64,000 nucleotides of DNA from a virus: the UHGV virus genome UHGV-1370141; one strand, written 5' to 3'. The notes beneath the pieces were generated by a model. It was given only the letters and a program-made list of their open reading frames with translations. It was not told the origin of the DNA and did not search any database. How positions within the stretch are numbered: the stretch's first letter is position 1; the number at the start of each line of letters is the position of its first letter. Shown here one piece after another: positions 1 to 64,000 of this stretch. Position numbers and translations under genes: made by a program.

Positions 1-167
1 GGTATGGGAGACGAACTCTTTTGAGTCTGGGGAGCTTCGGCTCCCCCTACGACCCCTTATGCGTCCCGAAAAGCAAAAAAAAAACAGAAGGCTTATTAAT
101 TATGAACGGAAGATAACTACTGAACTAAGTAGGGGGTGTCGCCGCACCCCCTTTATTAGTTAGTAAC

Positions 168-383
168 TTACCTCCTTACAGGCGGTTGGTGAACATTGTG
201 GTTGTTAACCGTTTTCGGTGCCGCAACGAGGCCGAGACGAACATATTCGTCCATGCGTTGGTTAAACTGAATTTGTTTTTCACGATTTCGCATCGCGGTA
301 TTGAACAGCTGTATTTGATAATCGTTCATTTTCATTACCTTTCGTAATGTTGTAAAAACGTCAACAACTTTATGTGTTGACAC
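168..383 (-). CDS. hypothetical protein (71 aa)
   Basis: ORF track; followed by GC hairpin ~132-151. Confidence 0.4.
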   Translation of the reverse strand: MSTHKVVDVFTTLRKVMKMNDYQIQLFNTAMRNREKQIQFNQRMDEYVRLGLVAAPKTVNNHNVHQPPVRR

Positions 384-685
384 CGTACAGTAGAGACTGG
401 CGAAACAGTCTCTACTGCTTTAACTTCTCTTTGGAAAAGTTAAAGCTATGATAAGGGGTGTGTCACCACCCCTTGTTTTTTATCAGTTACTTCTCCTTTC
501 AACTATCAACTGGGTGTTTCTTGGATAAGCAACTTTGGGCTGAGTTAACGTTGGTTGCGCTATTTCACTAACCCTTCGTTGAAATTCGAGCTGTTTTACG
601 GACAACTCGTTTAACCTTTGAAACAACTGTTCATGTTTCATGAACTTTTCTCCTATGTTGAAGTTGCGAAAATAAATAAAGTGTA

Positions 686-711
686 CCCCTAATCCTTTTC
701 GGGATTAGGGG
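686..711 (-). terminator. rho-independent-type terminator hairpin
   Basis: CCCCTAATCC-TTTTC-GGGATTAGGG stem-loop just downstream of the 718 stop; A-run on plus side (T-run on transcribed strand). Confidence 0.5.
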
Positions 712-717
712 TTGCTT

Positions 718-1533
718 TTATTTAGTCGCTACGTATTGAACATGACCACATCCCTTACATTGCACATTGGCTTGCGGGAATGTTAGGCCGGTTAAAGGAA
801 CACGGATTTGATACTGTGCTCCACATTCTTCACAAACAAAATCGTGTTCTGGATAAACACGACCTTTCAATTTCTCATCCTTCCTTAACGTTTCAGCCAG
901 GAAATGCATGGCTCCTAACGCTTCATTAATCTGCTGTTCCCATTCACCGTCTAACGGATATGCGAAAGCACGAATCAACGTTTCCACCATCTCTGGCTTA
1001 TTGCTCACGTAGACGTGTTTCAATTCAAACTCTACACGTTGTAGACCGAACAGCACACGTGCAGTTACCGTTACATTATCTAACGTTTGTGAGAACACAC
1101 CGGTGTTGTCGTCTGCCTGTAATACAAATTCGGAGGCACGCTCGTAGTCAATATCACTCCACTCCACCAACCGTACGTTTTGTATTGCTTCTGCGACTTT
1201 AGGGTTACCGTAAATAGGATGTAGCAGAAAACCCAGGATAACTTCATTCATTGCTTTTAATCGCTCTAAGCGTACTACTGGGTCAGTATTAACCACGAGC
1301 AAGCGTAAAAGCCTGGACTTCAGCCAGCTAAGGCCGCAAGAAACGTTTACAGCAACCGTACAGACACTTACTTCTTTAGGCTCGAGGAGAATGAAACTCG
1401 GTTTACCTCCTACATTAGTTAGGTAAATAACAAACTCACCGCTATTAGACTTACTGATGATTTCCATCGAATCCGCTGGTACGAAATGGTCACTACTGAT
1501 GCCGGTCGGAAAATAGTCTTTGATAGTTTTCAT
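718..1533 (-). CDS. hypothetical protein with C-terminal CxxC...CxxC zinc-ribbon
   Basis: 271-aa ORF; C-terminal CEECG...CKGCG. Confidence 0.6.
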   Translation of the reverse strand: MKTIKDYFPTGISSDHFVPADSMEIISKSNSGEFVIYLTNVGGKPSFILLEPKEVSVCTVAVNVSCGLSWLKSRLLRLLVVNTDPVVRLERLKAMNEVILGFLLHPIYGNPKVAEAIQNVRLVEWSDIDYERASEFVLQADDNTGVFSQTLDNVTVTARVLFGLQRVEFELKHVYVSNKPEMVETLIRAFAYPLDGEWEQQINEALGAMHFLAETLRKDEKLKGRVYPEHDFVCEECGAQYQIRVPLTGLTFPQANVQCKGCGHVQYVATK

Positions 1534-1550
1534 TTAAAAATACTCCGATA

Positions 1551-1582
1551 GATAAAAAATTAAGGGCACCCGAAGGTGCCTT
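1551..1582 (-). terminator. terminator hairpin after lipoprotein gene
   Basis: plus-strand A-run then AAGGCACC-CGAA-GGTGCCTT. Confidence 0.5.
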
Positions 1583-1587
1583 ATACA

Positions 1588-1731
1588 TTAACCACGACCA
1601 GTGCACTGCGCAACGGAGTTACCGTTGTCGATGCAAGTGTCGTAGCCTTTATCGATATCCAGGTACAGGCAACCCAGAACAACAGCGATAACAACAGCGA
1701 AGATAGCTTTTTTGTGTTTTACAGAAATCAT
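1588..1731 (-). CDS. small lipoprotein (47 aa), not in ORF track
   Basis: MISVKHKKAIFAVVIAVVLGC...: signal peptide ending in lipobox L-G-C, two further Cys; RBS TAGGAG 7 nt upstream of ATG. Confidence 0.5.
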   Translation of the reverse strand: MISVKHKKAIFAVVIAVVLGCLYLDIDKGYDTCIDNGNSVAQCTGRG

Positions 1732-1779
1732 GATATAGCTCCTAATTAGGTATTCGATAAATGAGTATTACGTAATTCT

Positions 1780-1803
1780 CTCACCTAAGTAATATATATC
1801 TGA
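1780..1803 (-). promoter_or_regulatory. AT-rich promoter-like motif (class 1)
   Basis: transcribed strand TCAGATATATATTACTTAGGTGAG ~50 nt upstream of lipoprotein ATG; near-identical copy at 9569-9593. Confidence 0.45.
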
Positions 1804-1967
1804 AAATATTTTAATTAAAACACCCTCTAAAACGCGCTGTATCGCATTCTGACGACCTTTTATTTTTTAAACACCATTAATCGTCTTAAGGTGTAAAACA
1901 GCGTCTAAGACGCGTTTACGAGTAAATAAAAGGACATCCCGTTACCCACGAAGGTAACGGGATAATT

Positions 1968-2774
1968 TTACATCACTTGCATTTTGTTCACGACCGCAAG
2001 TTCTTCATCAGCAATACCGCTTTTCGATGAGATCGTAAAACGTTTATCGTTGATGACTTCTACGGCGTCACGAATATGCAGACCTTTCTCTTCAGTAATC
2101 GGGAGGATAGAATCGTTATCCTGCGGGCCGATTAACTGACAAGTAAACGGTACGTACGCGTTAAACGTGATATACGGACCTAGTTGCATAACCGGGAACA
2201 CTTCGTTGAAGTTGCTTGCCATTCCGCTGTCAGACGAAATTACTGCGTAACGAACAACAGCACGTAACGCAATGGTGTTTTCAGGATCGCGTGCTTCGCC
2301 AATCATCGTGAAACGGAAAGCATTGAACTCATAGTCGTCAGACTCAGCAAAATGCGTCGGAAGCAAACGTTCGATATACTTCGGATACGTTTCTGGTTCT
2401 CCTGGAACTACCGCATTCGCCAACTTCTGTGCGTAGAAATAGCAATACGCGAAACCGTACTGCGCTTCCAGTGCTCCCGTCACTACCGCAGTCGTGATTG
2501 CGTGCAAGAACAACAAATTACCCAAAGAACCTTTTTCTTCAATCGGTAATAAGCGATGGCCCTGTACTCCGTCAACCGTGTAGATAACAGAGACCGTTTT
2601 GTCAGCAGAAGACGCCATGACGAAATCTAGCTGACAATGCTCGCCGCCTGGAATAACCTTTAAGCAACGTTCTAACAGTTTGGACGGTTTAGCGAAATGT
2701 TCTTTTTCGTACTCGTCAATCTGCATTAACGTTTGACCAGACATGCGGAAAGTAAGTAAATTGCTCATTAACAA
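1968..2774 (-). CDS. hypothetical protein (268 aa)
   Basis: ORF track; RBS context AACCTAAAGGA before ATG. Confidence 0.6.
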   Translation of the reverse strand: MLMSNLLTFRMSGQTLMQIDEYEKEHFAKPSKLLERCLKVIPGGEHCQLDFVMASSADKTVSVIYTVDGVQGHRLLPIEEKGSLGNLLFLHAITTAVVTGALEAQYGFAYCYFYAQKLANAVVPGEPETYPKYIERLLPTHFAESDDYEFNAFRFTMIGEARDPENTIALRAVVRYAVISSDSGMASNFNEVFPVMQLGPYITFNAYVPFTCQLIGPQDNDSILPITEEKGLHIRDAVEVINDKRFTISSKSGIADEELAVVNKMQVM

Positions 2775-2800
2775 ATCCTTTAGGTTGCTGTCGACATAAC

Positions 2801-4120
2801 TTACGTTGTGGATGTAAAATTTTCATTAGTCAGCCACAACGTCAACTGACTAATGGTATTAAACCGTGGTGATGCCGCTGAACCACCATCAATTGCACCT
2901 TGGAAAACTTCTGCAACTAATGTTCCGTAACGCGTGTATACACCATAGTTATTCGCATAAATGTATTTTACTGCCATCCCAGGACGGAGTAAGCCGTACG
3001 TTGATGCGTTCCAGGTTGTTGCTGTTAGCGTCCCTTTCGCCGCCGCCAACTTAGACCGTTGCGGTTTATCTGTGTCCGAGAAGTGTTGGTTCGGGTCTAT
3101 TGGTGCGTTAACTACCCCACCTGGATATTGCGTCGGATCAGCCGCTGACACGAACGAATCTGACGTTGTAGCAGAAACATCGCCTGACGAGAAAGAAGAC
3201 GCACGGCCATCCAACGCACGGATAGACCCCACACGATAACCGGTACCTTGGTTTAGTGCTAGGGAGTCTTTATCTTCGAAGGTGTGGACATCACCACCAC
3301 ATATCAGGTAAATCACGTCACCGTCAATGTGGCAGGTCTTATTCAGATACGCTGCTTTCTCTTTCGGTAGGTTTATAATCACCAGCTTATTCTTCGCTGA
3401 TGAAAACTTCTTAGAGTCCCAAGGTTGGAAAATATACCAACGGTGTTTGTAGAGGAACACCCCCAGCCCTTGGCTATAAACCCCGTAACGATTCTGAAGG
3501 TAATCGAACACAGACAGGAAACTTTCCGAGTCAGGAATCAAAATATCCCGATAGGGCTGTTGCTCCTCTTCCTCGTACTCCACACCCACCAACTGACCTT
3601 CTGGCGCATCACCAGTAGGTAACGTATCTGCCAACAGTGCACGAACAACACTAAGGCCATCTGTCTCGTGATAAATCCCACCGACTTGACGGCAACGTAA
3701 GAACCACATCGACTCGTCCATCAACTCCAGGGTGACGACCGCTAACGCTTTCTGGTCAGACTCACCTAAGAACATCGTGGGCGATTCCATATCGGGATCG
3801 TGGTTGTTCACGACGATACCCCGATAGTCGAGTTTCGCAACGGTTTTCTTGTTCATTGTCCGCATTAGAATTTTCACAGACAAATCCCCGTCTGCGGAAG
3901 ACGTTAACACACGCTGTTGGCTTAACGGTATCATCACGGTAAGATGGGTGATAGTCGTTAAGTCCTGTGCGAAGTTACTGGCATGGATTATCGACAACGT
4001 TTTAAATACGCTGATAACTGTCCCACGTACCGTAATGATAGGTACGTATTCGATGGCCGGTAATCCCGCCGCTTGTGCAATATGCACGTTTGCTATGTTC
4101 TGTAACCGACCAAACGACAT
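2801..4120 (-). CDS. hypothetical protein (439 aa)
   Basis: ORF track, tightly packed in operon. Confidence 0.6.
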   Translation of the reverse strand: MSFGRLQNIANVHIAQAAGLPAIEYVPIITVRGTVISVFKTLSIIHASNFAQDLTTITHLTVMIPLSQQRVLTSSADGDLSVKILMRTMNKKTVAKLDYRGIVVNNHDPDMESPTMFLGESDQKALAVVTLELMDESMWFLRCRQVGGIYHETDGLSVVRALLADTLPTGDAPEGQLVGVEYEEEEQQPYRDILIPDSESFLSVFDYLQNRYGVYSQGLGVFLYKHRWYIFQPWDSKKFSSAKNKLVIINLPKEKAAYLNKTCHIDGDVIYLICGGDVHTFEDKDSLALNQGTGYRVGSIRALDGRASSFSSGDVSATTSDSFVSAADPTQYPGGVVNAPIDPNQHFSDTDKPQRSKLAAAKGTLTATTWNASTYGLLRPGMAVKYIYANNYGVYTRYGTLVAEVFQGAIDGGSAASPRFNTISQLTLWLTNENFTSTT

Positions 4121-4659
4121 TACAGTATACCTCCCCTTTTACGATAAATCGCTTCTATACGTCGCATTATCGTATCGTTAAAACGGTGTTGCTGCGTTTC
4201 TAAACGCACCTCTCCAAATAACGCTTGTACCGACGTCGCCATCGTCACTTCCGGTTTCTTAAAATAACCGTATCGGTTAGCAACGGGAAAGAGTTTACAT
4301 GCTAAGGCGTTGAACTGTCGGAGTCCTTCTATCGGCACTTTACGCGTCGTCAGATGAGGCTCTTGCATGTAATGTAACCAATCTGCTAGGTGTTCCATGA
4401 TATACCCGTAAACGATAATACCATCTTTCGGATCGTGAACATCTAACGCAGCACCGGTCTCTGCATACACCGCCACTTCAAATGGCCGCATATACACCGT
4501 TTTCTTGTTCAACAAAATCGCTCGTGCTTTCTTTTCGTCATCCGGCAAGAACAATCCGTGTTCTTGCGACATATACTGGGTAATGGTTGTCCATTCAGGA
4601 ACCCGCCATGCTACCCACTTATGGAACAGCATAAATGCTGCACTACGTTTCACTGACAC
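4120..4659 (-). CDS. hypothetical protein (179 aa)
   Basis: ORF track; abuts neighbours. Confidence 0.55.
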   Translation of the reverse strand: MSVKRSAAFMLFHKWVAWRVPEWTTITQYMSQEHGLFLPDDEKKARAILLNKKTVYMRPFEVAVYAETGAALDVHDPKDGIIVYGYIMEHLADWLHYMQEPHLTTRKVPIEGLRQFNALACKLFPVANRYGYFKKPEVTMATSVQALFGEVRLETQQHRFNDTIMRRIEAIYRKRGGIL

Positions 4660-4660
4660 A

Positions 4661-6031
4661 TTAATCCCTCGAATATCTTAAAAGCAGATACACCATCGGA
4701 ATGTAATAGAACTGTGCGTCTTTCGGGAGCTTATAAACTTCCTCAAACAGTTTTAACGCAATTACCGACGGTAGCGGACGTTTATGCAGGTACAAGTACA
4801 AGCCGTATTCCAACAACGAACTGTAAGAACCGTCGTAGAACGTCTCGCTTAGCAAATACGGTTTAAAGGACAGCGGTAGGAAGGCCGGAATAGACTCCCC
4901 TTCGTTCCCACGATAGTTTTCAACTTCAACCGGTTCAAACGGTTTCCATTCTGGCCACTGACCGGGGAAACGTTGCGCCATCCCGTAACCTGGCTTTAAC
5001 TCTTCCGTAAAGAACCGGGTATCAGAGATCAACGACCACGTTACCGAGTTACGATGTTGCATCGTACGGAAAGTTTTCGTTTGCCACACCGTGCTGTCAC
5101 GTTTGTAATCTGCTAAGAACGTTGGCGACTGTTGCATCAGCGCTGTCCACACCGTTTCAATGTCTTCCACGTTCATCGGTGGATGCGGATAAATCTGAAT
5201 ATCCTTACCTACGGTACGTAACCCCAGCGCGCGCACAAACAGCGCTAAGAACACGTCGTAGTAAGCACGGCTACGCAAACCGTCGCTGTGACGATCGTGT
5301 GGGAACAACAGCGTGGCCGTTTCACCGTCGTAGAAACGTTTCACATACGTCTGTTCAATGTCTTCAATCGCGTCAACGACTTCCAGGAACGCACGGTACT
5401 CTTTCGGTGTGAGAAGTGTATCACCACCTGTCCAGGCACGCTCTGCAACGTAGTAGTATTCACGTACGGTACAACGACGAATCGTTTCTGCGGTTTCTGG
5501 GTCAACTTCGAAGAGTAACGTGTATTCGATGTTGTACGTCGCGACTTTGTTATTCGACATACGCACAACGTTGGTAACGTTAAACAACGCGAAACGACCG
5601 TCACCGATAGGGGCGATGAAAAAGCAACCCTCGTTAGGGATAATCGAATTTGCAATTGTTGCAGCGCCTGACATGCTGAACGTTTTGTTCGTGGTGTCTT
5701 GGCTTCGGTCGAGCGGTGTCGTTACACGCAGCTCCAACCCGATAATTTTCTCCACCTGTTGGTCAGGTGTAAGCACTTTCGAATCGAAAAACTTCTTGGC
5801 GTCGTTTCTTCCTTTCAGGAAGTTAAAGAAGTCCACCGTCCACGCTGACCCTTCCAGATACTTCATTAAGTATTGCTTTGGAATACGGTCTAAATCAGTA
5901 ACGGTTGTACGTGTGGGTTGCGTAACGATATTGGTGGTTTCTTTTACACCGTCCTGTGGTTTATTTAATTCGGGGATAGGCCGGTCTACGGGTTCAAATG
6001 TTGACGGCTTATCACGCTTCGCTTTGAGCAT
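4661..6031 (-). CDS. hypothetical protein (456 aa)
   Basis: ORF track. Confidence 0.6.
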   Translation of the reverse strand: MLKAKRDKPSTFEPVDRPIPELNKPQDGVKETTNIVTQPTRTTVTDLDRIPKQYLMKYLEGSAWTVDFFNFLKGRNDAKKFFDSKVLTPDQQVEKIIGLELRVTTPLDRSQDTTNKTFSMSGAATIANSIIPNEGCFFIAPIGDGRFALFNVTNVVRMSNNKVATYNIEYTLLFEVDPETAETIRRCTVREYYYVAERAWTGGDTLLTPKEYRAFLEVVDAIEDIEQTYVKRFYDGETATLLFPHDRHSDGLRSRAYYDVFLALFVRALGLRTVGKDIQIYPHPPMNVEDIETVWTALMQQSPTFLADYKRDSTVWQTKTFRTMQHRNSVTWSLISDTRFFTEELKPGYGMAQRFPGQWPEWKPFEPVEVENYRGNEGESIPAFLPLSFKPYLLSETFYDGSYSSLLEYGLYLYLHKRPLPSVIALKLFEEVYKLPKDAQFYYIPMVYLLLRYSRD

Positions 6032-7520
6032 TCTCTGTCCCTCGCATGGTAATCACAGTCGAGTTCAGCACCGTCAGCAAGACGCGGGCTTCTACGTTAG
6101 GAATCAGTTTATTAATGTCGTCGACAACACTGGGCGGTAATACGGGTTTATCCCACCACCAGTCCGGTACATCCCATTTCGGGAATAACCATTCTATCAA
6201 CACCTTCGCGGCTTTAGGATAAAGCTGAAGTGGCCACAGGTTCATCCCTCGCCAGTCGAACATCACCGATTCGGTTAGGTAGTAACTCTTGTTAACTTTT
6301 AAATCACGTCCTTTCAAAAAGAAGGTATTGTCTTCCCAATGATAGAAACGCGGTTCGATGATTTGGCCTTCTTCGAACAGCTCCACACGGAAGACGCCTG
6401 TCTGCCCGGTAGGGTCTATTGCACGACAGTGTTCGATATACGGCAACAAATCTGGATTCCACTCGTACGGTAAATCCTCCACAGATAACACTTTCGGTGA
6501 GCTCATGTTGTCTTCATCGAATACAACGTCTGTTCCGAAAACGTGTAAGAGTTTATCTTTTAACGGGGAATGTGTACGGTGGAACTGTTCTGTCGGTGAC
6601 AGTAGATACGGTAAACGAATATACTGACGGGTTTCGTTAATCCACCACGTCGAATCGAGATTCTTTTGTTGCGGATGACGATACACCAGTTCTTCGTTAG
6701 ACACCCACGGTGGATCTATCTCTGGCCAGTATTCATCAGGAAGCGGTGTCTGGTTGATGATATACGGATACGAAACCACAATCTCTTCGGGACGTTGATA
6801 AGAGAAACGCACGACGAATGTAGCTTCCCAGTGGTTCTCGTCTTTATCCCAGGCAGGTGTCTGTACGTCGTATACAGTCTCTAAGCGAGTAGGTGCATAG
6901 CGAACCGCAATAGATTCCTGTCCACCGGCAACGTTAGCAGCGCGAAACACGTCGGGTGTAAAGTACGCCTTGAGATAGGCTTTAAAATCATCAAACGTCG
7001 GTACACGAGTCCCTGCGGCGACATAACAGGCATTCAACAGTTTCAGTGCTGGCTTCGGAATATAATAAAACGCTTCTGACTCGGTCATTGTCGAATAGCG
7101 ACCCATGTCCACTAACGAGTCTAAACGGTTTGTCCAGCGCAATAACTCATCGCGAGAAGCACTGGTACGTCGTAACGTCACCGTTACGTTATACATCGTT
7201 CTAACGGGCCAGGCACGCACCTGATCGACGGAGTTTTCAAAAAAGTACGGTTCGGCTTGCTGACCAACCTGGCGATTGATTCTAGCCCACTCATCGCGTT
7301 CTTCTTCTACTTCAACATACACCTTTTCAGGCGAGCTGTACTCAACTTCTGTACCGTCGCCTAACGTGGAATCGGGTTGATGTGCGCTATTGAATTCATC
7401 AAGGAAAACAACCGCTGCTTTATCAATACCTGATTCATTAAGTACACGTTGTATAACGCCATCGATTATCGGTTTGCGAATGGTCGCGTCTAACGACGGA
7501 ATTTCAAAATACTGTTGCAT
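6012..7520 (-). CDS. hypothetical protein (502 aa)
   Basis: ORF track. Confidence 0.6.
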   Translation of the reverse strand: MQQYFEIPSLDATIRKPIIDGVIQRVLNESGIDKAAVVFLDEFNSAHQPDSTLGDGTEVEYSSPEKVYVEVEEERDEWARINRQVGQQAEPYFFENSVDQVRAWPVRTMYNVTVTLRRTSASRDELLRWTNRLDSLVDMGRYSTMTESEAFYYIPKPALKLLNACYVAAGTRVPTFDDFKAYLKAYFTPDVFRAANVAGGQESIAVRYAPTRLETVYDVQTPAWDKDENHWEATFVVRFSYQRPEEIVVSYPYIINQTPLPDEYWPEIDPPWVSNEELVYRHPQQKNLDSTWWINETRQYIRLPYLLSPTEQFHRTHSPLKDKLLHVFGTDVVFDEDNMSSPKVLSVEDLPYEWNPDLLPYIEHCRAIDPTGQTGVFRVELFEEGQIIEPRFYHWEDNTFFLKGRDLKVNKSYYLTESVMFDWRGMNLWPLQLYPKAAKVLIEWLFPKWDVPDWWWDKPVLPPSVVDDINKLIPNVEARVLLTVLNSTVITMRGTENAQSEA

Positions 7521-7609
7521 TGGCTTGTTCCTTCGTTATAGTCATATCACAGGCGCGAAATGAAAAAAAAATAAAAGGGAACCGAAGTCCCCTTTTATGT
7601 TTATCTGTG

Positions 7610-7945
7610 CTATAACAGATAAGGTATACCCTCAAAGATAACCTCATCGTTAGCAAAGCCAACAGACGCTTCTTCACCGCCAGATGTGGTCGCCCAGATC
7701 TCCGCCGCAAAACGATGATTATTAATCAACAATCCGCGTTTGTTTTCGAACAACACGACCAAGACCAGCTTGATGCTTTTCTCGTAGTGTAAACGACGTA
7801 GAAACGCGTATTTTACGGGAGTACGGTTCCAAGTGAAACTGGCTATCTTCCCTTTCGCGACGCTGCCTAAAAAGAGTTTTTCTAAGGTTACAAACTCAGT
7901 TCCCATCTCTTTTCCAAATCTGATAATGCCAACGCGGAATACCAC
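7610..7945 (-). CDS. hypothetical protein (start probably internal, ~7906)
   Basis: ORF track; 5' end overlaps the DHFR gene end, internal Met likely true start. Confidence 0.4.
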   Translation of the reverse strand: MVFRVGIIRFGKEMGTEFVTLEKLFLGSVAKGKIASFTWNRTPVKYAFLRRLHYEKSIKLVLVVLFENKRGLLINNHRFAAEIWATTSGGEEASVGFANDEVIFEGIPYLL

Positions 7946-8432
7946 TTTCGGGTTTCGAATAATGTGTCAGGTTGTAATTCAGTCTGAAGACATCGCGATC
8001 GATTTCAGGGAAGAACGCATCCGCACCCTCTACCTTAACCTCAACACGAGACAAGTAAATCTTATCCGCATAAGGCATCGCCTGTTGGTAAATCTCTGCG
8101 CCGCCAATAATAAAGATTTCTTTCGGGTAATCTTTCTCCACGACCTCTTTCTTGAGAAACTCAATAACCGACCCCATGTCACCTTTAAGGTTCAACACAC
8201 CGTCGATGTCAGGAACACCTCCTTGTTTTCGTGTTAAGATAACATGGTGACGGTTCGGTAAAGGTTTATACCCCAACGATTCCCACGTCTTACGTCCCAT
8301 CACGATAACCTTACCTGACGTAAGTGCTTTGAAGTTCTTCAAGTCATCGGGAATATGCCAAGGGAGTTTATTGTCTTTCCCTATTTCATTATTAAGTCCC
8401 GCTGCTGCAATCAACGATACAGTAACTGTCAT
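7896..8432 (-). CDS. folA: dihydrofolate reductase
   Basis: SLIAAAGLNNEIGKDNKLPWHIPDDL...VIVMGRKTWESLG matches the DHFR N-terminal signature (recalled E. coli FolA / T4 Frd pattern). Confidence 0.85.
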   Translation of the reverse strand: MTVTVSLIAAAGLNNEIGKDNKLPWHIPDDLKNFKALTSGKVIVMGRKTWESLGYKPLPNRHHVILTRKQGGVPDIDGVLNLKGDMGSVIEFLKKEVVEKDYPKEIFIIGGAEIYQQAMPYADKIYLSRVEVKVEGADAFFPEIDRDVFRLNYNLTHYSKPESGIPRWHYQIWKRDGN

Positions 8433-8734
8433 TTCACAACTCCCATCGACTCTCTTAATTTCCGAATAAATGCTTTACGTGTAAGCTGACTGGTTTTGTA
8501 ACCGTCAGCAAGATGCCAAACGGTTACTTTTCGTCCAGCCGCCTCTAAATGAAGATAATTAATCTCACCTGTCCCCGTTTTGATTGGTTCGGCAAGCGGT
8601 ACCATCAACTCACCGTTCCACTCAGGCTCGTTTAGCTTAGGGATAACTAAACGTAATTCGATACGTTTAACCTGGTACTCGGTTTCACACTCTTCAAAAC
8701 GTATCACGTCTATTCGGTCGGCTCTCGGATTCAT
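8429..8734 (-). CDS. hypothetical protein (101 aa)
   Basis: ORF track; overlaps neighbours by 4 nt. Confidence 0.5.
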   Translation of the reverse strand: MNPRADRIDVIRFEECETEYQVKRIELRLVIPKLNEPEWNGELMVPLAEPIKTGTGEINYLHLEAAGRKVTVWHLADGYKTSQLTRKAFIRKLRESMGVVK

Positions 8735-8735
8735 C

Positions 8736-9287
8736 TTAACCTTCCATGTATTGTCTTATTCCGTACTCTGGTTCAATGTTTGAAACAGTTGAAGAAGGCA
8801 CCACGGACAACTGGTTATAGATTTTCAGTAAGTCGTCACGCAGCAGTTTTTGTTCGATATCCAGTTTGTAGGAAGCCAATTCTTTCGTTAACGGCGCAGT
8901 TAACACAACACGGGTCTGGTATCCGTCGAACGGTTGCGGGACACGGAGACCACGAGCACGATAGAAAGATTCTAACTTCGAGTAGTCGCGAATATAAGTT
9001 TTGGTTAGAATCGAATACCCTGCATCAAGCATGAACTTATAGAACGGTTTAAGTTCAATAAAACGGTTATACTCGAGGTGTTCTGGAATATAGAACTGAT
9101 AGTTACCGTACTCAAGAACTGACAACGCCGAACCGTTGCAATGGCTGTTGTTAACGAATATCGCTAAGCCAATCATAACTGGACGCGGAATATTCAGAAC
9201 TTTCTCACCGAACTGAACACGAAAGATTTCTTGCTGAATAGAAGACTCGGATACAACTTTAGCGTCTAAGATATTAAATTTGTTCAT
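8736..9287 (-). CDS. hypothetical protein (183 aa)
   Basis: ORF track; RBS CCTTTAGGAGAATAGAA-ATG; no ThyA/ThyX motifs seen. Confidence 0.55.
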   Translation of the reverse strand: MNKFNILDAKVVSESSIQQEIFRVQFGEKVLNIPRPVMIGLAIFVNNSHCNGSALSVLEYGNYQFYIPEHLEYNRFIELKPFYKFMLDAGYSILTKTYIRDYSKLESFYRARGLRVPQPFDGYQTRVVLTAPLTKELASYKLDIEQKLLRDDLLKIYNQLSVVPSSTVSNIEPEYGIRQYMEG

Positions 9288-9341
9288 TTCTATTCTCCTA
9301 AAGGTCGAAAAAATAAACGCCCTCTAGAGAGGGCCAATCAG

Positions 9342-9545
9342 TTATAGCGCTTTAATAAAACGTTTTACTGCCTGAACCTCTGGGCACTGAGAAACTTCTT
9401 TTCGCTTGTGCGCTATGATGGGTGTCACTAAGCAAACGACATCAGCGGTTGGTGTTTCCACAGTGACCACCATATCTTCGGTTGTCTGGAATTCTTTCTT
9501 GGATTGGAAGCGGTTCATGATAATTCTCCTAAACGTAATAAACAT
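9342..9545 (-). CDS. hypothetical protein (67 aa)
   Basis: ORF track; 5' leader hairpin GAGATTAC-ACA-GTAATCTC directly upstream, no obvious SD. Confidence 0.45.
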   Translation of the reverse strand: MFITFRRIIMNRFQSKKEFQTTEDMVVTVETPTADVVCLVTPIIAHKRKEVSQCPEVQAVKRFIKAL

Positions 9546-9568
9546 GTCGTAAGAGATTACTGTGTAAT

Positions 9569-9593
9569 CTCACTAAGGTAATATATATCTGAG
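9569..9593 (-). promoter_or_regulatory. AT-rich promoter-like motif (class 1)
   Basis: CTCAGATATATATTACCTTAGTGAG on transcribed strand, ~25 nt upstream of 9545 start. Confidence 0.45.
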
Positions 9594-9606
9594 TTTATTT
9601 TTAATC

Positions 9607-9655
9607 GAAAAAAAAAAGAAAAGGGAGAACCACCCCATTACAGGGTGGTTCTCTT
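9607..9655 (-). terminator. terminator hairpin
   Basis: A-run then GAGAACCACC-loop-GGTGGTTCTC, downstream of 9672 stop. Confidence 0.55.
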
Positions 9656-9671
9656 ACTAAACAATCAGAGA

Positions 9672-10937
9672 TTATTTAGATTTTTCGTAAGCAGCGATAC
9701 CTGCGGAGATATAACCGTTCAGACCGCCAGCCAGGTGTTTCTGAGTAGAAGCAATAGCTTTCTCTTGCAGAGACAGAGCCTGGTTAATACTGGTGATGTA
9801 ACGACGCGCGGTACGCACGTTTTCGGTCAGTTCCGGTTTTTCATCGATCTTGACTTTGTCGATTTCTTTCAGCAGCTTATCGATGCTGTCTTCGAAAGAC
9901 TTACGTGCGCTTTCAACTTTACGATAATCCTGAACGTTCTTCTCAATCTGTTTACCCACTTCGTTGAAGAAGGCATTGATTTTAGCCAGTTCGCCAACAG
10001 ACGGAGTTTTCACGCTGGTTTCAACGCTGTTTTCAGATTCGACGAAAGTAGAGGAGAAACCGCCTTCGTTATCGTACTCGGTCTTCACAGCCATGTTGCC
10101 GAGTTTGAAGTTCTTAAGATTGTCTTGTTTAGCCAGTTCGCTGAAATCAGCTTTCAGGCTGTCAATCTTAGCACCGTTACCTTTAGTAACATCTTCAACC
10201 AGGCCAGCGGCTTTAGAGGCCATAGAAGGCACTTTAGAGCTGTAGAAAGAGGAAACTTGGCTCAGGATGCCTTTCAGTTTCGCGACGTCGTCACCAACGA
10301 ATTTACCGTCGATGGACAGAGATTTAATGAAACCGCCAGAGATTTCATCTTTCTTCTGTTTGCCCAGCTTACGGATGATCGCGTCGTTTTTCTTCGCACG
10401 TGCCTGGATAGATTTACCCTGGTTGTGGAATTTCAGCCAACGATCTTTGATCTTACGACCCTGTTCTTTCAGCCAATCAAGGATACGTTTCATGAAGGCT
10501 TTAATGTCTTCCCACAGGGATTCACGAGCAACCTGACGGCGGTTACGAGAACCGTAGGATTCGTGAGCAACGGAAGAACGGTGTTCGAAGTTCCAGCGAG
10601 AACGGATGGATTCCTGAGCAACGTCCAGCGCTTTAGCAGCGTCGTCCGGCATGTCTTCTTCAGCGTCCATCGGCTCTTCGCCGTCTTCACCGGCATCTTC
10701 GCCGTCAGCAGCAGCCTGAGCTTCGTCCAGGACTTCCAGCTGAGCATCGGTTTCGTCGCCGTCTTCGGCCAGCAGCTCTGCGTCTGCGTCCATCGCTTCG
10801 ATCGGTTTGGTGTCATGCTCGATATCGGCCAGAGTACCTTCTACAGATTCTGCTGGCAGTTCGATGCCGTCTGGAACTACAGTAGAAGTAGACTCCATAG
10901 ACTCACGAGCAATTTTGTTTTTGTAGAAATTCGCCAT
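9672..10937 (-). CDS. acidic protein, paralog A (421 aa)
   Basis: conserved termini shared with 11020..12291 (MANF.K...ARESME / GKQKKDEISGGFI / NGY..AGI.AYEKSK); D/E-rich N-terminal third. Confidence 0.7.
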   Translation of the reverse strand: MANFYKNKIARESMESTSTVVPDGIELPAESVEGTLADIEHDTKPIEAMDADAELLAEDGDETDAQLEVLDEAQAAADGEDAGEDGEEPMDAEEDMPDDAAKALDVAQESIRSRWNFEHRSSVAHESYGSRNRRQVARESLWEDIKAFMKRILDWLKEQGRKIKDRWLKFHNQGKSIQARAKKNDAIIRKLGKQKKDEISGGFIKSLSIDGKFVGDDVAKLKGILSQVSSFYSSKVPSMASKAAGLVEDVTKGNGAKIDSLKADFSELAKQDNLKNFKLGNMAVKTEYDNEGGFSSTFVESENSVETSVKTPSVGELAKINAFFNEVGKQIEKNVQDYRKVESARKSFEDSIDKLLKEIDKVKIDEKPELTENVRTARRYITSINQALSLQEKAIASTQKHLAGGLNGYISAGIAAYEKSK

Positions 10938-11019
10938 TTTAAGCTTTTCCTCTAAGGGGAACGCGTTGTTCCCCTGATGATTTATTTCAAGAACTGTACG
11001 GAACTACGAATCTAAATGA

Positions 11020-12291
11020 TTATTTAGATTTTTCGTAAGCACCGATACCAGCACCCAGGTAGCCGTTCAGACCGCTAATAACGGTGTTAGCAACGTAGCT
11101 AACGGCGCGGTTCAGGGTCTGGTAGTTCTTCACAGACCAATCAGCAGCTTGACGTGCATTACGCAGGCCATCCCACTTGCTCTGGTCTTTTTCGGTATTC
11201 AGTGCGGTAGCAGCTTTCTCAGCAGCCTGTTGCAGCTTCACGATTTCAGCGTCATAAGCACGGAAATCTTTCAGTACAGCTTCGAAGCCTTTACCGATTG
11301 CTTCCAGAGCAGAAGCAGCGCCAGCCATTTCAGAAACGGACGGAGTTTTCACGTCTTTATCTTCAGACGCGTCACCGGTGCTCATGAATGCAATTGCAGT
11401 GAACTTGTGGCCGCCAGCCAGTTCTTTAGTACCAGACTGAACGTATGCGTTGCCCGGCAGAGCCAGCAGTTTGGACGCATCACCTTTTTCAAAGTTCGGC
11501 AGAGTGTGCAGTTTAGAAGCCGCCTTACCAAACAGTTCTACCGGCTGATCGCCACGCATTGCTTTGAATGCGTCGTCGTCACCTTTGCTCACAGCGGTCA
11601 CAGCTTCACCAGCTTGTTTTTCCAGAACACTGATGGAACCTTTAGCTTTGCCAGCGGTAACTTCTTTCGCGATAGCGATAGAGCCAGCAGCATCGAATTT
11701 ACCTTCGATAGACAGCTTGGTGATAAAGCCACCAGAGATTTCATCTTTCTTCTGTTTGCCCAGCTTACGCAGCATTTCCTGATATTTCTTCGCACGTTTC
11801 TGTGCGGTCTTACCGACGTTGAAATATTTCAGTTTCAGGTCTTTGATCTTCGCAATCACTTCTTTACAGAACTGAATGAAACGATCGTAAAGATCTTTCA
11901 GGGTTTCTTTCCAGCCTTCCTGCGCAGCAGCAGTCATGCCACGGCCACGGCGATAGGATTCACGAGCCAGTTTGGTACGTTCCAGGCACCAACGACGTGC
12001 GATGGATTCCTGGGCCACTTCGTGCAGGGCAACCGCTTCTTCCGGCATTTCTTCACCGTTAGCAACGGCTTCTTCCGCCTGATCGATAGCGTCTTCAGTA
12101 CGCTCAGTATCGGCGGCCAGAGTTTCACCGTCAGTTTCCAGCTGATCCAGTTCGCCATCCATAGAGGCTACTTCTGCAAGCTGGACGTCCAGGTTCTCTT
12201 CTGCCGGTTCAACGTTGCTGATACCGTCGATTACTTCATCGGCCGCTTCCATTGATTCACGAGCGGCGCGAGTTTTTGCGAAATTTGCCAT
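11020..12291 (-). CDS. acidic protein, paralog B (423 aa)
   Basis: tandem paralog of 9672..10937. Confidence 0.7.
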   Translation of the reverse strand: MANFAKTRAARESMEAADEVIDGISNVEPAEENLDVQLAEVASMDGELDQLETDGETLAADTERTEDAIDQAEEAVANGEEMPEEAVALHEVAQESIARRWCLERTKLARESYRRGRGMTAAAQEGWKETLKDLYDRFIQFCKEVIAKIKDLKLKYFNVGKTAQKRAKKYQEMLRKLGKQKKDEISGGFITKLSIEGKFDAAGSIAIAKEVTAGKAKGSISVLEKQAGEAVTAVSKGDDDAFKAMRGDQPVELFGKAASKLHTLPNFEKGDASKLLALPGNAYVQSGTKELAGGHKFTAIAFMSTGDASEDKDVKTPSVSEMAGAASALEAIGKGFEAVLKDFRAYDAEIVKLQQAAEKAATALNTEKDQSKWDGLRNARQAADWSVKNYQTLNRAVSYVANTVISGLNGYLGAGIGAYEKSK

Positions 12292-12350
12292 TTCGTTTAT
12301 TTCCTTTGGTTATATAACCCAATTACACGCCCCTAGAATGAGGGGCCCCC

Positions 12351-12911
12351 TTAGGGACGTGCGATTTTCAAAAACACTGCTAACGACGAGATCATGTCGG
12401 ACAACCCGTTCGGGCGTGTCATCCAGCGTGCCAGCAGTTCATGGTCTGCATAAGATAAAAGACGTTTGCTACACTCAACAGACTGGTGAGCGGAACCCAT
12501 ATTACGTACAGTACCCCGGCGACCAAACGCAGCAGCAAGAAGACGTGCACCCAATGAGCCCGTCTGTTCAACGTTCTTCGTATTGCGAACATCATTCATG
12601 TACGACGACAGCAATACGGACCACTGTCCTAACGTCACGGTGCGTCGTTTACCATCAAGCAGGAAGGCTACGCTTTCGTTATAAAACGTATTAAAGGTAA
12701 ATCCGACCTGCGGATATTCGTCATATAATACCTGCTGCACAGAGTCAGCAGCTAACAGACGAAAGTACGGCAATACAACCGCACACGCTTCCAGCGTTTT
12801 GTGAATAAGCTCGTCATCGTGTGTGTCGATTGGGTTTTTTGATAAAATCGACATATAGGTTTTAATGCGCTCTACGGCCACATTAAAATCGGGACTATCG
12901 TGCTCAAACAT
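12351..12911 (-). CDS. hypothetical protein (186 aa)
   Basis: ORF track. Confidence 0.55.
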   Translation of the reverse strand: MFEHDSPDFNVAVERIKTYMSILSKNPIDTHDDELIHKTLEACAVVLPYFRLLAADSVQQVLYDEYPQVGFTFNTFYNESVAFLLDGKRRTVTLGQWSVLLSSYMNDVRNTKNVEQTGSLGARLLAAAFGRRGTVRNMGSAHQSVECSKRLLSYADHELLARWMTRPNGLSDMISSLAVFLKIARP

Positions 12912-12928
12912 GAGGCTCTCCTAACGGT

Positions 12929-13864
12929 TTACACTAAACCGTATTTCTTCTCAAGACGCTCACGCTTATGCTTGAGTTCCAACAGATGCTTTTCACTTAG
13001 CTCGATGAGTTTTTCGATGTGCGCATCTCCCTTACCTTCCGCTAATTGCTTTTTGTAAAGCAGGATACGCAACTCCGCAGCTTTCGCTGCTTCTACGCAC
13101 TCGTCGTATTTATCCATCTGCCTTTCAGCAATATTCAAACGAACGCGAAGTACCAGTGAGATTGGGAACGGTACACTGCTCATTCCCAGCGGGTCAGTCG
13201 AGCCCGAACCGAACTGCTGAACCAACTCACCGTAAGTTTCGTCATTGAAAATCGCTTCTGGGATTTCGGCATAATCCGCTTTCAGTTTATTTACCGGCGT
13301 TGCCAAAACACGGATGGCGATGCAGTAAGAGACCGAACGAGTATTGAGGTATTGAAGGTCATTCGGACCGATGCCCTTCACTTCAATATTCGAACCTTCG
13401 ACAGCGGCAATCTCTTCTGCGGTAACGTAGTTAAGTAAAGTAGCACTGTAACCTGTGAAGAAATCAATCAGGTCAAGCAGTCTGAGCACCGTTAATTTAT
13501 TAAACGTCATTGAAGACGTGACTAACGATTTACCAATGTCACGCGCAATACATTGGTCTAAGAAAGAACGCAACTGCAACACGTTTTCCATCGAGGAAAC
13601 GATGTACTCTAACATCGATGGATTGCGGAGACCTTTGGCTTCCAGACCGGAAGTCCGCAGGTAGTTAACCACTTCATCGGATATTTCTTGTACCGTTTTC
13701 GATTTAAACGGTTTGCCTTCTTTCGACGCTACCAGTTCTTGTAAAGACTGGAAACGTGGTAAAAGTTGTTCGCCAATTGCATCACAGTTGGACGAAAGCT
13801 GATTTTTCAAGTTTGTTGCTTCAAAGCTCGGCAACAACATAGCGAGCATATTCGGGAATGCCAT
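12929..13864 (-). CDS. hypothetical protein (311 aa)
   Basis: ORF track. Confidence 0.6.
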   Translation of the reverse strand: MAFPNMLAMLLPSFEATNLKNQLSSNCDAIGEQLLPRFQSLQELVASKEGKPFKSKTVQEISDEVVNYLRTSGLEAKGLRNPSMLEYIVSSMENVLQLRSFLDQCIARDIGKSLVTSSMTFNKLTVLRLLDLIDFFTGYSATLLNYVTAEEIAAVEGSNIEVKGIGPNDLQYLNTRSVSYCIAIRVLATPVNKLKADYAEIPEAIFNDETYGELVQQFGSGSTDPLGMSSVPFPISLVLRVRLNIAERQMDKYDECVEAAKAAELRILLYKKQLAEGKGDAHIEKLIELSEKHLLELKHKRERLEKKYGLV

Positions 13865-13874
13865 GCCTTACCCC

Positions 13875-14981
13875 TTAAAGAACTGGCTGTGCGCCAGAGC
13901 GATACGCTTCAATGATTTTGTTCACATCGGCGCTACCGGACTTCGCTTTGCTGAAATCGGATTTATCAAGTTCCTGAGAACCGTTCTGACCGCGAGTATA
14001 AATAGTAACGCGGTTCCACGCGGTGTCCACTACCACGTAATAGACGGTTAAGGTGTCTTTAAAGACACGCTGACGAATATTGAAATCGTCAAACTCACCG
14101 CCTAGCTGGGCAGTCAGGCCGTCGATAGTGTCTTGAGAAACCACCATAACAGAAGAAGCGTTATTAATAGACGGTGCCAGCGTCAGCAAACCAGACAGCC
14201 AGTTGCCGTTTTTCTTCTCCATCATCTTACGATAGTAACCTGACTTATCGCGATAACGGTTCTTACGGTATTCTTCTACCAGGTCGTTACAGAACGCAAT
14301 GTCTTTAACATAGCTCAGTGCACCTACACGCGCACGCAGCCAACGCTCCCAGAACGTTTTCGTCTGGTCGCTGAATGCAATCAGTGTTTCAATCTGGTCG
14401 GTCGGAAGAGACTTAACGTCCAAACGTAAACGCATTGGAAGTTCGACTTTATTACCGTCACGTTCAAACGTTACAGAGAACATTTTCCCGTTAGACAGCC
14501 CTTCCTGATCGAACAGTTGTTTAATCGGGTCTGCTTTACCACCAGTAACGGAACCTTTGGATTCCTGTGCGACACGGCGGGTGGATTCGCCCACAGCAAT
14601 GGCGATTTTATCGTATGATGGTAATCCTAGGCGGGAAGATTCGCCGACTGCCAGTGCTGCTAAGCGTGAGCCGCTACGCACTGCGTTATCGAGTGCGCTA
14701 CGACGGGTACTTACTTGATCCAGCGTACCGATAATATCAACGTCAGGCACACCCGTTAACAGGGAGATTGCGGTAAGTTGGTTTCCTGCCAGCAAAACTT
14801 GGATTTTCTCCAGAATTCCCGGAAGGTAATCTAAACCCAGCAGGCTTTGTTCGACTAAGGTAATGTGCTCGTTATAGAGCACTGAGTTAAATTCCTCCGT
14901 CGACTCCGCACGCGAACGAAACAGCATGGGAAGTCTGGAGAGGAAAGAGACAACGCTTGTCTCAAACGTTTTTTCTAACAT
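13875..14981 (-). CDS. hypothetical protein (368 aa)
   Basis: ORF track; GGAG RBS inside palindrome shared with divergent gene. Confidence 0.6.
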   Translation of the reverse strand: MLEKTFETSVVSFLSRLPMLFRSRAESTEEFNSVLYNEHITLVEQSLLGLDYLPGILEKIQVLLAGNQLTAISLLTGVPDVDIIGTLDQVSTRRSALDNAVRSGSRLAALAVGESSRLGLPSYDKIAIAVGESTRRVAQESKGSVTGGKADPIKQLFDQEGLSNGKMFSVTFERDGNKVELPMRLRLDVKSLPTDQIETLIAFSDQTKTFWERWLRARVGALSYVKDIAFCNDLVEEYRKNRYRDKSGYYRKMMEKKNGNWLSGLLTLAPSINNASSVMVVSQDTIDGLTAQLGGEFDDFNIRQRVFKDTLTVYYVVVDTAWNRVTIYTRGQNGSQELDKSDFSKAKSGSADVNKIIEAYRSGAQPVL

Positions 14982-15007
14982 TTTCCTAATGAACTCCGGA
15001 GTTAAAG

Positions 15008-16312
15008 ATGAGTGACGAGACAGATAAGAACGATCCGGGGTATGACCCGAATACTGATTACGACGATTCTCTCCACAATCCGAATAACGCAGATGCGGTG
15101 CCTTCTGTTGCCGGGTATTTTAATAACCGACTCAGCAACAACAATCCGGCAACACCTTACGATGCAAACACCGAACTTACGGCATGGAACGATCGTATCC
15201 GCCTTACTGTAGGTTTGGGTCTTGCTGCGCAGCGTTTGACCAACCCCTACATGGGGTTCAACCATATGATGGCGTCTAACCCCACGCCAATCAACCGAGA
15301 ATACGGTGGTCTAACATTTATTACCCGGCCCGATTTCAACCTGTGCTACGACAACATTGCCAAGTCGCGTAAAATGTCAAACATGGCATTGCAGCCGAAG
15401 GACTCTTTAGATTATTCGATACTTGCTGCTCTCGACCCTGATTTCGAATTAGGGTTTTCGGACTCACCTGTTGAGAGCAAAACGGGGATACGAAGAAACC
15501 GCTTAGGTACTCCGTTTATGCCGCAGGTAAGATTCGATAATCTACAAGCGTTCATACCAATACTCAGTACACAGCTGATCAGTTTAAGCGGAACACCCGA
15601 TCAGTCCGTCGATAACTGGATGGCCAGTGAAGGTTTGATGCGTGAACAATGGGGTATGGTTGATTCTACGCACGAAATCAACAACGCGTTCTCTGTGTCG
15701 ATGTCCTTAAACAACCCTTACGGTGACCCATTAATGAGAATGATGGGCGTGTGGTTGGAGTATATGGCGGGTGTTAAGATGGGTAAGTTCCGTCCGAAGA
15801 TGCGCAACTCCATCCAACGACGCATTGATTACCAGTCACGTATCTACGGTCTACGTTACGATGCGTTAGGGAATATCACCCGTTTCTGGACAATTTGTGT
15901 AGCCTGGCCGATGAACGATAACGCGGGTCAAATGGCGAACGTCGATAACTCAAAACCGCAGTTAAACGACGACGTGACGATTAACATCAACTGGCAAGCA
16001 ATCGGGGCACGGTTTAACGATCCACTTTACATGGAGATGTTCAATAAAACTGTTGGGATGTTTAACCCTGATATGCTCCCGCAGCCCGGCTCAGTCGCTT
16101 CGGGGAATTTTATCCCGATGGCCAGCAGCCAACTTGTTCCTATCGCGCCACAGTTATTGCCTTTATTTAACTATTACGGTTATCCACATATCGATTCCGT
16201 ACGGCGCAAGCTTACCTGGTATGTCTACCAAGCAGACTATCAATATATTCTCAAGAAAGCAGGATTACTTGACAGTGTCAATGGTCTTGTTACAGAGGCA
16301 GGTACTAACTGA
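15008..16312 (+). CDS. hypothetical protein (434 aa), D/N/P-rich N-terminus
   Basis: ORF track; RBS GGAG 8 nt upstream. Confidence 0.65.
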   Translation: MSDETDKNDPGYDPNTDYDDSLHNPNNADAVPSVAGYFNNRLSNNNPATPYDANTELTAWNDRIRLTVGLGLAAQRLTNPYMGFNHMMASNPTPINREYGGLTFITRPDFNLCYDNIAKSRKMSNMALQPKDSLDYSILAALDPDFELGFSDSPVESKTGIRRNRLGTPFMPQVRFDNLQAFIPILSTQLISLSGTPDQSVDNWMASEGLMREQWGMVDSTHEINNAFSVSMSLNNPYGDPLMRMMGVWLEYMAGVKMGKFRPKMRNSIQRRIDYQSRIYGLRYDALGNITRFWTICVAWPMNDNAGQMANVDNSKPQLNDDVTININWQAIGARFNDPLYMEMFNKTVGMFNPDMLPQPGSVASGNFIPMASSQLVPIAPQLLPLFNYYGYPHIDSVRRKLTWYVYQADYQYILKKAGLLDSVNGLVTEAGTN

Positions 16313-19266
16313 TGAGTTCAACAACTTACGATACTTTGGCAAAGAAACTTCTGCTGTTCGCACACAACCCTGCGGCGATGCAGACAATGCTGCTAAACCA
16401 GCTTCAAGATGTTGAAGATGCCGATGGTCAGATTTATCTCCGTGACCCTACCGACCCTGTCGTTTATTTGGCAGAAATGGGAACGATGATGGGACACGCG
16501 ACGTTGATGGGGCTCCAGGAATCTATTCCTAAAACGTTCCCGTCAATGGCGCAGACTTACGATGACCTGTTCCGACACATGTCAGACGTGGATTACGTTG
16601 ACGTCTTTGCGCAGCCTGCTACTACAGAACTGTTACTGTTAATTGACGTTGACAGCTTAATCTCGAAAGCGTATCCGTTGCAAATCGCGGGGGTTCGTAA
16701 AGTCGTTATCCCACGTGACACGGTCTTTACGGTTTCTGGTTACACGTTTGCTATTCAATATCCAATTGAAATCCGCGTGCTTCCATACGGAACGAACGAG
16801 AACCCGGCTTTCCAGGTACTGTGGATTACTGAAACACAATCACCGATTTCACCGGTTTCCACGAACGCACTGGAATGGGAACTAACGTCCACTAACACAA
16901 CGTCGTCACAGCTGCTGGCTATTCATATCCCGGTTATGCAGTATGCAGTGAAAGAAGAAAGTAACACCGTCGAAGGTAACAACACTTTCGTCATGACCCG
17001 TGCTTACACTAACAAGTTCTTCTACGTTCGTGTTTGGATGAAAGCAACGGGCAGCAACAAGTGGGTAGAGATTCAGCACACCCACAGTCGCGATGTTTAC
17101 GACCCGAACACACCAACGGCGTTGATTCAGGTGGGTAACGGTAACATCCGTTGTACGATTCCGTCTATTTACATGGCGAAGAATCTCGTCAGTGGGACTA
17201 TCAGGATGGACGTCTATACGACCTTAGGGCCGTTGGAGTTAGACATCTCTGCATACCCGTCTGATGAGTATAGCTTCAGTCTACGTGACTTAAACGAAGA
17301 GTACGACGCGAACTATATCAACCCGATTAAAGCATTCTCTATTAAACAGCTTGCAGCAAAAGCTGGGAAGATGCTGTCGGGTGGTCGCAGTCAGCTCTCG
17401 TTCAGTGACTTACGTACTCGCGTTGTTAATAACGCTGTGGGTGCACGTAAACTGCCTGTGACGGAAAAGCAGCTCGAAGCTACGGTTTCCGATTACGGTC
17501 TTACGCTGTCTAAACCTAATGACTACGTGACCAGTCGTACGTACTTCATGACAGCACCGATGTTGGAATCGACGATTGCTAACGTCAGCTCACCGATTGG
17601 TACGATTACTGCGCCGTTCTATTTCTCCTGGAACGAGCTGGTTAATCTCCCGACAGTGAAAGTCAACGGTAATCGCCTGACCATTCTTCCTGACACACTC
17701 TATCGTTTTACGGATACCAGTCTGACTGTGGATGCCGAAATGACGGTGTTAGCGAAGACCATGCGTAAGGAAGACCTGATTAACGCAGCAAACACCAACC
17801 GTTATTTGTTTACACCGTTCCATTACGTTGTTGACATTAACAACAAAGCGATTGACGTGCGTATTTACCAGTTGGATAAACCGCTATTAAACTCCAAACG
17901 CTTTATTGCGACCAACGTCTCGACGGAGCTCAGCGTCGTTACTGCTGACTACACTATCGAGAAAACGGAAGCAGGTTATGTGTTGCGTACGATTACGAAG
18001 TCAGAGGCACCTTACCAGGCACTGACTGATGATCAAGTTTTTGCGCAGCTGTCTTTCCGTCCTCGTAATTCCGATAACACCTTGGCGTACATTAACGGTA
18101 CGTTAGTCGGTAAGCAGGGCAGTGAACGTGTTTGGGAGTTCTTGCTGGAAACTAACCTGGACGTTGACCGTAACGACGAACTGGTACTGACCAACACCCG
18201 TATTAACGGAAGTAACCCAACGGAAACCCCTGTCGCACTGCTGACAGATTTTAACCTGTTCTACGGTTGCACGGGTTATTACCCTGGGAACTACGAACGT
18301 GTAGAGATGGATACGTTAATCACAGCGCCTTCACGTGACGCTATCGGTATTACCCACGAGATATTCAAAATCGAACTGGGTAAAGCGATGACGTACTATT
18401 GGCGTAAAGCTCGTGCTGTTACTGACAGCATCAATTACGAGTATTACGACAAAGACGTGTTAGCGACGTGGGAAATTGACGTGGTGAAACGTGATGAGAA
18501 TGGGGTTCCGGTTTACACGTACGACGCAGGCCGTACACCACCGCTACAAATCACTTACGAACACCGTAAAGGCGATCCTAAGCTTGACGAAACCGGCCAG
18601 CAGATTATCCTACACCGCGAAGGGGACTTAGTAAAAGACGAGTACGGTAATCCTAAGATTGCGAAATCTCGTTCTATTAAGTTCCGTAGTGAAATGGCGG
18701 TCTTCGACGCACGTTATAAATTCGCTACCACAGCGTCTGCGAAATCCTATCTGAACGCAGTTATTGAGAATATCGTTAACTACGTGACCGTGGTTCTACC
18801 GACGTTAAAACCGATGTTGTTAGAACGTACGGAAGGGTATTTCGTTCCTATCACCACGATGGGTTATATCGATGCACGTACCGAAGACGGGGTGGTTACG
18901 CCGATACCGGCTGAAAACCAGTTTACCGTTCGTTATTACCTGACTGCGGCTAACCGTAGCAACAGCGATCTGTTAACGCAGATTCGTAAGAAAACGTCCC
19001 AAGTTATCAACGACTACTTGGGTTCACATCTTACTATCTCGGCAACAGAGATTGGTAATAAGCTCAGCGAAACGCTTGACACGTCGATTATCGGCGTTGA
19101 GTTGGATGCGATGGGGCCAGACAAAGACATGCGTCTGTTTACTGTGGTATCCGAAGCTGCGCGTGCAACGATTGGTAAGAGACTGGATATTGAAGCCAGT
19201 GGTGACATCGGTCTGAAAGACGATGTTGTTATCGTTTACAACCGTCACGACACCACCGCAGACTAA
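16312..19266 (+). CDS. hypothetical large protein (984 aa), possibly structural
   Basis: ORF track; start overlaps upstream stop (TGATG). Confidence 0.7.
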   Translation: MSSTTYDTLAKKLLLFAHNPAAMQTMLLNQLQDVEDADGQIYLRDPTDPVVYLAEMGTMMGHATLMGLQESIPKTFPSMAQTYDDLFRHMSDVDYVDVFAQPATTELLLLIDVDSLISKAYPLQIAGVRKVVIPRDTVFTVSGYTFAIQYPIEIRVLPYGTNENPAFQVLWITETQSPISPVSTNALEWELTSTNTTSSQLLAIHIPVMQYAVKEESNTVEGNNTFVMTRAYTNKFFYVRVWMKATGSNKWVEIQHTHSRDVYDPNTPTALIQVGNGNIRCTIPSIYMAKNLVSGTIRMDVYTTLGPLELDISAYPSDEYSFSLRDLNEEYDANYINPIKAFSIKQLAAKAGKMLSGGRSQLSFSDLRTRVVNNAVGARKLPVTEKQLEATVSDYGLTLSKPNDYVTSRTYFMTAPMLESTIANVSSPIGTITAPFYFSWNELVNLPTVKVNGNRLTILPDTLYRFTDTSLTVDAEMTVLAKTMRKEDLINAANTNRYLFTPFHYVVDINNKAIDVRIYQLDKPLLNSKRFIATNVSTELSVVTADYTIEKTEAGYVLRTITKSEAPYQALTDDQVFAQLSFRPRNSDNTLAYINGTLVGKQGSERVWEFLLETNLDVDRNDELVLTNTRINGSNPTETPVALLTDFNLFYGCTGYYPGNYERVEMDTLITAPSRDAIGITHEIFKIELGKAMTYYWRKARAVTDSINYEYYDKDVLATWEIDVVKRDENGVPVYTYDAGRTPPLQITYEHRKGDPKLDETGQQIILHREGDLVKDEYGNPKIAKSRSIKFRSEMAVFDARYKFATTASAKSYLNAVIENIVNYVTVVLPTLKPMLLERTEGYFVPITTMGYIDARTEDGVVTPIPAENQFTVRYYLTAANRSNSDLLTQIRKKTSQVINDYLGSHLTISATEIGNKLSETLDTSIIGVELDAMGPDKDMRLFTVVSEAARATIGKRLDIEASGDIGLKDDVVIVYNRHDTTAD

Positions 19267-19318
19267 AAAAAAATAAAAGCTACCCTACTCCCGAAAAGGA
19301 GTAGGGTACTTCTTTTTT
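19265..19318. terminator. bidirectional terminator between convergent genes
   Basis: A-run, TACCCTACTCC-loop-GGAGTAGGGTA, T-run. Confidence 0.6.
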
Positions 19319-20990
19319 AGTCGACGAGTTTATTAAACTTCCCACCTTTTACCAGTGGGTTGTTCTTAGCCCGTTTCAGAATCGTCGCCAGCGCACCGGC
19401 GGCAGTTGTCCAGGACTTAATCAGTTCCGTCGTAAACGCAACAGAATCCCACACGTTTCGGTCTGGGTCCATCACGGTCATCGTCGTCAATTCACGACCG
19501 ATACCCAATTCGTACAGATCTGAACGTTGTGCTTCGTCACGGAACGCTTGTTCCATCATCTGCCAAGCTTTGCTGTTCATACCAGAACGCGATTGGCGAG
19601 ACATGTCTTTCAACTGGCTAACCACTTTCTCGATCTGTTTCTCTACCACTTTGAAACGGTCAAGAGACGTATCGGCTGGCCCTTTGGTAATACCGCTACG
19701 GACTAACGTAATCAGACACGCTAACAGTTCACGAGAATCACCGCTGGTAAAGCTCAGCTCCTGGCGCATAATTTCCATGTTAGCCGCAGAACCGAAATAC
19801 GAGTTAACCCCCGCAGAAGCGATAATGAAACCATTACCGAACTCACGAGATGAATAGCCGATTAAGTCACGATCGGATTTCACCATTATCGTCGGTAACG
19901 GTGCGCCACGGCACGATGCAAAATCAGTTAACGCTATTTCAATTTCACCGTTAAGTAACGCCAGTGCTTGAACAATGCCCGTTGCGCTAATACGGTTTTC
20001 TTGATCCGTACCCAGCGTGCGGTCACCCGAGAAGTAATAGGTCTTGAGGTCTTTTAACGACTGTTCTAAACGTTTTAACCCTGCGGAGAAGCTCTCCAGG
20101 TTTCTTCCCATCTGGCGGTAGAACGCTTCGTTAGGAATGTTGACACCTGCTTTACGAACGTCCGCCGGTAAACCTTTGTACACTTCGTCACAAACCTGCT
20201 GACTGAATACTGCACAACCGACATTAGTACGCAGCAACGTATCGAGGATATCGTGGATAACCTGCTGTTCATTCTGACGACGTTTCGTGTAGTCTTTAAA
20301 CATCCCTACGAACGGAGAACGTCCCAGAGCTGCGCTAAGCTTATTCAACAGGTCTTCTGCGTTCATGTTCGTCAGGACTTCATCGGCCATCAGAATAGCC
20401 AATTCCAGGTTATTCAGTTCACCGTCTTTCAGTCCCTTCGACGCGTCCATATACGCTTCTTTCAGCGCGGTGATTTTCAGACGTTCAATGAAAGGAACCG
20501 CATCGATCTTCTCTAAGAGTTTGTCACGATACTCGTCCCCATCTACGTCAGCAGCCCCTGCAAACGGTACAGCGTTACTGATAATCCAGTTCAGGATTTT
20601 CATAATCCCCATCATTACCATCACGATAAGACTGATCTTACCGAAGTTCGCGTAAGACTCTAGCGCGATGACGGTTTCTTTCTGATGAGTACGGCTGTAG
20701 TTCGACGTCAGGATGCTCTGCACCGCTTTCGGAATGGTACCTGGACGCAAAGATTCCGTCGCTACGGCAACGTCACGGTTTAGACCCGCTTTACGAACTT
20801 CACGAAGAATCGCTTCAATCTGCGCGATAATACGTGAACCGTAAATCAAATCGGCTTCGTTACGCTGCATGTAGAGGTTGAGCTGGCTGACAGAATCGAT
20901 ACGTTCTTCCATTCGCTGTTCGATAATAGTTGGAAGTTCGTCGAGTTTCCATTGCGGTTGTGCAATGTTTGCTGTCATTTCCATACTCAT
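19317..20990 (-). CDS. hypothetical protein (557 aa) with one hydrophobic segment
   Basis: ORF track; ISLIVMVMMGIMKILNWIISNAV looks transmembrane. Confidence 0.6.
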   Translation of the reverse strand: MSMEMTANIAQPQWKLDELPTIIEQRMEERIDSVSQLNLYMQRNEADLIYGSRIIAQIEAILREVRKAGLNRDVAVATESLRPGTIPKAVQSILTSNYSRTHQKETVIALESYANFGKISLIVMVMMGIMKILNWIISNAVPFAGAADVDGDEYRDKLLEKIDAVPFIERLKITALKEAYMDASKGLKDGELNNLELAILMADEVLTNMNAEDLLNKLSAALGRSPFVGMFKDYTKRRQNEQQVIHDILDTLLRTNVGCAVFSQQVCDEVYKGLPADVRKAGVNIPNEAFYRQMGRNLESFSAGLKRLEQSLKDLKTYYFSGDRTLGTDQENRISATGIVQALALLNGEIEIALTDFASCRGAPLPTIMVKSDRDLIGYSSREFGNGFIIASAGVNSYFGSAANMEIMRQELSFTSGDSRELLACLITLVRSGITKGPADTSLDRFKVVEKQIEKVVSQLKDMSRQSRSGMNSKAWQMMEQAFRDEAQRSDLYELGIGRELTTMTVMDPDRNVWDSVAFTTELIKSWTTAAGALATILKRAKNNPLVKGGKFNKLVD

Positions 20991-21430
20991 GATAATTTGC
21001 CTCGCGTTTCATCCATGTAGAATTTCACTGCGTCGACAAAACGTTCCAGCCACAAGTTGATAGTGTTCCAAACATCATCACCTAAGGCTTCGTTGAAAAT
21101 CTCACGTACGGAGAAGTTTTCAATTGCACGACGTCCGCCCCAGGCGCTGTCGTAACGATTACAGAACAACGCAACGGTCAGGTCTTCGACAGTGCCTAAG
21201 TCAACGCAGTAAAGTTCGTTAACGTCGGATACCACGTTTTTCATCAGTGGACGAAGTTTGATTTGTGAAACTTCGTTAGAACCATACGGTCCGTTGTCTG
21301 GCATATCAGCATTATACGCCAGCGAGAATGCAACCAGGCCAGTCAGGGCACGCTGCGCCTGAACACCTTTACCTTCGTTAGCGCGTTTAAAATCCAGAAC
21401 TAACGAATTCAGAGAAACTTTATGCGTCAT
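20987..21430 (-). CDS. hypothetical protein (147 aa)
   Basis: ORF track. Confidence 0.55.
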   Translation of the reverse strand: MTHKVSLNSLVLDFKRANEGKGVQAQRALTGLVAFSLAYNADMPDNGPYGSNEVSQIKLRPLMKNVVSDVNELYCVDLGTVEDLTVALFCNRYDSAWGGRRAIENFSVREIFNEALGDDVWNTINLWLERFVDAVKFYMDETRGKLS

Positions 21431-21444
21431 GGTTTTACCTTTAC

Positions 21445-22779
21445 TTAATCGACGTTAAACATGGCAGAAGCGATACGGAGGTCATTCGACATATACTTCC
21501 CGATAGCGCGCTGATAATCCACCGCAGCACGGTCACGACGCCCTTTCGGTGTCAGCGTCTTCCAGATAAACTGATACAGGTTATCTTTGTCTTTAACCGT
21601 AAGTAGAATTCGATCAATTACCGCGATACCATCCAGAATGCGTTTACGTTGCTCGTTAGCCGCTTTCGTGTTTTTGTCTTTGATGGTATTCAGTTCTTCT
21701 ACCAGCGTACGGCGCATCGCTTCAAAACGTTCCTGCGGCGGATCGTAGATGGTGTTATCTGGGTCGTTCAGAATCATGCCAAACGTAACAGAGATAACCG
21801 GAAGAATCGGAATGGCAGCTTGGGCAATCAGCGCAGTCACACGGAACAACTCAATCGTCAGGTGAACACCCATGTTCATATACGACGAGTTACGCAGCAG
21901 ATAGAACGGGCTGGTTTCCATTTTGTACAGCGCAGAAGCTAAGTACGGGGCCGCACCAAAGCGGGCAGCGAAGTCGTCAGCAGCACGTTCCCAGGTACGG
22001 TTTGCAAAGCCTTGACTACCGCTAATGAACGGACGGTCTAACAGCAAATCTGTTACCAGGTGCATGTAGACGTTTTCTTTCTTGTACTCAGTGCAGATGG
22101 TCTCTGGCTGATTCACTTTCGTGTTCAGCATTCGTTCAACGTCTTTAACCACACGTAAACGAACAGCTGGGTCTTCGCTTTCCATGATACGGTTAGCCGC
22201 AGCGTCTGCCAGTAAATCCGTTACCACGGTACGCATCAGCGTACGGAAGTAATAATAAATGTGACCGACTTCATGAAGGATTACCGCAGCAACCTCCAAA
22301 TCGGTGAGCTCCAGTTTCTCCAACAGCACCGGGGTCAGGTAAAGCGGGGAACTGACTTTGCTCAAGTCGCCGCTGATTTTCGCACTGGAATCGTCAATGG
22401 TGCTGTTCAGTTCGTTTTCTTTAATGAACTTACTGTACATGTCCAGGTCTTTATTACCTGCGTACAGTGCGCGCGCCATTGACGCAATTACCGGACTGTT
22501 CGCGTCCAGTTTAGGCGGTTCTACACCTGCAAAGGCAACGTCGAATAAACCGAGTTCGCTACCGTTCTTAAAGTTAATGCTAATACCGTTGGTTTTAAAT
22601 ACCCAATCAGAAACACCAGAACTCTCGTAACCGGCCGGACTAAAGTCTCCGGCTGCACGAAATTTAGCAATAATGTCTGCCAGTTCTGCGAGTTTCTTTT
22701 TATCTTGGAATTTAATCGATTCTGCGGCTACAACCTTTGCATCCGCAACTGATGCAATGTGATTTTGCCAGTATCCCAT
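21445..22779 (-). CDS. putative zinc metallopeptidase-like protein (HExxH)
   Basis: HEVGH motif; start moved to internal ATG with RBS AAGGAAA (track start 22812 is GTG without SD). Confidence 0.5.
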   Translation of the reverse strand: MGYWQNHIASVADAKVVAAESIKFQDKKKLAELADIIAKFRAAGDFSPAGYESSGVSDWVFKTNGISINFKNGSELGLFDVAFAGVEPPKLDANSPVIASMARALYAGNKDLDMYSKFIKENELNSTIDDSSAKISGDLSKVSSPLYLTPVLLEKLELTDLEVAAVILHEVGHIYYYFRTLMRTVVTDLLADAAANRIMESEDPAVRLRVVKDVERMLNTKVNQPETICTEYKKENVYMHLVTDLLLDRPFISGSQGFANRTWERAADDFAARFGAAPYLASALYKMETSPFYLLRNSSYMNMGVHLTIELFRVTALIAQAAIPILPVISVTFGMILNDPDNTIYDPPQERFEAMRRTLVEELNTIKDKNTKAANEQRKRILDGIAVIDRILLTVKDKDNLYQFIWKTLTPKGRRDRAAVDYQRAIGKYMSNDLRIASAMFNVD

Positions 22780-22850
22780 TTGTGTTTCCTTTTGAGAAAT
22801 TACATTACCCACAAATCAGTATAGCAGCCGCTAGATTTGAGAGTGAAAAC

Positions 22851-24632
22851 ATGAATAACTATTACGCACCGGAAGACGTTGTTGCCAAAGAGTGCAAATT
22901 TGTTTCGTACGCAACCGATCAGCAGAAAGAAAACGACTTCGTGCTCATAAAGGAGGTCGTCCATACTAAAGATGGCAGATTCATCCCGCGTATCGTCATG
23001 CGTGAAAATCTGAAACGGCCTATCTACATTACTTTACCGCAACACCGTAACCATCAAGAAAAGAAAGAATACGAAGAACGCAGTAAGTGTCAGGAATACA
23101 TGACCACGGATGTGATGATGTCGCAAACTATCCAGATGGGTCTAGGGGCAAGATTTCCTGACAAAAAACGTTCATTACGTCAAGTCTGTACCTCTCCGTA
23201 CGTTTACTGGGCTGACTTACCCATCACCAGCTGGATTAAAGAAAGATATATAAAGAAATGGCCTAACGCCGTTTCACCTAATCGTATTTGCGTATACGAC
23301 GTGGAAACTCGAGAAGAAGACAAATCTCGAGATCCTTGGATTATGAGTTTTGTTTTGGATGACGAAATTCATTTCTTCGCAACGAAAGACTACGTTACAC
23401 GTTGTGGTCGTGAGAACTTCGAAACGCGACTAATTAAACGTGCTCAGGAGTTACTTTCTAAAATTGCTTTTCGTGGCAAAGACAAAGAAGGCAATTCTAA
23501 GACCGAAATCAAGGACGTTATCGCTGGATATAAAATCTTCGTTTACGAATGCTTAAACTCTGGCTGCTGTATTCAACGCATGTTTGAAGAGATTCACCCT
23601 CGTCTACCTGACTTATTAGTTGCATGGAACCACGAGTTCGATATTTCACGCATGTTAGAAGCACTAGAAGCCGCAGGGATTCCACCGGAAGACGTCTTTT
23701 GTCATCCTGATGTACCGAAACAATACCGTCGTGTTTACTTCAAGAAAGACGAAGCATCGAAGAAAACGGAATCGAAATCACTGACCAAAGCGCCTTCACA
23801 ACAGTGGCACGTACTTTATTGTACCGCATCGTTCTACTGTGTGGATGCAATGTGTCTATTTCGTTCACTGCGGGTTCACGAAGGTCAACGTCCTTCTTAC
23901 AAACTTAACGCTATTCTGGAAACCGAACTGGGCTTAAACAAGTTAGACTTGCCAGAGCTGCCTTACGAGGAGAAACTGGAATGGCACTTAAAAGCACAGA
24001 AAGAATTCCCGCTCGAATACTGCGTTTATAACATCTTCGATAACCTGATGATTGTGTTGTTGGATAAAAAGACGAACGACCTGTCTTCGGCAATTTCCGT
24101 ACTGGCAGGTTATTCGATGTACGATATCTTCCCTTCGTTACCGAAACGTATTTGTATTGCTTACACCTATTACCTTTATGAACAAGGGTTGGTTATCGGT
24201 TGTGTAGGTAGTGCAATGCGTAATGATTTCGATGAAGAGGTTATCGGTACGGACGGTTGGATTGTTACGTTAACTGCGTGTATGAACGCGGAAAACGGTC
24301 TGCGAGGAATCATTAAAGAGTTTGATGATTTCTACACTGCATTCCGTGGGCAAACCGCAGATGCGGACTTAACCCAGGCGTATCCTTCTGCAACGAACAT
24401 GATGAACCAGTCTCGTGAAACAACGTTAATCGAGTTACTGAGCATTCACGGTGTTCCTGAAGAAGTACGACGTCGTGTAGGGATTAACCTTACCGCAGGG
24501 CGTGTTAATGCAATGGAAATCGCAACAGACTTCTTCTTACTGCCAGATAAGAACGTTGTTTTAGAAGCATTCTTACGCCGTCAAGGTGAGGCTATTACCG
24601 ATCCGTTTGAATACATCAAAACCACTCACTAA
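22851..24632 (+). CDS. DEDDy-type 3'-5' exonuclease domain protein (possible N-terminal part of a split family-B DNA polymerase)
   Basis: Exo I VYDVETRE, Exo II WNHEFDISRM, Exo III YNIFD in the correct order and spacing; start moved to ATG at 22851. Confidence 0.55.
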   Translation: MNNYYAPEDVVAKECKFVSYATDQQKENDFVLIKEVVHTKDGRFIPRIVMRENLKRPIYITLPQHRNHQEKKEYEERSKCQEYMTTDVMMSQTIQMGLGARFPDKKRSLRQVCTSPYVYWADLPITSWIKERYIKKWPNAVSPNRICVYDVETREEDKSRDPWIMSFVLDDEIHFFATKDYVTRCGRENFETRLIKRAQELLSKIAFRGKDKEGNSKTEIKDVIAGYKIFVYECLNSGCCIQRMFEEIHPRLPDLLVAWNHEFDISRMLEALEAAGIPPEDVFCHPDVPKQYRRVYFKKDEASKKTESKSLTKAPSQQWHVLYCTASFYCVDAMCLFRSLRVHEGQRPSYKLNAILETELGLNKLDLPELPYEEKLEWHLKAQKEFPLEYCVYNIFDNLMIVLLDKKTNDLSSAISVLAGYSMYDIFPSLPKRICIAYTYYLYEQGLVIGCVGSAMRNDFDEEVIGTDGWIVTLTACMNAENGLRGIIKEFDDFYTAFRGQTADADLTQAYPSATNMMNQSRETTLIELLSIHGVPEEVRRRVGINLTAGRVNAMEIATDFFLLPDKNVVLEAFLRRQGEAITDPFEYIKTTH

Positions 24633-24673
24633 GAAAAAATAAAAGCTACCCTACTCCTCTCGGGAGTAGGGTA
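24633..24673. terminator. terminator between convergent genes
   Basis: A-run, TACCCTACTCC-TCTCG-GGAGTAGGGTA; stem identical to the 19281 hairpin. Confidence 0.55.
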
Positions 24674-24680
24674 ATGCTTA

Positions 24681-25190
24681 TTAAGCCGCGTTGAAGCAGT
24701 ACGCCAGCAGCTGTTGTAGCTCTGGGTCAGCTACGCGTTGCAGCAGACGGTTAACGTTGTCACGTTGTGCGAAGTTTGCTTTATCTTGAGAGTTAGCAAA
24801 ACGTACCAGCATGTTGATAAACACCACGTAAGTTTCACGTTCAGCAGAATCGTGGAACCAATCCAGGTGGTAGTTCACATTCGGGTAATAGAAGATGCTA
24901 CGCTTGTGTTTAATCGCAGCAGCAACGAAAACGTTAAAAGCGTCGATAAACGCTTGACCACGCAGTTCAAACAGGCTACGGAAAGACTGATGCAGTTTAC
25001 GGAAAGCGTCGTCTGCTTCCGACGTGTTTTTCGGTTTGTTGGTACCGATGGTATTCCCTGCTTCGTCTAACTGCGCAGCAATAAGGTTTACCTGATAAGA
25101 GTCATCTTGGCTATAAGCTACTGCCGCTTCTGCGGAGCGCTTAACAGCAGCGGGACGAGCATCTTGGGTAGAAATGTCTTTGGTTGCCAT
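24681..25190 (-). CDS. hypothetical protein (169 aa)
   Basis: ORF track. Confidence 0.55.
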   Translation of the reverse strand: MATKDISTQDARPAAVKRSAEAAVAYSQDDSYQVNLIAAQLDEAGNTIGTNKPKNTSEADDAFRKLHQSFRSLFELRGQAFIDAFNVFVAAAIKHKRSIFYYPNVNYHLDWFHDSAERETYVVFINMLVRFANSQDKANFAQRDNVNRLLQRVADPELQQLLAYCFNAA

Positions 25191-25202
25191 TACTAATAAT
25201 CC

Positions 25203-26504
25203 TTAGGTGATATGGATCAACGGATCGTATTCTTGAACGACGGTTTCTTTACCGTGCATTGCGGCCATTGCCACGGACATAACGTTAGAGAACGCTGACG
25301 AAATATCCGCCGCGATAGCGCGAGGTTCTTCACCTTTCGCTTCGGAGGAGCACGCAGTACAGCAGTCGATGTGGCCGTATTGACATAAGATGGGTCGGCG
25401 TAGGCGCACAACTTTCCCTAGCTGACTATTCAAAAACTCTTCCGTCAGGGAGGTTAACTTCCCATTAACCATCGCATTCATCCCAACGTAACGTTTTACG
25501 TTGTCTTTCGTGATAACCACAGGGTGCGTGAGTTTCGTCCCACAGTCACCTGCAACGATTCGGTGGTTCTGGAAAATCATCTGGATGATACGTACCTGTT
25601 CCCCACCCTTCGCGGTTTCTGCACCACGCGAGAACGAACCTTCACGAATAGAGTTAAATTTCGCGACCAGGTTATCCATTCCCGCCTTATCAACTTCCAC
25701 CAGTGCGTTAGGAATTAACGTATAGTTACCCCCTTCCTGGAAAGACGATTCAATCCCGTACATCAGCATCAACTTTCGACGACGCATTCGTGATTTCGGC
25801 GAGTTATAGAACTCGATAGATTGGTCACCCGACAACCACTGTTTATCCAGTTCGTCCAGTGCTTTTTCTATCTTAACGATCACTGCTGGGTCGTCTAACT
25901 CGTCCTTATGCTTTAACAGCAACGCATCACGTATTTTATACGCATCAGGATGCACTGTAAGGCTTCTAAGTGTACCTGTTGGTGCAATACCAGCGGTTAA
26001 CGGTGCAAGTTCGTGTAAGCCGCTTACAAAGCGTTCTATCATGCTCGGACGAATAGCACCTTCGTTCTCAGGTTCATCGGTCTCGTGATCCAAACAACGG
26101 CGGTGCATCTCTTTTCGGTACTCTAATGGGTTTTGTGAAACGCCCATATACGGTAAACGTGTGCCAAACGCATACCAGATAACAACCCAGTTAAAGATAT
26201 AACGTCCTACGGTAGTAGGAATCGGTCCTTCTAATCCTGGGTAGTCATCGACTTTCAATTCGAACTGTTCTTCGGGAATAAACAGTTCTTGGTCTTTCAC
26301 GCCATCAGTAATGGGCTGCCAATCGCCTTTCCCATCTTCTACCGCGTAATAGTGCGGCATTCCGTCAATATACGTAATATCAAACGCTTCAGGTTCTTCA
26401 CGATTCGACGGGAACACTGACATGTTGAATATTGCAATACGCCACACTAAACGACGCCAGGCTTCAGCTTTACAAGCCGCCACCAGAAACTCAAATCTCG
26501 TCAT
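25203..26504 (-). CDS. hypothetical protein (433 aa), C-terminal Cys cluster
   Basis: ORF track; CQYGHIDCCTAC. Confidence 0.6.
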   Translation of the reverse strand: MTRFEFLVAACKAEAWRRLVWRIAIFNMSVFPSNREEPEAFDITYIDGMPHYYAVEDGKGDWQPITDGVKDQELFIPEEQFELKVDDYPGLEGPIPTTVGRYIFNWVVIWYAFGTRLPYMGVSQNPLEYRKEMHRRCLDHETDEPENEGAIRPSMIERFVSGLHELAPLTAGIAPTGTLRSLTVHPDAYKIRDALLLKHKDELDDPAVIVKIEKALDELDKQWLSGDQSIEFYNSPKSRMRRRKLMLMYGIESSFQEGGNYTLIPNALVEVDKAGMDNLVAKFNSIREGSFSRGAETAKGGEQVRIIQMIFQNHRIVAGDCGTKLTHPVVITKDNVKRYVGMNAMVNGKLTSLTEEFLNSQLGKVVRLRRPILCQYGHIDCCTACSSEAKGEEPRAIAADISSAFSNVMSVAMAAMHGKETVVQEYDPLIHIT

Positions 26505-27378
26505 TGTCTTCCTCCGCTACCTTATAAATCTCCTTCAAGCTTTCCAGAGCAGGTTGCAAGATAGGAATAGGTTTTAACCCTTCGTTGTTGAGCTTCTCCA
26601 AGTTCTCTGATAACGCAGCATACGCATCTTCGTAATCCTCGTTATCGATAATCGATAAGCCCACTGCATACATTTCCAACAGCTCGGCTTCCGTGTAGTC
26701 TTCAACATCGAAGACCAGCGACTGCTGAACCACGGTCAAATCAGGCAGGTCTGGTAAGTTAAGGAATACGAACGCTGATGGGTTTTGAGGATATAAACGA
26801 AGGTAATCAGCGATACGTGACAAACGTCTGTCGTTACCTGCCGCTAATTGTTCGTCTACGGTCACAGAAGACAGGTAATTCCTCATCACGGTCATTACAC
26901 GAGGTGACACCCGAACAACCAAATCTTCGAAATGGATATTGTCATCGCCGTAAACGTAACGACAGATACTTTCCAGAATGTATTCCGGCGTCTCGCCCGA
27001 CATCACAATACCATAAAGCGTATCGGTGTCTTCAAACTCTTCAAACTTGGAAGTAATACCGTCCAGAATACGTACGGTTTCTTTGGGTTTATGGTAAACT
27101 TCCTGGGGATTTAACGCTATCCCTAGACGGTTACCTAACGCTACCGCACACTTAACGATAATGCCTTCTAATCGAACCGTTTCGTCTGCCGGGTCAGAAG
27201 ACGGTTGCCAGTACACATCACTTAACGCAACGTCGTATCCGTAGTCCATGCAAAGCGTGACTAAATCCAGAAACGGTGCAGCACGTTCCTCCGAACGATT
27301 GACGGTAAGAACGGCGGCGTAATCTGTATAAATGTCAATCATAGCCTTTTCCAATACAAGGGGTTCATACCAAAGCAA
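26491..27378 (-). CDS. hypothetical protein (295 aa)
   Basis: ORF track. Confidence 0.6.
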   Translation of the reverse strand: MLWYEPLVLEKAMIDIYTDYAAVLTVNRSEERAAPFLDLVTLCMDYGYDVALSDVYWQPSSDPADETVRLEGIIVKCAVALGNRLGIALNPQEVYHKPKETVRILDGITSKFEEFEDTDTLYGIVMSGETPEYILESICRYVYGDDNIHFEDLVVRVSPRVMTVMRNYLSSVTVDEQLAAGNDRRLSRIADYLRLYPQNPSAFVFLNLPDLPDLTVVQQSLVFDVEDYTEAELLEMYAVGLSIIDNEDYEDAYAALSENLEKLNNEGLKPIPILQPALESLKEIYKVAEEDNDEI

Positions 27379-27420
27379 AAAAAAAGAAAAAGCTAAGGGA
27401 GTCTATTAAGACTCCCTTAA
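27377..27420 (-). terminator. terminator hairpin
   Basis: A-run then AAGGGAGTC-TATTAA-GACTCCCTT. Confidence 0.55.
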
Positions 27421-27422
27421 AT

Positions 27423-27731
27423 TCAACCTTTCAACTTAAGCTCTTTCTCAAGATTTTGCAGTTCTGGGTCACTGCCAGCAACATCGTTCATGATTTTCTT
27501 AATCGACGCTTTACGACGATTAAGCACACGTAACATCATCATAATCTCCCAACGAGGACGATTAAGCCACTCGTCAAATGAGAGTCGATAATGTTCATTT
27601 ATCTGCTCACGCAAATAAACTTCCATCCAGATTTCGTGTAAGCTCCCGTATTCCGGGTTTTCGAAATCTGACAAGCCGACGTGCTTTGAACCGGTGTCCA
27701 GCCCTATCGACAAATCGTAAGCACCTAACAA
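27423..27731 (-). CDS. hypothetical protein (102 aa)
   Basis: ORF track. Confidence 0.45.
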   Translation of the reverse strand: MLGAYDLSIGLDTGSKHVGLSDFENPEYGSLHEIWMEVYLREQINEHYRLSFDEWLNRPRWEIMMMLRVLNRRKASIKKIMNDVAGSDPELQNLEKELKLKG

Positions 27732-27844
27732 TTCGTCATGCGCTTCTTGATAAGTGATAGGGCGGGTGCTGCGTTGCTTGAATAAAGAGGTGGTGTCTAA
27801 CTTAAGCGTGTTAATGACGTGGTCTGAAGGAATCTCTCTCGGGT

Positions 27845-29803
27845 CTAGCCAGTAACGCCGAATTGATCCCTCATAAACCGCTGAATCTCGAACACCACTC
27901 GAGATAGCTCGAAAAAAACGCGGTCCGGGGAAATCGTTACGATACCACGATACACGCCTTCTTTCTCGCCTTCATCGGCTTTACCACACGCTGGGCAACG
28001 TTGACCCATATACCCGAACACCGCCAGACGGCTACGGTCGTTGTACGTCGCAATAGCGCCTTCGAAGTTAGCCACGTATTTACGATCGGACGACAGTTCT
28101 TCCAGCATCTGGACGATCTTATCGTAATCTTTCTCTACGATAGGTTCTTCGTGGGATTCTTCACCGTCGTAGATTTCTTCCATAACGGTGATAGATTCAA
28201 CCATGTGCGCATAACGGGTTAGACGACGAGCTTCGGCGGTTAAGCGTAAGTGGTCTTCACGCTCACGTTCTGTGCCCTTCTCTGCCAACGCAGAGGTCGT
28301 GGCAGCGTTAGTTTCTTCAATCCAACGTTCGGTGTTGTCGAAGAATTTACCCAAAGTAGAACGACCGAACTTAACGATAATACCGTCTTGTTCGAAAATC
28401 GCTGATGGGTCTTTGATGTGTTCTTCAACGAACTTACGCTGGTCAGCACGGGTGATCGTCGCGTCGTCTTTACCGCGTTGAAGTGCCCACAGATTACGCT
28501 GAATGTCCGTATACAGAGAAGTCCCCATACGGATACAGCGTGCCAGGTTCAGACGAACGTCTTCCTGATGACCGCAACCTTCGTGACCACAAATCAGCGT
28601 CCACGGTAAACCACCTGGGAACTTCGCTTGCATAACGCCGATTAACAGTAACCAGTAGTCAGCAATGTCGATGGTATCCATCAGTACGGTCTTCATGTCG
28701 TTACCTTCGCAGTCTAAGCTGCAATCGGTAACAAACCGTAAAGCGAATTCGATCATGTGACTTAAGTACACACCAGAAGAAGCAGAGAGCATCAGACCGT
28801 AAGTCTGCATCCCAATCTTCGCGGTTTCTAACGCCAGTTCAATATCGAAGTCACAAATCTCGCGCTCCAACGGTGCACGGAAGCCGACGAAGATGCCCGT
28901 GGCAGGCAACCATACCCAGTTAGGAATACCGGATTTACGACGACGGCGCAGGGCTGCAATTGCACCTGTCTGCTGATTGAGACGGGTACTGATCAGACCT
29001 ACCGGTTTATTCATCCCCGGCAACTGTACTCGCTGCTCCCACGCTGTGTCGTCACGCGACAGGGCCACATCGAACGCTTGCAGGTTATTCTGCAAACGCG
29101 GTGGGGACATGTTCAGGGCACGATACAGACGTTCGTACAAATCGCGCTGTTCTTCGGACTTGAACAACATGCGCCCGTCTTTGCTTTTCGGAATACTTGA
29201 GAAGAATTTCTTCAGATCGTTTCCAACCAGGTTCGGGTCCTGGCAAAGACCGATAAGCGTGCCGAAGCTTGCCATTACACTGGCTTCTGAATCCTCTTCC
29301 ATTTCCGAGAACTCTTCGTGAACGGGCTGATCGCCGAAGTTGATACGATCAGTAGAAGCTTTCTCTTTTACTGCGGGTGTCGCTTCTGGTTCGTGATCCG
29401 CCGCTGGTGCATGAGGCTCAGGAGCCGGTGGAACATATTCTTCCCGCGTTTTCTCCGCTACCAGGACAGGTTCCGGTTTACGTTCTTCAACGACCACTTC
29501 TTTACGCTCTACAACTTCAGCAATGACAGGTTGTCCTGTCAGTTCGGTCTGTAGAGATTCAGGAAGGGGTTCTTCTTCGAACGTAGGCGGTTGAAGAATA
29601 GGTTCTTCTTTCACCACGTTCAGTCCTTTGTACGCTTCTTCAGCTTCTGCAAAGGACAGTTGTGGGTTGGCACGTTTAATGGCCATAATCCCATCGTCCG
29701 CTGACATAGTGCTGTAGTCGAGCTCAGGGATGTGAACCTGTACAGGTTCCGTCTGTAGACGACGGCGTCCATTGCCAGGACGTTGGTCTAATGAATCAGA
29801 CAT
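27845..29803 (-). CDS. hypothetical protein (652 aa), E/P-rich low-complexity N-terminal third
   Basis: ORF track. Confidence 0.6.
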   Translation of the reverse strand: MSDSLDQRPGNGRRRLQTEPVQVHIPELDYSTMSADDGIMAIKRANPQLSFAEAEEAYKGLNVVKEEPILQPPTFEEEPLPESLQTELTGQPVIAEVVERKEVVVEERKPEPVLVAEKTREEYVPPAPEPHAPAADHEPEATPAVKEKASTDRINFGDQPVHEEFSEMEEDSEASVMASFGTLIGLCQDPNLVGNDLKKFFSSIPKSKDGRMLFKSEEQRDLYERLYRALNMSPPRLQNNLQAFDVALSRDDTAWEQRVQLPGMNKPVGLISTRLNQQTGAIAALRRRRKSGIPNWVWLPATGIFVGFRAPLEREICDFDIELALETAKIGMQTYGLMLSASSGVYLSHMIEFALRFVTDCSLDCEGNDMKTVLMDTIDIADYWLLLIGVMQAKFPGGLPWTLICGHEGCGHQEDVRLNLARCIRMGTSLYTDIQRNLWALQRGKDDATITRADQRKFVEEHIKDPSAIFEQDGIIVKFGRSTLGKFFDNTERWIEETNAATTSALAEKGTEREREDHLRLTAEARRLTRYAHMVESITVMEEIYDGEESHEEPIVEKDYDKIVQMLEELSSDRKYVANFEGAIATYNDRSRLAVFGYMGQRCPACGKADEGEKEGVYRGIVTISPDRVFFELSRVVFEIQRFMRDQFGVTG

Positions 29804-29805
29804 CT

Positions 29806-30378
29806 TTATACCTCGGTAACGACTTCAGTGTCGGGTTGTTTTACTGCGGCTTCAGCTTGTTGAAGCAGATCGTAGGCTTCTGCGAAGGTGTGGCCCTGGT
29901 GCATCGCACGTTTTACAAAATCAGCGCGGCCGTTATACAACGACAGGATTTCAATGGCAGCACCCTGGATATCTTTACCCAGCCACACAGCTTCGGTCTC
30001 TAACGTGGTTACGTTCATGCTTTCCACGCTAAACTCGTCTTTCACAGACGCCCAGCTGTTGTTTTCCAGCATGGTTTTTGCATTGGTCGCAACCTTATCG
30101 ATCTCAATAAGTTTTGCACCCAGTTTTTCTTTCCCTTCTGCCATCAGGCCAACAAACGCAGCTTTGGCTTCGTCCAACGCTTTAATAGCAAAGGCTTTGT
30201 ATTCTGGCTCCTCCAGAGCTTCCAAGACTTCACGTTCTTTGTCGATACGCTCCGCCAGAATCTTCATCTGTTCTTCAAAGATAACCAGTAGTTTATACAC
30301 TGATTTCACGCTATCGCGAAGTTCTTTTTTCGCCAGAGTACGCGGGTTATAAGCGGGTTTCTTCTTACGACGTGACAT
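29806..30378 (-). CDS. hypothetical protein (190 aa), basic N-terminus
   Basis: ORF track. Confidence 0.55.
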   Translation of the reverse strand: MSRRKKKPAYNPRTLAKKELRDSVKSVYKLLVIFEEQMKILAERIDKEREVLEALEEPEYKAFAIKALDEAKAAFVGLMAEGKEKLGAKLIEIDKVATNAKTMLENNSWASVKDEFSVESMNVTTLETEAVWLGKDIQGAAIEILSLYNGRADFVKRAMHQGHTFAEAYDLLQQAEAAVKQPDTEVVTEV

Positions 30379-30439
30379 TTTAATATTCCTTTAACAAAAA
30401 AAGAAAGGGTGTACACAATATACACCCGTTCTGTACTTT

Positions 30440-30823
30440 TTAATTGCTATCGTGAGGAACAGCTACCCAACTGTGCCATTTCTCAGAGTATAGTCGATAA
30501 GCCACCTTCGGGTTTTCATCAATATTGCCCGCAGGGTTTTCAGACCACAGCACCCAACTGTAAAGCTCGTAGGACGAGGTATTGCGGATACTGGAGTTAC
30601 GCGTAATGTAATAACATTTACCACGTTGGAAAATCTGCATACCGGCGAAGTGTTCCGTTACCATATAGTAGTGGAACGCTACGGACAATGTTGGATCGGT
30701 ACAGAGTTTATCGACGACGTTTTCGACGTCTGGGTATGCCTTTAAAACCTTTTCGAGAAAACTTGCTAAGTTCAGCCCGGCATACGGTGCTGTTGGCTCG
30801 GTCGGCTGCGGCGGTAGTAACAT
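30440..30823 (-). CDS. hypothetical protein (127 aa)
   Basis: ORF track; 5' part overlaps helicase gene end, true start uncertain. Confidence 0.4.
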   Translation of the reverse strand: MLLPPQPTEPTAPYAGLNLASFLEKVLKAYPDVENVVDKLCTDPTLSVAFHYYMVTEHFAGMQIFQRGKCYYITRNSSIRNTSSYELYSWVLWSENPAGNIDENPKVAYRLYSEKWHSWVAVPHDSN

Positions 30824-32417
30824 TGGTTTTCCTTACAACATACGGTGAAGAGGCTATCTTAAACGACAACACGGAATCACTCAGCGACTTCTGACGCGCA
30901 TTCAAGTAATTGCAGTGTTTCCCTATCGAGAGTGAATGGAATAACCACACAACGGGATCGAGTTCACCCCAATCGTTGTGAAGTATCTTACGCGGACGAC
31001 CGGCCATCTGACGGTTTAACTGCTGGTCTTCCACAGGGGTGGTAATGTACATGTGGACCAACCCCGGTTTGTCAACCGCAGTGCCTGCTTTCCCTGGTGT
31101 TGAAATCGAGAAATCCGCTTGAATAAAGTCGTCATACGAATCCCCCGCGTTGTATTTCGCAACCATCAGCGCGTGGAACTTATCAGACTGTGCCAGTTTC
31201 TCTCGCACGTACTCTGTAAAGAACTCACACATCGCAACGGTTGCAAACAGCACCAACACTTTCTGACCAGGCTGGTAACTCGCCAGATATGTTCGCTCGA
31301 TGACGTCCCACACCATATCCGCGTAAGATAAGTGCATGTTCTCACTTATTAACTTACCTTCGAATAGCTTGTGGTTATACGGCGTCATCTTATTCGCCCA
31401 CCACGCAAACCGTTTATTCTCAATGCTGTAGTACAACGCTTTAACGTGTACAGCAGGAATAATCGGAATGAATATACGTGACTCTTGTGGAAAACGCTCT
31501 CGATACCGTTCGGCTAAAAACGCTTTTGATTCACCCGGCTGTAACGTCGCAGACATCTCAACAGACGGTGGTGGGTTGAGCATTATCCCTGCCATGTATA
31601 CCAGATGAAAATGCACATGCACTTCATCCATTGACAAGAACCCAACGCCTAAAGTGTTGTAGAAATCGTCAATGTTCACTGGGTTAGTTGCGGCAGTGTT
31701 AATGTACTCTTTAAGGAATCGTTGCAACGTTACCGTCGAGATAATGATAACCTTAATCCCACGTTTGTCTAATTCGCCTGATTCCCCCATTTCTAACGCT
31801 TCGTAGATAGCCTGAACGCCTTGGATAACCAAAACGTCGTCTTTCGACTCACGTAAGCCCGTTGGGTCTTCAGTTAAATCAAACATCCATTTTGAGATGT
31901 ACGTCGGACGGTGAATCAGTAGCGTCCTGACACCCTTACGTACCATTACTTTCATGTTCGTTTTCGACTTACCCATCCCTGTACCAATTTCAAAGATGGT
32001 TTGAAAACGATTTGGTTCGCAAGCCGTTTCAACCACAGCGTTCTGGTAAAAGAAACGTGATTTCTCATCGTCCTCTACCATCTTAAAGCCGTAGTTTTCA
32101 AACTTACACCGATAAGGTGTTCCCTGCGTTAAGTAATGCTCGTAAAGCTTATACTCAATGCCAAATTCGGTGGCCGTACGATTAATAATAATGCGTAAAC
32201 GCTCAGAAAAGTTCCTGTGGAAGATAAACGAGCGGAGAGAAGGTATATGCGCGTAATACGGATCGCCACGTTCAGTGAATATACGACCGTAATGCTTGCC
32301 CATCTTAGGAGCGTGCATATGTTCTTCTGCCCACTTAAGTATCGCCGACTCTATCTGTCGGCACGGGACTTCAACCCTCACCCCCATGCTGGTAAAGGTC
32401 ATGTGGAATTCGTACAT
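30708..32417 (-). CDS. SF2 (DEAD/DEAH-box-type) helicase
   Basis: Walker A GTGMGKS, motif II DEVH, motif III SAT, in canonical order. Confidence 0.7.
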   Translation of the reverse strand: MYEFHMTFTSMGVRVEVPCRQIESAILKWAEEHMHAPKMGKHYGRIFTERGDPYYAHIPSLRSFIFHRNFSERLRIIINRTATEFGIEYKLYEHYLTQGTPYRCKFENYGFKMVEDDEKSRFFYQNAVVETACEPNRFQTIFEIGTGMGKSKTNMKVMVRKGVRTLLIHRPTYISKWMFDLTEDPTGLRESKDDVLVIQGVQAIYEALEMGESGELDKRGIKVIIISTVTLQRFLKEYINTAATNPVNIDDFYNTLGVGFLSMDEVHVHFHLVYMAGIMLNPPPSVEMSATLQPGESKAFLAERYRERFPQESRIFIPIIPAVHVKALYYSIENKRFAWWANKMTPYNHKLFEGKLISENMHLSYADMVWDVIERTYLASYQPGQKVLVLFATVAMCEFFTEYVREKLAQSDKFHALMVAKYNAGDSYDDFIQADFSISTPGKAGTAVDKPGLVHMYITTPVEDQQLNRQMAGRPRKILHNDWGELDPVVWLFHSLSIGKHCNYLNARQKSLSDSVLSFKIASSPYVVRKTNVTTAAADRANSTVCRAELSKFSRKGFKGIPRRRKRRR

Positions 32418-32459
32418 GCTCCCCTCTTACAAAAAAAGAGGGGCGCAGGCCCCTCTCGT

Positions 32460-34559
32460 TTACTCAATAATCGTTGCTGCGACAGAATTGTCGTACAACG
32501 AAGCAGGACGTTTACGTGACGTATAGAAACGTACGTTGTCCAAGTTCTTCTGCTGTCCCTCAAACAACAACATCGGGATTGCAGAACGCATCGCAATCAG
32601 TGTATTGTGATCTTCGAAGCGTTTTCCTTCTGCGGCATCGGCATCCTCACTGTCAAACCCTACTGCCGGGAATGGGTTAGTAGGTGACTCAACACGAGAG
32701 ATTGCCAACATAATCGCGATGTGCGTCATCGGAATCCCTTTGAGCTTACGTTGGATATATTTGAACACGTAGAACAACGCATGAGTACATTGTTTTTCCG
32801 TGGCACCACGCATCTGAACGAGGGTAATCGGTTTAACCTTACCACTCTTCTTGCTCAAACGCATTGACTCGTCCGAGAACTGTTCGAAGTTATCTGACTT
32901 GTCCGATGCTACCGAACGTAAAATCAATTCCAACCCTGCTACAAACTCCGCCATAGATTCAGACCGATTCGTATAAATTAGGATCGGCCAGGACGGTTTC
33001 CATCCTTTTAGCGGAACACGCACCGTTTTCTTGCTGGGGAATACGAGCTTATCACGATTCTTCAAGAAGAAGCGAAGGAACGACTTAGAGAAGTTACCGC
33101 AGACGCCCATTCGAACGTCAATCGGATCTTCTGCCAGGATGTTCCCTTCTGCATCTAAACGAACAAACGTAAGGTCATTAATTTCCGGGAGTGCCGTTTC
33201 ATCAATATCGTCCAGGTCTTCATGATACGCAATCTGGCTAATCTCTGAATAGACTTCATCCGAAATTACCAGTTGGTATTCATCCCAGGTACCGTATTGC
33301 GGCTTCTCCAGTAAACTAATCCCTTTAACGGAGTTGTGCTTATACTCCGTGAGATAATCACGCATTCTTGGCGACAAGACCAAGTTCAGCAGATAACGCA
33401 GGAAGTCAAGGTGTTTCGTCGACAGAATACCTTGAGTGCCCTTTTCTGAAATTGCGGTTGACGCAAGGTGACCCGGTGATGTGCCAGGTGACAGGTTATA
33501 AATCAAGTCACCCATACACGTTGCACAGATAGTCTGTCGTGACATCCCTTTGCAACACATCGCGGTACGGAACTCGATAGGTTTGTTCAAGACTTTCTCA
33601 AACTCACCGTCTTCGAATCGTAACCACGGACCACCAGTACCTTCGAAGCGATAACGCATTCCTTTCATCGCTTTGAATTTCGCTTCTTCCAACGGCGAAT
33701 TCGTAAAGGTGTGTCTGTGTACGTGATGTGTACCACAGTCTTCGTAATCGAAGAACATCAGCACGTTAGCCGCTAACTGCAACTTACGCGATGCGTACTC
33801 TGCGTCTGCAATCTTGTCGGTATTATACAGGTGAGAACGCGATGTCGCACCTGCTTCTTTCAGTCGACTGATAACAGAATGCAAGCCGGTGAAGAAACCT
33901 TCCCATACCTGGTTAGAGTACACACGGGAGTCAATCTCTGAAGTCTTACCACGAATGTAAGCCTGGAGAATCTGATCCATTTTCAGTGTGCGGTCTAACA
34001 CAGACATGACAACTGGGTTGTTTGAGAGTCTCGGATCTTTAAAGATTTTCTCAATGAGTTGATAGGCTTCTTCTACCTTATCGTTACCTTCCTCATCGTA
34101 ACCCGTCGGATAGAGTTTAGACCATTCGATAATCAGCTTGAAGTTTTCATGCTGATAAATCTCCATCATCGTATCGTAGTCAATGGTAACACAATACGAC
34201 AACAGGTTTTTCACCGTCAGGTTAAACGCGTTTGCATAAACGTGCTGCGATAACAGGTAACGGGTATCGGCCAGATCCACTCCGGCCTTACGTGCTGCTA
34301 CAGCTGCCAACGACATAAAGCGCAGATGCGCATCGTCAGTTGCCGTGTCGCCATGCTTATACGCCATGTTCGACGAGATTGGCACTTGGGGATAAAACTG
34401 GGTTAATCCCCAATACGGCCAGCTCAACTTAATGTGTCGACCAGACATTCTCAACGTGACCCCATCGTCGAAGGACACGTCGTAAACGCCCCGAAGTAGC
34501 CACACCTGATCCGAATTCAACTTGCACAAGTCTCTTACGTGAACCGGAGTCGCCTTCAT
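32460..34559 (-). CDS. RNA polymerase beta'-like subunit, C-terminal module
   Basis: CATCMGDL ... ASTAISEKGTQGILSTKH resembles bacterial RpoC CAHCYGRDL ... AAQSIGEPGTQLTMRTFH (recalled). Confidence 0.7.
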   Translation of the reverse strand: MKATPVHVRDLCKLNSDQVWLLRGVYDVSFDDGVTLRMSGRHIKLSWPYWGLTQFYPQVPISSNMAYKHGDTATDDAHLRFMSLAAVAARKAGVDLADTRYLLSQHVYANAFNLTVKNLLSYCVTIDYDTMMEIYQHENFKLIIEWSKLYPTGYDEEGNDKVEEAYQLIEKIFKDPRLSNNPVVMSVLDRTLKMDQILQAYIRGKTSEIDSRVYSNQVWEGFFTGLHSVISRLKEAGATSRSHLYNTDKIADAEYASRKLQLAANVLMFFDYEDCGTHHVHRHTFTNSPLEEAKFKAMKGMRYRFEGTGGPWLRFEDGEFEKVLNKPIEFRTAMCCKGMSRQTICATCMGDLIYNLSPGTSPGHLASTAISEKGTQGILSTKHLDFLRYLLNLVLSPRMRDYLTEYKHNSVKGISLLEKPQYGTWDEYQLVISDEVYSEISQIAYHEDLDDIDETALPEINDLTFVRLDAEGNILAEDPIDVRMGVCGNFSKSFLRFFLKNRDKLVFPSKKTVRVPLKGWKPSWPILIYTNRSESMAEFVAGLELILRSVASDKSDNFEQFSDESMRLSKKSGKVKPITLVQMRGATEKQCTHALFYVFKYIQRKLKGIPMTHIAIMLAISRVESPTNPFPAVGFDSEDADAAEGKRFEDHNTLIAMRSAIPMLLFEGQQKNLDNVRFYTSRKRPASLYDNSVAATIIE

Positions 34560-36799
34560 TATTCTTCGCCCCTTTTCATTTTCACCAATTCAAACCCTTC
34601 ACAGCTGTGAATGTTTTTCATCATTCTGTCAATCTGCGAATCTCCTAATGGGAGCTTATTCCGGTCTACCAGTACGCCCGGATTGGAAGGAGTTTGAGAT
34701 CGGTACAGCCCTACTAAAATCTCTCGATGCACAGCAGGGTTATTTGCCCTATCGTGAACCTCTTCGTAGTTACCTGGACCATAACCCGCTAATAGTCGTT
34801 CTTCCGAAGGACCAGCCCATTTCAGCGTTTTATAGTTTACCGGATACGAACCACGTCCTTGGTTAGACGCATCAATCGTGCCCAGGTAGTTCAGGTACAT
34901 CGACGAAATACTTGAGAATTCACGTCCCGTTTTATCAAGCCGTAATGTTTCTACACCACCCACGTAAAACTCGTCTTTTGTCCATTCCTGTTTACCATCG
35001 TAATTGGTAATAAGCAGTTTCGACTTACGGGGTTTAAACTCACCTAAACGTTCACTGATTTCCACCGGAGTGTCATCAAGTTCGTGAGGTAAGTAAATGC
35101 GGATGGTGAAATCGTAAATCTCTTTAAAGAGTTCTCGCTGCAAATCCTCCGTAGGATGCGTAGCCTGTAACGTGTTCGCCCATTCTGGATTATAGCGTGA
35201 AAGGTAGTCCATCAGGATTTCCCAACACTCGCCAATACGCCCTTCATCCAGCATCGGTTTAAGACGCATCTTCAGTTGTTCAGATGCTGCTGACCAATAC
35301 ATGTGGAACAGCGCGGCGTAAGTAGAACGACGAATTACGGCGTTCATTGAACGTAGTACGTGAACACGTTCGCCGAACTCGTTAATTGGCATCTGTTCAA
35401 CTGGCAGTACACGACCCACAATCCCTTTCGTACCCGAACGGTCGGTAATCTTAGAAGACACCGTCACCGGGATCGGATAACGTACCGCGATACGAATTGT
35501 GTACGTGTTGATAGGATCGCTTAATCCACGCTGAACAGGTGAAGTCAGTTTAGAGATAATCTGTTGACTTACGTTCTCTTTACCGTATTCGCCGCGACGA
35601 ATTGCATCTTCAATCACTCCGCGAATTTCTTCACGAAACTCTGCGTAGACTTCGTACGTTTCAGATGCGAAAGCTTTCTCCAGCAACACACACGCTTTGG
35701 GAGACCAGATAACGTTTTTATCTCTCGACACGGAGAAATAGAAGCGAACAATCGCATTGTAGTAGTCCTTTAACGCCAATGCGTATTTGTCAAGCTCACG
35801 TTTGTTCTCTTCAGTACAGTTAATGTTATTCGTTCCATTACCGCATGACGTTTCATCACGCCAAACCTGAATATCAACAATGCGTGTTCCGCTACGTTCC
35901 ATCAGTTCGTGGTTGTTTTCCAAACGTGCTTTATAGTGTATCGGATCGGCATCCACGTAATCACAGTTATCGAAGAACGGAGAAACGTGTTGGGTTTCTC
36001 CTAAGGTTGCATCGATCGCTGCGTACAGGTCATCGAAACGACGAGAAGCGATAACTAACCCGTCATCACGAATCGCTTCACCCACGTCTGGGAAATAGCG
36101 CGGTACACGATTCCCCTCGGGATCGTTATAGCCGTAGGTATCCAGCAAGAATTCATCTTCACGTAAGGTTTTCTCAATAACTTTCAACCCATACCCGTGA
36201 AGCTTCTGTGCCGCTTCTTCGGAAATCGTGTAGGAATCTTCGATAATGTCTGGATGTGAAATGGTAACCGTTGGCAGCACCGCACTGTCTGCGAATTCAC
36301 CATCCACCATGCACGGCATTGTCGTCAGGATTTCATCCTTTTCTAACTGGTCGGTTTCACCACGTAACAAACTGCGCAGTTTTGGCGATTCCCATTTCTC
36401 GGAAGAGAACACGTTATCGTGATTAGTATAAAAGTTAATCTCGATAACATCTATCATTGTTTTGCCCGGAATACGGCATTCTGCACGACGGAAGAATATC
36501 GCGTGTTCCAGCGCACGGGAATCCCCACGACGGCCATAACGGGTAAACGTTGCGCGACGTTGTCTACCTTCCTTAGTTGTGTAATGACAGATGCTCCCAC
36601 TGTCTTCCACAATATCGTTAAACAGAAAATCGTGGTAATTGGTATCTGCTCCCGTAAAGTGAGGTGACGGCTCAGGATGATCAATCGGCACCGAGGACTT
36701 CATATGGTTACCTACCATCGATGCCCTTGCACCTGACACCTGTGCGATATTAACTTCACGGTCAGCGACGCTGCTCAATAGCTCAACTGGCGTTTTCAT
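34559..36799 (-). CDS. RNA polymerase beta-like subunit, C-terminal module
   Basis: SKITDRSGTKGIVGRVLPVEQMP resembles RpoB [24 protein letters not shown] (recalled); RBS AACCTAAAGGAG. Confidence 0.7.
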   Translation of the reverse strand: MKTPVELLSSVADREVNIAQVSGARASMVGNHMKSSVPIDHPEPSPHFTGADTNYHDFLFNDIVEDSGSICHYTTKEGRQRRATFTRYGRRGDSRALEHAIFFRRAECRIPGKTMIDVIEINFYTNHDNVFSSEKWESPKLRSLLRGETDQLEKDEILTTMPCMVDGEFADSAVLPTVTISHPDIIEDSYTISEEAAQKLHGYGLKVIEKTLREDEFLLDTYGYNDPEGNRVPRYFPDVGEAIRDDGLVIASRRFDDLYAAIDATLGETQHVSPFFDNCDYVDADPIHYKARLENNHELMERSGTRIVDIQVWRDETSCGNGTNNINCTEENKRELDKYALALKDYYNAIVRFYFSVSRDKNVIWSPKACVLLEKAFASETYEVYAEFREEIRGVIEDAIRRGEYGKENVSQQIISKLTSPVQRGLSDPINTYTIRIAVRYPIPVTVSSKITDRSGTKGIVGRVLPVEQMPINEFGERVHVLRSMNAVIRRSTYAALFHMYWSAASEQLKMRLKPMLDEGRIGECWEILMDYLSRYNPEWANTLQATHPTEDLQRELFKEIYDFTIRIYLPHELDDTPVEISERLGEFKPRKSKLLITNYDGKQEWTKDEFYVGGVETLRLDKTGREFSSISSMYLNYLGTIDASNQGRGSYPVNYKTLKWAGPSEERLLAGYGPGNYEEVHDRANNPAVHREILVGLYRSQTPSNPGVLVDRNKLPLGDSQIDRMMKNIHSCEGFELVKMKRGEE

Positions 36800-36828
36800 T
36801 TTAATGCTCCTTTAGGTTGATTCGGTAG

Positions 36829-36844
36829 GATAATATCTATCTCA
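36829..36844 (-). promoter_or_regulatory. AT-rich promoter-like motif (class 2)
   Basis: plus-strand ATAATATCTATCTC ~30 nt upstream of the 36799 start; same core at 58186, 60572, 50513. Confidence 0.4.
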
Positions 36845-36862
36845 CTTAATTTAGGAACAACT

Positions 36863-37186
36863 ATGCTTGAAGATTTTATTACCCTAAAAGAAATCATACC
36901 TGCGCCCTATACCAGCACCTGGAAAGTGCTGCACGATTACACAGATTTTCTGCGTAAACACCCACAAACTAAAGTAGAAACTGTAGACCCACGATTCAGT
37001 TATCCTGAGATTCACAATTTCTACGCTTATTGCAAACTGAAAGGTTATGCCGAAAACATCATCTACCCGATGATGCTACTCAATAACTTGGAAGACCCTA
37101 TGAACTTCACCCCTGAGATTACAGAGCTGATAGTTCCAGATGCCGGGGTCGTCGCCAGTATTCTTAGCACCATCGTAGACGATTAA
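36863..37186 (+). CDS. hypothetical protein (107 aa)
   Basis: ORF track; followed by bidirectional terminator. Confidence 0.5.
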   Translation: MLEDFITLKEIIPAPYTSTWKVLHDYTDFLRKHPQTKVETVDPRFSYPEIHNFYAYCKLKGYAENIIYPMMLLNNLEDPMNFTPEITELIVPDAGVVASILSTIVDD

Positions 37187-37215
37187 AAAAAGAAGGGACA
37201 CTGTCCCTTCTTTTT
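37184..37215. terminator. bidirectional terminator
   Basis: A-run, GAAGGGAC-ACT-GTCCCTTC, T-run. Confidence 0.6.
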
Positions 37216-37221
37216 ACTACC

Positions 37222-38601
37222 CTAGTACGAGCTCTTAAACGGACTCGTAGAAGCACTAGCAAATGGGTTGCTTGTACTACTACCAAATCCGCTAGACGAA
37301 CCAAACTGAGGCTGGCTGCCGAAAGAGCTGCCTCCGAATGATGAACCCCCGCCAAAAGAGTGCCCGCCACCAAACGTATTCGACAGCGAGTTCGGTTGAC
37401 CGAATCCACCTACGTCACCAAAACCGCTGTTCTTACGCTCGCCACCGAAAGCATCTACTACAGAAATCCGTCCTACCATTCCTGTACCAGCCAGGTTAGT
37501 TGTGTTGTGTTCTTCCACAAAACGCTGCATTGCTGGAGAAAGATTACCGAAGCTGTTCGTTGGAGTCATCCGTTGCTTACGCGCACGGAAGAACTCTACC
37601 GGATCGTCCAGGTTCGGCTTATCCGCATCAGACGCCTTCTTCGTCGGGATCTGTTCCGTTGCCGACGATCTGTCAATTCTGAACTCACGGGCACTGGTAT
37701 CACGCTCAGGATTGTCTGAACGTGGACCGGTGTTATACGGTAAGGTCTGGATGACATTATCGTAAATCTCCATGTTGTCCAGCTGTGAAATCCATTCATC
37801 GTCCAACGGGCGCAGTGGTGTGTGGTCACGTAGCCCTTTCACTACGTTATTGTAGTTTACCACGTACTGTGCCCAACCGCGTGCTAACGACCCGAAGTAC
37901 GGACGGGAATCGTTAGAACCGGTGACACTTGGATACCAACCGAACACAGTAGTCAGCAGGCGATGAATAATCACCTTATCCTGTTTACGTTGAAGCTTCA
38001 CCGAGAAGTACATTGCAGTACCGTCTAAGGATTCTTCTTCGAACATATGGCGATAATTAGCCACACGGTTAAACTTCACACCGTCGATAACTAAATCAGA
38101 TGCAATAAAGAGCTGGGTAACTTTGTGCTTTTTATCGCGCTCCAATAAGCCATAAACGTATTGTTTAACTGCTTCCCAGGATTTTACCAAACGATCGTCA
38201 AACGTCGGATCTTTCATCCCTTCACAAATCTGTTCCGTTAAGAACTTCTTGTACGCCGCAGAACGAATTGCTTTACCACTGGCAGCCGTTTCCAGAATAG
38301 CGTCAATCAACGCAAAGGAACGAATGAACAAATTCGCATTGATAGATTTCTTCAAGAAACGGATGGTGCCCGATTCACCGGCCAGCACAGATTCACAGAG
38401 AGGATGGAATGCCTGACATTCACGTCCATCGTCATCTTCCATTCCTTTCTTAATCATTGCCGACGTTGGAAGCGCCAGGCGGCGCTTCACTTTGTTGTAG
38501 GTAAATTCTGCTGGCTCACCGTCATCACGGGTAAGCAAATCGTTCTCGAAATCGAATCCTTGTGATTTAAGAAACGATTTATAGAATTCAATAATTTTCA
38601 T
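37222..38601 (-). CDS. hypothetical protein with ~90-aa C-terminal FG/SFG-repeat tail
   Basis: C-terminus GFGDVGGFGQ...FGGGHSFGGGSSFGGSSFGSQPQFGSSSGFGSS. Confidence 0.65.
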   Translation of the reverse strand: MKIIEFYKSFLKSQGFDFENDLLTRDDGEPAEFTYNKVKRRLALPTSAMIKKGMEDDDGRECQAFHPLCESVLAGESGTIRFLKKSINANLFIRSFALIDAILETAASGKAIRSAAYKKFLTEQICEGMKDPTFDDRLVKSWEAVKQYVYGLLERDKKHKVTQLFIASDLVIDGVKFNRVANYRHMFEEESLDGTAMYFSVKLQRKQDKVIIHRLLTTVFGWYPSVTGSNDSRPYFGSLARGWAQYVVNYNNVVKGLRDHTPLRPLDDEWISQLDNMEIYDNVIQTLPYNTGPRSDNPERDTSAREFRIDRSSATEQIPTKKASDADKPNLDDPVEFFRARKQRMTPTNSFGNLSPAMQRFVEEHNTTNLAGTGMVGRISVVDAFGGERKNSGFGDVGGFGQPNSLSNTFGGGHSFGGGSSFGGSSFGSQPQFGSSSGFGSSTSNPFASASTSPFKSSY

Positions 38602-38622
38602 TTATTAATCCTTGATATTTTT

Positions 38623-40326
38623 TTACTCGCCGAAAGCGCCGAATACACCGCCTGCGGTGGAAATGTTGTCAGGAGCACCAAAGCTACCGAAAGAACCGAA
38701 GCTATTGGTAGGCGCAGCCGCTGCCGTAGGAATGTTGGACAGGATATTAGTCCGGTTTTGTCCACGGTTGAATTCCTGATAACCTTCTTCTACTTTGTTC
38801 ATCAGCTGTGCCGTTTCAACAGCCAACTGATTGGTGTAGTTAAGGTCAGTTGTCACCCCACTGTGGATACGCGCTTTCATGAACGATGCGAAAGTGTAAT
38901 ACTCAGGCATCTCACCATCGAGTTCAATCTCAATGCGCGTTACCACACCAACGATACAAGTTACTGTCATGCAGCAACGGATACGGTTGTGTTTGGTCAC
39001 TTGTAGCATCAAACCTTGGAGATCGCTCATGAAACGACGTGCTAATACATCCGGCAAACCTTCGTCTGTTAATGCACCGAGAGTGTGGTGAGCAACTTGC
39101 AGCATCGGTTGTGTGGAAATATCCGCCATGCGGTTATCGTAGAAGAAGGTAATCTCACCAATCAAGTTACGGGACACGATTGGGCCGAGTACCATCGCCA
39201 AATCAAACGCAACCAGAGAACCTTGGGTAGAATAGTTATTACGTCCTACCCAATCGTCGGTACGTTCAATCTCACCGAAACCACGGCGGTCAGCTACCGC
39301 TAGAGATTGCGAAATCGCAATATCCAAATCTTGCGGGTTCATGATTGCGTTACGCAAATCAGCTAACTTAAACGCTGCGCGGTTGACTGCGTTCCAACCA
39401 CCAGACACATCCGACGTCGCGTTCGTTAACGCGGCACGGAAAGCACGGATCAGTTCGTAGTTATTGAAATTGCGCATTACCCCGATTTGGTTCAGCTCAG
39501 ATTCCACGCCAAGAGAATGGTCACCTGCAAAGAAGCTGTCTACCGTGCTCAGCTCTGTTTCAATCCCCATCGTGTTGATGAAAGAATTCGCAATCGCTGT
39601 AACAAAAGACTCAGGACGAGTCAGTTGACCAGACATCAGCTGCGGCGCGGATTGACAGTTCGCAGAGATAACCGTTTGGTCATCGTAAGTGAACTTCTCA
39701 CCTGCGTTAATCAGATTACGAATCGTGGATGCTGCTTTTGCAGTAGAGATTGCATCGATGGTGTGTTCACTGTAGCTATCTACTGTCAGAGTTTTAGACA
39801 GCACGTAGTTATCAACCAGACGGAAAGAATCTGGGTTGATACGACGTCCCCCGAACGCATCGGTAATGTACGTACACTGCAAGCCGTAGATTTCATTGAT
39901 GTATAACACCATGTCATCTGGCAGGTGGTTAAATACGGAACGCTCTGCCTGGGAGGTATAACCCGAGACGACATAACGGGTTTCCTGCGTACGACTTTCG
40001 TTAATCACGTTACCTACGATAATCGCAACGAAGTTATACACGCCAGTGTCACGGGAATTATACTGGAATTGTACCGGACGAGATTCATCATCGCTTACGT
40101 TAATCAGCGGAGTTTCAACGCCGGTCGGAGTATTATCAAACCCTACAATCTGCCCTAACGCTTCTTGATAATCTCGAGTCTTGGTCGCATTCTCGCCGTG
40201 TTGCGCCACAACGTTTACGAGTTCATCTAAAGCGTACTTAGATTCAAAGAACCCAATACGACGACGAATCTGTTTAGGAATTTCGTACACTGGGTTGATT
40301 TGAAGCTTTAGAAGTTTCATTGCCAT
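38623..40326 (-). CDS. hypothetical protein with C-terminal SFG-repeat tail
   Basis: C-terminus SFGSFGSFGAPDNISTAGGVFGAFGE; RBS CTAAAGGAGTATTTA. Confidence 0.65.
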   Translation of the reverse strand: MAMKLLKLQINPVYEIPKQIRRRIGFFESKYALDELVNVVAQHGENATKTRDYQEALGQIVGFDNTPTGVETPLINVSDDESRPVQFQYNSRDTGVYNFVAIIVGNVINESRTQETRYVVSGYTSQAERSVFNHLPDDMVLYINEIYGLQCTYITDAFGGRRINPDSFRLVDNYVLSKTLTVDSYSEHTIDAISTAKAASTIRNLINAGEKFTYDDQTVISANCQSAPQLMSGQLTRPESFVTAIANSFINTMGIETELSTVDSFFAGDHSLGVESELNQIGVMRNFNNYELIRAFRAALTNATSDVSGGWNAVNRAAFKLADLRNAIMNPQDLDIAISQSLAVADRRGFGEIERTDDWVGRNNYSTQGSLVAFDLAMVLGPIVSRNLIGEITFFYDNRMADISTQPMLQVAHHTLGALTDEGLPDVLARRFMSDLQGLMLQVTKHNRIRCCMTVTCIVGVVTRIEIELDGEMPEYYTFASFMKARIHSGVTTDLNYTNQLAVETAQLMNKVEEGYQEFNRGQNRTNILSNIPTAAAAPTNSFGSFGSFGAPDNISTAGGVFGAFGE

Positions 40327-40359
40327 TTTGTAAATACTCCTTTAGGTTATGCCGATAAA

Positions 40360-42021
40360 TTACTGATTAAACCACGCCACTTCTTCACATTTCTTCCTGT
40401 TCTGAATTAACAGGAATTCTGCTAACATGTTCTGAAGTCGTGGGTGTGGTGTGTAGCCTAACATCACTTCTCCACTCCGAAGCATTCTTGCTGCTTCAGG
40501 TGTTGCCCTGAGATTGAAGTTAAACGGCGCAATATGTTCACGTACCAACAACGTCAAAGACGTCTTCAATGTTGACTGTTCGTAGATATTGCGATTGGTA
40601 CGGTATGCCTGAGGATAAAATCTATCCGATTTTATTTTGATCTCATTATCAATAGGTTCGATTGGATAACCCCCATTGTTGGGATCTAAAACCATTTCAC
40701 AGCTTAGCAACTGTGCAATCTCATGCATTCCGTAGTAGATATAAATCGCTTGTGCGATCCCCATTGCATTCTTAAACGCAGCAGCGTCAATGTCCTTATA
40801 GGTTCTGCGGTCAGCAAAGCGATGCAGTGCGGCTGCAACCAACCACTCGTACAGTTCGTAGAACGGATATTGATGATTCAGGTGAATAGAATCAATCAGT
40901 ACCTTAGCATCCGCAGGAGCGATATCGATCCCTAAGGAACGAACCACACGACGATAATCGTTGAAAAACTCTTGGGTACGAACAAACTCTTTCATCGGCG
41001 CTTTAGAGCGCGCTTGAACCAAGTCTATCGCACAAGTTTTCCCTTTCTCACCGTTAAACATAATCTTTTCAGGATGCGCTTTTAAGATGACGTTCTGTGA
41101 CGAAATCTTTCCTGCAAATCCTGTTTCGATTTCCTGCTTGATATTAAAGTACATCCCTGCAACGATGTTGTTCTCCACCATCGTACCTGGAGGTAACTCT
41201 GCGCCGATGAGTTTCATGGCGATTAAGCGAATCACCGCGAATGCCATGATGTACTCTTCCACCATATCCGTACCGTAACCACAGATAGAGGCCAGCACCG
41301 TTAAGTTCGCACTGTTCGGTCCTTTATTGCCACCGTCCTGTACTTTCGAAATCACCGACACTAAGAAGTCCCGCAATTTACTGATTGCAGGTAGTTGTGC
41401 TATCTCGGTGTCGTAAAGCAATTCCATGCAATGGGTTAAGTTATAAACGCTTTTCCGCTTGGAGTCCACAGCGGCGCGTGTTGTTGGGAAAGCATCCATG
41501 ACCAAGAATACCGGAATGAACGGTTTTACCATCAACGACAGTATGACCAGTTCGTAGTAGTCTTGTACGATATACGTCATCTCTTTCGGATAGTTAGATG
41601 ACATTTCTTCGTAAGTTTCGTGGACGTTTTGAGGAATCCACACGGAGCTTTGTGGATAGAGTTGGCGGAATCTGTCCGCGTGGTGGAATTTGGCAATTTG
41701 TGCAACAATCTCTGGCGCATGTTTACGAATCGTTTCGGGTTCTTCATTACCCAGCATTTCTAACTCTTCGTACGCCGAGAATAATTCTTCCTTTTCCTCC
41801 GACGTTAACGTTGACCAATAACGTTCGATTTCCATGAACATAATTTTGTCATGGGTAACCACTTTGCCGGAGCTATCGCGTACGTCTGGCACATTCGCAT
41901 CTTTGCGTCCATTACGGAATCCGTTAAACCCTACTTCCTTATCACCGTAACTAATAATGAGACGGTCGCGATTTTTCTCAATACGCATTTTAAAATCTCC
42001 AGGGATAACATAGTCGACCAC
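40360..42021 (-). CDS. hypothetical protein (553 aa)
   Basis: ORF track; GTG start. Confidence 0.6.
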   Translation of the reverse strand: MVDYVIPGDFKMRIEKNRDRLIISYGDKEVGFNGFRNGRKDANVPDVRDSSGKVVTHDKIMFMEIERYWSTLTSEEKEELFSAYEELEMLGNEEPETIRKHAPEIVAQIAKFHHADRFRQLYPQSSVWIPQNVHETYEEMSSNYPKEMTYIVQDYYELVILSLMVKPFIPVFLVMDAFPTTRAAVDSKRKSVYNLTHCMELLYDTEIAQLPAISKLRDFLVSVISKVQDGGNKGPNSANLTVLASICGYGTDMVEEYIMAFAVIRLIAMKLIGAELPPGTMVENNIVAGMYFNIKQEIETGFAGKISSQNVILKAHPEKIMFNGEKGKTCAIDLVQARSKAPMKEFVRTQEFFNDYRRVVRSLGIDIAPADAKVLIDSIHLNHQYPFYELYEWLVAAALHRFADRRTYKDIDAAAFKNAMGIAQAIYIYYGMHEIAQLLSCEMVLDPNNGGYPIEPIDNEIKIKSDRFYPQAYRTNRNIYEQSTLKTSLTLLVREHIAPFNFNLRATPEAARMLRSGEVMLGYTPHPRLQNMLAEFLLIQNRKKCEEVAWFNQ

Positions 42022-42121
42022 AAAGATAAAATCTATCTAAGATAACTTCGACTGTGTTCTGCACACATACACGATAAGAAGCCCCAGGATTCCCTGGGGC
42101 TGAATTATTGTTTTACGTTAA

Positions 42122-42763
42122 TTAGATAATGTCGTCAAAACTGCTGTCTGGTGCGGGTGCTTTTGTTGCCTGTTGGTTGTAACCACCGCCGTTATTGTTG
42201 CTATTATAGCCGCCACGACCGTAGCTACCGCCACCAGTGTTGTTGAACTCGCGAGGTTTATAGTTGTCACGGAAATCTTCCAGGAAGATATCAGCATTCT
42301 TAATAAACGCACGCAGAGTACGTTCTGCCAGTTCTAAATCAGAAACCTGTTGGCCATTACGGAAAACACGATAACCTTTCGGATAGGTGAAGTAGAATTT
42401 CTTCTGGCGTGCGCCAGCTCCTGGGATCTCACCACTGATAGCCATGAACGGCGTCAGGTTTTCATCGCGGCCTACGTGCAAGCTAACTGGCGATTTCTTC
42501 CCTTTAGCATCTTCCCATTTGTGAACGATTTTCTCTGCCTTAACCAACACGGTGCGCAGCGTTTCGAAAATGTCCACACAAACGGTATAGCCAGCAGTAA
42601 AATACAAACCTTCGCCTTTACCGAAAGAATAGCTGAACTTCATCAGCTCAACGTCACCGTTGAATTCGTTAAGCTCGATACCCAGTTTACGGGTACGTCC
42701 CTGCTGATCTGGTTCGGTTTGCGGGTAAAGATATTTTTCTTTAAAGAAGTTTTTGTTAACCAT
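42122..42763 (-). CDS. SSB-like protein candidate
   Basis: Gly/Asn-rich linker followed by acidic C-terminal tip ...PAPDSSFDDII, reminiscent of the SSB C-terminal tail; N-terminal fold not verified. Confidence 0.4.
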   Translation of the reverse strand: MVNKNFFKEKYLYPQTEPDQQGRTRKLGIELNEFNGDVELMKFSYSFGKGEGLYFTAGYTVCVDIFETLRTVLVKAEKIVHKWEDAKGKKSPVSLHVGRDENLTPFMAISGEIPGAGARQKKFYFTYPKGYRVFRNGQQVSDLELAERTLRAFIKNADIFLEDFRDNYKPREFNNTGGGSYGRGGYNSNNNGGGYNQQATKAPAPDSSFDDII

Positions 42764-42821
42764 TTACTTTATCCTATTCTACATTTTCGGAGTGCTCAAA
42801 CTAACAAAACGTTCTGTAAAA

Positions 42822-43658
42822 TTAGCGAGCCAGTCTGTGAAGGAACTCAATTACGAAAGGTTCGTTTACCAACTTCAAGCAACTGTAGATACGATCCATC
42901 GTCGTGTCTTGTCGCCAGTGATATTTTTCAGCGGTCTTTAACACCACTTTACGAACTTTTCTGTCCAGGGGAGCGAACATATACCCGTCGCCAAATAACG
43001 TCAGGAACGCTTTGTTAAACGGGATCTGTTCGGGTTTACCGTTAAGTTTCGTGTACCATTCTAATCGACCTTTAATCTTACCCGTGTGTGACTCTAAGAG
43101 ATTCAGTAACGGGAAATCTTTGTAGGCCAATAAGTCGGCAGGGTAATGGGTTAAAATCAGCGTATCGTGCTGCCCTTTCGGGTATACATCAAAGCTTTCG
43201 AACTTCTCAGCATATTTTTCACCGTACAACTTTAACGTGTCATGTTCTAACGCGTTATAGTGTAACTGGTTGGGCGTCATCTTTTCCTGCCCACCTGCGA
43301 TAGTACGGAACGACGCTTCGGGAAAGATTCTGTTCGCACTTTTGTACGTACAGAGATAAGGGACACATAGCACCGAAGGCGCTACCGCTTTCGCGGTAGC
43401 GTAGATAGTATTGATATCTTCTTCAATCGATGCCAGCATCACTTCAGGCGTTAATCTTTCACGATTTGTCTCAAACGCGTAAAACGCGTTACGGAACAGC
43501 GTCCGTACATTCAGGTAAATTTCCTGATACTTGTGGATAGGGATCGGTCCCTTCCAGTCGGCATACTCTCCTTCATGGAGGAGCCCTTCAAAAGCCAACG
43601 ATGTGGCAATTGACATCTGATAAAACCCAAACGTGCGATCAACACTGATTGGGGTCAT
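42822..43658 (-). CDS. hypothetical protein (278 aa)
   Basis: ORF track. Confidence 0.55.
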   Translation of the reverse strand: MTPISVDRTFGFYQMSIATSLAFEGLLHEGEYADWKGPIPIHKYQEIYLNVRTLFRNAFYAFETNRERLTPEVMLASIEEDINTIYATAKAVAPSVLCVPYLCTYKSANRIFPEASFRTIAGGQEKMTPNQLHYNALEHDTLKLYGEKYAEKFESFDVYPKGQHDTLILTHYPADLLAYKDFPLLNLLESHTGKIKGRLEWYTKLNGKPEQIPFNKAFLTLFGDGYMFAPLDRKVRKVVLKTAEKYHWRQDTTMDRIYSCLKLVNEPFVIEFLHRLAR

Positions 43659-44803
43659 TTAATACTCCTGATAATGTCAGTAACAATTTGTGTATCGTAT
43701 TTAAACGGCACAAGTGCTTCTAACATAATCGACTCAACATTCTCTTCAGAGATAGTTTCTTCGACTTCAGCGTCGAGAGCGAAACCTGCTGCGAGAACTT
43801 GCTCTTCTTCAGGCGTACGAATACGCGTGCCTGAAATATGGAAAGAATATTGCGACTTCCATTTAGTAATGGCCTCGGCCAATGGAGAATCAGGATAATA
43901 TTCAATTTCCAACCGCCCTATCTCGTAGGACGGATGAGTATCAATATACTCTAACGCCTTGAGACACTTCGCATACTGCGATTCGTAGTCTTCTTCTGCC
44001 GCAATTTTTATTTGCGGGCAAGCGCGTTCGTTAACCAGGAAATAATCCCTGGCCAACTCAGGAGTGAAATCGACAATAGCAAAGCCTTTGTCCTCTTCTT
44101 CACCCATTACCAGACGATCGGGACTGCCTGGTACACGAATCTTACCCAACTGTTTTCGACGATGATCGTGGTGAATGATAATCAAATGCTTGACTAACGG
44201 TTCCCAAAAATCAGTGTGGAAAAAACGGGTAGACTCAACAGGAACTTGAAACTGAAAACAGCCATGCATAAAGCAGAAGTCCATCTGCTCTATACCGCGC
44301 GTGGCTAAAAGCTCAGCCATTTCCTTTTCCGTTGCGGTGGCGTCAATTGTCTCCGACCCTAGGGCTTTATACTCGTCCTGAACCCACCCAATCGTGGCAT
44401 CAAGTGCCTCGTCGTAGAAAACACCAATCTTATCCAGATACAAACAATCTGCGCCAACGGCTGAATTCAGCTCCTCGACAATTTTTGACTGTTTATGATC
44501 GTGGGACGGTGTTCCCTCCAGGACACGGATTGCCGTATTGGTGCTTTTAGCCCAGAACAACAACCAAGTTAAAAACCCTATGGCTTCTTGAGAATCTTCC
44601 TGCCGCAAGTGCCGGGAATCATCAAATAGATCACCAGCTATATAAATAGCGTCAATCGTGTTTTCAAACTTCACCAACGTCTCTTTCAACACATTAACAA
44701 TGTGCCACGTCGGTACACGGCGATGCAAGAGATGTACATCGCCTGTTGAAAAGATACGTTTAACGCCCGCAGGTTTCGGCGGAGGATTAGTAATCGTAAT
44801 CAT
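43655..44803 (-). CDS. calcineurin-like metallophosphoesterase (SbcD/Mre11-type nuclease candidate)
   Basis: ordered motifs GDVH, GDLFDD, GTPSHD, HHDH. Confidence 0.55.
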   Translation of the reverse strand: MITITNPPPKPAGVKRIFSTGDVHLLHRRVPTWHIVNVLKETLVKFENTIDAIYIAGDLFDDSRHLRQEDSQEAIGFLTWLLFWAKSTNTAIRVLEGTPSHDHKQSKIVEELNSAVGADCLYLDKIGVFYDEALDATIGWVQDEYKALGSETIDATATEKEMAELLATRGIEQMDFCFMHGCFQFQVPVESTRFFHTDFWEPLVKHLIIIHHDHRRKQLGKIRVPGSPDRLVMGEEEDKGFAIVDFTPELARDYFLVNERACPQIKIAAEEDYESQYAKCLKALEYIDTHPSYEIGRLEIEYYPDSPLAEAITKWKSQYSFHISGTRIRTPEEEQVLAAGFALDAEVEETISEENVESIMLEALVPFKYDTQIVTDIIRSIK

Positions 44804-45449
44804 CGAAACGTCTTGTTTTAACGGGTTCGGGTTTCTTCTCTACAACCTGGGCGGGTTTACTTTTACCTTCAATCTGATTGCAAAGTTCTTCCAACCCTTC
44901 TGGATAAGGAAGTTGACCGTTAACTTGATAGCGACGGAAAATCCAGTTTAAGAGATCGATGACTTTTTTTGCCCGCAGTGCATTTTCTTCGTACGACAGT
45001 CTCTCGATACCGTCTAACGTGTAATCGATCATCTGGTGCAACTGCTGCTCACCCACTTCGGAGATAATATCAGCAGTCTGCCGAATAGCTTCCGTCTCCT
45101 CCGTTAATGAGGGTTGACCTTCAACGTGTTGAAGAGAACGACCGGTATTCAGCAACGGTGGGATAGTGAATAACAGTTTAGAATGGTCAGCATCCGAAAC
45201 AATCTGTAACGGAACAAACGCGCTACCGACGTAATCTACCCAAGTGTCTTCGTTAAACGTACCGTCTAACATCCCTGACAACAAAGGTAAGCCCTGACGA
45301 CGGAACATCGATTCTGTAAAAACACTGCACACATTCTGGCCTTGCTGGAGTACGCTCTCCATTTCCAGAAGTTTATCGTATTCGAATTTAGCGCGGCCAG
45401 AAAGTTCATTAATAGGAACCCCATTAAATTTTCCTGGTTCTTGACTCAT
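44787..45449 (-). CDS. hypothetical protein (220 aa)
   Basis: ORF track. Confidence 0.5.
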   Translation of the reverse strand: MSQEPGKFNGVPINELSGRAKFEYDKLLEMESVLQQGQNVCSVFTESMFRRQGLPLLSGMLDGTFNEDTWVDYVGSAFVPLQIVSDADHSKLLFTIPPLLNTGRSLQHVEGQPSLTEETEAIRQTADIISEVGEQQLHQMIDYTLDGIERLSYEENALRAKKVIDLLNWIFRRYQVNGQLPYPEGLEELCNQIEGKSKPAQVVEKKPEPVKTRRFDDYDY

Positions 45450-45451
45450 CT

Positions 45452-45835
45452 TTATTCGTCCTCAATACGTGAAGTTTCAGTTTCGACATACCGTTCAACA
45501 TCGTACCAAATCCCGCCCGATTTCGCACGAGCTTGAATAATGATACGATAACGAACATCAGTATCGGGGAGATACTCCCATTTCGTTTCGACCTCAACGC
45601 CCTCAGGGAAGATATTCCCGTAAATAGCAGTCAGGTCAGATTTGACTTTGGAAGCAAGACCGTCGGGATCTTGTGCATACATTTGCTGTGCTTTTGCTAA
45701 TGAACGCACATTCCCTTGATAAATCTGCGATTGGCTATACCCTGCTTCTGTATAGTGATTCATTGCCTCACGAATACGTTCGCGGGGAGTTCTGGCCCAA
45801 CCGCGAGTAGAAACTGTTCCTACTGCAATAGCCAT
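45452..45835 (-). CDS. hypothetical protein (127 aa)
   Basis: ORF track. Confidence 0.5.
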   Translation of the reverse strand: MAIAVGTVSTRGWARTPRERIREAMNHYTEAGYSQSQIYQGNVRSLAKAQQMYAQDPDGLASKVKSDLTAIYGNIFPEGVEVETKWEYLPDTDVRYRIIIQARAKSGGIWYDVERYVETETSRIEDE

Positions 45836-45904
45836 CTTACTCTCCTATCACATTGATAGCTCGAGCTGTAATTAAGAAAAAATAAGGGGCCGAAGCCCCT
45901 CACT

Positions 45905-46492
45905 TTAGCAGGACGCACCAAGTTCTGAACAGGGATCTTCATCTTCCCAGTCAAAACTTCGCATACGTGCCCAGTTAATCTGCATGTCAACTTGCTGAAC
46001 GCGAGTAAGTCGATTGGAGCGATCTTCGTTGGATACCCAGTTCCAGATACGATCCTCGTCGTACTCCGTTGACATACCTGACGTAACTTCACGATAGTTA
46101 TCGTCAGTGTGCATGTACGCCGAGCCTCGGAATCGGTCTACCTTAGAGTAACCGTTCTCAAAGCCCGTCGCCATGTTATTGTTGTAGAGCTGTCGGTATT
46201 CCGGCATTGCAATTAAGAACGGTTGTAACGCCTCATTCGCAAACTGGAATTGCCCGATAGTTTCAAGTTGTCTTACTACATTCGTTGCATCGCTATTTTG
46301 AACCTTACGCGCAGCTGCGTACATTTCGCGGAAACGTTGCAATGAGATCAGTTCATTACACTTCTGCTTCACGCGCTCAACCATATCCGGTGCGAAACTA
46401 GACAGGTTAAAGTTCTCTTTGAAATAACGATACATACCGCTATTTTCGTCTTGACGCTGCCAAATAGACCCGCCTAGATTCCACATGCCCAT
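45905..46492 (-). CDS. hypothetical protein (195 aa)
   Basis: ORF track; terminator hairpin GGGGC-CGAA-GCCCC downstream. Confidence 0.55.
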   Translation of the reverse strand: MGMWNLGGSIWQRQDENSGMYRYFKENFNLSSFAPDMVERVKQKCNELISLQRFREMYAAARKVQNSDATNVVRQLETIGQFQFANEALQPFLIAMPEYRQLYNNNMATGFENGYSKVDRFRGSAYMHTDDNYREVTSGMSTEYDEDRIWNWVSNEDRSNRLTRVQQVDMQINWARMRSFDWEDEDPCSELGASC

Positions 46493-46498
46493 GTTTTA

Positions 46499-48456
46499 CT
46501 ACCCCGCCATTAAGATTAATTCTGAGTCGATGGCGATACCCGCCTCCAGATCTTCTTCGGTATCGCGTAAGAAACGGTTTTCCATGCTGATAAGCTCATT
46601 GTGTAACACCATGCTGCTAGACACTTCGTCTACGTTTGTGCTGGACATAAATCCGTTATCTGGGCGATAAGCCAGCGCCAAATCCATCTCCGTGGTATCG
46701 ACTAAAAGTCTAACCTGTAATTGGTCGCCGTCGAAATCCTGTTTGTCCACTCCATTCCTTTTGGAGCAGGTGTGCAATGACACCCTCCCATGTTTTCACA
46801 TGGGCACAGACTATATCATAACCGTAGGTATTGCTACCCGTAGGTCTCCCCCACTTCGCCGCTAAACTAAGCAGCTACTCTACTCGGTTTTACCCTTTCG
46901 ATAGTCGTTGAACGATTTTCATCGCTGCTGGTTATCCATTATCACAACCCTTAGCATTATTGGTTAGCATAGGCTATCTTACGAATTGTTTCTGACTTTC
47001 GCCACCCTGTCGGGATCGTAAGCTTTAGGAGTTTCCAGCAATTCGAGGGATACGCACTAGAGGTTTCCCGTCTAGTGGGCCAAATTTTAGCATTCGGAGC
47101 TTTGATGACGCGATCGGAGATACGTAACGAACACTGTGTAACATCAGGGTTAACAGCTGAGATAAATAATGTCTGAATAGACAACTGTACAAGCGTCGGG
47201 TTTCGTAGCGCTGATATCATCAGGCCGTAACCGCCACGAGACTCCTTAATAAGTTCGTTGATAATTTCATGAACCAACGGTACGTACTGCATTGATGCAA
47301 ATGCAATAACACGTTCACACTGCCGTGGTGTGAAGTTCCGTCGACCGAGTTTGTTTTCAATAGCTACAGATTCTAACGTCACTAGCCAACGCCAAGGTGC
47401 AATAACCTTCATAGCGTCATGCGGTTCTGAGATTGGAGAGATTGTTACACGACCACCCCACGGGATGTGTGTTGAACCTAACTTGGCACGATAGAATCCA
47501 GGTTTACCTTCCATCACCTCCTGACGATGGTCAATATAGAAGTACGCTAACTGGCGATTTGCTTTTAATGCGCGACTAATAATGAAATGGGTTGGGATGC
47601 GTCGTGCATTAGTATAAAGTAACGCGATGTTCTTAACCGCGTCTATTGCACCGGTATAAACAGGATCGATAAAGATACCCTGACGTCGTTCCTCCGTAAC
47701 GATCAGTTTGGGTGAAATGATTGGAAGATGAACCGGAAAGAAAGTGTGTGATTGTTCTTCGAAGAACTTTTTCCACTCTAAGCGAGTACGTTCGCTCTCA
47801 TATCGGTTATTTTTCGTTGGTGGATAAATTTCTTTCCAGACTTCAGGAGAAGTTAAGATATTGAATATTGTTCGATGGTGGTCAATAAAATTCCTAATGC
47901 CGCGTGGAACTTGATACTCGCTAAAGATACGTTTGATTATTCGGGATCGAGTACCTTCGTCTTTATCAGGTTTATAGCACGGATCTAACATCCACATCAA
48001 TAAATCAGAACCACGTTCTACGGTCACTTTGTTTCGGTTAAACTTCTTAAGTTTAGAACCGAAGAAAGCGTTAAACATCGACCAGAATCGTGGGTTAATA
48101 AAGTTGCCTATTTCCTCCGGGGCACGAATCCAGACTTCTGAAACAATACGATGTTCTGTCACTACATAGCCGCAGGTAGGACATCGCATACCGAGATTAT
48201 ATCGATGAACGATAGGTGCTTCACAATCAATACTACAAATGGGTGCCGAATTTAGCGTCTCGTCGACTGTCCGGTTCTGTAAGATTCGGTTAATCAACTC
48301 TGACGTCTCAATGGTGTCTTTATATTTCGCAACATCATTGATAATCATCGGCGGTTTATAGCCCTTTTCCTCCGCCTCTTTGAAAGCGTCACGTAACATT
48401 TTATCGTGACTGATTAATCGCCCTGATACACCGAAGTATTGTAATCTGTCTTTCAC
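46499..48456 (-). CDS. RNA polymerase beta'-like subunit, N-terminal module; intron-interrupted (exon 1 ~47150..48456, exon 2 46499..~46783)
   Basis: exon 1: Zn finger CSIDC...CPTCG, GKPGFYRAKLG...GGRVTISP, ISALRNPTLVQLSIQTLF; exon 2: HTCSKRNGVDKQDFDGDQ ... FMSSTNV. Confidence 0.65.
46784..47150 (-). other. group I self-splicing intron (no internal ORF)
   Basis: minus-strand GTTCAACGACTA (R-like) and GATATAGTCTG (S-like) P7 elements, P9-like hairpin before exon 2, frame change between exons, no RBS; boundaries approximate. Confidence 0.65.
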
Positions 48457-48470
48457 GCCAAATCCTCAAC

Positions 48471-48512
48471 AAAAAAAGAGAGGGAAGGGACAGGGGGTTT
48501 TTCCCCTGTCCC
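48471..48512 (-). terminator. intercistronic terminator/attenuator hairpin
   Basis: A-run then GGGACAGGGG-loop-CCCCTGTCCC between the 612-aa gene and the RNAP gene. Confidence 0.55.
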
Positions 48513-48544
48513 TAATTACTACCAATTACGCACTACTACATCTG

Positions 48545-50383
48545 TCAGACAGGGCTGTAGTTACCGGAAGCGAATGACATGTTGTAGTCACTGCCGAAGG
48601 AGTTCGGGCCGTTACCAGACAGAGTGAAGTTTTCACCGCCGTTGTTGAAGAACAACGTATTAGCCAGGCTATTGACTGCGGTAACACCATTCACTTGGAA
48701 GATGCAGTTATCACGCACGTAGTCCAGCAGCGCTTTGGCGAATTTCGGGTTGATTGCCAAATCGGTGGACTCGCCAGTTACGACCGGCTGTTTGCTGCCG
48801 AACAGGGAAGCGGCCAGCTTCAGCAGGTACAAACGCTGTTCAGTCGCGTTGAACTGACGGTGTGAGTAAGATTGCGCGTACAGGTAAGTGTAGGCATCGT
48901 GTTGGTTATCACCAACTTTGCTCAGAACAGACACCAGGTCCTGATCCTGGAAGCTACGTTTCTGGCTGTTGCTGAAATACTGACCGGAAACAGTCGGTAC
49001 GCCAGCGATAACAACGTGGTTGCAGGTGATGGTATTAACTTTCAGCATTTCAGCGAAACGCTGCGTGAACACCGTAGCACCTTTCGGAGCCATGTTGTCC
49101 AGGATGGTCAGGATGTTAGACAGTGTACCAGTGTTACCCTGGGAAACTTCACTGAACATCGTGGAGAGACCACCGATACCGTTACCAGCACGATGGTTCA
49201 CAACCAGCGCAGCTTCTGGGTAGGCGAACATGTTCAGGCACTCTTCGATAGCTTCGCGGTTGCCATCGATTTTGCTCAGGTCCGGACGTTTGTCACCCCA
49301 CTCTACGTATTCCATAACGCGGGAGAAACGACGATCGGTTTTGTTGAGAGAGTGCATGAAGCGTTCACGCCAGCCACCGATAGCGGCGATTTCTGCAAAG
49401 GCGGCCAGTTCAATCAGCTGACGTTCGATTGGTACCATAGCCCCGGAAGACTGAGAGTCCATCAGAGAAACAACAACTTCTGCTTGCAGCTGTTTGTAAT
49501 CCTGTACGCCATTTTCAGGTGCACGGCGGCCAGTGTAACGCAGGTTGATGTAACCCACACCCGCAACGCTCGGATAACCCTGAACACGTTCAGAGGACAT
49601 CAGCGTCGGGTTAGTATCGAAGCTACCGGTCTGAGTGTGTTCAACCTGAACCATCAGGTCAGCACGTTGTGCAGAGCCGTTAACGTCAGTCAGAGAACCT
49701 TCGTCTACCGCAGTTACCTGTGCAACGAAGCGATCGCCACGAGTCAGTTTCAGCTGACCCAGGTAGCCCGGAATACGGCCAAAGATACCCAGAGTCAGCT
49801 GACCCATCAGCTGGATAGCCCACTCTTCGGTCAGCGTTTTACCCAGGTCTGGAATGCAGTTCATTACCATGAATTGCACAGACGACAGGTTCTGCTGTTC
49901 GCAGATTTGTTTGGTGATGGAATCCATTACGCCAGCCTGACCGAACAGAGATGCCAGGGTGTAATAAGTTTCTTTACCGTTGATTTCACGGAAGCGTACA
50001 GACTGACCGTGTTCGAAGAACAGGATACCGTACATCCAGTGGCTGCCGTTTTCATCTGCTGGCGCAGCAACGTATGCCGCAGAACCCATTTCTGGATTCA
50101 CACCATCGATAACACCGCAGCGGAATTTGCTCAGGTACGGGTTACGTTCAACCATCTTCGCAATCAGCGCGGTGAAATGTGAAGCGGCAGAAACGTAGGA
50201 CATATAGCCGAACGCTTTATCGAAAGTGGAGATATTCTTAGACATACCACCGAAAGCATTTGCTGCGTGGGTGTTATCCACACTGCCTGCACCAGCACCT
50301 ACACCACCAAAAGACGGAGCCGGGTCTACACCAGCAGCGCCAGCATTTACGTTGTTAGGAATTTCGTTAAACTCTTTAGCCAT
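48545..50383 (-). CDS. chmA: 612-aa protein with Gly/Ala/Ser-rich terminal extensions; chimallin-like nuclear-shell candidate (alternative: structural protein)
   Basis: flexible N- and C-terminal segments, strong RBS, own terminator, immediately upstream of the RNAP beta' gene; identity inferred from context only. Confidence 0.45.
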   Translation of the reverse strand: MAKEFNEIPNNVNAGAAGVDPAPSFGGVGAGAGSVDNTHAANAFGGMSKNISTFDKAFGYMSYVSAASHFTALIAKMVERNPYLSKFRCGVIDGVNPEMGSAAYVAAPADENGSHWMYGILFFEHGQSVRFREINGKETYYTLASLFGQAGVMDSITKQICEQQNLSSVQFMVMNCIPDLGKTLTEEWAIQLMGQLTLGIFGRIPGYLGQLKLTRGDRFVAQVTAVDEGSLTDVNGSAQRADLMVQVEHTQTGSFDTNPTLMSSERVQGYPSVAGVGYINLRYTGRRAPENGVQDYKQLQAEVVVSLMDSQSSGAMVPIERQLIELAAFAEIAAIGGWRERFMHSLNKTDRRFSRVMEYVEWGDKRPDLSKIDGNREAIEECLNMFAYPEAALVVNHRAGNGIGGLSTMFSEVSQGNTGTLSNILTILDNMAPKGATVFTQRFAEMLKVNTITCNHVVIAGVPTVSGQYFSNSQKRSFQDQDLVSVLSKVGDNQHDAYTYLYAQSYSHRQFNATEQRLYLLKLAASLFGSKQPVVTGESTDLAINPKFAKALLDYVRDNCIFQVNGVTAVNSLANTLFFNNGGENFTLSGNGPNSFGSDYNMSFASGNYSPV

Positions 50384-50430
50384 TTTATTTATCCTTTAAA
50401 GGTTTAATACAATTGTAGTGTTGGTTCACG

Positions 50431-50546
50431 TAGATAACATATACCTGAGATATTTTAGAATGCGTCTAGAACACACATAACTCAAAATAGTTAACCACCG
50501 AACCATCACATAGATAATATCATTCTCAGATATTTTTCAATGTGAG
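50431..50546 (+). promoter_or_regulatory. two tandem ~35-bp promoter-like direct repeats in a divergent intergenic region
   Basis: TAGATAACATATACCTGAGATATTTTAGAATGCG and TAGATAATATCATTCTCAGATATTTTTCAATGTGAG. Confidence 0.4.
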
Positions 50547-50589
50547 TAGAATGTGACCGTTTCCTATGTGTAACCCCAAGGAGTCAGTC

Positions 50590-51651
50590 ATGTTCAGTCA
50601 AGCCGAGTTAAACCAAGCAGTCATAAAGGGGCGCTACGAAGACCCTTCTGCTATACAATTGGTCAATGCCGTAAAAAATAATAACCAGCGCATTCGCAAC
50701 TATTTAGAATCGATTCAAACCAGCGTTGGTTCTGGTCATCTCGTCCTAAAAATCTTAGCAGCTATCGGCTATGCCGGTGAACCCACGTACGAAGAAATCG
50801 AATGGGCTTGTCGTCGAAAGCTGTCAGATATCGGCAACGCTCTACGCTTAACTTCTGTGGGGGAGTATGGTCAAGTTTTTAACGGCGCTTTTATAGAAGG
50901 TCAGGATGAAATCATCTCGTTAGTTGCGAGACCTGTCGATCCTAATCTTTCTTTCCGTGACTACACACCGGCGGTTTACCTTTATCACGAATACACGAAT
51001 CTTAACTGGACGCTCGGTAACGGAAAACCCCGAGGGATCAGCATTATCGAGATAAATCTGGTTGCACTACTGTGGCAATATGTTCTTGCTGAACAATACT
51101 ACCGAACACAACCAGAACCCATCACGCGCTTGGTATACGCGCAGCGACACATCATTTACAGGATGTTACCCAGTTACATGGATATCGCTTTATTAAATAT
51201 TCATCGTGCGATTGCCTTCGGTAAAGAGATAGAAGAAGAAAACCCGTTACGAGTTATTCCGACTCCGCCTCTACGCGATTTAGCAATCCGTCACGCGAAA
51301 GCGATTTCAAAATCGTTACGTGCTGGTAAACCTCTACCTGCGGTTGTCATGGCTCACATACCTCAGATTTTCGAAGACCCGAATAAACCGTCCACGGCGT
51401 TGGATCGAATTCTGTTTAAAGAACCCGGTTCGACAATTCAAGGCAGTTGGCATCGAAATATCGTCAACTGGTATTGGGCATTGTTCTGCCTGCAATACGA
51501 CAACACGAGCATGGGTAAATACAAATCTAATCTGATGGTAAGGATTGCCCGTTTCGAGGATGCAAAGATTCTGGAGAAACTTACACGTTCGGCAAGAAAC
51601 TACTACCGACACGAGTTAATTCTGCCATTATACAGTGCGCTCGAAAAATAA
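50590..51651 (+). CDS. hypothetical protein (~353 aa)
   Basis: start moved to second ATG, which has RBS AAGGAG 6 nt upstream. Confidence 0.6.
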   Translation: MFSQAELNQAVIKGRYEDPSAIQLVNAVKNNNQRIRNYLESIQTSVGSGHLVLKILAAIGYAGEPTYEEIEWACRRKLSDIGNALRLTSVGEYGQVFNGAFIEGQDEIISLVARPVDPNLSFRDYTPAVYLYHEYTNLNWTLGNGKPRGISIIEINLVALLWQYVLAEQYYRTQPEPITRLVYAQRHIIYRMLPSYMDIALLNIHRAIAFGKEIEEENPLRVIPTPPLRDLAIRHAKAISKSLRAGKPLPAVVMAHIPQIFEDPNKPSTALDRILFKEPGSTIQGSWHRNIVNWYWALFCLQYDNTSMGKYKSNLMVRIARFEDAKILEKLTRSARNYYRHELILPLYSALEK

Positions 51652-51773
51652 GACTTACTCTCCCCCGCTGAGGACTCTTTCGAATCCTCATATAATAGAG
51701 TAATAACGTTGCACAAGTGTGCAACGTTACCTCTTTATTTTATCGCAAAACGTTAGGGGCTAACGTTGAACGG

Positions 51774-54071
51774 TTACTCCTCATCGAATGTTTCTTCTTC
51801 ATCTTCCTCCTCATCATCCTCACCTGCCCTTTCTGATTTCTTGACATACTGTACTTCCGCAAGCTCTTTATACAATCCTTCGTCTTCAGCGGTTTTATCG
51901 TAGAAATCCGACAGTAAACGCATACGGTTTTTATCCATCATGAACACACCTAAGCATTCAAGGATGTGATAGTACGGTTCTACGGTGGAGAACGCCGTGC
52001 GACGAATGTCCGCAATTTCGATCAATTCTTTAGGAATACCGTAGTTCTCTACTAAGTGCTCTGGCAGAATCAACGTTTTGTATTTACGGAAATTGTTTTC
52101 CTCAAACCACGCGGTTGCACCGTTTCGGATAATCGGATCTTCGATGCTGTCCAACCACTCTTTAATCTTGGTTTTGTTTTCTAAAACCACCGGTAGTTTT
52201 ACAGCGTCGTAAGGCGGTTCTTCCAAATGGCCAAACTTCGGACCAAAGATGGCGTTGTACATTCGATGATAGTGATAGTTTTTCTCGTCCTTCTCGTTAT
52301 AAGCGCTACGTTCCTTAATGTTCGTTGTTTTCAGATAGCCCGGATTACCCGAACGAATGGAATCCATAATGGTGTGTTCAATCTGCGCAACCTTTTCCAG
52401 TAACGGAATGATTTCAATCTGGTCACCACGTGCGACGACTTCACACAGTCCTTTAATAGTATTCTTAAACTCCTTCATGATAATCGGTGGAATGTTCGAG
52501 GTACGTAAAGACACCCCTTTTACTTCCAGCTCGGGATCTTTTTTCAACTGACCTTCCTGACCGGTAATCAGTGAGAAGTAGTGTTTTGCTTTAGTCGTTA
52601 ATGCAAACGAATCGAACTTAAATTCGTTCTTCATCGCGTACAAGAACAGACGTTCTTTCGCTACACCGATATTCGCAGACATACTCGCCATCAGGTGACG
52701 GAGGTGTTGCGTTGCAATATAAATCATTGCATTGGATACACGAGTTGCTTCTTCACCGTAATGCTTACCAGTATACCAAACCGCCCACCATTGTGCAGTC
52801 ATCATTGTAGAGTCGGTATCTGAAACCACACCTACCCGACGAACCACATCCGGCATTCTTGCGATATTAATCGGTAAGTTTTTAGTGGTCAGGATATTGC
52901 GAATTAAAAGTGCGTACTTACCGATGGTTTTCTGTAAGAACAGTGCGGAACGAATCAGCTCCTTATAGTCGTCCTGCTGATCCCACGGTAATGGCTTTTT
53001 CTTATCGTCGAGTTTCTTAACGTGGCTGAACGCTTTGCCCATCGGCACCACGTCAGTACGGAACTGGGAGATGATGATCTGCATGTCACCATCAATGGTT
53101 TTTTCCGCAGCATCCCAGTCTTCGACTTCGTCAATCATCTCACGAGAAATCAACGCGGTAATAAAACCACGCATGAACTGATCGTTGTACTTCGCAAGAT
53201 GATAAAAATCACCCATGTAAACAAATGCCGCGCGAGTGAGCGGAGAAACATTTGATACATAGTGCTCAACAAACTCCATCCCCTCTTCGTTCTTGAAATA
53301 AAAGTCCGCAGAGTAATGAATCACGTCCATCACTTCTTCTACGGTCGGATAATGAAGCTCGTACGTATCCATACATTTCTTGAAGCTATTCCAATCGGTT
53401 AACGTGCCGATGGACAAGAAATGATCGATGATACGTGACGGTGTGTCGTAATGACGATTACCGCCTAATAAACGTTCGTTACCTGCGTTACCGAATGAGG
53501 TTGCAGTACGGCAGGTTGATGTTAAAACAGAGTGTGAAGACTGGTTAAAGATGATCGTGTACGGAGAAGAGAATGCGCCCGACATCCCGTTGTTCAGAGT
53601 CTTGACTGCGTTCTGTTCATTCTTTTTGTTAATCTGTAAAACTCTATTACCTGCTGCTTCGGCAGCAAACATCTCTTTTTTCACCGCTGCACGTTTAGCT
53701 ACGTTAGCGGCAGTGAATTCTGATAGCTTGGAACGTTTGATGTGTTCTGGGATATAAAACGTTAACGACGGTGCGGAGATAATCTGTTTATCGATTACGG
53801 TTTTAAACAGTTTATCAACAGTTGTGTATTTCTCTTCACGGTCTCCTGTTTTCTGATTACGCACCCACATCTTACACAGCGGTGATTCGGTTGATAACTC
53901 ACCGCCAGGTGCCAACATCTCGTCAACTTCTTTACGACATAATTCCAAAGGGTATTTTTGTGCGGTTACGTTGTGAATGTATAGCGCAACCTGTTCACGA
54001 TAAGCATCGTTAATATCGATATCACGATGGTACTCGTCTACCGATAAACGAAAAGGAGAATTGTATTCCAC
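51774..54071 (-). CDS. hypothetical large protein (765 aa) with DTDS motif and acidic C-terminus; polymerase-like?
   Basis: VVSDTDSTMM resembles family-B polymerase motif C and a K-H-Y lies ~60 aa later, but motifs A and B were not found. Confidence 0.6.
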   Translation of the reverse strand: MEYNSPFRLSVDEYHRDIDINDAYREQVALYIHNVTAQKYPLELCRKEVDEMLAPGGELSTESPLCKMWVRNQKTGDREEKYTTVDKLFKTVIDKQIISAPSLTFYIPEHIKRSKLSEFTAANVAKRAAVKKEMFAAEAAGNRVLQINKKNEQNAVKTLNNGMSGAFSSPYTIIFNQSSHSVLTSTCRTATSFGNAGNERLLGGNRHYDTPSRIIDHFLSIGTLTDWNSFKKCMDTYELHYPTVEEVMDVIHYSADFYFKNEEGMEFVEHYVSNVSPLTRAAFVYMGDFYHLAKYNDQFMRGFITALISREMIDEVEDWDAAEKTIDGDMQIIISQFRTDVVPMGKAFSHVKKLDDKKKPLPWDQQDDYKELIRSALFLQKTIGKYALLIRNILTTKNLPINIARMPDVVRRVGVVSDTDSTMMTAQWWAVWYTGKHYGEEATRVSNAMIYIATQHLRHLMASMSANIGVAKERLFLYAMKNEFKFDSFALTTKAKHYFSLITGQEGQLKKDPELEVKGVSLRTSNIPPIIMKEFKNTIKGLCEVVARGDQIEIIPLLEKVAQIEHTIMDSIRSGNPGYLKTTNIKERSAYNEKDEKNYHYHRMYNAIFGPKFGHLEEPPYDAVKLPVVLENKTKIKEWLDSIEDPIIRNGATAWFEENNFRKYKTLILPEHLVENYGIPKELIEIADIRRTAFSTVEPYYHILECLGVFMMDKNRMRLLSDFYDKTAEDEGLYKELAEVQYVKKSERAGEDDEEEDEEETFDEE

Positions 54072-54125
54072 GGCTGTCCCCGAAAAAGGCAGTTTAACTC
54101 GGCTATAAGGATGGCAGGTAACGTG

Positions 54126-54165
54126 AAAAAAGAAAAAAAAAATAAACCCTCTCCGAAGAGAGGGT
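54126..54165 (-). terminator. terminator hairpin
   Basis: long A-run then ACCCTCTC-CGAA-GAGAGGGT. Confidence 0.55.
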
Positions 54166-54172
54166 CTTAACT

Positions 54173-54586
54173 TTAACCGGCTTCGTTTTCAATGATTTCG
54201 ATTTCGACGTCATTGAATCCGCGTGCGTTGAGCGCTGCTACCAGATCGTCTTTTTCTTGTTTGTTGTCCAACTGAACCACAAACCGTGCAGTGAGGCTTT
54301 TCACCACACGAACTTCACGTACCCACGCATCCGCAGTGACGCCGATGCGGTTACTGGAGTCCTTAAACAACATGTAGTTGTACGCGGTCAAATCGTTAAC
54401 CGGTTGTCCAACCAAAGACGAGTAAATGTTTTTCTGGATAGCGGCTAAATCTTCACCTGAGTTTTTAGCGAGCTCATAACCCACCTTTGACGCGAGTACA
54501 CGGACTCGCGTTTCGTTACCACGTAACGGGGTATCGTAAACGATGTTTACAATTGAACCCGGTTCGATGTTACTGAAGTCGTACAT
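54173..54586 (-). CDS. hypothetical small protein (137 aa), operon member
   Basis: ORF track; last gene of nine-gene cluster. Confidence 0.55.
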   Translation of the reverse strand: MYDFSNIEPGSIVNIVYDTPLRGNETRVRVLASKVGYELAKNSGEDLAAIQKNIYSSLVGQPVNDLTAYNYMLFKDSSNRIGVTADAWVREVRVVKSLTARFVVQLDNKQEKDDLVAALNARGFNDVEIEIIENEAG

Positions 54587-54589
54587 TTT

Positions 54590-55192
54590 TCACCCTTTCA
54601 TTTTAATCAAGAATGTAAATGACAAGAACAAACTACCCTGACCATAACCCGGATTATAGACTTTAATAGCAAGTTCCAGTCCAGAGACTTTTCCCTTATG
54701 CGCTGTACGAAACAGTTCTAAAGCAGGTCGACATTTCTCGTCAAACATTCTGACCAGCTCCTCACGAAACGTCTCAACAGCGTGCTCACGAAGAACATCC
54801 CAAGAGGAATCGCCTTGCAATTTACAGAACTCGTAAATTTCCAAAAGTGGTTTCATGTCATCGAGAACTGCGTCTGTATAACAGGTCTCCATCATTGACA
54901 TGAAATTCCACTGTCGATATTCCTTATTCAACCCTTTTAGGTATTTATCGAGTTTGGCTAACTCATTCTTGTTACCAGGAAACTTAATCGTACCGGAACG
55001 CTCGTTCAAGCATTTGTTGAAAATGCGCGTGACGTCATCGGGATTTTCAATATCCGTAGGTAATGAAATCGTTAGCTGGTCAAACAAATTCATCGATTTT
55101 ATCAGTAACTCTTTATAGAAGTCACCGCCGGAAACATATTCCAGTAAACCTAAATTCGGCTGAACAAAGTGATCGCCACGCACTTTATACAT
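54590..55192 (-). CDS. hypothetical small protein (200 aa), operon member
   Basis: ORF track. Confidence 0.55.
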   Translation of the reverse strand: MYKVRGDHFVQPNLGLLEYVSGGDFYKELLIKSMNLFDQLTISLPTDIENPDDVTRIFNKCLNERSGTIKFPGNKNELAKLDKYLKGLNKEYRQWNFMSMMETCYTDAVLDDMKPLLEIYEFCKLQGDSSWDVLREHAVETFREELVRMFDEKCRPALELFRTAHKGKVSGLELAIKVYNPGYGQGSLFLSFTFLIKMKG

Positions 55193-55624
55193 TCAAACCT
55201 CTACTCGAATAAAACCTTTTCCCATCTCTTTCATAAACAAAGAGACTCTCGACCTTTTTGATCCTTCCTCTGCGGTATAGCCGCTTTCTCGCCACAAACT
55301 CTCCACCAACAAACGTATACGATGGTAGTCGATGCCTTTATCAATCTCTTCCCACATTAAAGAATGCGAAAAGATAATAACCTCATCTTCAGGATACATT
55401 TGTGACAACTGGGTGAGAATAAAATAGCGGTTGGGCGGGATGAACGTCAAAAACGTTTCACCCTCGCCCATCCGTTTAACGATAGAGCGTACCGATTCCT
55501 CAGCATACTTCGCCAGAAACAGATACGCCAAATCAGGTTTCACTTTACATTGATCCGCCATTTTAACTCGCGAAAGCAGTTGGTCCCGAAAGAACACTTC
55601 CGAAACTTCCATATAGAGTATCAT
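55193..55624 (-). CDS. hypothetical small protein (143 aa), operon member
   Basis: ORF track. Confidence 0.5.
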   Translation of the reverse strand: MILYMEVSEVFFRDQLLSRVKMADQCKVKPDLAYLFLAKYAEESVRSIVKRMGEGETFLTFIPPNRYFILTQLSQMYPEDEVIIFSHSLMWEEIDKGIDYHRIRLLVESLWRESGYTAEEGSKRSRVSLFMKEMGKGFIRVEV

Positions 55625-56069
55625 AACAGATAATCACCAATTCGCTAAAAGACTCACCTGACCAGTTTTCTAACTGACCTGGGAACATAGAGTTAATAAG
55701 TCCGGCTAACCCTGTTTGTGTTTCCAATTCACGAATGAGAATATCGGCAGCGGTTCCGATTGCGAGAATATGTTGGTCCTCAGTACCCTGCGTGGAAAGG
55801 AAGCTAATACTTTCTACCGTAGTACCTGGGATGGTATTCTCATCATACGCAACGGACATCACCATTTCTTTAAACAGTTCAGGATTACGGCTTTTCACAC
55901 CGATAATGTACGCAGTTGCAAAGTCCTCATAGAGTCGACGTATATCGTACTCTGATACGGACAACCTGCTTGTTTCGAGAACCTGCACTAAAACTTCGCG
56001 CACGGCGTCGTAGAACTTCAACCTGCCGTAATCAAGTACATGTTGTGCTACGTGAAAGTAGTATCTCAT
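55563..56069 (-). CDS. hypothetical small protein (168 aa), operon member
   Basis: ORF track. Confidence 0.5.
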   Translation of the reverse strand: MRYYFHVAQHVLDYGRLKFYDAVREVLVQVLETSRLSVSEYDIRRLYEDFATAYIIGVKSRNPELFKEMVMSVAYDENTIPGTTVESISFLSTQGTEDQHILAIGTAADILIRELETQTGLAGLINSMFPGQLENWSGESFSELVIICYDTLYGSFGSVLSGPTAFAS

Positions 56070-56578
56070 TAGAGCATCTTCCCTGCCAAGTTACCGAGCA
56101 ATAACTCAACAACGCTGAGGAGTCCAACCGACATCGTTTGAATAGCCTCAGGGTTCTCGAATTCGGGGTATTTTACCTGTTCGTAACGAACCAGAAACTC
56201 CACAGCACCAGGCTTATTGGTACAATAACGCGCACCTACCCATGTACCAAAACGGGTGAACCAATGCGGGTGACTAGAGACCGCGAGTAAGTACGCTTTG
56301 GCCACATCTTGAACGGCTTTCACATAAGTGAGCGCTCTTTCACCCTCAATGATATACCCCTGGGCATTTAACTCGCGAGAGATAAATTCAATGGTACCCT
56401 GTATCGCAAAACGATCCAGCTTAGGAAACTCCCCAGTTATTCCATACTGAATCGCATAGTTTAACACTTCGTTAAGATCGGTATTGATTTCTCGCAATAT
56501 CGAGTTGGGATCGAATTCGGTTAATGGACCACAAATGAATTGATAGTCCGGGATAATAAAGTAGCTCTCACGCACCAT
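56069..56578 (-). CDS. hypothetical small protein (169 aa), operon member
   Basis: ORF track. Confidence 0.5.
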   Translation of the reverse strand: MVRESYFIIPDYQFICGPLTEFDPNSILREINTDLNEVLNYAIQYGITGEFPKLDRFAIQGTIEFISRELNAQGYIIEGERALTYVKAVQDVAKAYLLAVSSHPHWFTRFGTWVGARYCTNKPGAVEFLVRYEQVKYPEFENPEAIQTMSVGLLSVVELLLGNLAGKML

Positions 56579-56972
56579 AAATCACTCCTGTAGTATACAT
56601 TCGCCATACACCACCACCTACATGAAACAGAAGAAAATCTGATTTCGGTAAGAATGGGACTTCTTCCTCTAAGCGTGCCCATAACGACTTAGAGGCTAAC
56701 AGCTCGGTTTCAATAACATGATTAAGGCAGTAACTGTTCGGTTTCTCCAACTCAACGATGGGATACCGCTTCATTATATCTAAGAACAACTCTTGAACTG
56801 TCCGCTTATCGATTTGGAACTTCCGTCGCATCACTTCCAGTCTTACTAACTGTTCGACATAATAGTCCACAGTATCCGCCACATCGAGGTACTGAAGAAA
56901 CGCTGTCCGTTTAACTACTTTTAGAATCTCTGCGGTTGTCCACGGAAACTCAATAAAGATCGTCATAGGCAT
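56568..56972 (-). CDS. hypothetical small protein (134 aa), operon member
   Basis: ORF track. Confidence 0.5.
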   Translation of the reverse strand: MPMTIFIEFPWTTAEILKVVKRTAFLQYLDVADTVDYYVEQLVRLEVMRRKFQIDKRTVQELFLDIMKRYPIVELEKPNSYCLNHVIETELLASKSLWARLEEEVPFLPKSDFLLFHVGGGVWRMYTTGVIYGA

Positions 56973-57384
56973 CAGTTACCTTCTTTGGAATAAATCGGAG
57001 GAAGTGTCCGTCTAAACGAAAGTAGAAACGCCAGCCGCGTGGAGGAATGCCCATTTCCTCGCACAACGCGTTTCGTACATAACTCGTTATCAAACGAACA
57101 TCTTCTTCCGTTGATTTCGGTCTAAACGACCTGACTATCGTGGTCACACAATGAGTATCCCATAAACCGGTCTCTGTAAAGTTCGGTATGAGATACTCAA
57201 GTAATGACAGAATCACGTACTTCAGTTGTTCCGCATCTGTACCAGAATACGACGACAACCTATCGTCCGCGAGTATGCGTTGGTACGCTTTATACGTCAC
57301 GTGTTCGAGTAGGGTGATTCGGATCGTATCTTTTTTCTGGGAAACAGTTGCGGTAGTGGACAAATCGGATATCTTCTCCAACAC
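56950..57384 (-). CDS. hypothetical small protein (144 aa), operon member
   Basis: ORF track; 5' end overlaps upstream gene, true start may be internal. Confidence 0.45.
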   Translation of the reverse strand: MLEKISDLSTTATVSQKKDTIRITLLEHVTYKAYQRILADDRLSSYSGTDAEQLKYVILSLLEYLIPNFTETGLWDTHCVTTIVRSFRPKSTEEDVRLITSYVRNALCEEMGIPPRGWRFYFRLDGHFLRFIPKKVTDAYDDLY

Positions 57385-57919
57385 GAAGCTCCATCATTGC
57401 AATCTGGCCACGTGGTGTTAAGTGGGGTTCTATCTCAACCGTAAGGTAAGGATTAAACGGTTGGTTTACCGCCTCGAACCCTTGCTTTACTAATTGCTCA
57501 ACCTCACACAACAACACATCGTAACAATCATCAAAAGCCAATCCCAATAGATACGACTTTGGACGTAAAACACAAACTTCACGCTGTTCAAACCCTACGG
57601 GTGTTTCGCCAAACACGGTCTGTTCAATACGTAACCGACGCGTTTGGATCGTTTTCGGTGGGCTCATTTTGCCACTGTTCACCAGAAGGTTCGTCAATAC
57701 AAAAGAATCTGTGTAGTCTTCTAAAAAGTCCGGTAATCGTGTATTAGGCATTCGCGGAATAGAATAAAAAATGTCCTCCAATGCAGTGTGTATCAGTTGT
57801 ACAGTAACGGCCTGTTTCTCCTTTACGGTCATCCGCAAAGCGGGAGCGTAGGTTGTTTCTTCCACCGCTGCCCAGAAGTTATGATAAACTGTAGCTGGAT
57901 TGAAGTGTATTTTGACCAC
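57290..57919 (-). CDS. hypothetical small protein, operon member
   Basis: ORF track; probable internal start near 57832 overlapping upstream stop. Confidence 0.45.
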   Translation of the reverse strand: MVKIHFNPATVYHNFWAAVEETTYAPALRMTVKEKQAVTVQLIHTALEDIFYSIPRMPNTRLPDFLEDYTDSFVLTNLLVNSGKMSPPKTIQTRRLRIEQTVFGETPVGFEQREVCVLRPKSYLLGLAFDDCYDVLLCEVEQLVKQGFEAVNQPFNPYLTVEIEPHLTPRGQIAMMELRVGEDIRFVHYRNCFPEKRYDPNHPTRTRDV

Positions 57920-58152
57920 GTTTGCACAACTCCGTTTTTGTAAGAAAATGGACTGGAATGGTCACGACCTAAAGCACCAATCATAAACCAAGCGTCCGAA
58001 CCAAAATATCTTTCTGCAATCTTTAAGCAATCGCTGGGTAGGTTGTGTATCCCAGGATAAATCAGTTCCTGCATCGCTGTTAGAATTTCCTCAGGACGAT
58101 AGCGAACTGAATGGCTAGAGTCTGGCAGAAAACCAAAAAGTACGCGCGACAT
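57829..58152 (-). CDS. hypothetical small protein (107 aa), first gene of operon
   Basis: start moved to MSRVLF ATG preceded by AAAGGAGTATTTAAAGTTA; the track's longer N-terminus would cover the promoter-like motif. Confidence 0.5.
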   Translation of the reverse strand: MSRVLFGFLPDSSHSVRYRPEEILTAMQELIYPGIHNLPSDCLKIAERYFGSDAWFMIGALGRDHSSPFSYKNGVVQTWSKYTSIQLQFIITSGQRWKKQPTLPLCG

Positions 58153-58185
58153 TAACTTTAAATACTCCTTTAAGGGAACATCACA

Positions 58186-58200
58186 GAGATAATATCTATA
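58186..58200 (-). promoter_or_regulatory. AT-rich promoter-like motif (class 2 variant)
   Basis: plus-strand GAGATAATATCTATA ~35 nt upstream of the corrected start. Confidence 0.4.
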
Positions 58201-58318
58201 CGAAAAAAGTTCGAGTATAGTGCGCACAGGAAGGGCATAGAGTGTATTTTTTAGTAGTGGTGTAGTTACCCATTACCCGATCCTATGAACCGTTTTACAG
58301 AGCTAACAGGAGCACACA

Positions 58319-59131
58319 ATGAGTGTCATCGACTACTGTCTACGGAGAATACGTCGAGAGATTCCAGAACCGATTCTTCGCGCTGCGTTTGTACCCAAAA
58401 ATCTTCGCTATTACGGTGTTGCGTCTTCCTTAGATAACGAGATTACTGAAAAGGTATTTAAAGAATACCTTATCCCAGAAGTTTCCCGTCTAGGTCAATA
58501 CACCGAAATCGACCTCCAAGGTTTACCTTTTGAGAACGACACCCAGGATTACTACTCACGTATCTATTACCTGGATGACATTAAGACCGGGGGTAGACCG
58601 ATACTGGACGTCCACATTGCCGTAACGCCGGTGGCAGGGCAAGCGTACACCTTACCCCCAGCAGGATCTTATTTAGACGGGGCAACTTCAGGGGTGCTGG
58701 CCTCCACGCAACAAGTAGTGGATAGTCAATCTGCAATGCCGCGTATCTCCTCACCCGAAGTTAAGAAACTTGGGCCGAACACCATCAAAATCAAAGACCC
58801 AGGAATGTTCGTCTACGCAACTAAGCTTCAAGTTAAGTTTGCAATGTCTGATGACTTAAACGAAATCAAACCGGCCTTCTATCCGGTAGTTGCAGATATG
58901 GCACTGTACGCCACTAAGCAGGTCATCTACAACAAAATGATTTTCGATATGGATTCAGGTCATCTTGAAAACGGTATGGAGTTCGGGGCGTTTAAAAACG
59001 TTATCGAAGGCTATTCCGACGCCGGGGAAATGTTCAACGACAACCTACCACGCCTACAGCGTGCGATGGTTCACAACGACGACGCAGGCAACCGTTACAA
59101 CTACATGTCTGGCGGTCGTTTCAAATCTTAA
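58319..59131 (+). CDS. hypothetical protein (270 aa)
   Basis: ORF track; RBS AGGAG. Confidence 0.6.
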   Translation: MSVIDYCLRRIRREIPEPILRAAFVPKNLRYYGVASSLDNEITEKVFKEYLIPEVSRLGQYTEIDLQGLPFENDTQDYYSRIYYLDDIKTGGRPILDVHIAVTPVAGQAYTLPPAGSYLDGATSGVLASTQQVVDSQSAMPRISSPEVKKLGPNTIKIKDPGMFVYATKLQVKFAMSDDLNEIKPAFYPVVADMALYATKQVIYNKMIFDMDSGHLENGMEFGAFKNVIEGYSDAGEMFNDNLPRLQRAMVHNDDAGNRYNYMSGGRFKS

Positions 59132-59174
59132 CAAAAAAAGAAAACCTACCCACTACTCCGTTCGAGTAGTGGGT
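59132..59174. terminator. bidirectional terminator
   Basis: A-run then ACCCACTACTC-CGTTC-GAGTAGTGGGT. Confidence 0.55.
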
Positions 59175-59184
59175 CTTATCGTTT

Positions 59185-59565
59185 TCACTGCAACATATTT
59201 TTTAAATGACATGCGGTTCCTGTTGTCCATGCCACACCGTTGCGAATGTTTTCAGGTTGGGCATTCACAAGTCGACGTAAAGAAATGATATTCTCCGCAG
59301 GGCCAGCAATCGGTAAGCTGTACGGAACCGTCATCTCTGCCATATATTGCACGACATCATCGTAACCCTCAGGTACACCCCAGTCGATGACTGAACCTTC
59401 AGCAATATCGCTGTAGCGTGTATTTTTGTATTCGTCAGGATGTAATACAAACCCCCACTCTAAAGACGAGATAAGTTTTTTGTCTAACTCGCACCGTAGA
59501 GTAATTTTACTCAATGCGTCCGGGTGCACCAAAATCACGTCCAGCGGACGCAGTGTAGTATTCAT
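59185..59565 (-). CDS. hypothetical protein (126 aa)
   Basis: ORF track. Confidence 0.5.
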   Translation of the reverse strand: MNTTLRPLDVILVHPDALSKITLRCELDKKLISSLEWGFVLHPDEYKNTRYSDIAEGSVIDWGVPEGYDDVVQYMAEMTVPYSLPIAGPAENIISLRRLVNAQPENIRNGVAWTTGTACHLKNMLQ

Positions 59566-59584
59566 TTTTCTCTCCCACTATAAC

Positions 59585-59986
59585 TCAATGGACATTAGAC
59601 AGCTTATTGGTTGCCTGGTACTGGAAACTACAGATTGCATCCAATAACACAGAGAAAGCTTCCATAACGGTAATCTGTTGGTTTATAACAGCATGACTGA
59701 TTTCAACCATAAACGACTGTACAAACTTTGATGTTGTAGCACAGACTTCGTTTCGGGTAATGTGATAATTCGTCCTGATAACAGGGACATCTTCATGCAT
59801 TAAAACAGAAGACACATCTTCAGACTCCATGCTATCAAACCATTCTTTAAAAGCAGGGTATTCAGTAATAATCGGCATTAGCATGTAGATAACATGAAAC
59901 CCCAATCGACTACGAATTGCAACTTCGTTCGGAAAACGCTTTTGTTCTAGTAAACTATAAAAATCGTATTGTGGTTGTTCGTTCAC
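59585..59986 (-). CDS. hypothetical protein (133 aa)
   Basis: ORF track. Confidence 0.5.
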   Translation of the reverse strand: MNEQPQYDFYSLLEQKRFPNEVAIRSRLGFHVIYMLMPIITEYPAFKEWFDSMESEDVSSVLMHEDVPVIRTNYHITRNEVCATTSKFVQSFMVEISHAVINQQITVMEAFSVLLDAICSFQYQATNKLSNVH

Positions 59987-60079
59987 GGTACCACCTCCTA
60001 TAAATACATACCAGTACCGTAAAAATCAAAAAAAATGGGGACACGCAGTCCCCAAACACCCTCTATAGCTGATTTATAG

Positions 60080-60520
60080 TTATACTAATTCGGCAACGTG
60101 TCGTTCGTGGTAGAGCTCTGCTAACTGCTTCGTTTTAATACGTAACTCACCTCTGTCGTAAACTAATACCCGACCTGCCCCGTTTGTTCCTAACTCGGTA
60201 TAAATCGCTAAACCGTACCGTCTTACAAATTCAATTGCCGGGAACGTAAATTCTTCACCGTCACAACGAAACACCAACATACACCACGGATTAGGGTTTA
60301 GGTGCTTACGCTCTTTCCCGTCCGCCCACCGTAAACTAAATTCATTCCGATTACGATTCAACACACGTTCAACGAATCGCTCTACTAACTTACCGGTTGG
60401 CCCATCTTCAGGTAACGCTTGCCACACGGAGAAATGTCGTGACAGAAACGGACGAATAACCGCCGCTTCTTCGAATGAATAACCCATACCCATTAATCCT
60501 TCAATCGCATCTAATTTCAT
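60080..60520 (-). CDS. hypothetical protein (146 aa)
   Basis: ORF track. Confidence 0.55.
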   Translation of the reverse strand: MKLDAIEGLMGMGYSFEEAAVIRPFLSRHFSVWQALPEDGPTGKLVERFVERVLNRNRNEFSLRWADGKERKHLNPNPWCMLVFRCDGEEFTFPAIEFVRRYGLAIYTELGTNGAGRVLVYDRGELRIKTKQLAELYHERHVAELV

Positions 60521-60563
60521 TTTATCAGTTCCTAAAAAGTCGAAGTAAACGTTTCACGCGAAC

Positions 60564-60588
60564 ACTCACTAAAATAATATCTATCTCT
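60564..60588 (-). promoter_or_regulatory. AT-rich promoter-like motif (class 2)
   Basis: plus-strand ACTCACTAAAATAATATCTATCTCT ~45 nt upstream of 60520 start. Confidence 0.4.
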
Positions 60589-60601
60589 AAAATTTTGCGA
60601 T

Positions 60602-60638
60602 AAAAAAGAATATACCTACCTCCTTTCGGAGGTAGGTA
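60602..60638 (-). terminator. terminator hairpin
   Basis: A-run then TACCTACCTCC-TTTC-GGAGGTAGGTA. Confidence 0.55.
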
Positions 60639-60740
60639 CGTTCCCTGGCATCGGCATGAAACTACAGGATTAAACCCTTCAGGGCATGAGAATGGGCATT
60701 CTCGAAGGGCGGGCTTTAGCTTTCGGCAGAGCTAAACTGG

Positions 60741-61388
60741 TTATCTCAGGTTATCGATGGTTTTACCTTCACTGTTCATGATGTAAACCGCATCACCTGG
60801 ATAGAAAAATTCGTAAGCATCGTCGACATGTAACACGCCGATAGCCTCGTCAACAGAGTGCTTACCGCTACGGAGCTGATTCTGATAGAAAGTATCACCG
60901 TCTTCGTTGATCAACTCGCGGACTAATTCGACTTCTTGAGATGGAATTGCAAAAGACATCTCTTCTAGGGTAAACCCTACAAAACGGCACACAAAGTCGA
61001 CTGTTACCCCAGGAACATAAATTTCATCGACGGACGTTTCTCCGGTATCCGGATTAAACGGTCGAATAAAAACGACACGTCCAGATGGTGAGGTAGCTTT
61101 CTGTCCTGGAAATGCCCAGGCCCAACCGTCGGTGTTTTTCAGAAATGGGTAAATGGCAGTCAACGTTGACGCTATAAGCAGAGGATCTAACCCTATCAGG
61201 GTCTCATACTCAATCCGAGTGGGTTTTCTCGGCAAATCGATGGCGCTGTTAAAACATAATTCGTTATTTTCGCCGTTAACGACTTTAAGTGCTTCTTTGT
61301 AAACACGGGACATTTTGTCACCTAAACGTACACGTTCGTGTACAGTGATGACTCGATCACCGTTAATGATACGTTTAACTGTAAGCAT
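60741..61388 (-). CDS. hypothetical protein (215 aa)
   Basis: ORF track. Confidence 0.55.
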   Translation of the reverse strand: MLTVKRIINGDRVITVHERVRLGDKMSRVYKEALKVVNGENNELCFNSAIDLPRKPTRIEYETLIGLDPLLIASTLTAIYPFLKNTDGWAWAFPGQKATSPSGRVVFIRPFNPDTGETSVDEIYVPGVTVDFVCRFVGFTLEEMSFAIPSQEVELVRELINEDGDTFYQNQLRSGKHSVDEAIGVLHVDDAYEFFYPGDAVYIMNSEGKTIDNLR

Positions 61389-62041
61389 TTCTGTTACCTC
61401 GTTCTGTTACTACTACTCGTTCTGTTGTACGTCGCTATACCCCGACGTGTGGGTTAATGGGACGCGTTGAACGTCTGTTGAGGCGCAGCAGGCAGTGGCA
61501 GCAATGACAGCAAGGGCAGCAATGGTACAAACGCCAACGCGAATAAAAAACGCTACTGTCACTGAACACAGCTTCAGAATACTGACAATAACGCAAAAAG
61601 GGTGTCGCTAACGGGTGTCGAGCCCCAGCCTCGGTGTGTAGCCACGTCACCAGGCATAGCGACAAAGTTCGGTACTGGTCAAACACAGCATGACATGGGA
61701 CGATGAAGGTTTACAGGTGATCATCGACCAGTACCGTCGAGTTAACACGTAACTCTCAATTCACATTACAGGGTATTCACGTTACACTTAGGGGAAATAC
61801 CCAATAATTAAATTCTTGGTGGGTGCAGGTGGGAGGTTTTATCCTCCCACCGTACAACCGTTTAGGTGGTCTAACCACCAGGGTCTCACGACCCTAACGT
61901 AAGTCCGAACTTAATCGGTAGGTGTTTACACGTTTTTAAGGAGCTTTCTACCCGTGAGCAAGAGCAGAAGTTATCAGAACAACCGACGCTCAGTTGAAGG
62001 CTGACGAGTTTGTAACTCTTGTTCGATTGCTCTAATCTGGG

Positions 62042-62114
62042 CGACCAATGGCAGGATTCGAACCTGCGAAATAACCGATTATTAGTCGGGTGTTAATTCC
62101 TCTAACTTCAATGG
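62042..62114 (-). tRNA. tRNA-like gene, possibly degenerate (anticodon loop reads as AAU)
   Basis: hand-folded cloverleaf: T-arm GCAGG-TTCGAAT-CCTGC, D-arm GTTA/TAAC with GG loop; but A at position 8, a U-U acceptor mismatch and a C-U anticodon-stem mismatch. Confidence 0.4.
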
Positions 62115-62124
62115 TCTAAATCCA

Positions 62125-62625
62125 TCAAAACAGCTTAAGTGATTGCGTTTGTCCGCCGCTGTACAGGTCGTAACGTTTCGCCACTTCCACCGCAGTGGGG
62201 GCGTCAACGCCAGCGCCTAATGCACCCAGGGCATAGTGAGCACCTGAGCCTATCGCATACGGTGGCTCTACAAACACGTAACTGGCGTATTTGTTGTCTT
62301 TGCACTTCGAGGCATCAATAACACGCCCGTCTGTCAAAACAGCAAGTACGATAAATTCAATCTGTTCGGGATACGTCGTTTCAAAACGAACCCCACCCCG
62401 TTCGATACCGCCGAAACGTTCAAGCGTGAGTTCTTGACGCACGGATTGCAATGCGGCGACATCACCTGCCAAACCAATCGCTTTCACGTCCTCACCCAAA
62501 AGCTTCCACGTCGTACCCTCAGGCGGCGTGTGAATCTTACGGTATTGCGTAGCAGCGCTTCGCTCTTCCACGGTGACTTGGCCATCGCAAGCTAACGTCT
62601 TTCCGTCAAAAACAATCGTGGTCAT
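62125..62625 (-). CDS. hslV: HslV-like Ntn-hydrolase peptidase (proteasome beta-type)
   Basis: MTTIVFDG...ACDGQVT...GLAGDVAA...AIGSGAHYALGA matches HslV MTTIV...AGDGQ...GFAGG...AIGSGG pattern (recalled); start overlaps upstream stop (TAATG). Confidence 0.65.
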   Translation of the reverse strand: MTTIVFDGKTLACDGQVTVEERSAATQYRKIHTPPEGTTWKLLGEDVKAIGLAGDVAALQSVRQELTLERFGGIERGGVRFETTYPEQIEFIVLAVLTDGRVIDASKCKDNKYASYVFVEPPYAIGSGAHYALGALGAGVDAPTAVEVAKRYDLYSGGQTQSLKLF

Positions 62626-62969
62626 TATGGCGAACCCCAATCCATGATGAACGTAGCCATGCACTGCTCGGCGTGTTTCATGATAGCTTTGTGCAAGCAT
62701 CTCTGAACCGCTGAGAACAGGTAAGGCCGATAACACACATGCGACTCCTTGGGAGACGGGGTGTGAGTAACCAACTGACCATCGGTGAGTTTAACACAAA
62801 CCGTAACAAGCTCTGTGTTTCGCCAATGGTTCACTGACACTGTCTCGATGCAGTTTAGCAGCGACGAATCATAACAACCCCAATTCTCGGGCGCTTTTAG
62901 CAGCCTGCCCAATTCATCGAGTCGGTACGGGACATTCGAACCGATGTTCGGAACGTCTTTGGAATCCAT
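62625..62969 (-). CDS. hypothetical protein, translationally coupled to hslV-like gene
   Basis: start moved to MDSKDV ATG preceded by GGAG; track start 63065 lies in ORF-poor sequence. Confidence 0.4.
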   Translation of the reverse strand: MDSKDVPNIGSNVPYRLDELGRLLKAPENWGCYDSSLLNCIETVSVNHWRNTELVTVCVKLTDGQLVTHTPSPKESHVCYRPYLFSAVQRCLHKAIMKHAEQCMATFIMDWGSP

Positions 62970-63649
62970 ATTAAAATCTCCTGCCGTGGTTTGTGTCACA
63001 CCAACAGGAAACTCTGTAAAAAATAATTCAGCTGCGTACCGGCGTTTCTCAACGGGAGTACGCACCCCTCTCGTCTTTGCGAGCCGTCAAGCTAGAGGAC
63101 ATCACACTGCCAGCGCTACCTGGAGCAGGGTTGTTTCGACGCAACGTCGTAATTCGGATTCTGGCCGCACCTCTGGGAGCGCATCCCACCGTCGGCTGCC
63201 CGCAGGTAAGTTCTACGGACCTCTCGCCAACGTCGCCCCCAGAGGCTGCCACGGTTCACTCGGATTTTCTCATGTCGGCCACGCGTCGCTGATAGCGCGG
63301 CTTCCCCCAAACTTCGTAAGTCGCGGGAACGGTACCGAGCACCTGAATTCGTGGGGTTTACCAACCCCTGAGGTTTTTATCCGAAGTCACGGAAACCCCA
63401 TAGTAAAACAAACCGCCAGTGTTAGGCCGAACGTTTTGTTTTTCCCAGCACACGGTGAACTAAAATCCATGCACTTGAAAAAACACCCCTGGCCAATAAC
63501 CAACCAGGGGGTTCGAGCTCTGCTGAATCATCGCAGACAGTAATCGTGTTGAGCTGTGAGCAGTAATACCTGAACTCCGAAAAATCTTCGTGGTTGTAAA
63601 TCAACCCCACGCAAATCCTCCGAACATACCATAGGGTTTTAACGTTCGG

Positions 63650-63858
63650 AAAAGGGGAATGGGGGTTTACCCCTTGGGTCAGGTGTTCAGGATCTCCCCG
63701 GAAGGGTAACCCCTACCCGATCCCCCAGGTGGGGATTTTACCCTGGCGAATTACCCCGGGTACGATTTTCGGTTTTTCCGGAAAATACCGCTCACCGATC
63801 CCCACCCCCTCACCGGGGGTCAGAGCGAGATCAGATCTCATAATAAGGATCGCGCGCG
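63650..63858. repeat. GC-rich cluster of short palindromes and G/C tracts
   Basis: GGGGAATGGGGG, CCCCAGGTGGGG, TTTTCCGGAAAA (perfect 12-bp palindrome), CCCCACCCCCTCACCGGGGG, GATCGCGCGCG; no credible ORF. Confidence 0.45.
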
Positions 63859-63977
63859 TTTTATATATATTTATATATAATATATATTATATATAATAAT
63901 TATATTATTAATATATTTATTTAATATATTTATATTTATTAAAATAAATATATATTAAAATATATAATTAAATAATA
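63859..63977. repeat. 119-bp tract of pure A+T
   Basis: no G or C between ~63859 and ~63977; TATATA/ATTAT-type low complexity. Confidence 0.7.
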
Positions 63978-64000
63978 CCAAAAGGTATTATTATTTTGAT

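What the first reader, a model, noticed from the sequence alone, without database searches (positions are those of the whole stretch)
22851..24632. DEDDy exonuclease-domain protein encoded far from a DTDS-motif protein (possible split DNA polymerase)
22851..24632 has Exo I, II and III motifs in the correct order and spacing but is too short (~590 aa) to contain a full polymerase domain. 51774..54071, 27 kb away on the other strand, has a DTDS motif followed by K-H-Y but lacks clear motifs A and B. Together they could be the proofreading and catalytic halves of a split family-B polymerase, or two unrelated proteins.
Basis: partly seen in the sequence, partly recalled or inferred. Interest (0 to 1): 0.45.

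Follow-up and report, generated by a model that had tools for sequence, protein, structure and literature searches.

The report
Split DNA polymerase of jumbo phage

Summary
Both ORFs exist exactly at the coordinates given, and the motifs are real. The window comes from an SPN3US/Erwinia-like jumbo phage.

- **22851..24632 (+), 593 aa.** This is the N-terminal subunit (DNAP-N). It holds the N-terminal domain, the DEDDy exonuclease (D150, E152, D264, Y393, D397) and polymerase motif A (D506-LTQA-Y511-PS).
- **51774..54071 (-), 765 aa.** This is the C-terminal subunit (DNAP-C), matching Pfam PF20286 at E=1e-284. It holds motif B (Q153/K157/N161/G165), motif C (D418-T-D420), K496-H-Y498 and the thumb.

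The split therefore lies inside the palm, not between an "exonuclease" and a "polymerase", and the catalytic site is built from two chains. Both halves occur in about 300 phage genomes with the same genus distribution. Gene order was the same in the seven relatives inspected, and I found no fused form.

A 2026 preprint (PMC13648687) reports a 2.14 Å structure of the phiKZ homologues gp82+gp50 as a stable 1:1 complex. Every catalytic residue it names aligns to an identical residue here.

Verdict: observation confirmed, interpretation supported, already known, low interest.

Side notes: a conserved SH3-fold gene upstream whose role is untested, a group I intron in an RNA polymerase gene, and a near-identical phage filed as an E. 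coli "plasmid".

The parts
22851..24632 (+). DNAP-N: N-terminal subunit of the split family-B DNA polymerase (593 aa). Contains the N-terminal domain, the 3'-5' exonuclease, the first part of the palm with motif A, and the start of the palm-insertion domain.
   Evidence: PHROG 3011 'DNA polymerase' E=2.7e-252. hhalign to RB69-like gp43: probability 97.4%, residues 17-581 against 2-486. AF2 pLDDT 80; Foldseek top 50 all PolB. 34% identical to phiKZ gp82.
23298..23306 (+). Exo I motif, D150-V-E152
   Evidence: Invariant in 23 homologues. Aligns to phiKZ gp82 D151/E153, which coordinate Mg2+ in the cryo-EM structure (PMC13648687).
23628..23642 (+). Exo II motif, N260-HEF-D264
   Evidence: N260 and D264 invariant. 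D264 aligns to phiKZ gp82 D251.
24027..24041 (+). Exo III motif, Y393-NIF-D397
   Evidence: Invariant. Aligned to RB69 'YISYNIIDV'. D397 aligns to phiKZ gp82 D452.
24360..24389 (+). Polymerase motif A, D504-A-D506-L-T-Q-A-Y511-P-S513. Holds the catalytic Asp D506 and the steric-gate-position Tyr Y511.
   Evidence: D504, D506, Y511 and P512 invariant. HMMER aligns 'DaDltqaYPSatlilNvskeTt' to gp43 'SFDLTSLYPSIIRQVNISPET' residues 404-431. D506 aligns to phiKZ gp82 D562.
24447..24629 (+). C-terminal segment (residues 533-593), equivalent to the first of the three segments of the phiKZ 'palm insertion' domain that folds together with DNAP-C.
   Evidence: Alignment to gp82 589-638 (PMC13648687). 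Low AF2 confidence when modelled alone: residues 458-531, 544-552 and 587-593 have pLDDT <50.
51774..54071 (-). DNAP-C: C-terminal subunit of the split polymerase (765 aa). Contains the rest of the palm, the fingers, the thumb and a large helical palm insertion.
53577..53615 (-). Motif B (fingers), Q153-NAV-K157-TLN-N161-GM-S164-G165
   Evidence: Q153, K157, N160, N161, S164 and G165 invariant in 36 homologues. Aligned to Pol zeta motif B. By motif position, taking the motif B numbering from the gp43 sequence, these correspond to gp43 Q556/K560/N564/Y567/G568.
52809..52823 (-). Motif C, S417-D418-T419-D420-S421 (catalytic Asp pair)
   Evidence: Invariant. D420 aligns to phiKZ gp50 D426, the motif C active-site Asp in the structure (PMC13648687).
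52578..52586 (-). K496-H497-Y498, the 'KxY' primer-terminus motif
   Evidence: Invariant. HMMER aligns this region to RB69/JS10 gp43 706-755, 'KKRY'.
53790..54071 (-). DNAP-C residues 1-94: second segment of the palm-insertion domain (family-specific, no counterpart in RB69)
   Evidence: Alignment to phiKZ gp50 1-98 (PMC13648687). Well folded in AF2, pLDDT 81-95.
52833..53465 (-). DNAP-C residues 203-413: third, largely helical segment of the palm insertion, between motif B and motif C
54173..54586 (-). Small SH3-fold protein (137 aa) encoded immediately upstream of DNAP-C. A conserved neighbour whose role is not established.
   Evidence: Pfam PF20287 'SH3 fold domain associated with phage DNA polymerases' E=8e-29. 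Weak similarity to phiKZ gp49, E=9e-5. A roughly 138-aa ORF lies in the same position in Huxley, phiKZ, Noxifer, MIZ-Pa99, Survivor, BUCTxx100, RAY and PCH45.
54144..54167 (-). Terminator-like hairpin with a T-run between the SH3-fold gene and DNAP-C
   Evidence: 10-pair stem followed by ATTTTTTTTT.
24646..24674 (.). Bidirectional terminator-like hairpin just after the DNAP-N stop codon, between convergent genes
   Evidence: 12-pair stem found on both strands.
51702..51731 (.). Bidirectional terminator-like hairpin just after the DNAP-C stop codon, between convergent genes
   Evidence: 11-13-pair stem found on both strands.

Best explanation
The two genes encode the two obligate subunits of one family-B replicative DNA polymerase, the chimallivirus (phiKZ-like jumbo phage) split polymerase.

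- **DNAP-N (22851..24632).** Supplies the N-terminal domain, the DEDDy proofreading exonuclease and the first palm strand with the motif A aspartate (D506).
- **DNAP-C (51774..54071).** Supplies the fingers (motif B: K157, N161), the motif C aspartates (D418/D420), the KxY motif and the thumb.

The chain break lies inside a family-specific helical 'palm insertion' built from the C-terminal tail of DNAP-N and two segments of DNAP-C. The two proteins therefore interdigitate into a 1:1 heterodimer, and the polymerase active site is composed of residues from both chains.

Each gene has its own start codon and ribosome-binding site and is bounded by its own terminator-like hairpin. The two lie 27 kb apart on opposite strands.

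What is shown here: homology, motif content, the fold of each half, the position of the split, co-occurrence and synteny.

What is inferred for this phage: that its two proteins behave the same way.
For: **Complementary, collinear coverage of one PolB.** The DNAP-N profile aligns to RB69 gp43 at 91-232 (Exo I/II), 269-346 (Exo III) and 405-431 (motif A), and to an RB69-like gp43 over 2-486 at probability 97.4%. The DNAP-C profile aligns to Pol zeta 1021-1098 (the strand before the fingers plus motif B) and to RB69 706-755 (KKRY).

**All catalytic residues are invariant** across 23 and 36 diverse homologues, and across eight phage genomes from different genera plus paired metagenomic contigs.

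**Structure.**
- DNAP-N model: pLDDT 80; Foldseek top 50 all PolB, E about 2e-12.
- When modelled alone, the parts that should meet are the uncertain ones: DNAP-N 458-531 has pLDDT <50, DNAP-C 165-180 has <50, and the block holding most of motif C (411-420) averages 69.

**Co-occurrence.** tblastn finds DNAP-C in 299 and DNAP-N in 302 phage records, with matching genus counts: Pseudomonas 81/81, Erwinia 62/62, Vibrio 23/23, and so on.

**Synteny.** The order SH3 gene, DNAP-C..., RNAP, SbcD, RNAP, helicase..., DNAP-N is conserved in Huxley, phiKZ, Noxifer, MIZ-Pa99, Survivor, PS1 and BUCTxx100.

**No fused form.** The 61 word-indexed hits and the best 150 of 781 strong cluster representatives (E<=1e-30) are almost all 460-700 aa. 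The single 894-aa outlier has an extension that shows no similarity to DNAP-C and no Pfam domain.

**Literature.**
- 'Split subunit DNA polymerase' in phiKZ, OBP and SPN3US gp18/gp44 (PMC5105663, PMC5694885).
- phiKZ gp82+gp50 form a stable 1:1 complex, solved at 2.14 Å. The split lies inside the palm insertion. The active site uses D562 (gp82) and D426 (gp50); the exonuclease uses D151/E153/D251/D452 (PMC13648687).
- The same holds in E. coli phage Goslar (PMC13648698).

My alignment maps those residues to identical residues here: D150, E152, D264, D397 and D506 in DNAP-N, and D420 in DNAP-C.
Against: - Nothing here tests physical association of this phage's two proteins.
- The window proteins are only 34% and 36% identical to the solved phiKZ subunits.
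- Global superposition of the DNAP-C model on PolB is poor (Foldseek TM about 0.23), because of the 210-residue helical insertion.
- The model shows motif C at the start of a helix rather than in the canonical beta-hairpin. This is probably an artefact of modelling without the partner.
- The Rhc third subunit was not found among the ten ORFs of 420-570 aa that I scanned in this window.
Confidence: 0.95

Rival explanations
1. Two independent enzymes: an exonuclease-less polymerase (the 765-aa protein) that works on its own, and a standalone proofreading or repair exonuclease (the 593-aa protein) that at most associates loosely in the replisome.
For: This is how PMC7824862 words it. The genes are 27 kb apart, on opposite strands, in separate transcription units. 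Pfam recognises only the 765-aa protein as a polymerase.
Against: The 765-aa protein has no motif A. The invariant motif A Asp and the YPS element are on the 593-aa protein. About 135 conserved residues after the exonuclease domain of the 593-aa protein have no role in a standalone exonuclease and are not confidently folded alone. For phiKZ, cryo-EM and mutagenesis show a 1:1 complex in which the D562A change in DNAP-N is the polymerase-dead mutation (PMC13648687).
Confidence: 0.03
2. The two products are joined after translation by a split intein, or before translation by RNA trans-splicing, to give one canonical polypeptide.
For: Split-intein PolBs exist in other jumbo phages such as MIJ3 (PMC6892783). 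This window does contain a group I intron, though in another gene.
Against: No intein or Hint domain appears in either protein, even at Pfam E<=1. The C-terminal tails of DNAP-N homologues vary in length and sequence. No Rfam intron hit lies at either gene end. Each gene has its own start, stop and ribosome-binding site. The phiKZ enzyme was purified and solved as two separate chains (PMC13648687).
Confidence: 0.01
3. Chance motif matches in two unrelated proteins.
For: The short motifs DxE, YxxxD and DTDS occur often by chance, and single-sequence Pfam and PDB searches of the 593-aa protein return nothing.
Against: Full-length family matches at E=1e-284 and 2.7e-252. Profile-profile and structural matches to PolB for both proteins. 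All motif residues are invariant across hundreds of homologues.
Confidence: 0.005

Closest known systems
phiKZ DNAP-N (gp82) + DNAP-C (gp50), the chimallivirus split B-family DNA polymerase (cryo-EM 2.14 Å; Basu et al. 2026 preprint, PMC13648687). Goslar gp068 + gp244 (PMC13648698).
   Same: Same two-gene architecture, the same split point inside the palm insertion, and the same conserved neighbours (SH3 gene upstream of DNAP-C). Identical catalytic residues: exonuclease D150/E152/D264/D397 = gp82 D151/E153/D251/D452; motif A D506 = D562; motif C D420 = gp50 D426.
   Different: Only 34% and 36% identity. The window's DNAP-N lacks the 'little finger' insertion (gp82 350-415), as the authors already report for phages outside a subset of Pseudomonas-infecting chimalliviruses. 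The window's DNAP-C has an extra acidic C-terminal tail. Complex formation is not shown for this phage.
SPN3US gp18/gp44 and the Erwinia phage homologues (Huxley gp34/gp61, Asesino, pEa_SNUABM series)
   Same: Closest relatives: 73-80% amino-acid identity, the same 27-30 kb separation on opposite strands, and the same flanking genes. They are called a split-subunit DNA polymerase in PMC5694885.
   Different: A different phage: at most about 78% nucleotide identity to any record in the phage collection (typically 73-74%), and 97.5% to an E. coli 'plasmid' record.
RB69 / T4 gp43 (single-chain family-B replicase)
   Same: Best structural match for both halves. The order of Exo I-III, motif A, motif B, motif C and KxY is the same.
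   Different: RB69 gp43 is one 903-aa chain. Here there are two chains totalling 1358 aa, with a palm insertion of about 365 residues. Motif B has an invariant Ser where RB69 has Y567. No sliding clamp of the gp45 type is known for this family.
Other split family-B polymerases: Methanothermobacter thermautotrophicus PolB and group B magroviruses (PMC5434244), and intein-split PolB of phages MIJ3/PA5oct (PMC6892783)
   Same: The polymerase gene is broken within the catalytic domain, and activity requires both parts.
   Different: These are independent events at other positions. In magroviruses and MIJ3 the two genes lie next to each other (PMC5434244, PMC6892783). MIJ3 has a split intein. None of these has the palm-insertion domain or the 27-kb separation.

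Membership tests
Family B DNA polymerase | 3'-5' exonuclease motifs Exo I (DxE), Exo II (NxxxFD) and Exo III (YxxxD), in order | tested here: met
   D150/E152, N260/D264 and Y393/D397 are invariant in 23 homologues. They align to the RB69 gp43 exonuclease motifs.
Family B DNA polymerase | Motif A (DxxSLYPS) with a catalytic Asp | tested here: met
   D506-LTQA-Y511-P512-S513 lies on the 593-aa protein, not on the 765-aa one. It aligns to gp43 D411...Y416-P-S.
Family B DNA polymerase | Motif B (KxxxNSxYG) in the fingers | tested here: met
   K157-TLN-N161-GM-S164-G165 is invariant at K, N, S and G. It aligns to Pol zeta motif B. Variant: Ser replaces the Tyr (RB69 Y567).
Family B DNA polymerase | Motif C (DTDS) and the KxY motif | tested here: met
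   S417-DTD-S421 and K496-H-Y498 are invariant. The KxY region aligns to gp43 706-755.
Family B DNA polymerase | Fold: N-terminal and exonuclease domains, then palm, fingers and thumb | tested here: met
Chimallivirus split DNA polymerase (DNAP-N + DNAP-C) | DNAP-C matches Pfam PF20286 (divDNApol) over its full length above the curated cut-off | tested here: met
   946.7 bits against a cut-off of 25.7; residues 11-724 against profile positions 3-705 of 705.
Chimallivirus split DNA polymerase (DNAP-N + DNAP-C) | DNAP-N is homologous to phiKZ gp82 and carries the experimentally defined active-site residues | tested here: met
   tblastn to PHIKZ082 at 35% identity. D151/E153/D251/D452/D562 map to D150/E152/D264/D397/D506.
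Chimallivirus split DNA polymerase (DNAP-N + DNAP-C) | The chain break lies inside the palm-insertion domain, after motif A and before the fingers | tested here: met
   The confident alignment of DNAP-N to gp43 ends near residue 431. DNAP-C residues 98-118 align to the 'APNG' strand preceding the fingers. The segment boundaries map to A 533-593, B 1-94 and B 203-413.
Chimallivirus split DNA polymerase (DNAP-N + DNAP-C) | Stable 1:1 physical complex of the two chains | not testable with these tools
The complex is known for phiKZ and Goslar only (PMC13648687, PMC13648698).
Chimallivirus split DNA polymerase (DNAP-N + DNAP-C) | Third subunit Rhc (RNase H-clamp) encoded in the genome | tested here: inconclusive
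   No RNase H domain in ten ORFs of 420-570 aa scanned in the window. The gene may lie outside the 64 kb, as phiKZ gp155 lies far from gp50 and gp82.
Chimallivirus split DNA polymerase (DNAP-N + DNAP-C) | Genomic context of a phiKZ-like phage: split multisubunit RNA polymerase genes, phiKZ internal head proteins, SH3DP gene upstream of DNAP-C | tested here: met
   PHROG 2962 RNAP beta subunit at 25203..26504. PF00562 at 34559..36799 and PF20287 at 54173..54586. PF12699 phiKZ_IP at 9672..10937 and 11020..12291. Synteny with Huxley and phiKZ. The ORF in the chimallin position (48545..50383) shows no significant pairwise similarity to phiKZ gp54 (E=0.049).
Standalone DEDD exonucleases (RNase D, RNase T, DnaQ) | Match to the RNase D/T/DnaQ exonuclease families with no polymerase elements | tested here: not met
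   No such Pfam hit at E<=1. 2 of 23 family members hit PF03104, the PolB exonuclease domain. Structural neighbours are PolBs only. The protein carries motif A.
Intein-split family-B polymerases | Split-intein (Hint) halves at the C-terminus of part 1 and the N-terminus of part 2 | tested here: not met
   No intein or Hint family in either protein at Pfam E<=1. The junction tails are variable.

The most novel reading that the evidence does not exclude
The SPN3US-like lineage in this window may run a variant of the solved phiKZ machine.

- The conserved SH3-fold protein encoded just upstream of DNAP-C (PF20287) is absent from the published reconstitutions. It could be a further, regulatory or tethering partner of the polymerase.
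- The lineage-specific acidic C-terminal tail of DNAP-C could likewise act as a tether.
- Placing the two catalytic halves in separate transcription units could let the phage control when an active replicase forms.

Nothing here excludes this, and nothing here supports it beyond conserved gene adjacency.
Probability: 0.12. Interest if true: 0.4.

Novelty: already known. Interest (0 to 1): 0.12.

Why it matters
There is little to discover here. The split polymerase of phiKZ-like phages was recognised in 2012 (as cited in PMC5105663), is in Pfam and PHROGs, and now has a cryo-EM structure and biochemistry (PMC13648687, PMC13648698).

The practical value is for annotation. The N-terminal subunit has no Pfam or NCBIfam model. 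A near-identical phage genome sits in RefSeq as an E. coli 'plasmid', and both the DNAP-N gene and all seven flanking genes I inspected are labelled 'hypothetical protein'. Some phage records label the DNAP-N homologue a ribonuclease or an RNA polymerase subunit, and one labels the DNAP-C homologue a tubulin-like protein.

It is also a useful reminder that this protein is not a free-standing exonuclease. It carries half of the polymerase active site.

Tried and rejected
- **Two-chain model.** The complex was therefore not modelled.
- **Single-sequence searches.** phmmer against PDB sequences found nothing for the 593-aa protein and only a spurious lipoxygenase hit (E=0.07) for the 765-aa protein. 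Profiles were needed.
- **NCBIfam.** No model for either half or for the SH3 protein.
- **Cornelissen et al. 2012** (PMC3264338), the paper credited with the original identification, is not held. I rely on how later papers cite it.
- **Search for an unsplit relative.** The best 150 representatives are almost all 490-700 aa. The one 894-aa protein (P0191) has a C-terminal extension that shows no similarity to DNAP-C and no Pfam domain.
- **Chimallin.** BLASTP of the syntenic ORF against phiKZ gp54 is not significant, so that identification rests on position only.
- **Rhc.** Not found among ten ORFs scanned.
- **E. coli phage Sharanji paper** (PMC11895373): its listed replication genes (DNA polymerases I, II and III, gyrase) do not resemble this system, so I set it aside.
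Full report
**What is at the coordinates**

- 22851..24632 (+) is an ATG-started ORF of 593 aa, inside a longer TTG-started reading frame, with a GAGAG ribosome-binding site.
- 51774..54071 (-) is a GTG-started ORF of 765 aa with a GGGGA ribosome-binding site.
- Both are bounded by strong terminator-like hairpins: 24646-24674 after the first gene, and 54144-54167 before and 51702-51731 after the second.
- They are therefore separate transcription units, 27 kb apart on opposite strands.

**Which genome this is**

The window is from a phiKZ-like jumbo phage of the SPN3US / Erwinia Machinavirus type.
- Nucleotide identity to any record in the phage collection is at most about 78% (typically 73-74%). 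Protein identity to those phages is 73-80%.
- The window contains split multisubunit RNA polymerase genes, phiKZ-type internal head proteins and a tail tube protein.
- Gene order matches phage Huxley and, at greater distance, phiKZ, Noxifer, MIZ-Pa99, Survivor, PS1 and BUCTxx100.
- A 97.5% identical copy of the first gene lies on a 221,873-bp circular record deposited as a plasmid of a urinary E. coli isolate.

**The 765-aa protein**

- It matches Pfam PF20286 'Divergent Family B DNA polymerase' over its whole length (E=1e-284). It also weakly matches PF00136 at residues 89-189 and PHROG 2927.
- In 36 homologues down to 35% identity the invariant residues include Q153, K157, N160, N161, S164 and G165; S417-D418-T419-D420-S421-T422; and K496-H497-Y498.
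- A profile of the family aligns residues 88-166 to DNA polymerase zeta 1021-1098. That stretch covers the strand before the fingers plus motif B. It also aligns 482-531 to RB69 gp43 706-755, the KKRY region.
It has a Ser where RB69 has Y567; I took the numbering from an RB69-like gp43 of identical length.
- The AlphaFold2 model is confident (pLDDT 85, pTM 0.81).
- The 50 best Foldseek PDB hits are all family-B polymerases.

**The 593-aa protein**

- Pfam and NCBIfam have no model for it. PHROG 3011 'DNA polymerase' matches at E=2.7e-252.
- In 23 homologues down to 25% identity the invariant residues are D150/E152, N260/D264 and Y393/D397, the three exonuclease motifs.
- Near the C-terminus, D504, D506, Y511, P512, N519, T524 and E528 are also invariant.
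- That last block reads DADLTQAYPSATNMMNQSRETT. HMMER aligns it to RB69 SFDLTSLYPSIIRQVNISPET (405-431), which is polymerase motif A and the helix that follows it.
- hhalign of the family against an RB69-like gp43 gives probability 97.4%, E=1.5e-11, residues 17-581 against 2-486.
- The AlphaFold2 model is confident for residues 1-457, the N-terminal and exonuclease domains. It is not confident for 458-531, the stretch that holds motif A.
- The 50 best Foldseek hits are all family-B polymerases aligned over about 470 columns. None is an RNase D/T-type enzyme.

**Where the split lies**

Together the two proteins cover one family-B polymerase in order, with no overlap:
- N-terminal domain, exonuclease and motif A on the first protein.
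- The strand before the fingers, motif B, motif C, KxY and the thumb on the second.

The break falls between gp43 positions about 431 and 455. It is flanked by family-specific sequence: about 60 residues at the end of the first protein and about 95 at the start of the second.

The polymerase active site therefore needs an aspartate from each chain. The first protein is not simply a proofreading subunit.

**Distribution**

- tblastn finds the second protein in 299 phage records and the first in 302, with matching genus counts.
- All motifs are conserved in paired sequences from phiKZ, Noxifer, an EL-like phage, RAY, Survivor, PS1 and BUCTxx100.
- A profile search of 1.84 billion cluster representatives finds 781 strong relatives of the first protein (E<=1e-30). 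The best 150 are almost all 490-700 aa.
- The single long one (894 aa) carries an extension that shows no similarity to DNAP-C and no Pfam domain.
- I found no fused form, so the split appears fixed in the sampled family.

**What is already known**

- Later papers credit Cornelissen et al. 2012 with identifying the 'split subunit DNA polymerase' of phiKZ and OBP. They name SPN3US gp18 and gp44 as its subunits (PMC5105663, PMC5694885).
- Iyer et al. 2021 defined the divergent polymerase clade. They noted its long helical insert and the conserved upstream SH3-fold gene, and described the exonuclease as separately encoded (PMC7824862).
- Basu et al. (PMC13648687) purified gp82+gp50 as a stable 1:1 complex and solved it at 2.14 Å. 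The split lies inside a 'palm insertion' domain made of gp82 589-638, gp50 1-98 and gp50 221-419.
- In that structure the polymerase site uses D562 of gp82 and D426 of gp50, and the exonuclease uses D151, E153, D251 and D452. A third protein, Rhc, acts as a clamp-like processivity subunit.
- Rani et al. show the same for E. coli phage Goslar (PMC13648698).

In my alignment each of those residues corresponds to an identical residue here: D506 and D420, and D150, E152, D264 and D397. The palm-insertion segments map to residues 533-593 of the first protein and 1-94 and 203-413 of the second. The 'little finger' insertion of phiKZ gp82 is absent here, as those authors already report for phages outside a subset of Pseudomonas-infecting chimalliviruses.

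**Rival readings**

- **Independent exonuclease plus self-sufficient polymerase.** This fails because motif A is on the 'exonuclease' protein and absent from the other.
- **Joining by intein or trans-splicing.** There is no intein domain, the junction tails are variable, and there is no intron signal at the gene ends. The phiKZ enzyme is two chains.
- **Chance.** Excluded by the family, profile and fold matches.

**Limits**

- Association of this phage's own two proteins was not tested.
- The Rhc gene was not found among the ten ORFs I scanned in the window.
- The ORF in the chimallin position is identified by synteny only.

**Verdict**

The refinement is that the break is inside the palm, so the catalytic site is shared between chains. 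The system is already known and structurally solved in a homologue, and this is one more member. Interest is low.

Noticed in passing
window 46739..47088 (-), within the gene spanning 46526..48456: A group I intron interrupts an RNA polymerase subunit gene. Rfam RF00028 scores 63.7 bits, E=8e-14, at 46787..47099. The gene is the homologue of Huxley gp40, in the position of phiKZ gp55. Huxley gp40 residues 5-457 align to 48441..47089 and residues 458-528 to 46738..46526, leaving about 350 nt with no ORF.
   Followed up: partly
window 54173..54586 (-): A conserved 137-aa SH3-fold protein (Pfam PF20287, 'associated with phage DNA polymerases') lies directly upstream of DNAP-C, separated from it by a terminator-like hairpin. 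Its role is untested. The phiKZ cryo-EM preprint does not mention it. A Tn-seq preprint reports a non-essential 'SH3 family' core gene in phage PCH45 that may be the same gene.
   Followed up: partly
L012 (NZ_CP173450.1 108984-116765): A 221,873-bp circular 'plasmid' of E. coli strain 98232 (urine, Egypt) carries the DNAP-N gene at 97.5% identity. The gene and all seven flanking genes are annotated 'hypothetical protein'.
   Followed up: partly
window 62040..62116 (-): ARAGORN calls a tRNA-Ile with anticodon AAT, which is unusual. Rfam gives the tRNA 40 bits.
   Followed up: no
window 51777..51839 (-), DNAP-C residues about 745-765: DNAP-C ends in an acidic tail (ERAGEDDEEEDEEETFDEE) that is predicted disordered (pLDDT <50). 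phiKZ, RAY and EL-like homologues lack it and end near '...SDFY/SDEH'. It may be a protein-interaction tail.
   Followed up: no
window 53580..53582 (-), DNAP-C S164: Motif B has an invariant Ser across the family at the position of RB69 Y567. As I recall, this tyrosine influences base selection in RB69. The consequence for fidelity here is unknown.
   Followed up: no
P0042 (478 aa, on a 385,734-bp contig); compare Goslar gp068: Some DNAP-N homologues are annotated short and stop before motif A. [quoted passage not shown] The short database entries may be similar cases rather than true truncations.
   Followed up: no
window 48545..50383 (-): A 612-aa ORF lies in the syntenic position of chimallin, the nuclear shell protein (phiKZ gp54; the syntenic ORF in MIZ-Pa99 is annotated 'nuclear shell protein'). 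It has no Pfam hit and no significant BLASTP similarity to phiKZ gp54 (E=0.049). It matches PHROG 8316, 'unknown function'.
   Followed up: partly
phage records listed: Homologues of the two halves are inconsistently annotated in public phage records. Labels include 'hypothetical protein', 'T4-like DNA polymerase', 'putative ribonuclease', 'putative DNA-directed RNA polymerase beta subunit' and 'putative tubulin like protein'.
   Followed up: no

What the first reader, a model, noticed from the sequence alone, without database searches (positions are those of the whole stretch)
32460..36799. Adjacent genes for split RNAP beta-C and beta'-C modules next to an SF2 helicase
Two consecutive minus-strand genes carry the RpoB C-terminal active-site-region motif (SGTKGIVGRVLPVEQMP) and the RpoC C-terminal Zn/trigger-loop region (CATCMGDL...SEKGTQGILSTKH). 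Together with the separate beta' N-terminal gene at 46499..48456 this indicates a phage-encoded multisubunit RNAP split into modules, typical of phiKZ-like jumbo phages. Whether these belong to the virion or the non-virion enzyme cannot be decided from sequence alone.
Basis: partly seen in the sequence, partly recalled or inferred. Interest (0 to 1): 0.55.

Follow-up and report, generated by a model that had tools for sequence, protein, structure and literature searches.

The report
Jumbo-phage non-virion RNA polymerase genes
These two adjacent genes encode the C-terminal halves of the beta and beta-prime subunits of the second ("non-virion") RNA polymerase that phiKZ-like, nucleus-forming giant phages make after infection; this is an ordinary, conserved core feature of that phage family.

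Summary
ORFs 34559..36799(-) (746 aa) and 32460..34559(-) (699 aa) exist, carry the quoted motifs and overlap by one base (TAATG).

It can. Both proteins are collinear orthologues (70-77% identity) of SPN3US gp34/gp35 and Asesino gp51/gp52. Their best solved-structure matches are phiKZ non-virion RNAP chains gp71-73 and gp74 (E 3e-30, 7e-33). They show no similarity to SPN3US virion RNAP subunits.

Catalytic residues are invariant across the families: beta K450/K458; beta-prime bridge helix, four Zn cysteines, trigger-loop LSTKH.

The block Imp6, gp68-like fifth subunit, Imp1, gp70, betaC, beta'C, SF2 helicase is syntenic with phiKZ gp67-75 and RAY gp243-250.

A conserved early-promoter-like motif lies upstream of the pair and a conserved terminator hairpin lies downstream.

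The "beta'N gene" is not one ORF. A 350-nt ORF-less group I intron (46739..47088) splits it, and splicing restores NADFDGD. phiKZ gp55 has an intron 3 nt away.

The phage matches the described "Bapsvirus" lineage found in Salmonella, E. coli and Shigella assemblies.

Verdict: a new member of a known kind, of low interest.

The parts
34559..36799 (-). nvRNAP beta C-terminal module (746 aa). It is the orthologue of phiKZ gp71-73, SPN3US gp34, Asesino gp51 and RAY gp248. It contains the beta double-psi beta-barrel lysines K450 and K458.
   Evidence: aa 450-519 align to E. coli beta 1065-1134; gapless alignment, 70-76.5% identity. K450, D453, G456 and K458 are invariant in 17 sequences down to 22% identity..
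32460..34559 (-). nvRNAP beta' C-terminal module (699 aa). It is the orthologue of phiKZ gp74, SPN3US gp35, Asesino gp52 and RAY gp249. It carries the bridge helix (about aa 235-270), Zn ligands C275/C336/C345/C348 and the trigger loop at aa 371-385. Its start codon overlaps the betaC stop codon by 1 nt (TAATG).
   Evidence: aa 196-384 align to E. coli beta' 736-937.; invariant residues..
36830..36842 (-). Early (virion-RNAP type) promoter-like motif AGATAGATATTAT, 30 nt upstream of the betaC ATG. A GGAG Shine-Dalgarno sequence follows it.
   Evidence: 11 matches in the window against 1.19 expected, none of 100 shuffles reaching 11.; identical motif at the same position upstream of SPN3US gp34 and Asesino gp51. 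It matches the published jumbo-phage early promoter motifs (PMC7058600 Table 2; PMC7598289).
32436..32457 (-). Intrinsic-terminator-like hairpin plus T-run directly after the beta'C stop codon. It bounds a two-gene transcription unit.
   Evidence: conserved in SPN3US and Asesino.
30708..32417 (-). SF2 helicase (569 aa). It is the orthologue of phiKZ gp75, SPN3US gp36, Asesino gp53 and RAY gp250 (a non-virion, nucleus-localised SF2 helicase).
   Evidence: phrog_16, E 3e-50; phiKZ gp75, E 3e-28.. PMC10299810. Pfam hits only sub-threshold, and only in orthologues.
47089..48456 (-). nvRNAP beta' N-terminal module, exon 1. It has a GTG start and ends ...IKAPNA (gcU).
   Evidence: phiKZ gp55, E 6e-38; the tblastn HSP to SPN3US gp23 ends exactly at 47089..
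46739..47088 (-). Group I intron, 350 nt, with no ORF longer than 21 aa. The 5' splice site follows U47089, which pairs U.G with G47081 in P1. The 3' splice site follows G46739.
   Evidence: Rfam RF00028, 63.7 bits against a cut-off of 50.; intron-plus JN03 and EC001 compared with intron-less SPN3US, and P1 covariation..
46499..46738 (-). nvRNAP beta' N-terminal module, exon 2. It begins DFDGDQ. The spliced product is 535 aa and contains NADFDGD.
40360..41988 (-). Homologue of phiKZ gp68, the sigma-like fifth subunit of nvRNAP (542 aa from the ATG at 41988). It has its own early-promoter-like motif at 42026..42038.
   Evidence: phrog_3209; phiKZ gp68 is in the same PHROG. E 2.5e-9. PDB 7OGP_B, E 7.8e-10.. 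SPN3US gp30, 54% identity.

Best explanation
The two genes encode the beta C-terminal and beta' C-terminal modules of the non-virion multisubunit RNA polymerase (nvRNAP) of a Chimalliviridae jumbo phage, a Seoulvirus/Erskinevirus relative that fits the proposed genus 'Bapsvirus'. Shown here: orthology, synteny, intact catalytic residues, conserved flanking promoter-like and terminator-like signals, and the intron with its splice junctions. Inferred from phiKZ, AR9, SPN3US and RAY work: the injected virion RNAP transcribes the two-gene unit early from the AGATAGATATTAT-type promoter, and the 1-nt TAATG overlap couples translation of the two proteins. They then assemble with the beta'N module (made from a spliced mRNA, supplying NADFDGD for Mg2+), the betaN module (encoded outside this window) and the gp68-like sigma-like subunit into a five-subunit enzyme lacking alpha and omega. 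That enzyme transcribes middle and late phage genes inside the chimallin-enclosed phage nucleus, independently of host RNAP. In this complex the betaC module supplies the second double-psi beta-barrel (K450/K458), the flap and part of the clamp. The beta'C module supplies the bridge helix, trigger loop, Zn domain and the C-terminal clamp hinge.
For: PHROG RNAP families hit at E 6e-254 and 8e-222. The best PDB hits are phiKZ nvRNAP 7OGP chain C (gp71-73, E 3e-30) and chain D (gp74, E 7e-33), followed by AR9 nvRNAP 7S00. Local blastp against SPN3US gives gp34 at 1100 bits and gp35 at 1080 bits, while all five virion RNAP subunits score E 0.2 or worse. Against phiKZ only gp71/gp73 and gp74 are hit; the window's other beta'-like gene (25203..26504) hits virion subunit gp80 instead. 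Alignments to SPN3US and Asesino orthologues are near-gapless. The residues aligning to E. coli beta K1065/K1073, and the beta' bridge helix, Zn ligands and trigger loop, are conserved and invariant in family alignments. The residue roles are as in the phiKZ structure paper (PMC8287921). Synteny with phiKZ gp54-gp80, SPN3US gp22-gp42, Asesino gp39-gp59 and RAY gp243-gp250 is conserved. A gp68 homologue is present. SPN3US gp35 is named the nvRNAP beta' subunit, and gp42, gp218, gp240, gp241 and gp244 are the proteomically confirmed virion subunits (PMC5105663). GFP fusions of RAY gp248 and gp249 localise in the phage nucleus (PMC10299810). The early-promoter-like motif and terminator hairpin are conserved at the same positions in relatives.
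Against: There are no expression, proteomic or biochemical data for this phage, so timing, assembly and localisation are transferred from relatives. The betaN module is absent from the 64-kb window, so the full enzyme is not demonstrated here. Pfam finds nothing in the beta'C protein and only one marginal domain in betaC (25.2 bits against a 23.4 cut-off). Promoter and terminator calls are consensus matches. Splicing of the beta'N intron is predicted, not shown, and long-read RNA-seq of phiKZ did not detect splicing of its analogous introns under the conditions used (PMC10914365).
Confidence: 0.93

Rival explanations
1. The two proteins are modules of the virion-packaged RNAP (vRNAP), which is injected with the DNA and transcribes early genes.
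For: Both enzymes are split beta/beta' homologues, and a genuine vRNAP module gene lies only 6 kb away in the same window (25203..26504; 72% identical to SPN3US gp42).
Against: There is no significant similarity to any SPN3US vRNAP subunit (best E 0.23). The phiKZ hits are gp71/73 and gp74, not gp80. The PDB best hits are nvRNAP chains. In vRNAP the beta' C-terminal region is split into two proteins (gp42 plus gp244), whereas this 699-aa protein is a single C-terminal module collinear with SPN3US gp35, which carries the a17-a20 region (PMC5105663). An early-promoter-like motif upstream fits an enzyme made after infection.
Confidence: 0.03
2. The genes are decaying or catalytically inactive RNAP paralogues (pseudo-enzymes), or an artificially split single gene caused by a sequencing frameshift.
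For: Pfam barely recognises them, and sequence identity to cellular RNAP is only about 24-25% over short stretches.
Against: The ORFs are full length and collinear with orthologues in Salmonella, Erwinia and Pseudomonas phages. Catalytic lysines, Zn cysteines, bridge helix and the trigger-loop His are invariant across the families. The same TAATG-type junction between a beta-type and a beta'-type protein occurs in SPN3US and Asesino. An identical protein is found on seven independent contigs, and its 90%-identity cluster has 245 members.
Confidence: 0.02
3. The sequence is host (bacterial) or plasmid RNAP-like DNA rather than phage, because identical proteins are deposited under Salmonella, E. 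coli and Shigella genome assemblies.
For: NCBI names the identical protein 'hypothetical protein [Salmonella enterica serovar Chester]'.
Against: The carrying contigs are 210-239 kb stand-alone contigs. The window is syntenic gene-for-gene with jumbo phages. Such contigs are described as lytic jumbo-phage genomes co-assembled with isolates; the proposed 'Bapsvirus' comprises 247 genomes of about 220-249 kb (PMC12768965).
Confidence: 0.01

Closest known systems
phiKZ non-virion RNAP subunits gp71-73 (betaC) and gp74 (beta'C), PDB 7OGP/7OGR
   Same: Same gene order, with the gp75 helicase next. Same module boundaries. Same catalytic elements: K386/K394 correspond to K450/K458; Zn C288/C341/C350/C353 correspond to C275/C336/C345/C348; bridge helix and trigger loop are shared. 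The gp68 fifth-subunit gene lies upstream in both (PMC8287921).
   Different: Only about 20-26% identical. The phiKZ betaC gene is interrupted by a group I intron carrying endonuclease gp72, whereas the gene here is uninterrupted. The phiKZ beta'N intron carries endonuclease gp56 and sits 3 nt upstream of the insertion site here, and the intron here has no ORF.
Salmonella phage SPN3US gp34/gp35 (Seoulvirus) and Erwinia phage Asesino gp51/gp52 (Erskinevirus)
   Same: Collinear orthologues at 70-77% amino-acid identity. They share the 1-nt stop/start overlap, the identical AGATAGATATTATC motif upstream, the terminator hairpin downstream and the helicase next door.
   Different: About 71% nucleotide identity, which is genus-level divergence. 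The beta'N genes of SPN3US and Asesino (gp23, gp40) lack the intron.
Erwinia phage RAY gp248/gp249/gp250
   Same: The same three-gene block. GFP fusions of all three proteins localise inside the phage nucleus (PMC10299810).
   Different: About 22% identity.
Bacillus phage AR9 non-virion RNAP (PDB 7S00)
   Same: Second-best solved-structure hit for both proteins (E 1e-15 and 6e-4). It is also a split beta/beta' enzyme with a fifth promoter-specificity subunit (PMC7598289).
   Different: AR9 has a uracil-DNA genome, forms no phage nucleus, and recognises the template strand of U-containing promoters.
Bacterial RNAP beta and beta' (E. coli RpoB/RpoC), and the cyanobacterial split beta'
   Same: The beta DPBB lysine motif, and the beta' bridge helix, Zn site and trigger loop, align directly. 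The beta' split site after the DPBB coincides with the cyanobacterial split (PMC7598289).
   Different: Beta is also split. There are no alpha or omega subunits. A gp68-like protein replaces sigma and the assembly platform. Divergence is so great that Pfam RpoC models do not hit.

Membership tests
Multisubunit RNAP beta subunit, C-terminal (DPBB) module | Rpb2 domain 6 / beta DPBB region recognisable by profile | tested here: met
   Pfam PF00562 scores 25.2 bits against a cut-off of 23.4, aa 402-508. Bacterial beta chains are hit in the PDB at E 2e-5 to 8e-3.
Multisubunit RNAP beta subunit, C-terminal (DPBB) module | Two conserved lysines of the beta DPBB (E. coli K1065/K1073; phiKZ K386/K394) | tested here: met
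   K450 and K458 align to them and are invariant in 17 family members.
Multisubunit RNAP beta' subunit, C-terminal module | Bridge helix, Cys4 Zn site and trigger loop with catalytic His | tested here: met
   aa 196-384 align to E. coli beta' 736-937. C275, C336, C345 and C348, LSTKH379-383, and E254/R258/K259/Q261/L262 are invariant in window, SPN3US, Asesino, phiKZ and RAY.
   0 Pfam families at E up to 0.1. Homology instead rests on PHROG 3015 (E 8e-222), PDB phiKZ gp74 (E 7e-33) and the E. coli alignment.
Chimalliviridae non-virion RNAP (phiKZ gp55/gp68/gp71-73/gp74/gp123 type) | Orthology to nvRNAP subunits and not to vRNAP subunits | tested here: met
   nv subunits score 1100 and 1080 bits, and v subunits score E 0.2 or worse.
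Chimalliviridae non-virion RNAP (phiKZ gp55/gp68/gp71-73/gp74/gp123 type) | Conserved gene neighbourhood (gp67-gp75 block; chimallin locus next to beta'N) | tested here: met
   Shared PHROGs 3284, 3209, 3141 and 3520, and blastp hits in order. The same order occurs in SPN3US, Asesino and RAY.
Chimalliviridae non-virion RNAP (phiKZ gp55/gp68/gp71-73/gp74/gp123 type) | Fifth, sigma-like subunit (gp68 homologue) encoded | tested here: met
   40360..41988: PDB 7OGP_B at E 7.8e-10; phrog_3209 is shared with phiKZ gp68.
Chimalliviridae non-virion RNAP (phiKZ gp55/gp68/gp71-73/gp74/gp123 type) | beta'N module with the NADFDGD Mg-binding motif | tested here: met
   Present only after removal of the 350-nt intron. 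The spliced 535-aa product reads ...IKAPNADFDGDQ....
Chimalliviridae non-virion RNAP (phiKZ gp55/gp68/gp71-73/gp74/gp123 type) | betaN module (phiKZ gp123 / SPN3US gp77 homologue) | tested here: inconclusive
   tblastn of SPN3US gp77 finds nothing in the 64-kb window. In SPN3US that gene lies about 40 kb from gp35, so it is expected outside the window.
Chimalliviridae non-virion RNAP (phiKZ gp55/gp68/gp71-73/gp74/gp123 type) | Absent from virions; made early; active on middle/late promoters in the phage nucleus | not testable with these tools
   Only indirect evidence: a conserved early-promoter-like motif upstream, and localisation and proteomic data from RAY and SPN3US (PMC10299810, PMC5105663).
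Jumbo-phage virion RNAP | Similarity to virion subunits (SPN3US gp241, gp218, gp240, gp42, gp244) | tested here: not met
   Best E 0.23. The true gp42 orthologue is a different gene, 25203..26504.
SF2 helicase (neighbouring gene) | Motifs I, II (DExH), III, V, VI and a two-RecA-lobe fold | tested here: met
   Invariant G147/G149/K150, D264/E265/H267, S289-A-T291, T440..D449 and Q470..R474..R476. AF2 pLDDT is 85.8. Foldseek top hits are UvsW (1e-12), XPB and Snf2/Rad54. Pfam is sub-threshold only.
Group I intron (in the beta'N gene) | Catalytic core matching RF00028; U.G at the 5' splice site; terminal G; in-frame exon ligation | tested here: met
   63.7 bits against a cut-off of 50. U47089.G47081 pair in P1, and G46739 precedes exon 2. 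NADFDGD is restored. Intron-less alleles in SPN3US and Asesino define the same junction. Actual splicing was not tested.

The most novel reading that the evidence does not exclude
The betaC, beta'C and SF2-helicase block, invariant in order from phiKZ to RAY to this phage, could be a functional unit. The nucleus-localised UvsW/XPB-like translocase might work with the non-virion RNAP. It could open promoters as XPB does in TFIIH, which would help explain how phiKZ-type late promoters with only a TATG consensus are used, or it could clear R-loops behind the polymerase as UvsW does. A second, smaller possibility: the ORF-less group I intron sitting on the NADFDGD codons makes active nvRNAP depend on RNA splicing and marks intron-mediated competition among Seoulvirus and Bapsvirus phages sharing hosts.
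Probability: 0.15. Interest if true: 0.5.

Novelty: new member of a known kind. Interest (0 to 1): 0.15.

Why it matters
It matters little for discovery. The split two-enzyme transcription system of phiKZ-like phages has been known since about 2002-2015 and solved structurally since 2021, and this pair is a routine orthologue.

There are three practical gains:
- The identical proteins sit in NCBI as 'hypothetical protein' under Salmonella, E. coli and Shigella assemblies and can now be annotated as nvRNAP betaC and beta'C.
- The beta'N gene of this lineage, and of several deposited Seoulvirus genomes where it is annotated as two genes or as 'hypothetical', should be annotated as one intron-containing gene.
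- The conserved AGATAGATATTAT motif gives a ready early-promoter model for the Seoulvirus, Erskinevirus and Bapsvirus group.

Tried and rejected
- Pfam on both RNAP proteins gave only one marginal hit, so I moved to PHROG, PDB and direct alignments.
- An early reading from the phmmer alignment suggested the second DPBB lysine was replaced by Arg. Re-reading against the phiKZ numbering and E. coli showed that K450 and K458 are the conserved pair, so I rejected it.
- I took the Rfam end of the intron (46787) as a candidate 3' splice site. It would insert 16 extra residues before DFDGD, so I rejected it. The site after G46739 restores NADFDGD and matches the intron-less alleles.
- I tested the RapA-like (RNAP-recycling Snf2) idea for the helicase by fold search. 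The top hits are UvsW and XPB, then generic Snf2/RecQ/DEAD, and RapA is not in the top 50, so there is no specific support.
- PDB sequence searches for the helicase and for the 612-aa protein at the chimallin position returned nothing useful. The 612-aa protein falls in a different PHROG (8316) from phiKZ chimallin (4795), so its chimallin identity rests on position only.
- PDB searches with 25203..26504 and 27845..29803 returned nothing.
- Sigma-70 promoter scanning found fewer sites than shuffled controls (23 against 28.5), consistent with independence from host RNAP.
- There are no tandem repeats in 30-50 kb.
- I did not run structure predictions of the two RNAP proteins, because near-full-length sequence matches to solved phiKZ chains made them unnecessary.

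Full report
**Observation**

The minus strand carries two ORFs, 34559..36799 (746 aa) and 32460..34559 (699 aa).
- The quoted peptides are present at aa 455-471 of the first protein and at aa 345-352 and 371-383 of the second.
- The first gene has a GGAG Shine-Dalgarno sequence 8 nt before its ATG.
- Its TAA stop overlaps the ATG of the second gene by one base (TAATG).
- No tandem repeats or other embedded features were found.
- The plus-strand ORFs inside the region are short and have no support.

**What the proteins are**

- Pfam recognises only RNA_pol_Rpb2_6 in the 746-aa protein (25.2 bits, cut-off 23.4) and nothing in the 699-aa protein.
- PHROG profiles place them in two jumbo-phage 'RNA polymerase beta subunit' families at E 6e-254 and 8e-222.
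- Against all PDB sequences, the best hits are chains C and D of the phiKZ non-virion RNAP. These are gp71-73 (E 3e-30) and gp74 (E 7e-33, aligned over residues 7-556). AR9 non-virion RNAP comes next, and for the first protein bacterial beta subunits follow.
- Direct BLASTP aligns aa 450-519 of the first protein with E. coli beta 1065-1134. It aligns aa 196-384 of the second with E. coli beta' 736-937.
- Using the residue roles given for phiKZ (PMC8287921), K450 and K458 are the two DPBB lysines. C275, C336, C345 and C348 are the Zn ligands. SEKGTQGILSTKH is the trigger loop, and the segment around E254-A264 is the bridge helix.
- These residues are invariant in a 17-member betaC alignment reaching 22% identity. 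They are also invariant in a five-phage beta'C alignment of window, SPN3US, Asesino, phiKZ and RAY.

**Virion or non-virion**

It can.
- The window is 71% identical in DNA to Erwinia phages Asesino, Stratton and phiEaH2 and to SPN3US-like Salmonella phages.
- The two proteins align almost without gaps to Asesino gp51/gp52 (76.5% and 74.6%) and to SPN3US gp34/gp35 (70% and 73%).
- In SPN3US, gp35 is the nvRNAP beta' C-terminal subunit and gp77 is the nvRNAP beta N-terminal fragment. The virion enzyme consists of gp241, gp218, gp240, gp42 and gp244, which were identified by virion mass spectrometry (PMC5105663).
- A local BLAST of the window proteins against all of these gave 1100 and 1080 bits to gp34 and gp35. 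Nothing better than E 0.23 was found to any virion subunit.
- Against phiKZ gp54-gp82 the two proteins hit only gp71/gp73 and gp74. A different window gene (25203..26504, 433 aa) hits virion subunit gp80 and SPN3US gp42.
- The window therefore holds three of the four beta/beta' modules of nvRNAP and one module of vRNAP. The focal pair belongs to nvRNAP.

**Neighbourhood**

Gene order is conserved with phiKZ gp54-gp80, SPN3US gp22-gp42, Asesino gp39-gp59 and RAY gp243-gp250. Shared PHROG families and BLAST hits identify the following genes:

| Window coordinates | Identity |
|---|---|
| 42122..42763 | phiKZ gp67 (Imp6) homologue |
| 40360..41988 | gp68, the sigma-like fifth nvRNAP subunit (PDB 7OGP_B, E 7.8e-10) |
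| 38623..40326 | gp69 (Imp1, nuclear import factor) |
| 37222..38601 | gp70 |
| 36863..37186 (+) | small divergent gene |
| 34559..36799 | betaC |
| 32460..34559 | beta'C |
| 30708..32417 | gp75-type helicase |

- In RAY the corresponding gp248, gp249 and gp250 ('non-virion superfamily 2 helicase') all localise inside the phage nucleus (PMC10299810).
- The helicase has invariant SF2 motifs I, II (DEvH), III, V and VI.
- Its AlphaFold model is confident (pLDDT 85.8). The closest solved folds are T4 UvsW, XPB and Snf2/Rad54 ATPases.
- Pfam hits (ResIII, DEAD, Helicase_C) are only sub-threshold and only in orthologues.

**Expression signals**

- The 63-nt spacer upstream of betaC contains AGATAGATATTAT (36830..36842).
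- With up to two mismatches this pattern occurs 11 times in the window against 1.19 expected. Most copies lie in intergenic DNA upstream of minus-strand genes, including the gp68-like gene and the gene in the chimallin position.
- It matches the published early (virion-RNAP) promoter motifs of jumbo phages: phiKZ TATATTAC and OBP/N1M2 ...RRYAKATATTATYWWADTG (PMC7058600; PMC7598289).
- The motif is identical at the same position upstream of SPN3US gp34 and Asesino gp51. RAY has CTATATTATC there.
- A GC-rich hairpin with a T-run follows the beta'C stop codon (32436..32457). It is conserved in SPN3US and Asesino.
- Sigma-70-like sites are not enriched.
- The pair thus looks like a two-gene early transcription unit read by the injected vRNAP. 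This fits an enzyme that must be made after infection. It is a consensus-level inference.

**The beta'N gene is interrupted**

Rfam finds a group I intron between them (RF00028, 63.7 bits, E 8e-14).
- Exon 1 ends ...IKAPNA (gcU). U47089 pairs with G47081 in P1. Exon 2 starts at 46738 (GAU UUC...) after G46739.
- Ligation gives NADFDGD in a 535-aa product, compared with 531 aa for SPN3US gp23 and 533 aa for Asesino gp40, both of which lack the intron.
- The tblastn match of gp23 ends exactly at 47089.
- The same ORF-less intron, about 70% identical, sits at the same codon junction in Salmonella phage JN03 and E. coli phage EC001. Related introns hit at the corresponding part of the beta'N locus in Proteus phage 7, Raoultella phage VB_ZK_P1 and Klebsiella phage phiKp_32, though I did not map their splice junctions.
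- In JN03 the exon ends GGU and the guide sequence reads GCC. Here the exon ends GCU and the guide reads GGC. This is a compensatory change that supports the P1 pairing.
- phiKZ gp55 is interrupted 3 nt upstream by an intron carrying endonuclease gp56. The published DFDGD417-421 numbering requires that splice (PMC8287921).
- Introns in phiKZ-type RNAP genes have been predicted since the genome paper (cited in PMC10914365). That transcriptome study did not detect their splicing.

**Source of the window**

- A 100% identical betaC protein is deposited as 'hypothetical protein' from a Salmonella Chester assembly. Its 90% cluster has 245 members from Salmonella, E. coli and Shigella assemblies, on contigs of 210-239 kb.
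- This fits the proposed Chimalliviridae genus 'Bapsvirus' (247 genomes of about 220-249 kb, syntenic with Seoulvirus), found as lytic phage genomes inside bacterial isolate assemblies (PMC12768965).

**Mechanism and verdict**

Orthology, intact catalytic residues, synteny and flanking signals are shown here. Early synthesis by vRNAP, translational coupling, assembly and nuclear localisation are inferred from relatives. On that reading, the two proteins assemble with spliced beta'N, betaN (outside the window) and the gp68-like subunit into a five-subunit enzyme without alpha or omega, which transcribes middle and late genes inside the phage nucleus.

Rivals are poorly supported: virion enzyme, decayed paralogues, host DNA.

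The finding is real, correctly recognised in outline and resolvable to the non-virion enzyme, and it is ordinary. It is a new member of a well-described kind. Its main value is better annotation of this lineage, including the intron-containing beta'N gene.

Noticed in passing
window 46739..47088 (-): A 350-nt ORF-less group I intron splits the nvRNAP beta'N gene immediately before the DFDGD codons. The same intron is at the same junction in JN03 and EC001, where the gene is annotated as two genes or as one truncated gene. Related introns occur at the corresponding locus in Proteus phage 7, Raoultella VB_ZK_P1 and Klebsiella phiKp_32, but their junctions were not mapped. The intron is absent from SPN3US and Asesino. 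phiKZ gp55 has an endonuclease-bearing intron 3 nt away.
   Followed up: yes
window 25203..26504 (-): A gene for a virion-RNAP beta' fragment (433 aa; 72% identical to SPN3US gp42; phiKZ gp80 at E 3e-46) lies 6 kb from the nvRNAP pair. Both polymerases are therefore represented in the window.
   Followed up: yes
window 40360..42021 (-): Homologue of phiKZ gp68, the sigma-like fifth nvRNAP subunit. The mechanical GTG start at 42021 sits 4 nt after a promoter-like motif. The likely true start is the ATG at 41988, which has a GGAG Shine-Dalgarno sequence.
   Followed up: yes
window 37222..38601 (-) and 38623..40326 (-): The homologues of phiKZ gp70 and of Imp1/gp69 (phage-nucleus protein import factor) end in FG-rich low-complexity tails (GFG/SFG repeats; 9 and 5 FG dipeptides) reminiscent of FG-nucleoporins. 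The same tails are LG/GGL-rich in SPN3US and Asesino, and M/Q/P-rich in phiKZ gp70 and RAY gp245. This is unexplained.
   Followed up: partly
window 1789, 9578, 36830, 42026, 50514, 58189, 60574 (all -): A repeated AGATAGATATTAT / AGATATATATTAC motif, often followed by GTG 4-5 nt later, lies in intergenic DNA (11 hits against 1.2 expected). It matches published jumbo-phage early promoter consensus sequences and is a candidate vRNAP promoter set for this lineage.
   Followed up: partly
whole window; L005-L008: Identical genes occur on 210-239 kb contigs in Salmonella, E. coli and Shigella isolate assemblies, where they are named 'hypothetical protein'. This fits the proposed genus 'Bapsvirus' of lytic jumbo phages carried in bacterial assemblies (PMC12768965).
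   Followed up: partly
window 48545..50383 (-): A 612-aa protein sits in the chimallin position, between a DNA polymerase gene and beta'N. It falls in PHROG 8316 rather than the phiKZ 'nuclear shell protein' PHROG 4795, and it has no PDB sequence hit. Its identity as the nuclear shell protein rests on position only.
   Followed up: partly
window 30708..32417 (-), relatives P0103-P0168: Many orthologues of the SF2 helicase in related phages are about 910 aa and carry an intein with LAGLIDADG / Hom_end domains (PF14528, PF05203, PF05204). The copy here (569 aa) has no intein.
   Followed up: no
window 62040..62116 (-): A single tRNA gene, called tRNA-Ile with the unusual anticodon AAT by ARAGORN (Rfam tRNA, 40.1 bits).
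   Followed up: no
window 51774..54071 (-) and 22737..24632 (+): Two separate DNA-polymerase-family genes (PHROG 2927 and 3011) lie here. They correspond to the split DNA polymerase subunits noted for SPN3US (gp18 and gp44).
   Followed up: no
L011 (Proteus phage 7) 1..400: In Proteus phage 7 the sequence upstream of the intron core differs from the other intron-bearing phages, and an unrelated 'hypothetical' CDS ends there. This may be an extra insertion in or before the intron's 5' part.
   Followed up: no

Follow-up and report, generated by a model that had tools for sequence, protein, structure and literature searches.

A conserved directional motif, which recurs ahead of minus-strand genes in the window (the whole 64,000-nucleotide stretch analysed here, from virus genome UHGV-1370141), is very probably the early promoter of a phiKZ-like jumbo phage (Chimalliviridae, SPN3US/Asesino-type). 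By analogy with such phages, it is likely that the invariant G at the downstream end of the motif is the transcription start, that the element is read by an injected virion RNA polymerase (RNAP) as infection begins, and that the resulting transcripts serve to build the phage nucleus and a second polymerase. The window derives from a jumbo phage whose relatives include Erwinia phage Asesino/phiEaH2 (Erskinevirus) and Salmonella phage SPN3US (Seoulvirus); the nearest sequenced relative shares ~71% DNA identity, with 76% protein identity for the RNAP gene and a conserved gene order. Elements of this kind are already known, and the window represents a new example rather than a new mechanism.

Sequence, position and reading of the recurring motif

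The first-pass annotation had reported three copies of a plus-strand core ahead of minus-strand starts. The exact 14-mer, ATAATATCTATCTC, occurs only at 36830-36843 and 60574-60587 in the 64-kb window, while the copy before the start at 58152 (58189-58202; ATAATATCTATACG) is a variant with three mismatches. A variant that had been placed at 50513 could be recovered as a two-mismatch copy at 50514-50527 (ATAATATCATTCTC), but this lies 131 nt from the start at 50383, and a second copy at 50434 is nearer to the same start (51 nt). An additional two-mismatch copy, absent from that annotation, is found at 42026. Four matches to the 14-mer are obtained with at most two mismatches (0.42 expected; four reached in 0/100 shuffles) and fifteen with at most three (4.5 expected). 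The distances from core to minus-strand start are 31 nt (36799), 37 nt (58152) and 54 nt (60520), roughly in keeping with the 30-50 nt originally given. As the 14-mer exceeds chance and the distances are near those claimed, yet exact copies are fewer, the earlier observation of a repeated motif is real but slightly overstated.

The 14-mer forms merely the core of a directional motif of 22-40 nt on the minus strand, the gene strand on which nearly all of the neighbouring genes are located. Read on this strand the core is GAGATAGATATTAT, with extension in both directions. The full motif comprises an A-tract (approximately -30 to -25), a T-rich segment (-24 to -21), the sequence nAGATA[G/T]ATATTA[T/C] (-19 to -7), six variable bases and an invariant G, which usually forms part of GTGA. 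Eight members, all on the minus strand and all intergenic, are present in the window, and are listed below with the plus-strand coordinate of the core, the sub-type (A or B, as considered further on) and two adjoining or associated terminators.

1781..1818, minus strand: predicted sub-type A early promoter before the 47-codon ORF from 1731 to 1588; core 1789, 22-mer 1781-1802; 29.0 bits; start G 1782; orthologues Asesino 66944 and SPN3US 65412
9570..9607, minus strand: predicted sub-type A early promoter (CAGATATATATTAC) before the small gene starting at 9518; core 9578, 22-mer 9570-9591; 32.4 bits; start G 9571; orthologues Asesino 57391 and SPN3US 56293
36822..36859, minus strand: predicted sub-type B early promoter before the non-virion RNAP (nvRNAP) beta-C/beta'-C genes; core 36830 (GAGATAGATATTAT, exact 14-mer), 22-mer 36822-36843; 26.7 bits (leave-one-out 15.8); start G 36823; 24-nt leader to the ATG at 36799
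42018..42055, minus strand: predicted sub-type B early promoter before the phiKZ gp68-like gene and two more (41988 to 37222); core 42026, 22-mer 42018-42039; 27.7 bits; start G 42019; leader 31 nt
50426..50463, minus strand: predicted early promoter, proximal copy of a tandem pair before chmA; core 50434 (CAGGTATATGTTAT), 22-mer 50426-50447; 27.4 bits; start G 50427; leader 44 nt
50506..50543, minus strand: predicted early promoter, distal copy of the tandem pair before chmA; core 50514, 22-mer 50506-50527; 28.5 bits; start G 50507; leader 124 nt
58181..58218, minus strand: predicted sub-type B early promoter of the nine-gene operon from 58152 to 54173; core 58189, 22-mer 58181-58202; 27.6 bits; start G 58182; leader 30 nt
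60566..60603, minus strand: predicted sub-type B early promoter before the small genes from 60520 to 59185; core 60574 (exact 14-mer), 22-mer 60566-60587; 32.5 bits; start G 60567; leader 47 nt; orthologues Asesino 5026 and SPN3US 4426
60612..60639, minus strand: intrinsic terminator of the upstream gene, adjoining the 60574 promoter; 12-bp stem followed by a T-run
54144..54167, minus strand: intrinsic terminator closing the nine-gene operon; 10-bp stem followed by T9

Using a 22-nt position-weight matrix built from the window sites, with both strands scanned and leave-one-out and shuffled-sequence controls included, the eight sites score between 26.7 and 32.5 bits (15.8 to 30.1 bits under leave-one-out), while the best non-member on either strand of the window reaches 9.4 bits and shuffled sequence yields a mean maximum of 10.1. 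The predicted +1 G, called on base conservation rather than on mapped starts, is present in 8/8 window sites and in 20/20 sites of the Asesino genome. The bases A-13, T-12, T-10 and A-8 are likewise invariant in both sets, T-9 is invariant within the core of the eight window sites, and A-29 and A-28 are found in all eight, with positions -26 to -21 being T-rich. Between the predicted start G and a start codon with a ribosome-binding site lie 24-53 nt, with the exception of the distal tandem copy (124 nt). Furthermore, several sites are situated directly behind the hairpin-plus-T-run terminator of the preceding gene, as at 60639-60612.

The core invites comparison with a bacterial -10 element, as TATTAT differs from TATAAT at just one of six positions, with its end 7 nt ahead of the conserved G. 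[quoted passage not shown] It is nevertheless very improbable that the sites act as host sigma-70 promoters, whether or not a weak -35 is present, considering that the invariant AGATA at -19 to -15, A-29/A-28 and G+1 fall outside the sigma-70 contacts, that the same motif family functions in phiKZ and AR9 with no need of host RNAP or protein synthesis (PMC7598289, PMC5312081), and that SPN3US particles without the virion RNAP are not viable (PMC5694885). A scan of 48-64 kb with the sigma-70 consensus yielded 25 matches where 25.0 were expected, with no -35/-10 pair reported on the minus strand at the four motif sites in that region, and the sigma-70 reading was rejected on this lack of excess and of matches.

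Several copies of the motif (58189 and 50514) contain the near-palindrome AGATA-T-TATCT, and reverse-strand matrix matches of 8-16 bits occur at palindromic sites in the window, Asesino and SPN3US, as might be anticipated if the motif were an operator, bound by a regulator of phage or host origin, rather than itself a promoter. However, the sites at 36830, 60574, 1789 and 9578 lack the palindrome, and the flanks are asymmetric (A-tract upstream, GTGA downstream) with a uniform orientation relative to the gene, while the fixed 24-53 nt to the start codons and the placement right behind terminators suit a promoter. A symmetric operator was thus rejected, as the palindrome is limited to some copies and all sites are directional, and a regulator-binding role in place of promoter function can hardly be credited. 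The early-promoter reading agrees with the sequence, geometry and gene context of the sites, and the proposal of a promoter-like motif ahead of RNAP beta-C, the operon and other genes is upheld.

Downstream genes and conservation among relatives

Genes were assigned by synteny with the Asesino and SPN3US annotations, which was preferred over the heuristic gene map. Five of the genes behind the motif sites are as follows.

34559..36799, minus strand: nvRNAP beta C-terminal subunit (phiKZ gp71-73 homologue); 7ogp_C PHIKZ071, E 3e-30
32460..34559, minus strand: nvRNAP beta' C-terminal subunit (phiKZ gp74/SPN3US gp35 homologue); 7ogp_D PHIKZ074, E 7e-33
40360..41988, minus strand: phiKZ gp68-like fifth subunit of the nvRNAP; 7ogp_B PHIKZ068, E 7.8e-10
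46517..48456, minus strand: nvRNAP beta' N-terminal subunit (phiKZ gp55 homologue), downstream of chmA; 7ogp_A PHIKZ055, E 7e-30
48545..50383, minus strand: chimallin (ChmA), the phage-nucleus shell protein; 54.8% identity to SPN3US 15888-17612

The product of 34559..36799 also matches AR9 7s00_C and PHROG family 3295, with 76.5% identity to Asesino gp51, and its gene shares a transcription unit with 32460..34559, whose SPN3US counterpart gp35 is the nvRNAP beta' C-terminal subunit (PMC5105663). The 612-aa ChmA could be identified by one route only, namely through SPN3US 15888-17612 (YP_009153316.1), which is given as the ChmA of SPN3US in PMC10643120: neither Pfam nor a PDB sequence search returned a match, PHROGs gave "unknown function", and all tblastn matches were to "hypothetical protein". 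The gene occupies the same position as phiKZ gp54, upstream of gp55. The nine-gene operon matches Asesino gp26-gp34, and its earlier delineation from 58152 is borne out by an ATG with an AAGGAG ribosome-binding site, the closing terminator and this match. Both RNAPs are encoded in the genome, which carries four nvRNAP subunit homologues and a homologue of the virion-RNAP beta'M subunit (25203-26504; 72% identity to SPN3US gp42), with no early motif detected before the latter gene in the matrix scan. A place for the motif in a temporal expression programme, as first suggested, is thus supported by its occurrence before chmA and the four nvRNAP subunit genes.

Two further features were observed within the nvRNAP genes. 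A group I intron (46787-47099, minus strand; Rfam RF00028, 63.7 bits, full-length model) splits the beta'-N gene 46517-48456. Asesino gp40 aligns in two pieces flanking it, with amino acids 6-456 corresponding to 48441-47089 and amino acids 445-530 to 46786-46517 in another frame, and Asesino therefore lacks the intron; a split, accompanied by an HNH endonuclease gene, also occurs in phiKZ gp55/gp56.1. Within the 3' region of the gp68-like gene, ~280 nt upstream of the gene that follows, the motif recurs in partial form (CGGATAGATTTTATCCTCAGGC; 40607-40628, minus strand; 8.6 bits), with counterparts at Asesino 25971 (13.1 bits) and SPN3US 25225 (20.6 bits, a strong match), and this copy may serve the gp69-like gene as an internal promoter.

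When the matrix derived from the window alone was applied to the complete 246-kb Asesino genome, twenty sites scored above 17 bits, all on the plus strand and each ~40-120 nt ahead of the next annotated start, where 0.65 matches above 14 bits would be expected by chance. None of the twenty first downstream genes in Asesino carries a virion structural annotation. The same pattern is seen in the first 100 kb of SPN3US, and positional orthologues exist in both Asesino and SPN3US for 8/8 window sites. Those of the nine-gene operon promoter are Asesino 8009 (before gp26-gp34) and SPN3US 7389, the tandem pair before chmA is kept at Asesino 16336 and 16428 and at SPN3US 15613 and 15706, and AGATAGATATTATC of the 36822..36859 site is retained in the orthologous intergenic region of both phages. 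Of the columns from -36 to +3, 67% are invariant in all three phages, as opposed to 24-27% in the flanks. The position of the motif relative to start codons, the loss of which the first-pass annotation had regarded as decisive against its proposal, is therefore conserved in the window, the whole Asesino genome and 100 kb of SPN3US.

Similar elements are found in the more distant phiKZ (NC_004629), where motifs at 44922, 45568, 57984 and ~63040 occupy places orthologous to window sites. These include AAAAAAAATTTGAGATCTATATTAC-(6N)-G before gp68 and a similar motif before chmA, both of the TATATTAC type, while a TATATCAT variant, GATCTATATCAT-AGTTT, precedes gp53 and gp70.1/gp71. On the basis of these two forms phiKZ may also have two sub-variants, and its motifs before gp54, gp68, gp53 and gp70.1 would, judging from their sequence, be of the early type.

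From homology and gene context, transcription is predicted to begin at the invariant G, six bases past the core, in agreement with the mapped starts of phiKZ and phiR1-37, which lie 6 nt past the element (PMC5312081). The element would be read by the multisubunit virion RNAP, carried within the capsid and delivered together with the DNA, such that neither host polymerase nor new protein synthesis would be needed. The first-wave genes would probably comprise those for ChmA and the four nvRNAP subunits, the nine-gene operon and several small genes, with the nvRNAP then taking over middle and late transcription, and the upstream intrinsic terminators would insulate the transcription units from each other. 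In other phages the early products include the nucleus protein and nvRNAP subunits (PMC10612078); the nvRNAP/ChmA genes of phiKZ, AR9 and Goslar are early and made by the injected polymerase (PMC7598289, PMC10612078, PMC10541120), and in Goslar start sites for both chmA and the nvRNAP subunit gene behind it are seen at 5 min (PMC10541120). An early promoter ahead of nvRNAP genes is not universal, as in 201phi2-1 transcription of the beta-C/beta'-C homologues gp129/gp130 is reported to proceed from a "middle" promoter (PMC11512511). The sites provide a sequence-level map of the first transcription wave in an uncharacterised jumbo phage, predicting that the nuclear shell, the second polymerase, the nine-gene operon and small takeover genes are switched on by the injected polymerase, and should be of use in annotating and engineering such phages.

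Several other elements occur in the window. The word CCTATG is present on the plus strand at 50545-50565 and 58275-58290, ~25-40 nt upstream of divergent plus-strand genes, with the form TTCCTATGTG before the gene at 50590, and both Asesino and SPN3US retain it. Given its likeness to TATG, the core of phiKZ late promoters, the word may mark late (nvRNAP) promoters. Between convergent genes at 19267-19316 and 24633-24680 there is a near-identical long hairpin (TACCCTACTCC...GGAGTAGGGTA), with T-runs to either side on both strands, and the two copies look like reused bidirectional terminators. At 63860-63990 lie ~130 bp of nearly pure A+T with many overlapping palindromes, possibly an origin, a genome end or a regulatory region; the non-coding DNA ahead of this block (63600-63840) is rich in G+C and repeats a word resembling ACCCCTACCCGATCCCC. 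The region corresponding to the tRNA cluster of Asesino, which includes tRNA-Ile(aat), encodes a single tRNA-Ile (anticodon AAT) at 62040-62116 on the minus strand.

Two correlated sub-types of one motif family

The motif designated class 2 in the first-pass annotation (TAGATATTATC) is one of two correlated sub-types of a single family, with the site at 50434 representing a mixed T/T form.

Sub-type A: core CAGATATAT(A/T)TTAC(C/T)TAGGTGAGA; window 1789 and 9578; leader ~44-61 nt; small accessory genes
Sub-type B: core nAGATAGATATTATCnnnGTGA; window 36830, 42026, 50514, 58189 and 60574; leader mostly 21-36 nt; conserved core genes

The difference in two bases between the sub-types goes together with differences in leader length, in gene set and in the presence of a 5' stem-loop. 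Among the Asesino sites the base pair T-14/C-7 occurs seven times and G-14/T-7 twelve times, with a single mixed site. A stem-loop at +1 is found at 13/15 sub-type A or mixed sites and at 7/26 sub-type B sites (p = 3e-4), although these counts include orthologous sites and are consequently not fully independent; in Asesino alone the corresponding counts are 7/8 and 1/12. Across three genera, seven of eight orthologous sites keep their sub-type. In the window the predicted sub-type A transcripts open with such a stem-loop on the minus strand (9571-9550 and 1782-1763), which for the 9570..9607 site takes the form GAGATTAC-aca-GTAATCTC (fold energy -8.5 kcal/mol, z -2.5), with differing stem sequences in its orthologues. 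This variation in stem sequence, by site and between orthologues, suggests selection for structure, and the stem-loop could be an mRNA-stabilising 5' hairpin.

Class 2 had been regarded as distinct from a class 1 motif, and as evidence of a second promoter class. A noisy search of the intergenic gaps for 9-mers with one mismatch recovered, besides terminator tails and ribosome-binding sites, just the words of this family. Sub-type A may thus correspond to class 1, being the only other strong recurrent intergenic motif found. The CAGATATATATTAC-(6N)-G sites at 1789 and 9578 share the architecture, spacing and matrix scores of the class 2 sites. The distinction is doubtful as originally drawn, and if CAGATATATATTAC is class 1, the two would be variants of one early family, albeit with the correlated differences given above, rather than temporal classes read by different enzymes.

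Sub-type B could alternatively constitute a separate delayed-early or middle class, read by the nvRNAP or a modified virion RNAP, with sub-type A (TATATATTAC plus stem-loop) being immediate-early. The correlation of the two variable bases, the bias in stem-loops, the difference in leader length, the division between accessory and core genes and the retention of sub-type at orthologous sites would all accord with this, as would the middle promoter before the homologous RNAP pair of 201phi2-1 (PMC11512511). However, architecture, spacing, invariant positions and the upstream A/T element are common to both sub-types, intermediates exist (SPN3US 4426, G/C; Asesino 162908 and window 50434, T/T), and one orthologous site switches sub-type. 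Both forms are, moreover, contained in the OBP/N1M2 consensus as K and Y (PMC7058600), and the middle (TACT/A-rich at ~-22) and late (TATG) motifs of phiKZ are quite unlike the motif (PMC7598289, PMC8244752). The nvRNAP would also be incapable of first transcribing its own genes. A separate class is accordingly improbable.

Within a single early family, a tentative and rather doubtful proposal is that the sub-types form two separately tuned regulons, with stem-loops and accessory genes in sub-type A and short unstructured leaders and core genes in sub-type B. If so, A and B would differ in timing, strength or mRNA stability, and immediate-early and delayed-early waves would arise from one injected polymerase. 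The two sub-types and the 5' stem-loop represent a modest, testable lead.

Comparison with known phage promoters

Functional analogy exists with T7-type promoters, which are 23-bp conserved, phage-specific elements present in many copies per genome and independent of host sigma factors, and in T7 the transcripts of one class open with a 5' stem-loop. T7 differs in that its single-subunit polymerase is made after infection, and the promoter sequence and recognition mechanism are unrelated.

Closer counterparts are found among jumbo phages. A review states that a motif of this type can be found upstream of the early operons of every RNAP-encoding jumbo phage, and that wherever tested it is a virion-RNAP early promoter, independent of host RNAP and protein synthesis (PMC7598289). 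A literature search found no transcriptome or published promoter set for SPN3US/Asesino-type phages. The window motif shares with phiKZ-like early promoters a ~10-nt AT-rich core near -10, a G 6 nt downstream and a T-rich element, together with the coding of both RNAPs, its location at co-oriented operon heads and tens of copies per genome above chance. It departs from the phiKZ-type late promoter, a short TATG at the start with no upstream element, in being long, in having a conserved upstream part and in not conserving TATG at the start.

In AR9, 41 early promoters of the form AAATATATATTAT-(6N)-G+1 have been mapped by dRNA-seq (PMC5312081). The likeness to the window consists of a ATATATTAT core, six bases and a G start, and the AR9 early sites are read by the injected virion RNAP with nvRNAP genes among the early genes. 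AR9 differs in its uracil-containing DNA, lack of a phage nucleus, Gram-positive host and the upstream part of the element.

PMC7058600 gives a predicted early consensus of TBYAWWWWWTTTCARRYAKATATTATYWAAGTGWA for N1M2, with ...YAKATATTATYWWADTG for OBP, ...BTATATTACDWHDGTG for 201phi2-1 and TATATTAC for phiKZ. The window motif is near base-for-base like those of OBP and N1M2, with window 60574 reading AAAATTTTAGAGATAGATATTATTTTAGTGAG, and the likeness extends over the A/T-rich upstream part, CAGR, YAKATATTAT and the GTG at the start. The OBP/N1M2 motif occurs ~30 times per genome at operon heads, with one copy before an RNAP beta subunit gene, and its degenerate K and Y coincide exactly with the two positions by which sub-types A and B are told apart in the window. 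OBP and N1M2 belong to other genera with other hosts, their consensuses are also sequence predictions, and neither a K-Y correlation nor a 5' stem-loop in one sub-type is described for them in the text of PMC7058600 consulted.

The early promoters of phiKZ, of which 28-32 sites read by the virion RNAP are known (PMC8244752, PMC10914365, PMC7598289), consist of an extended -10 and a T-rich element upstream of -19 (PMC8244752). They have the same core (TATATTAC, equivalent to sub-type A) and the same geometry as the window motif, and the gene order is shared (SbcD, gp66, gp67, gp68, gp69, gp70, gp71-74, helicase), with motifs at matching places before chmA, gp68 and gp70.1/gp71. The phiKZ promoters are experimentally early, whereas the window clade is known from sequence; phiKZ lacks the TAGATATTATC form, has the variant GATCTATATCAT instead, and its proteins are distantly related (E 1e-10 to 1e-33). 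Ahead of chmA, gp68 and the beta-C/beta'-C pair, promoters have thus stayed in place from the window phage to phiKZ despite very low protein identity.
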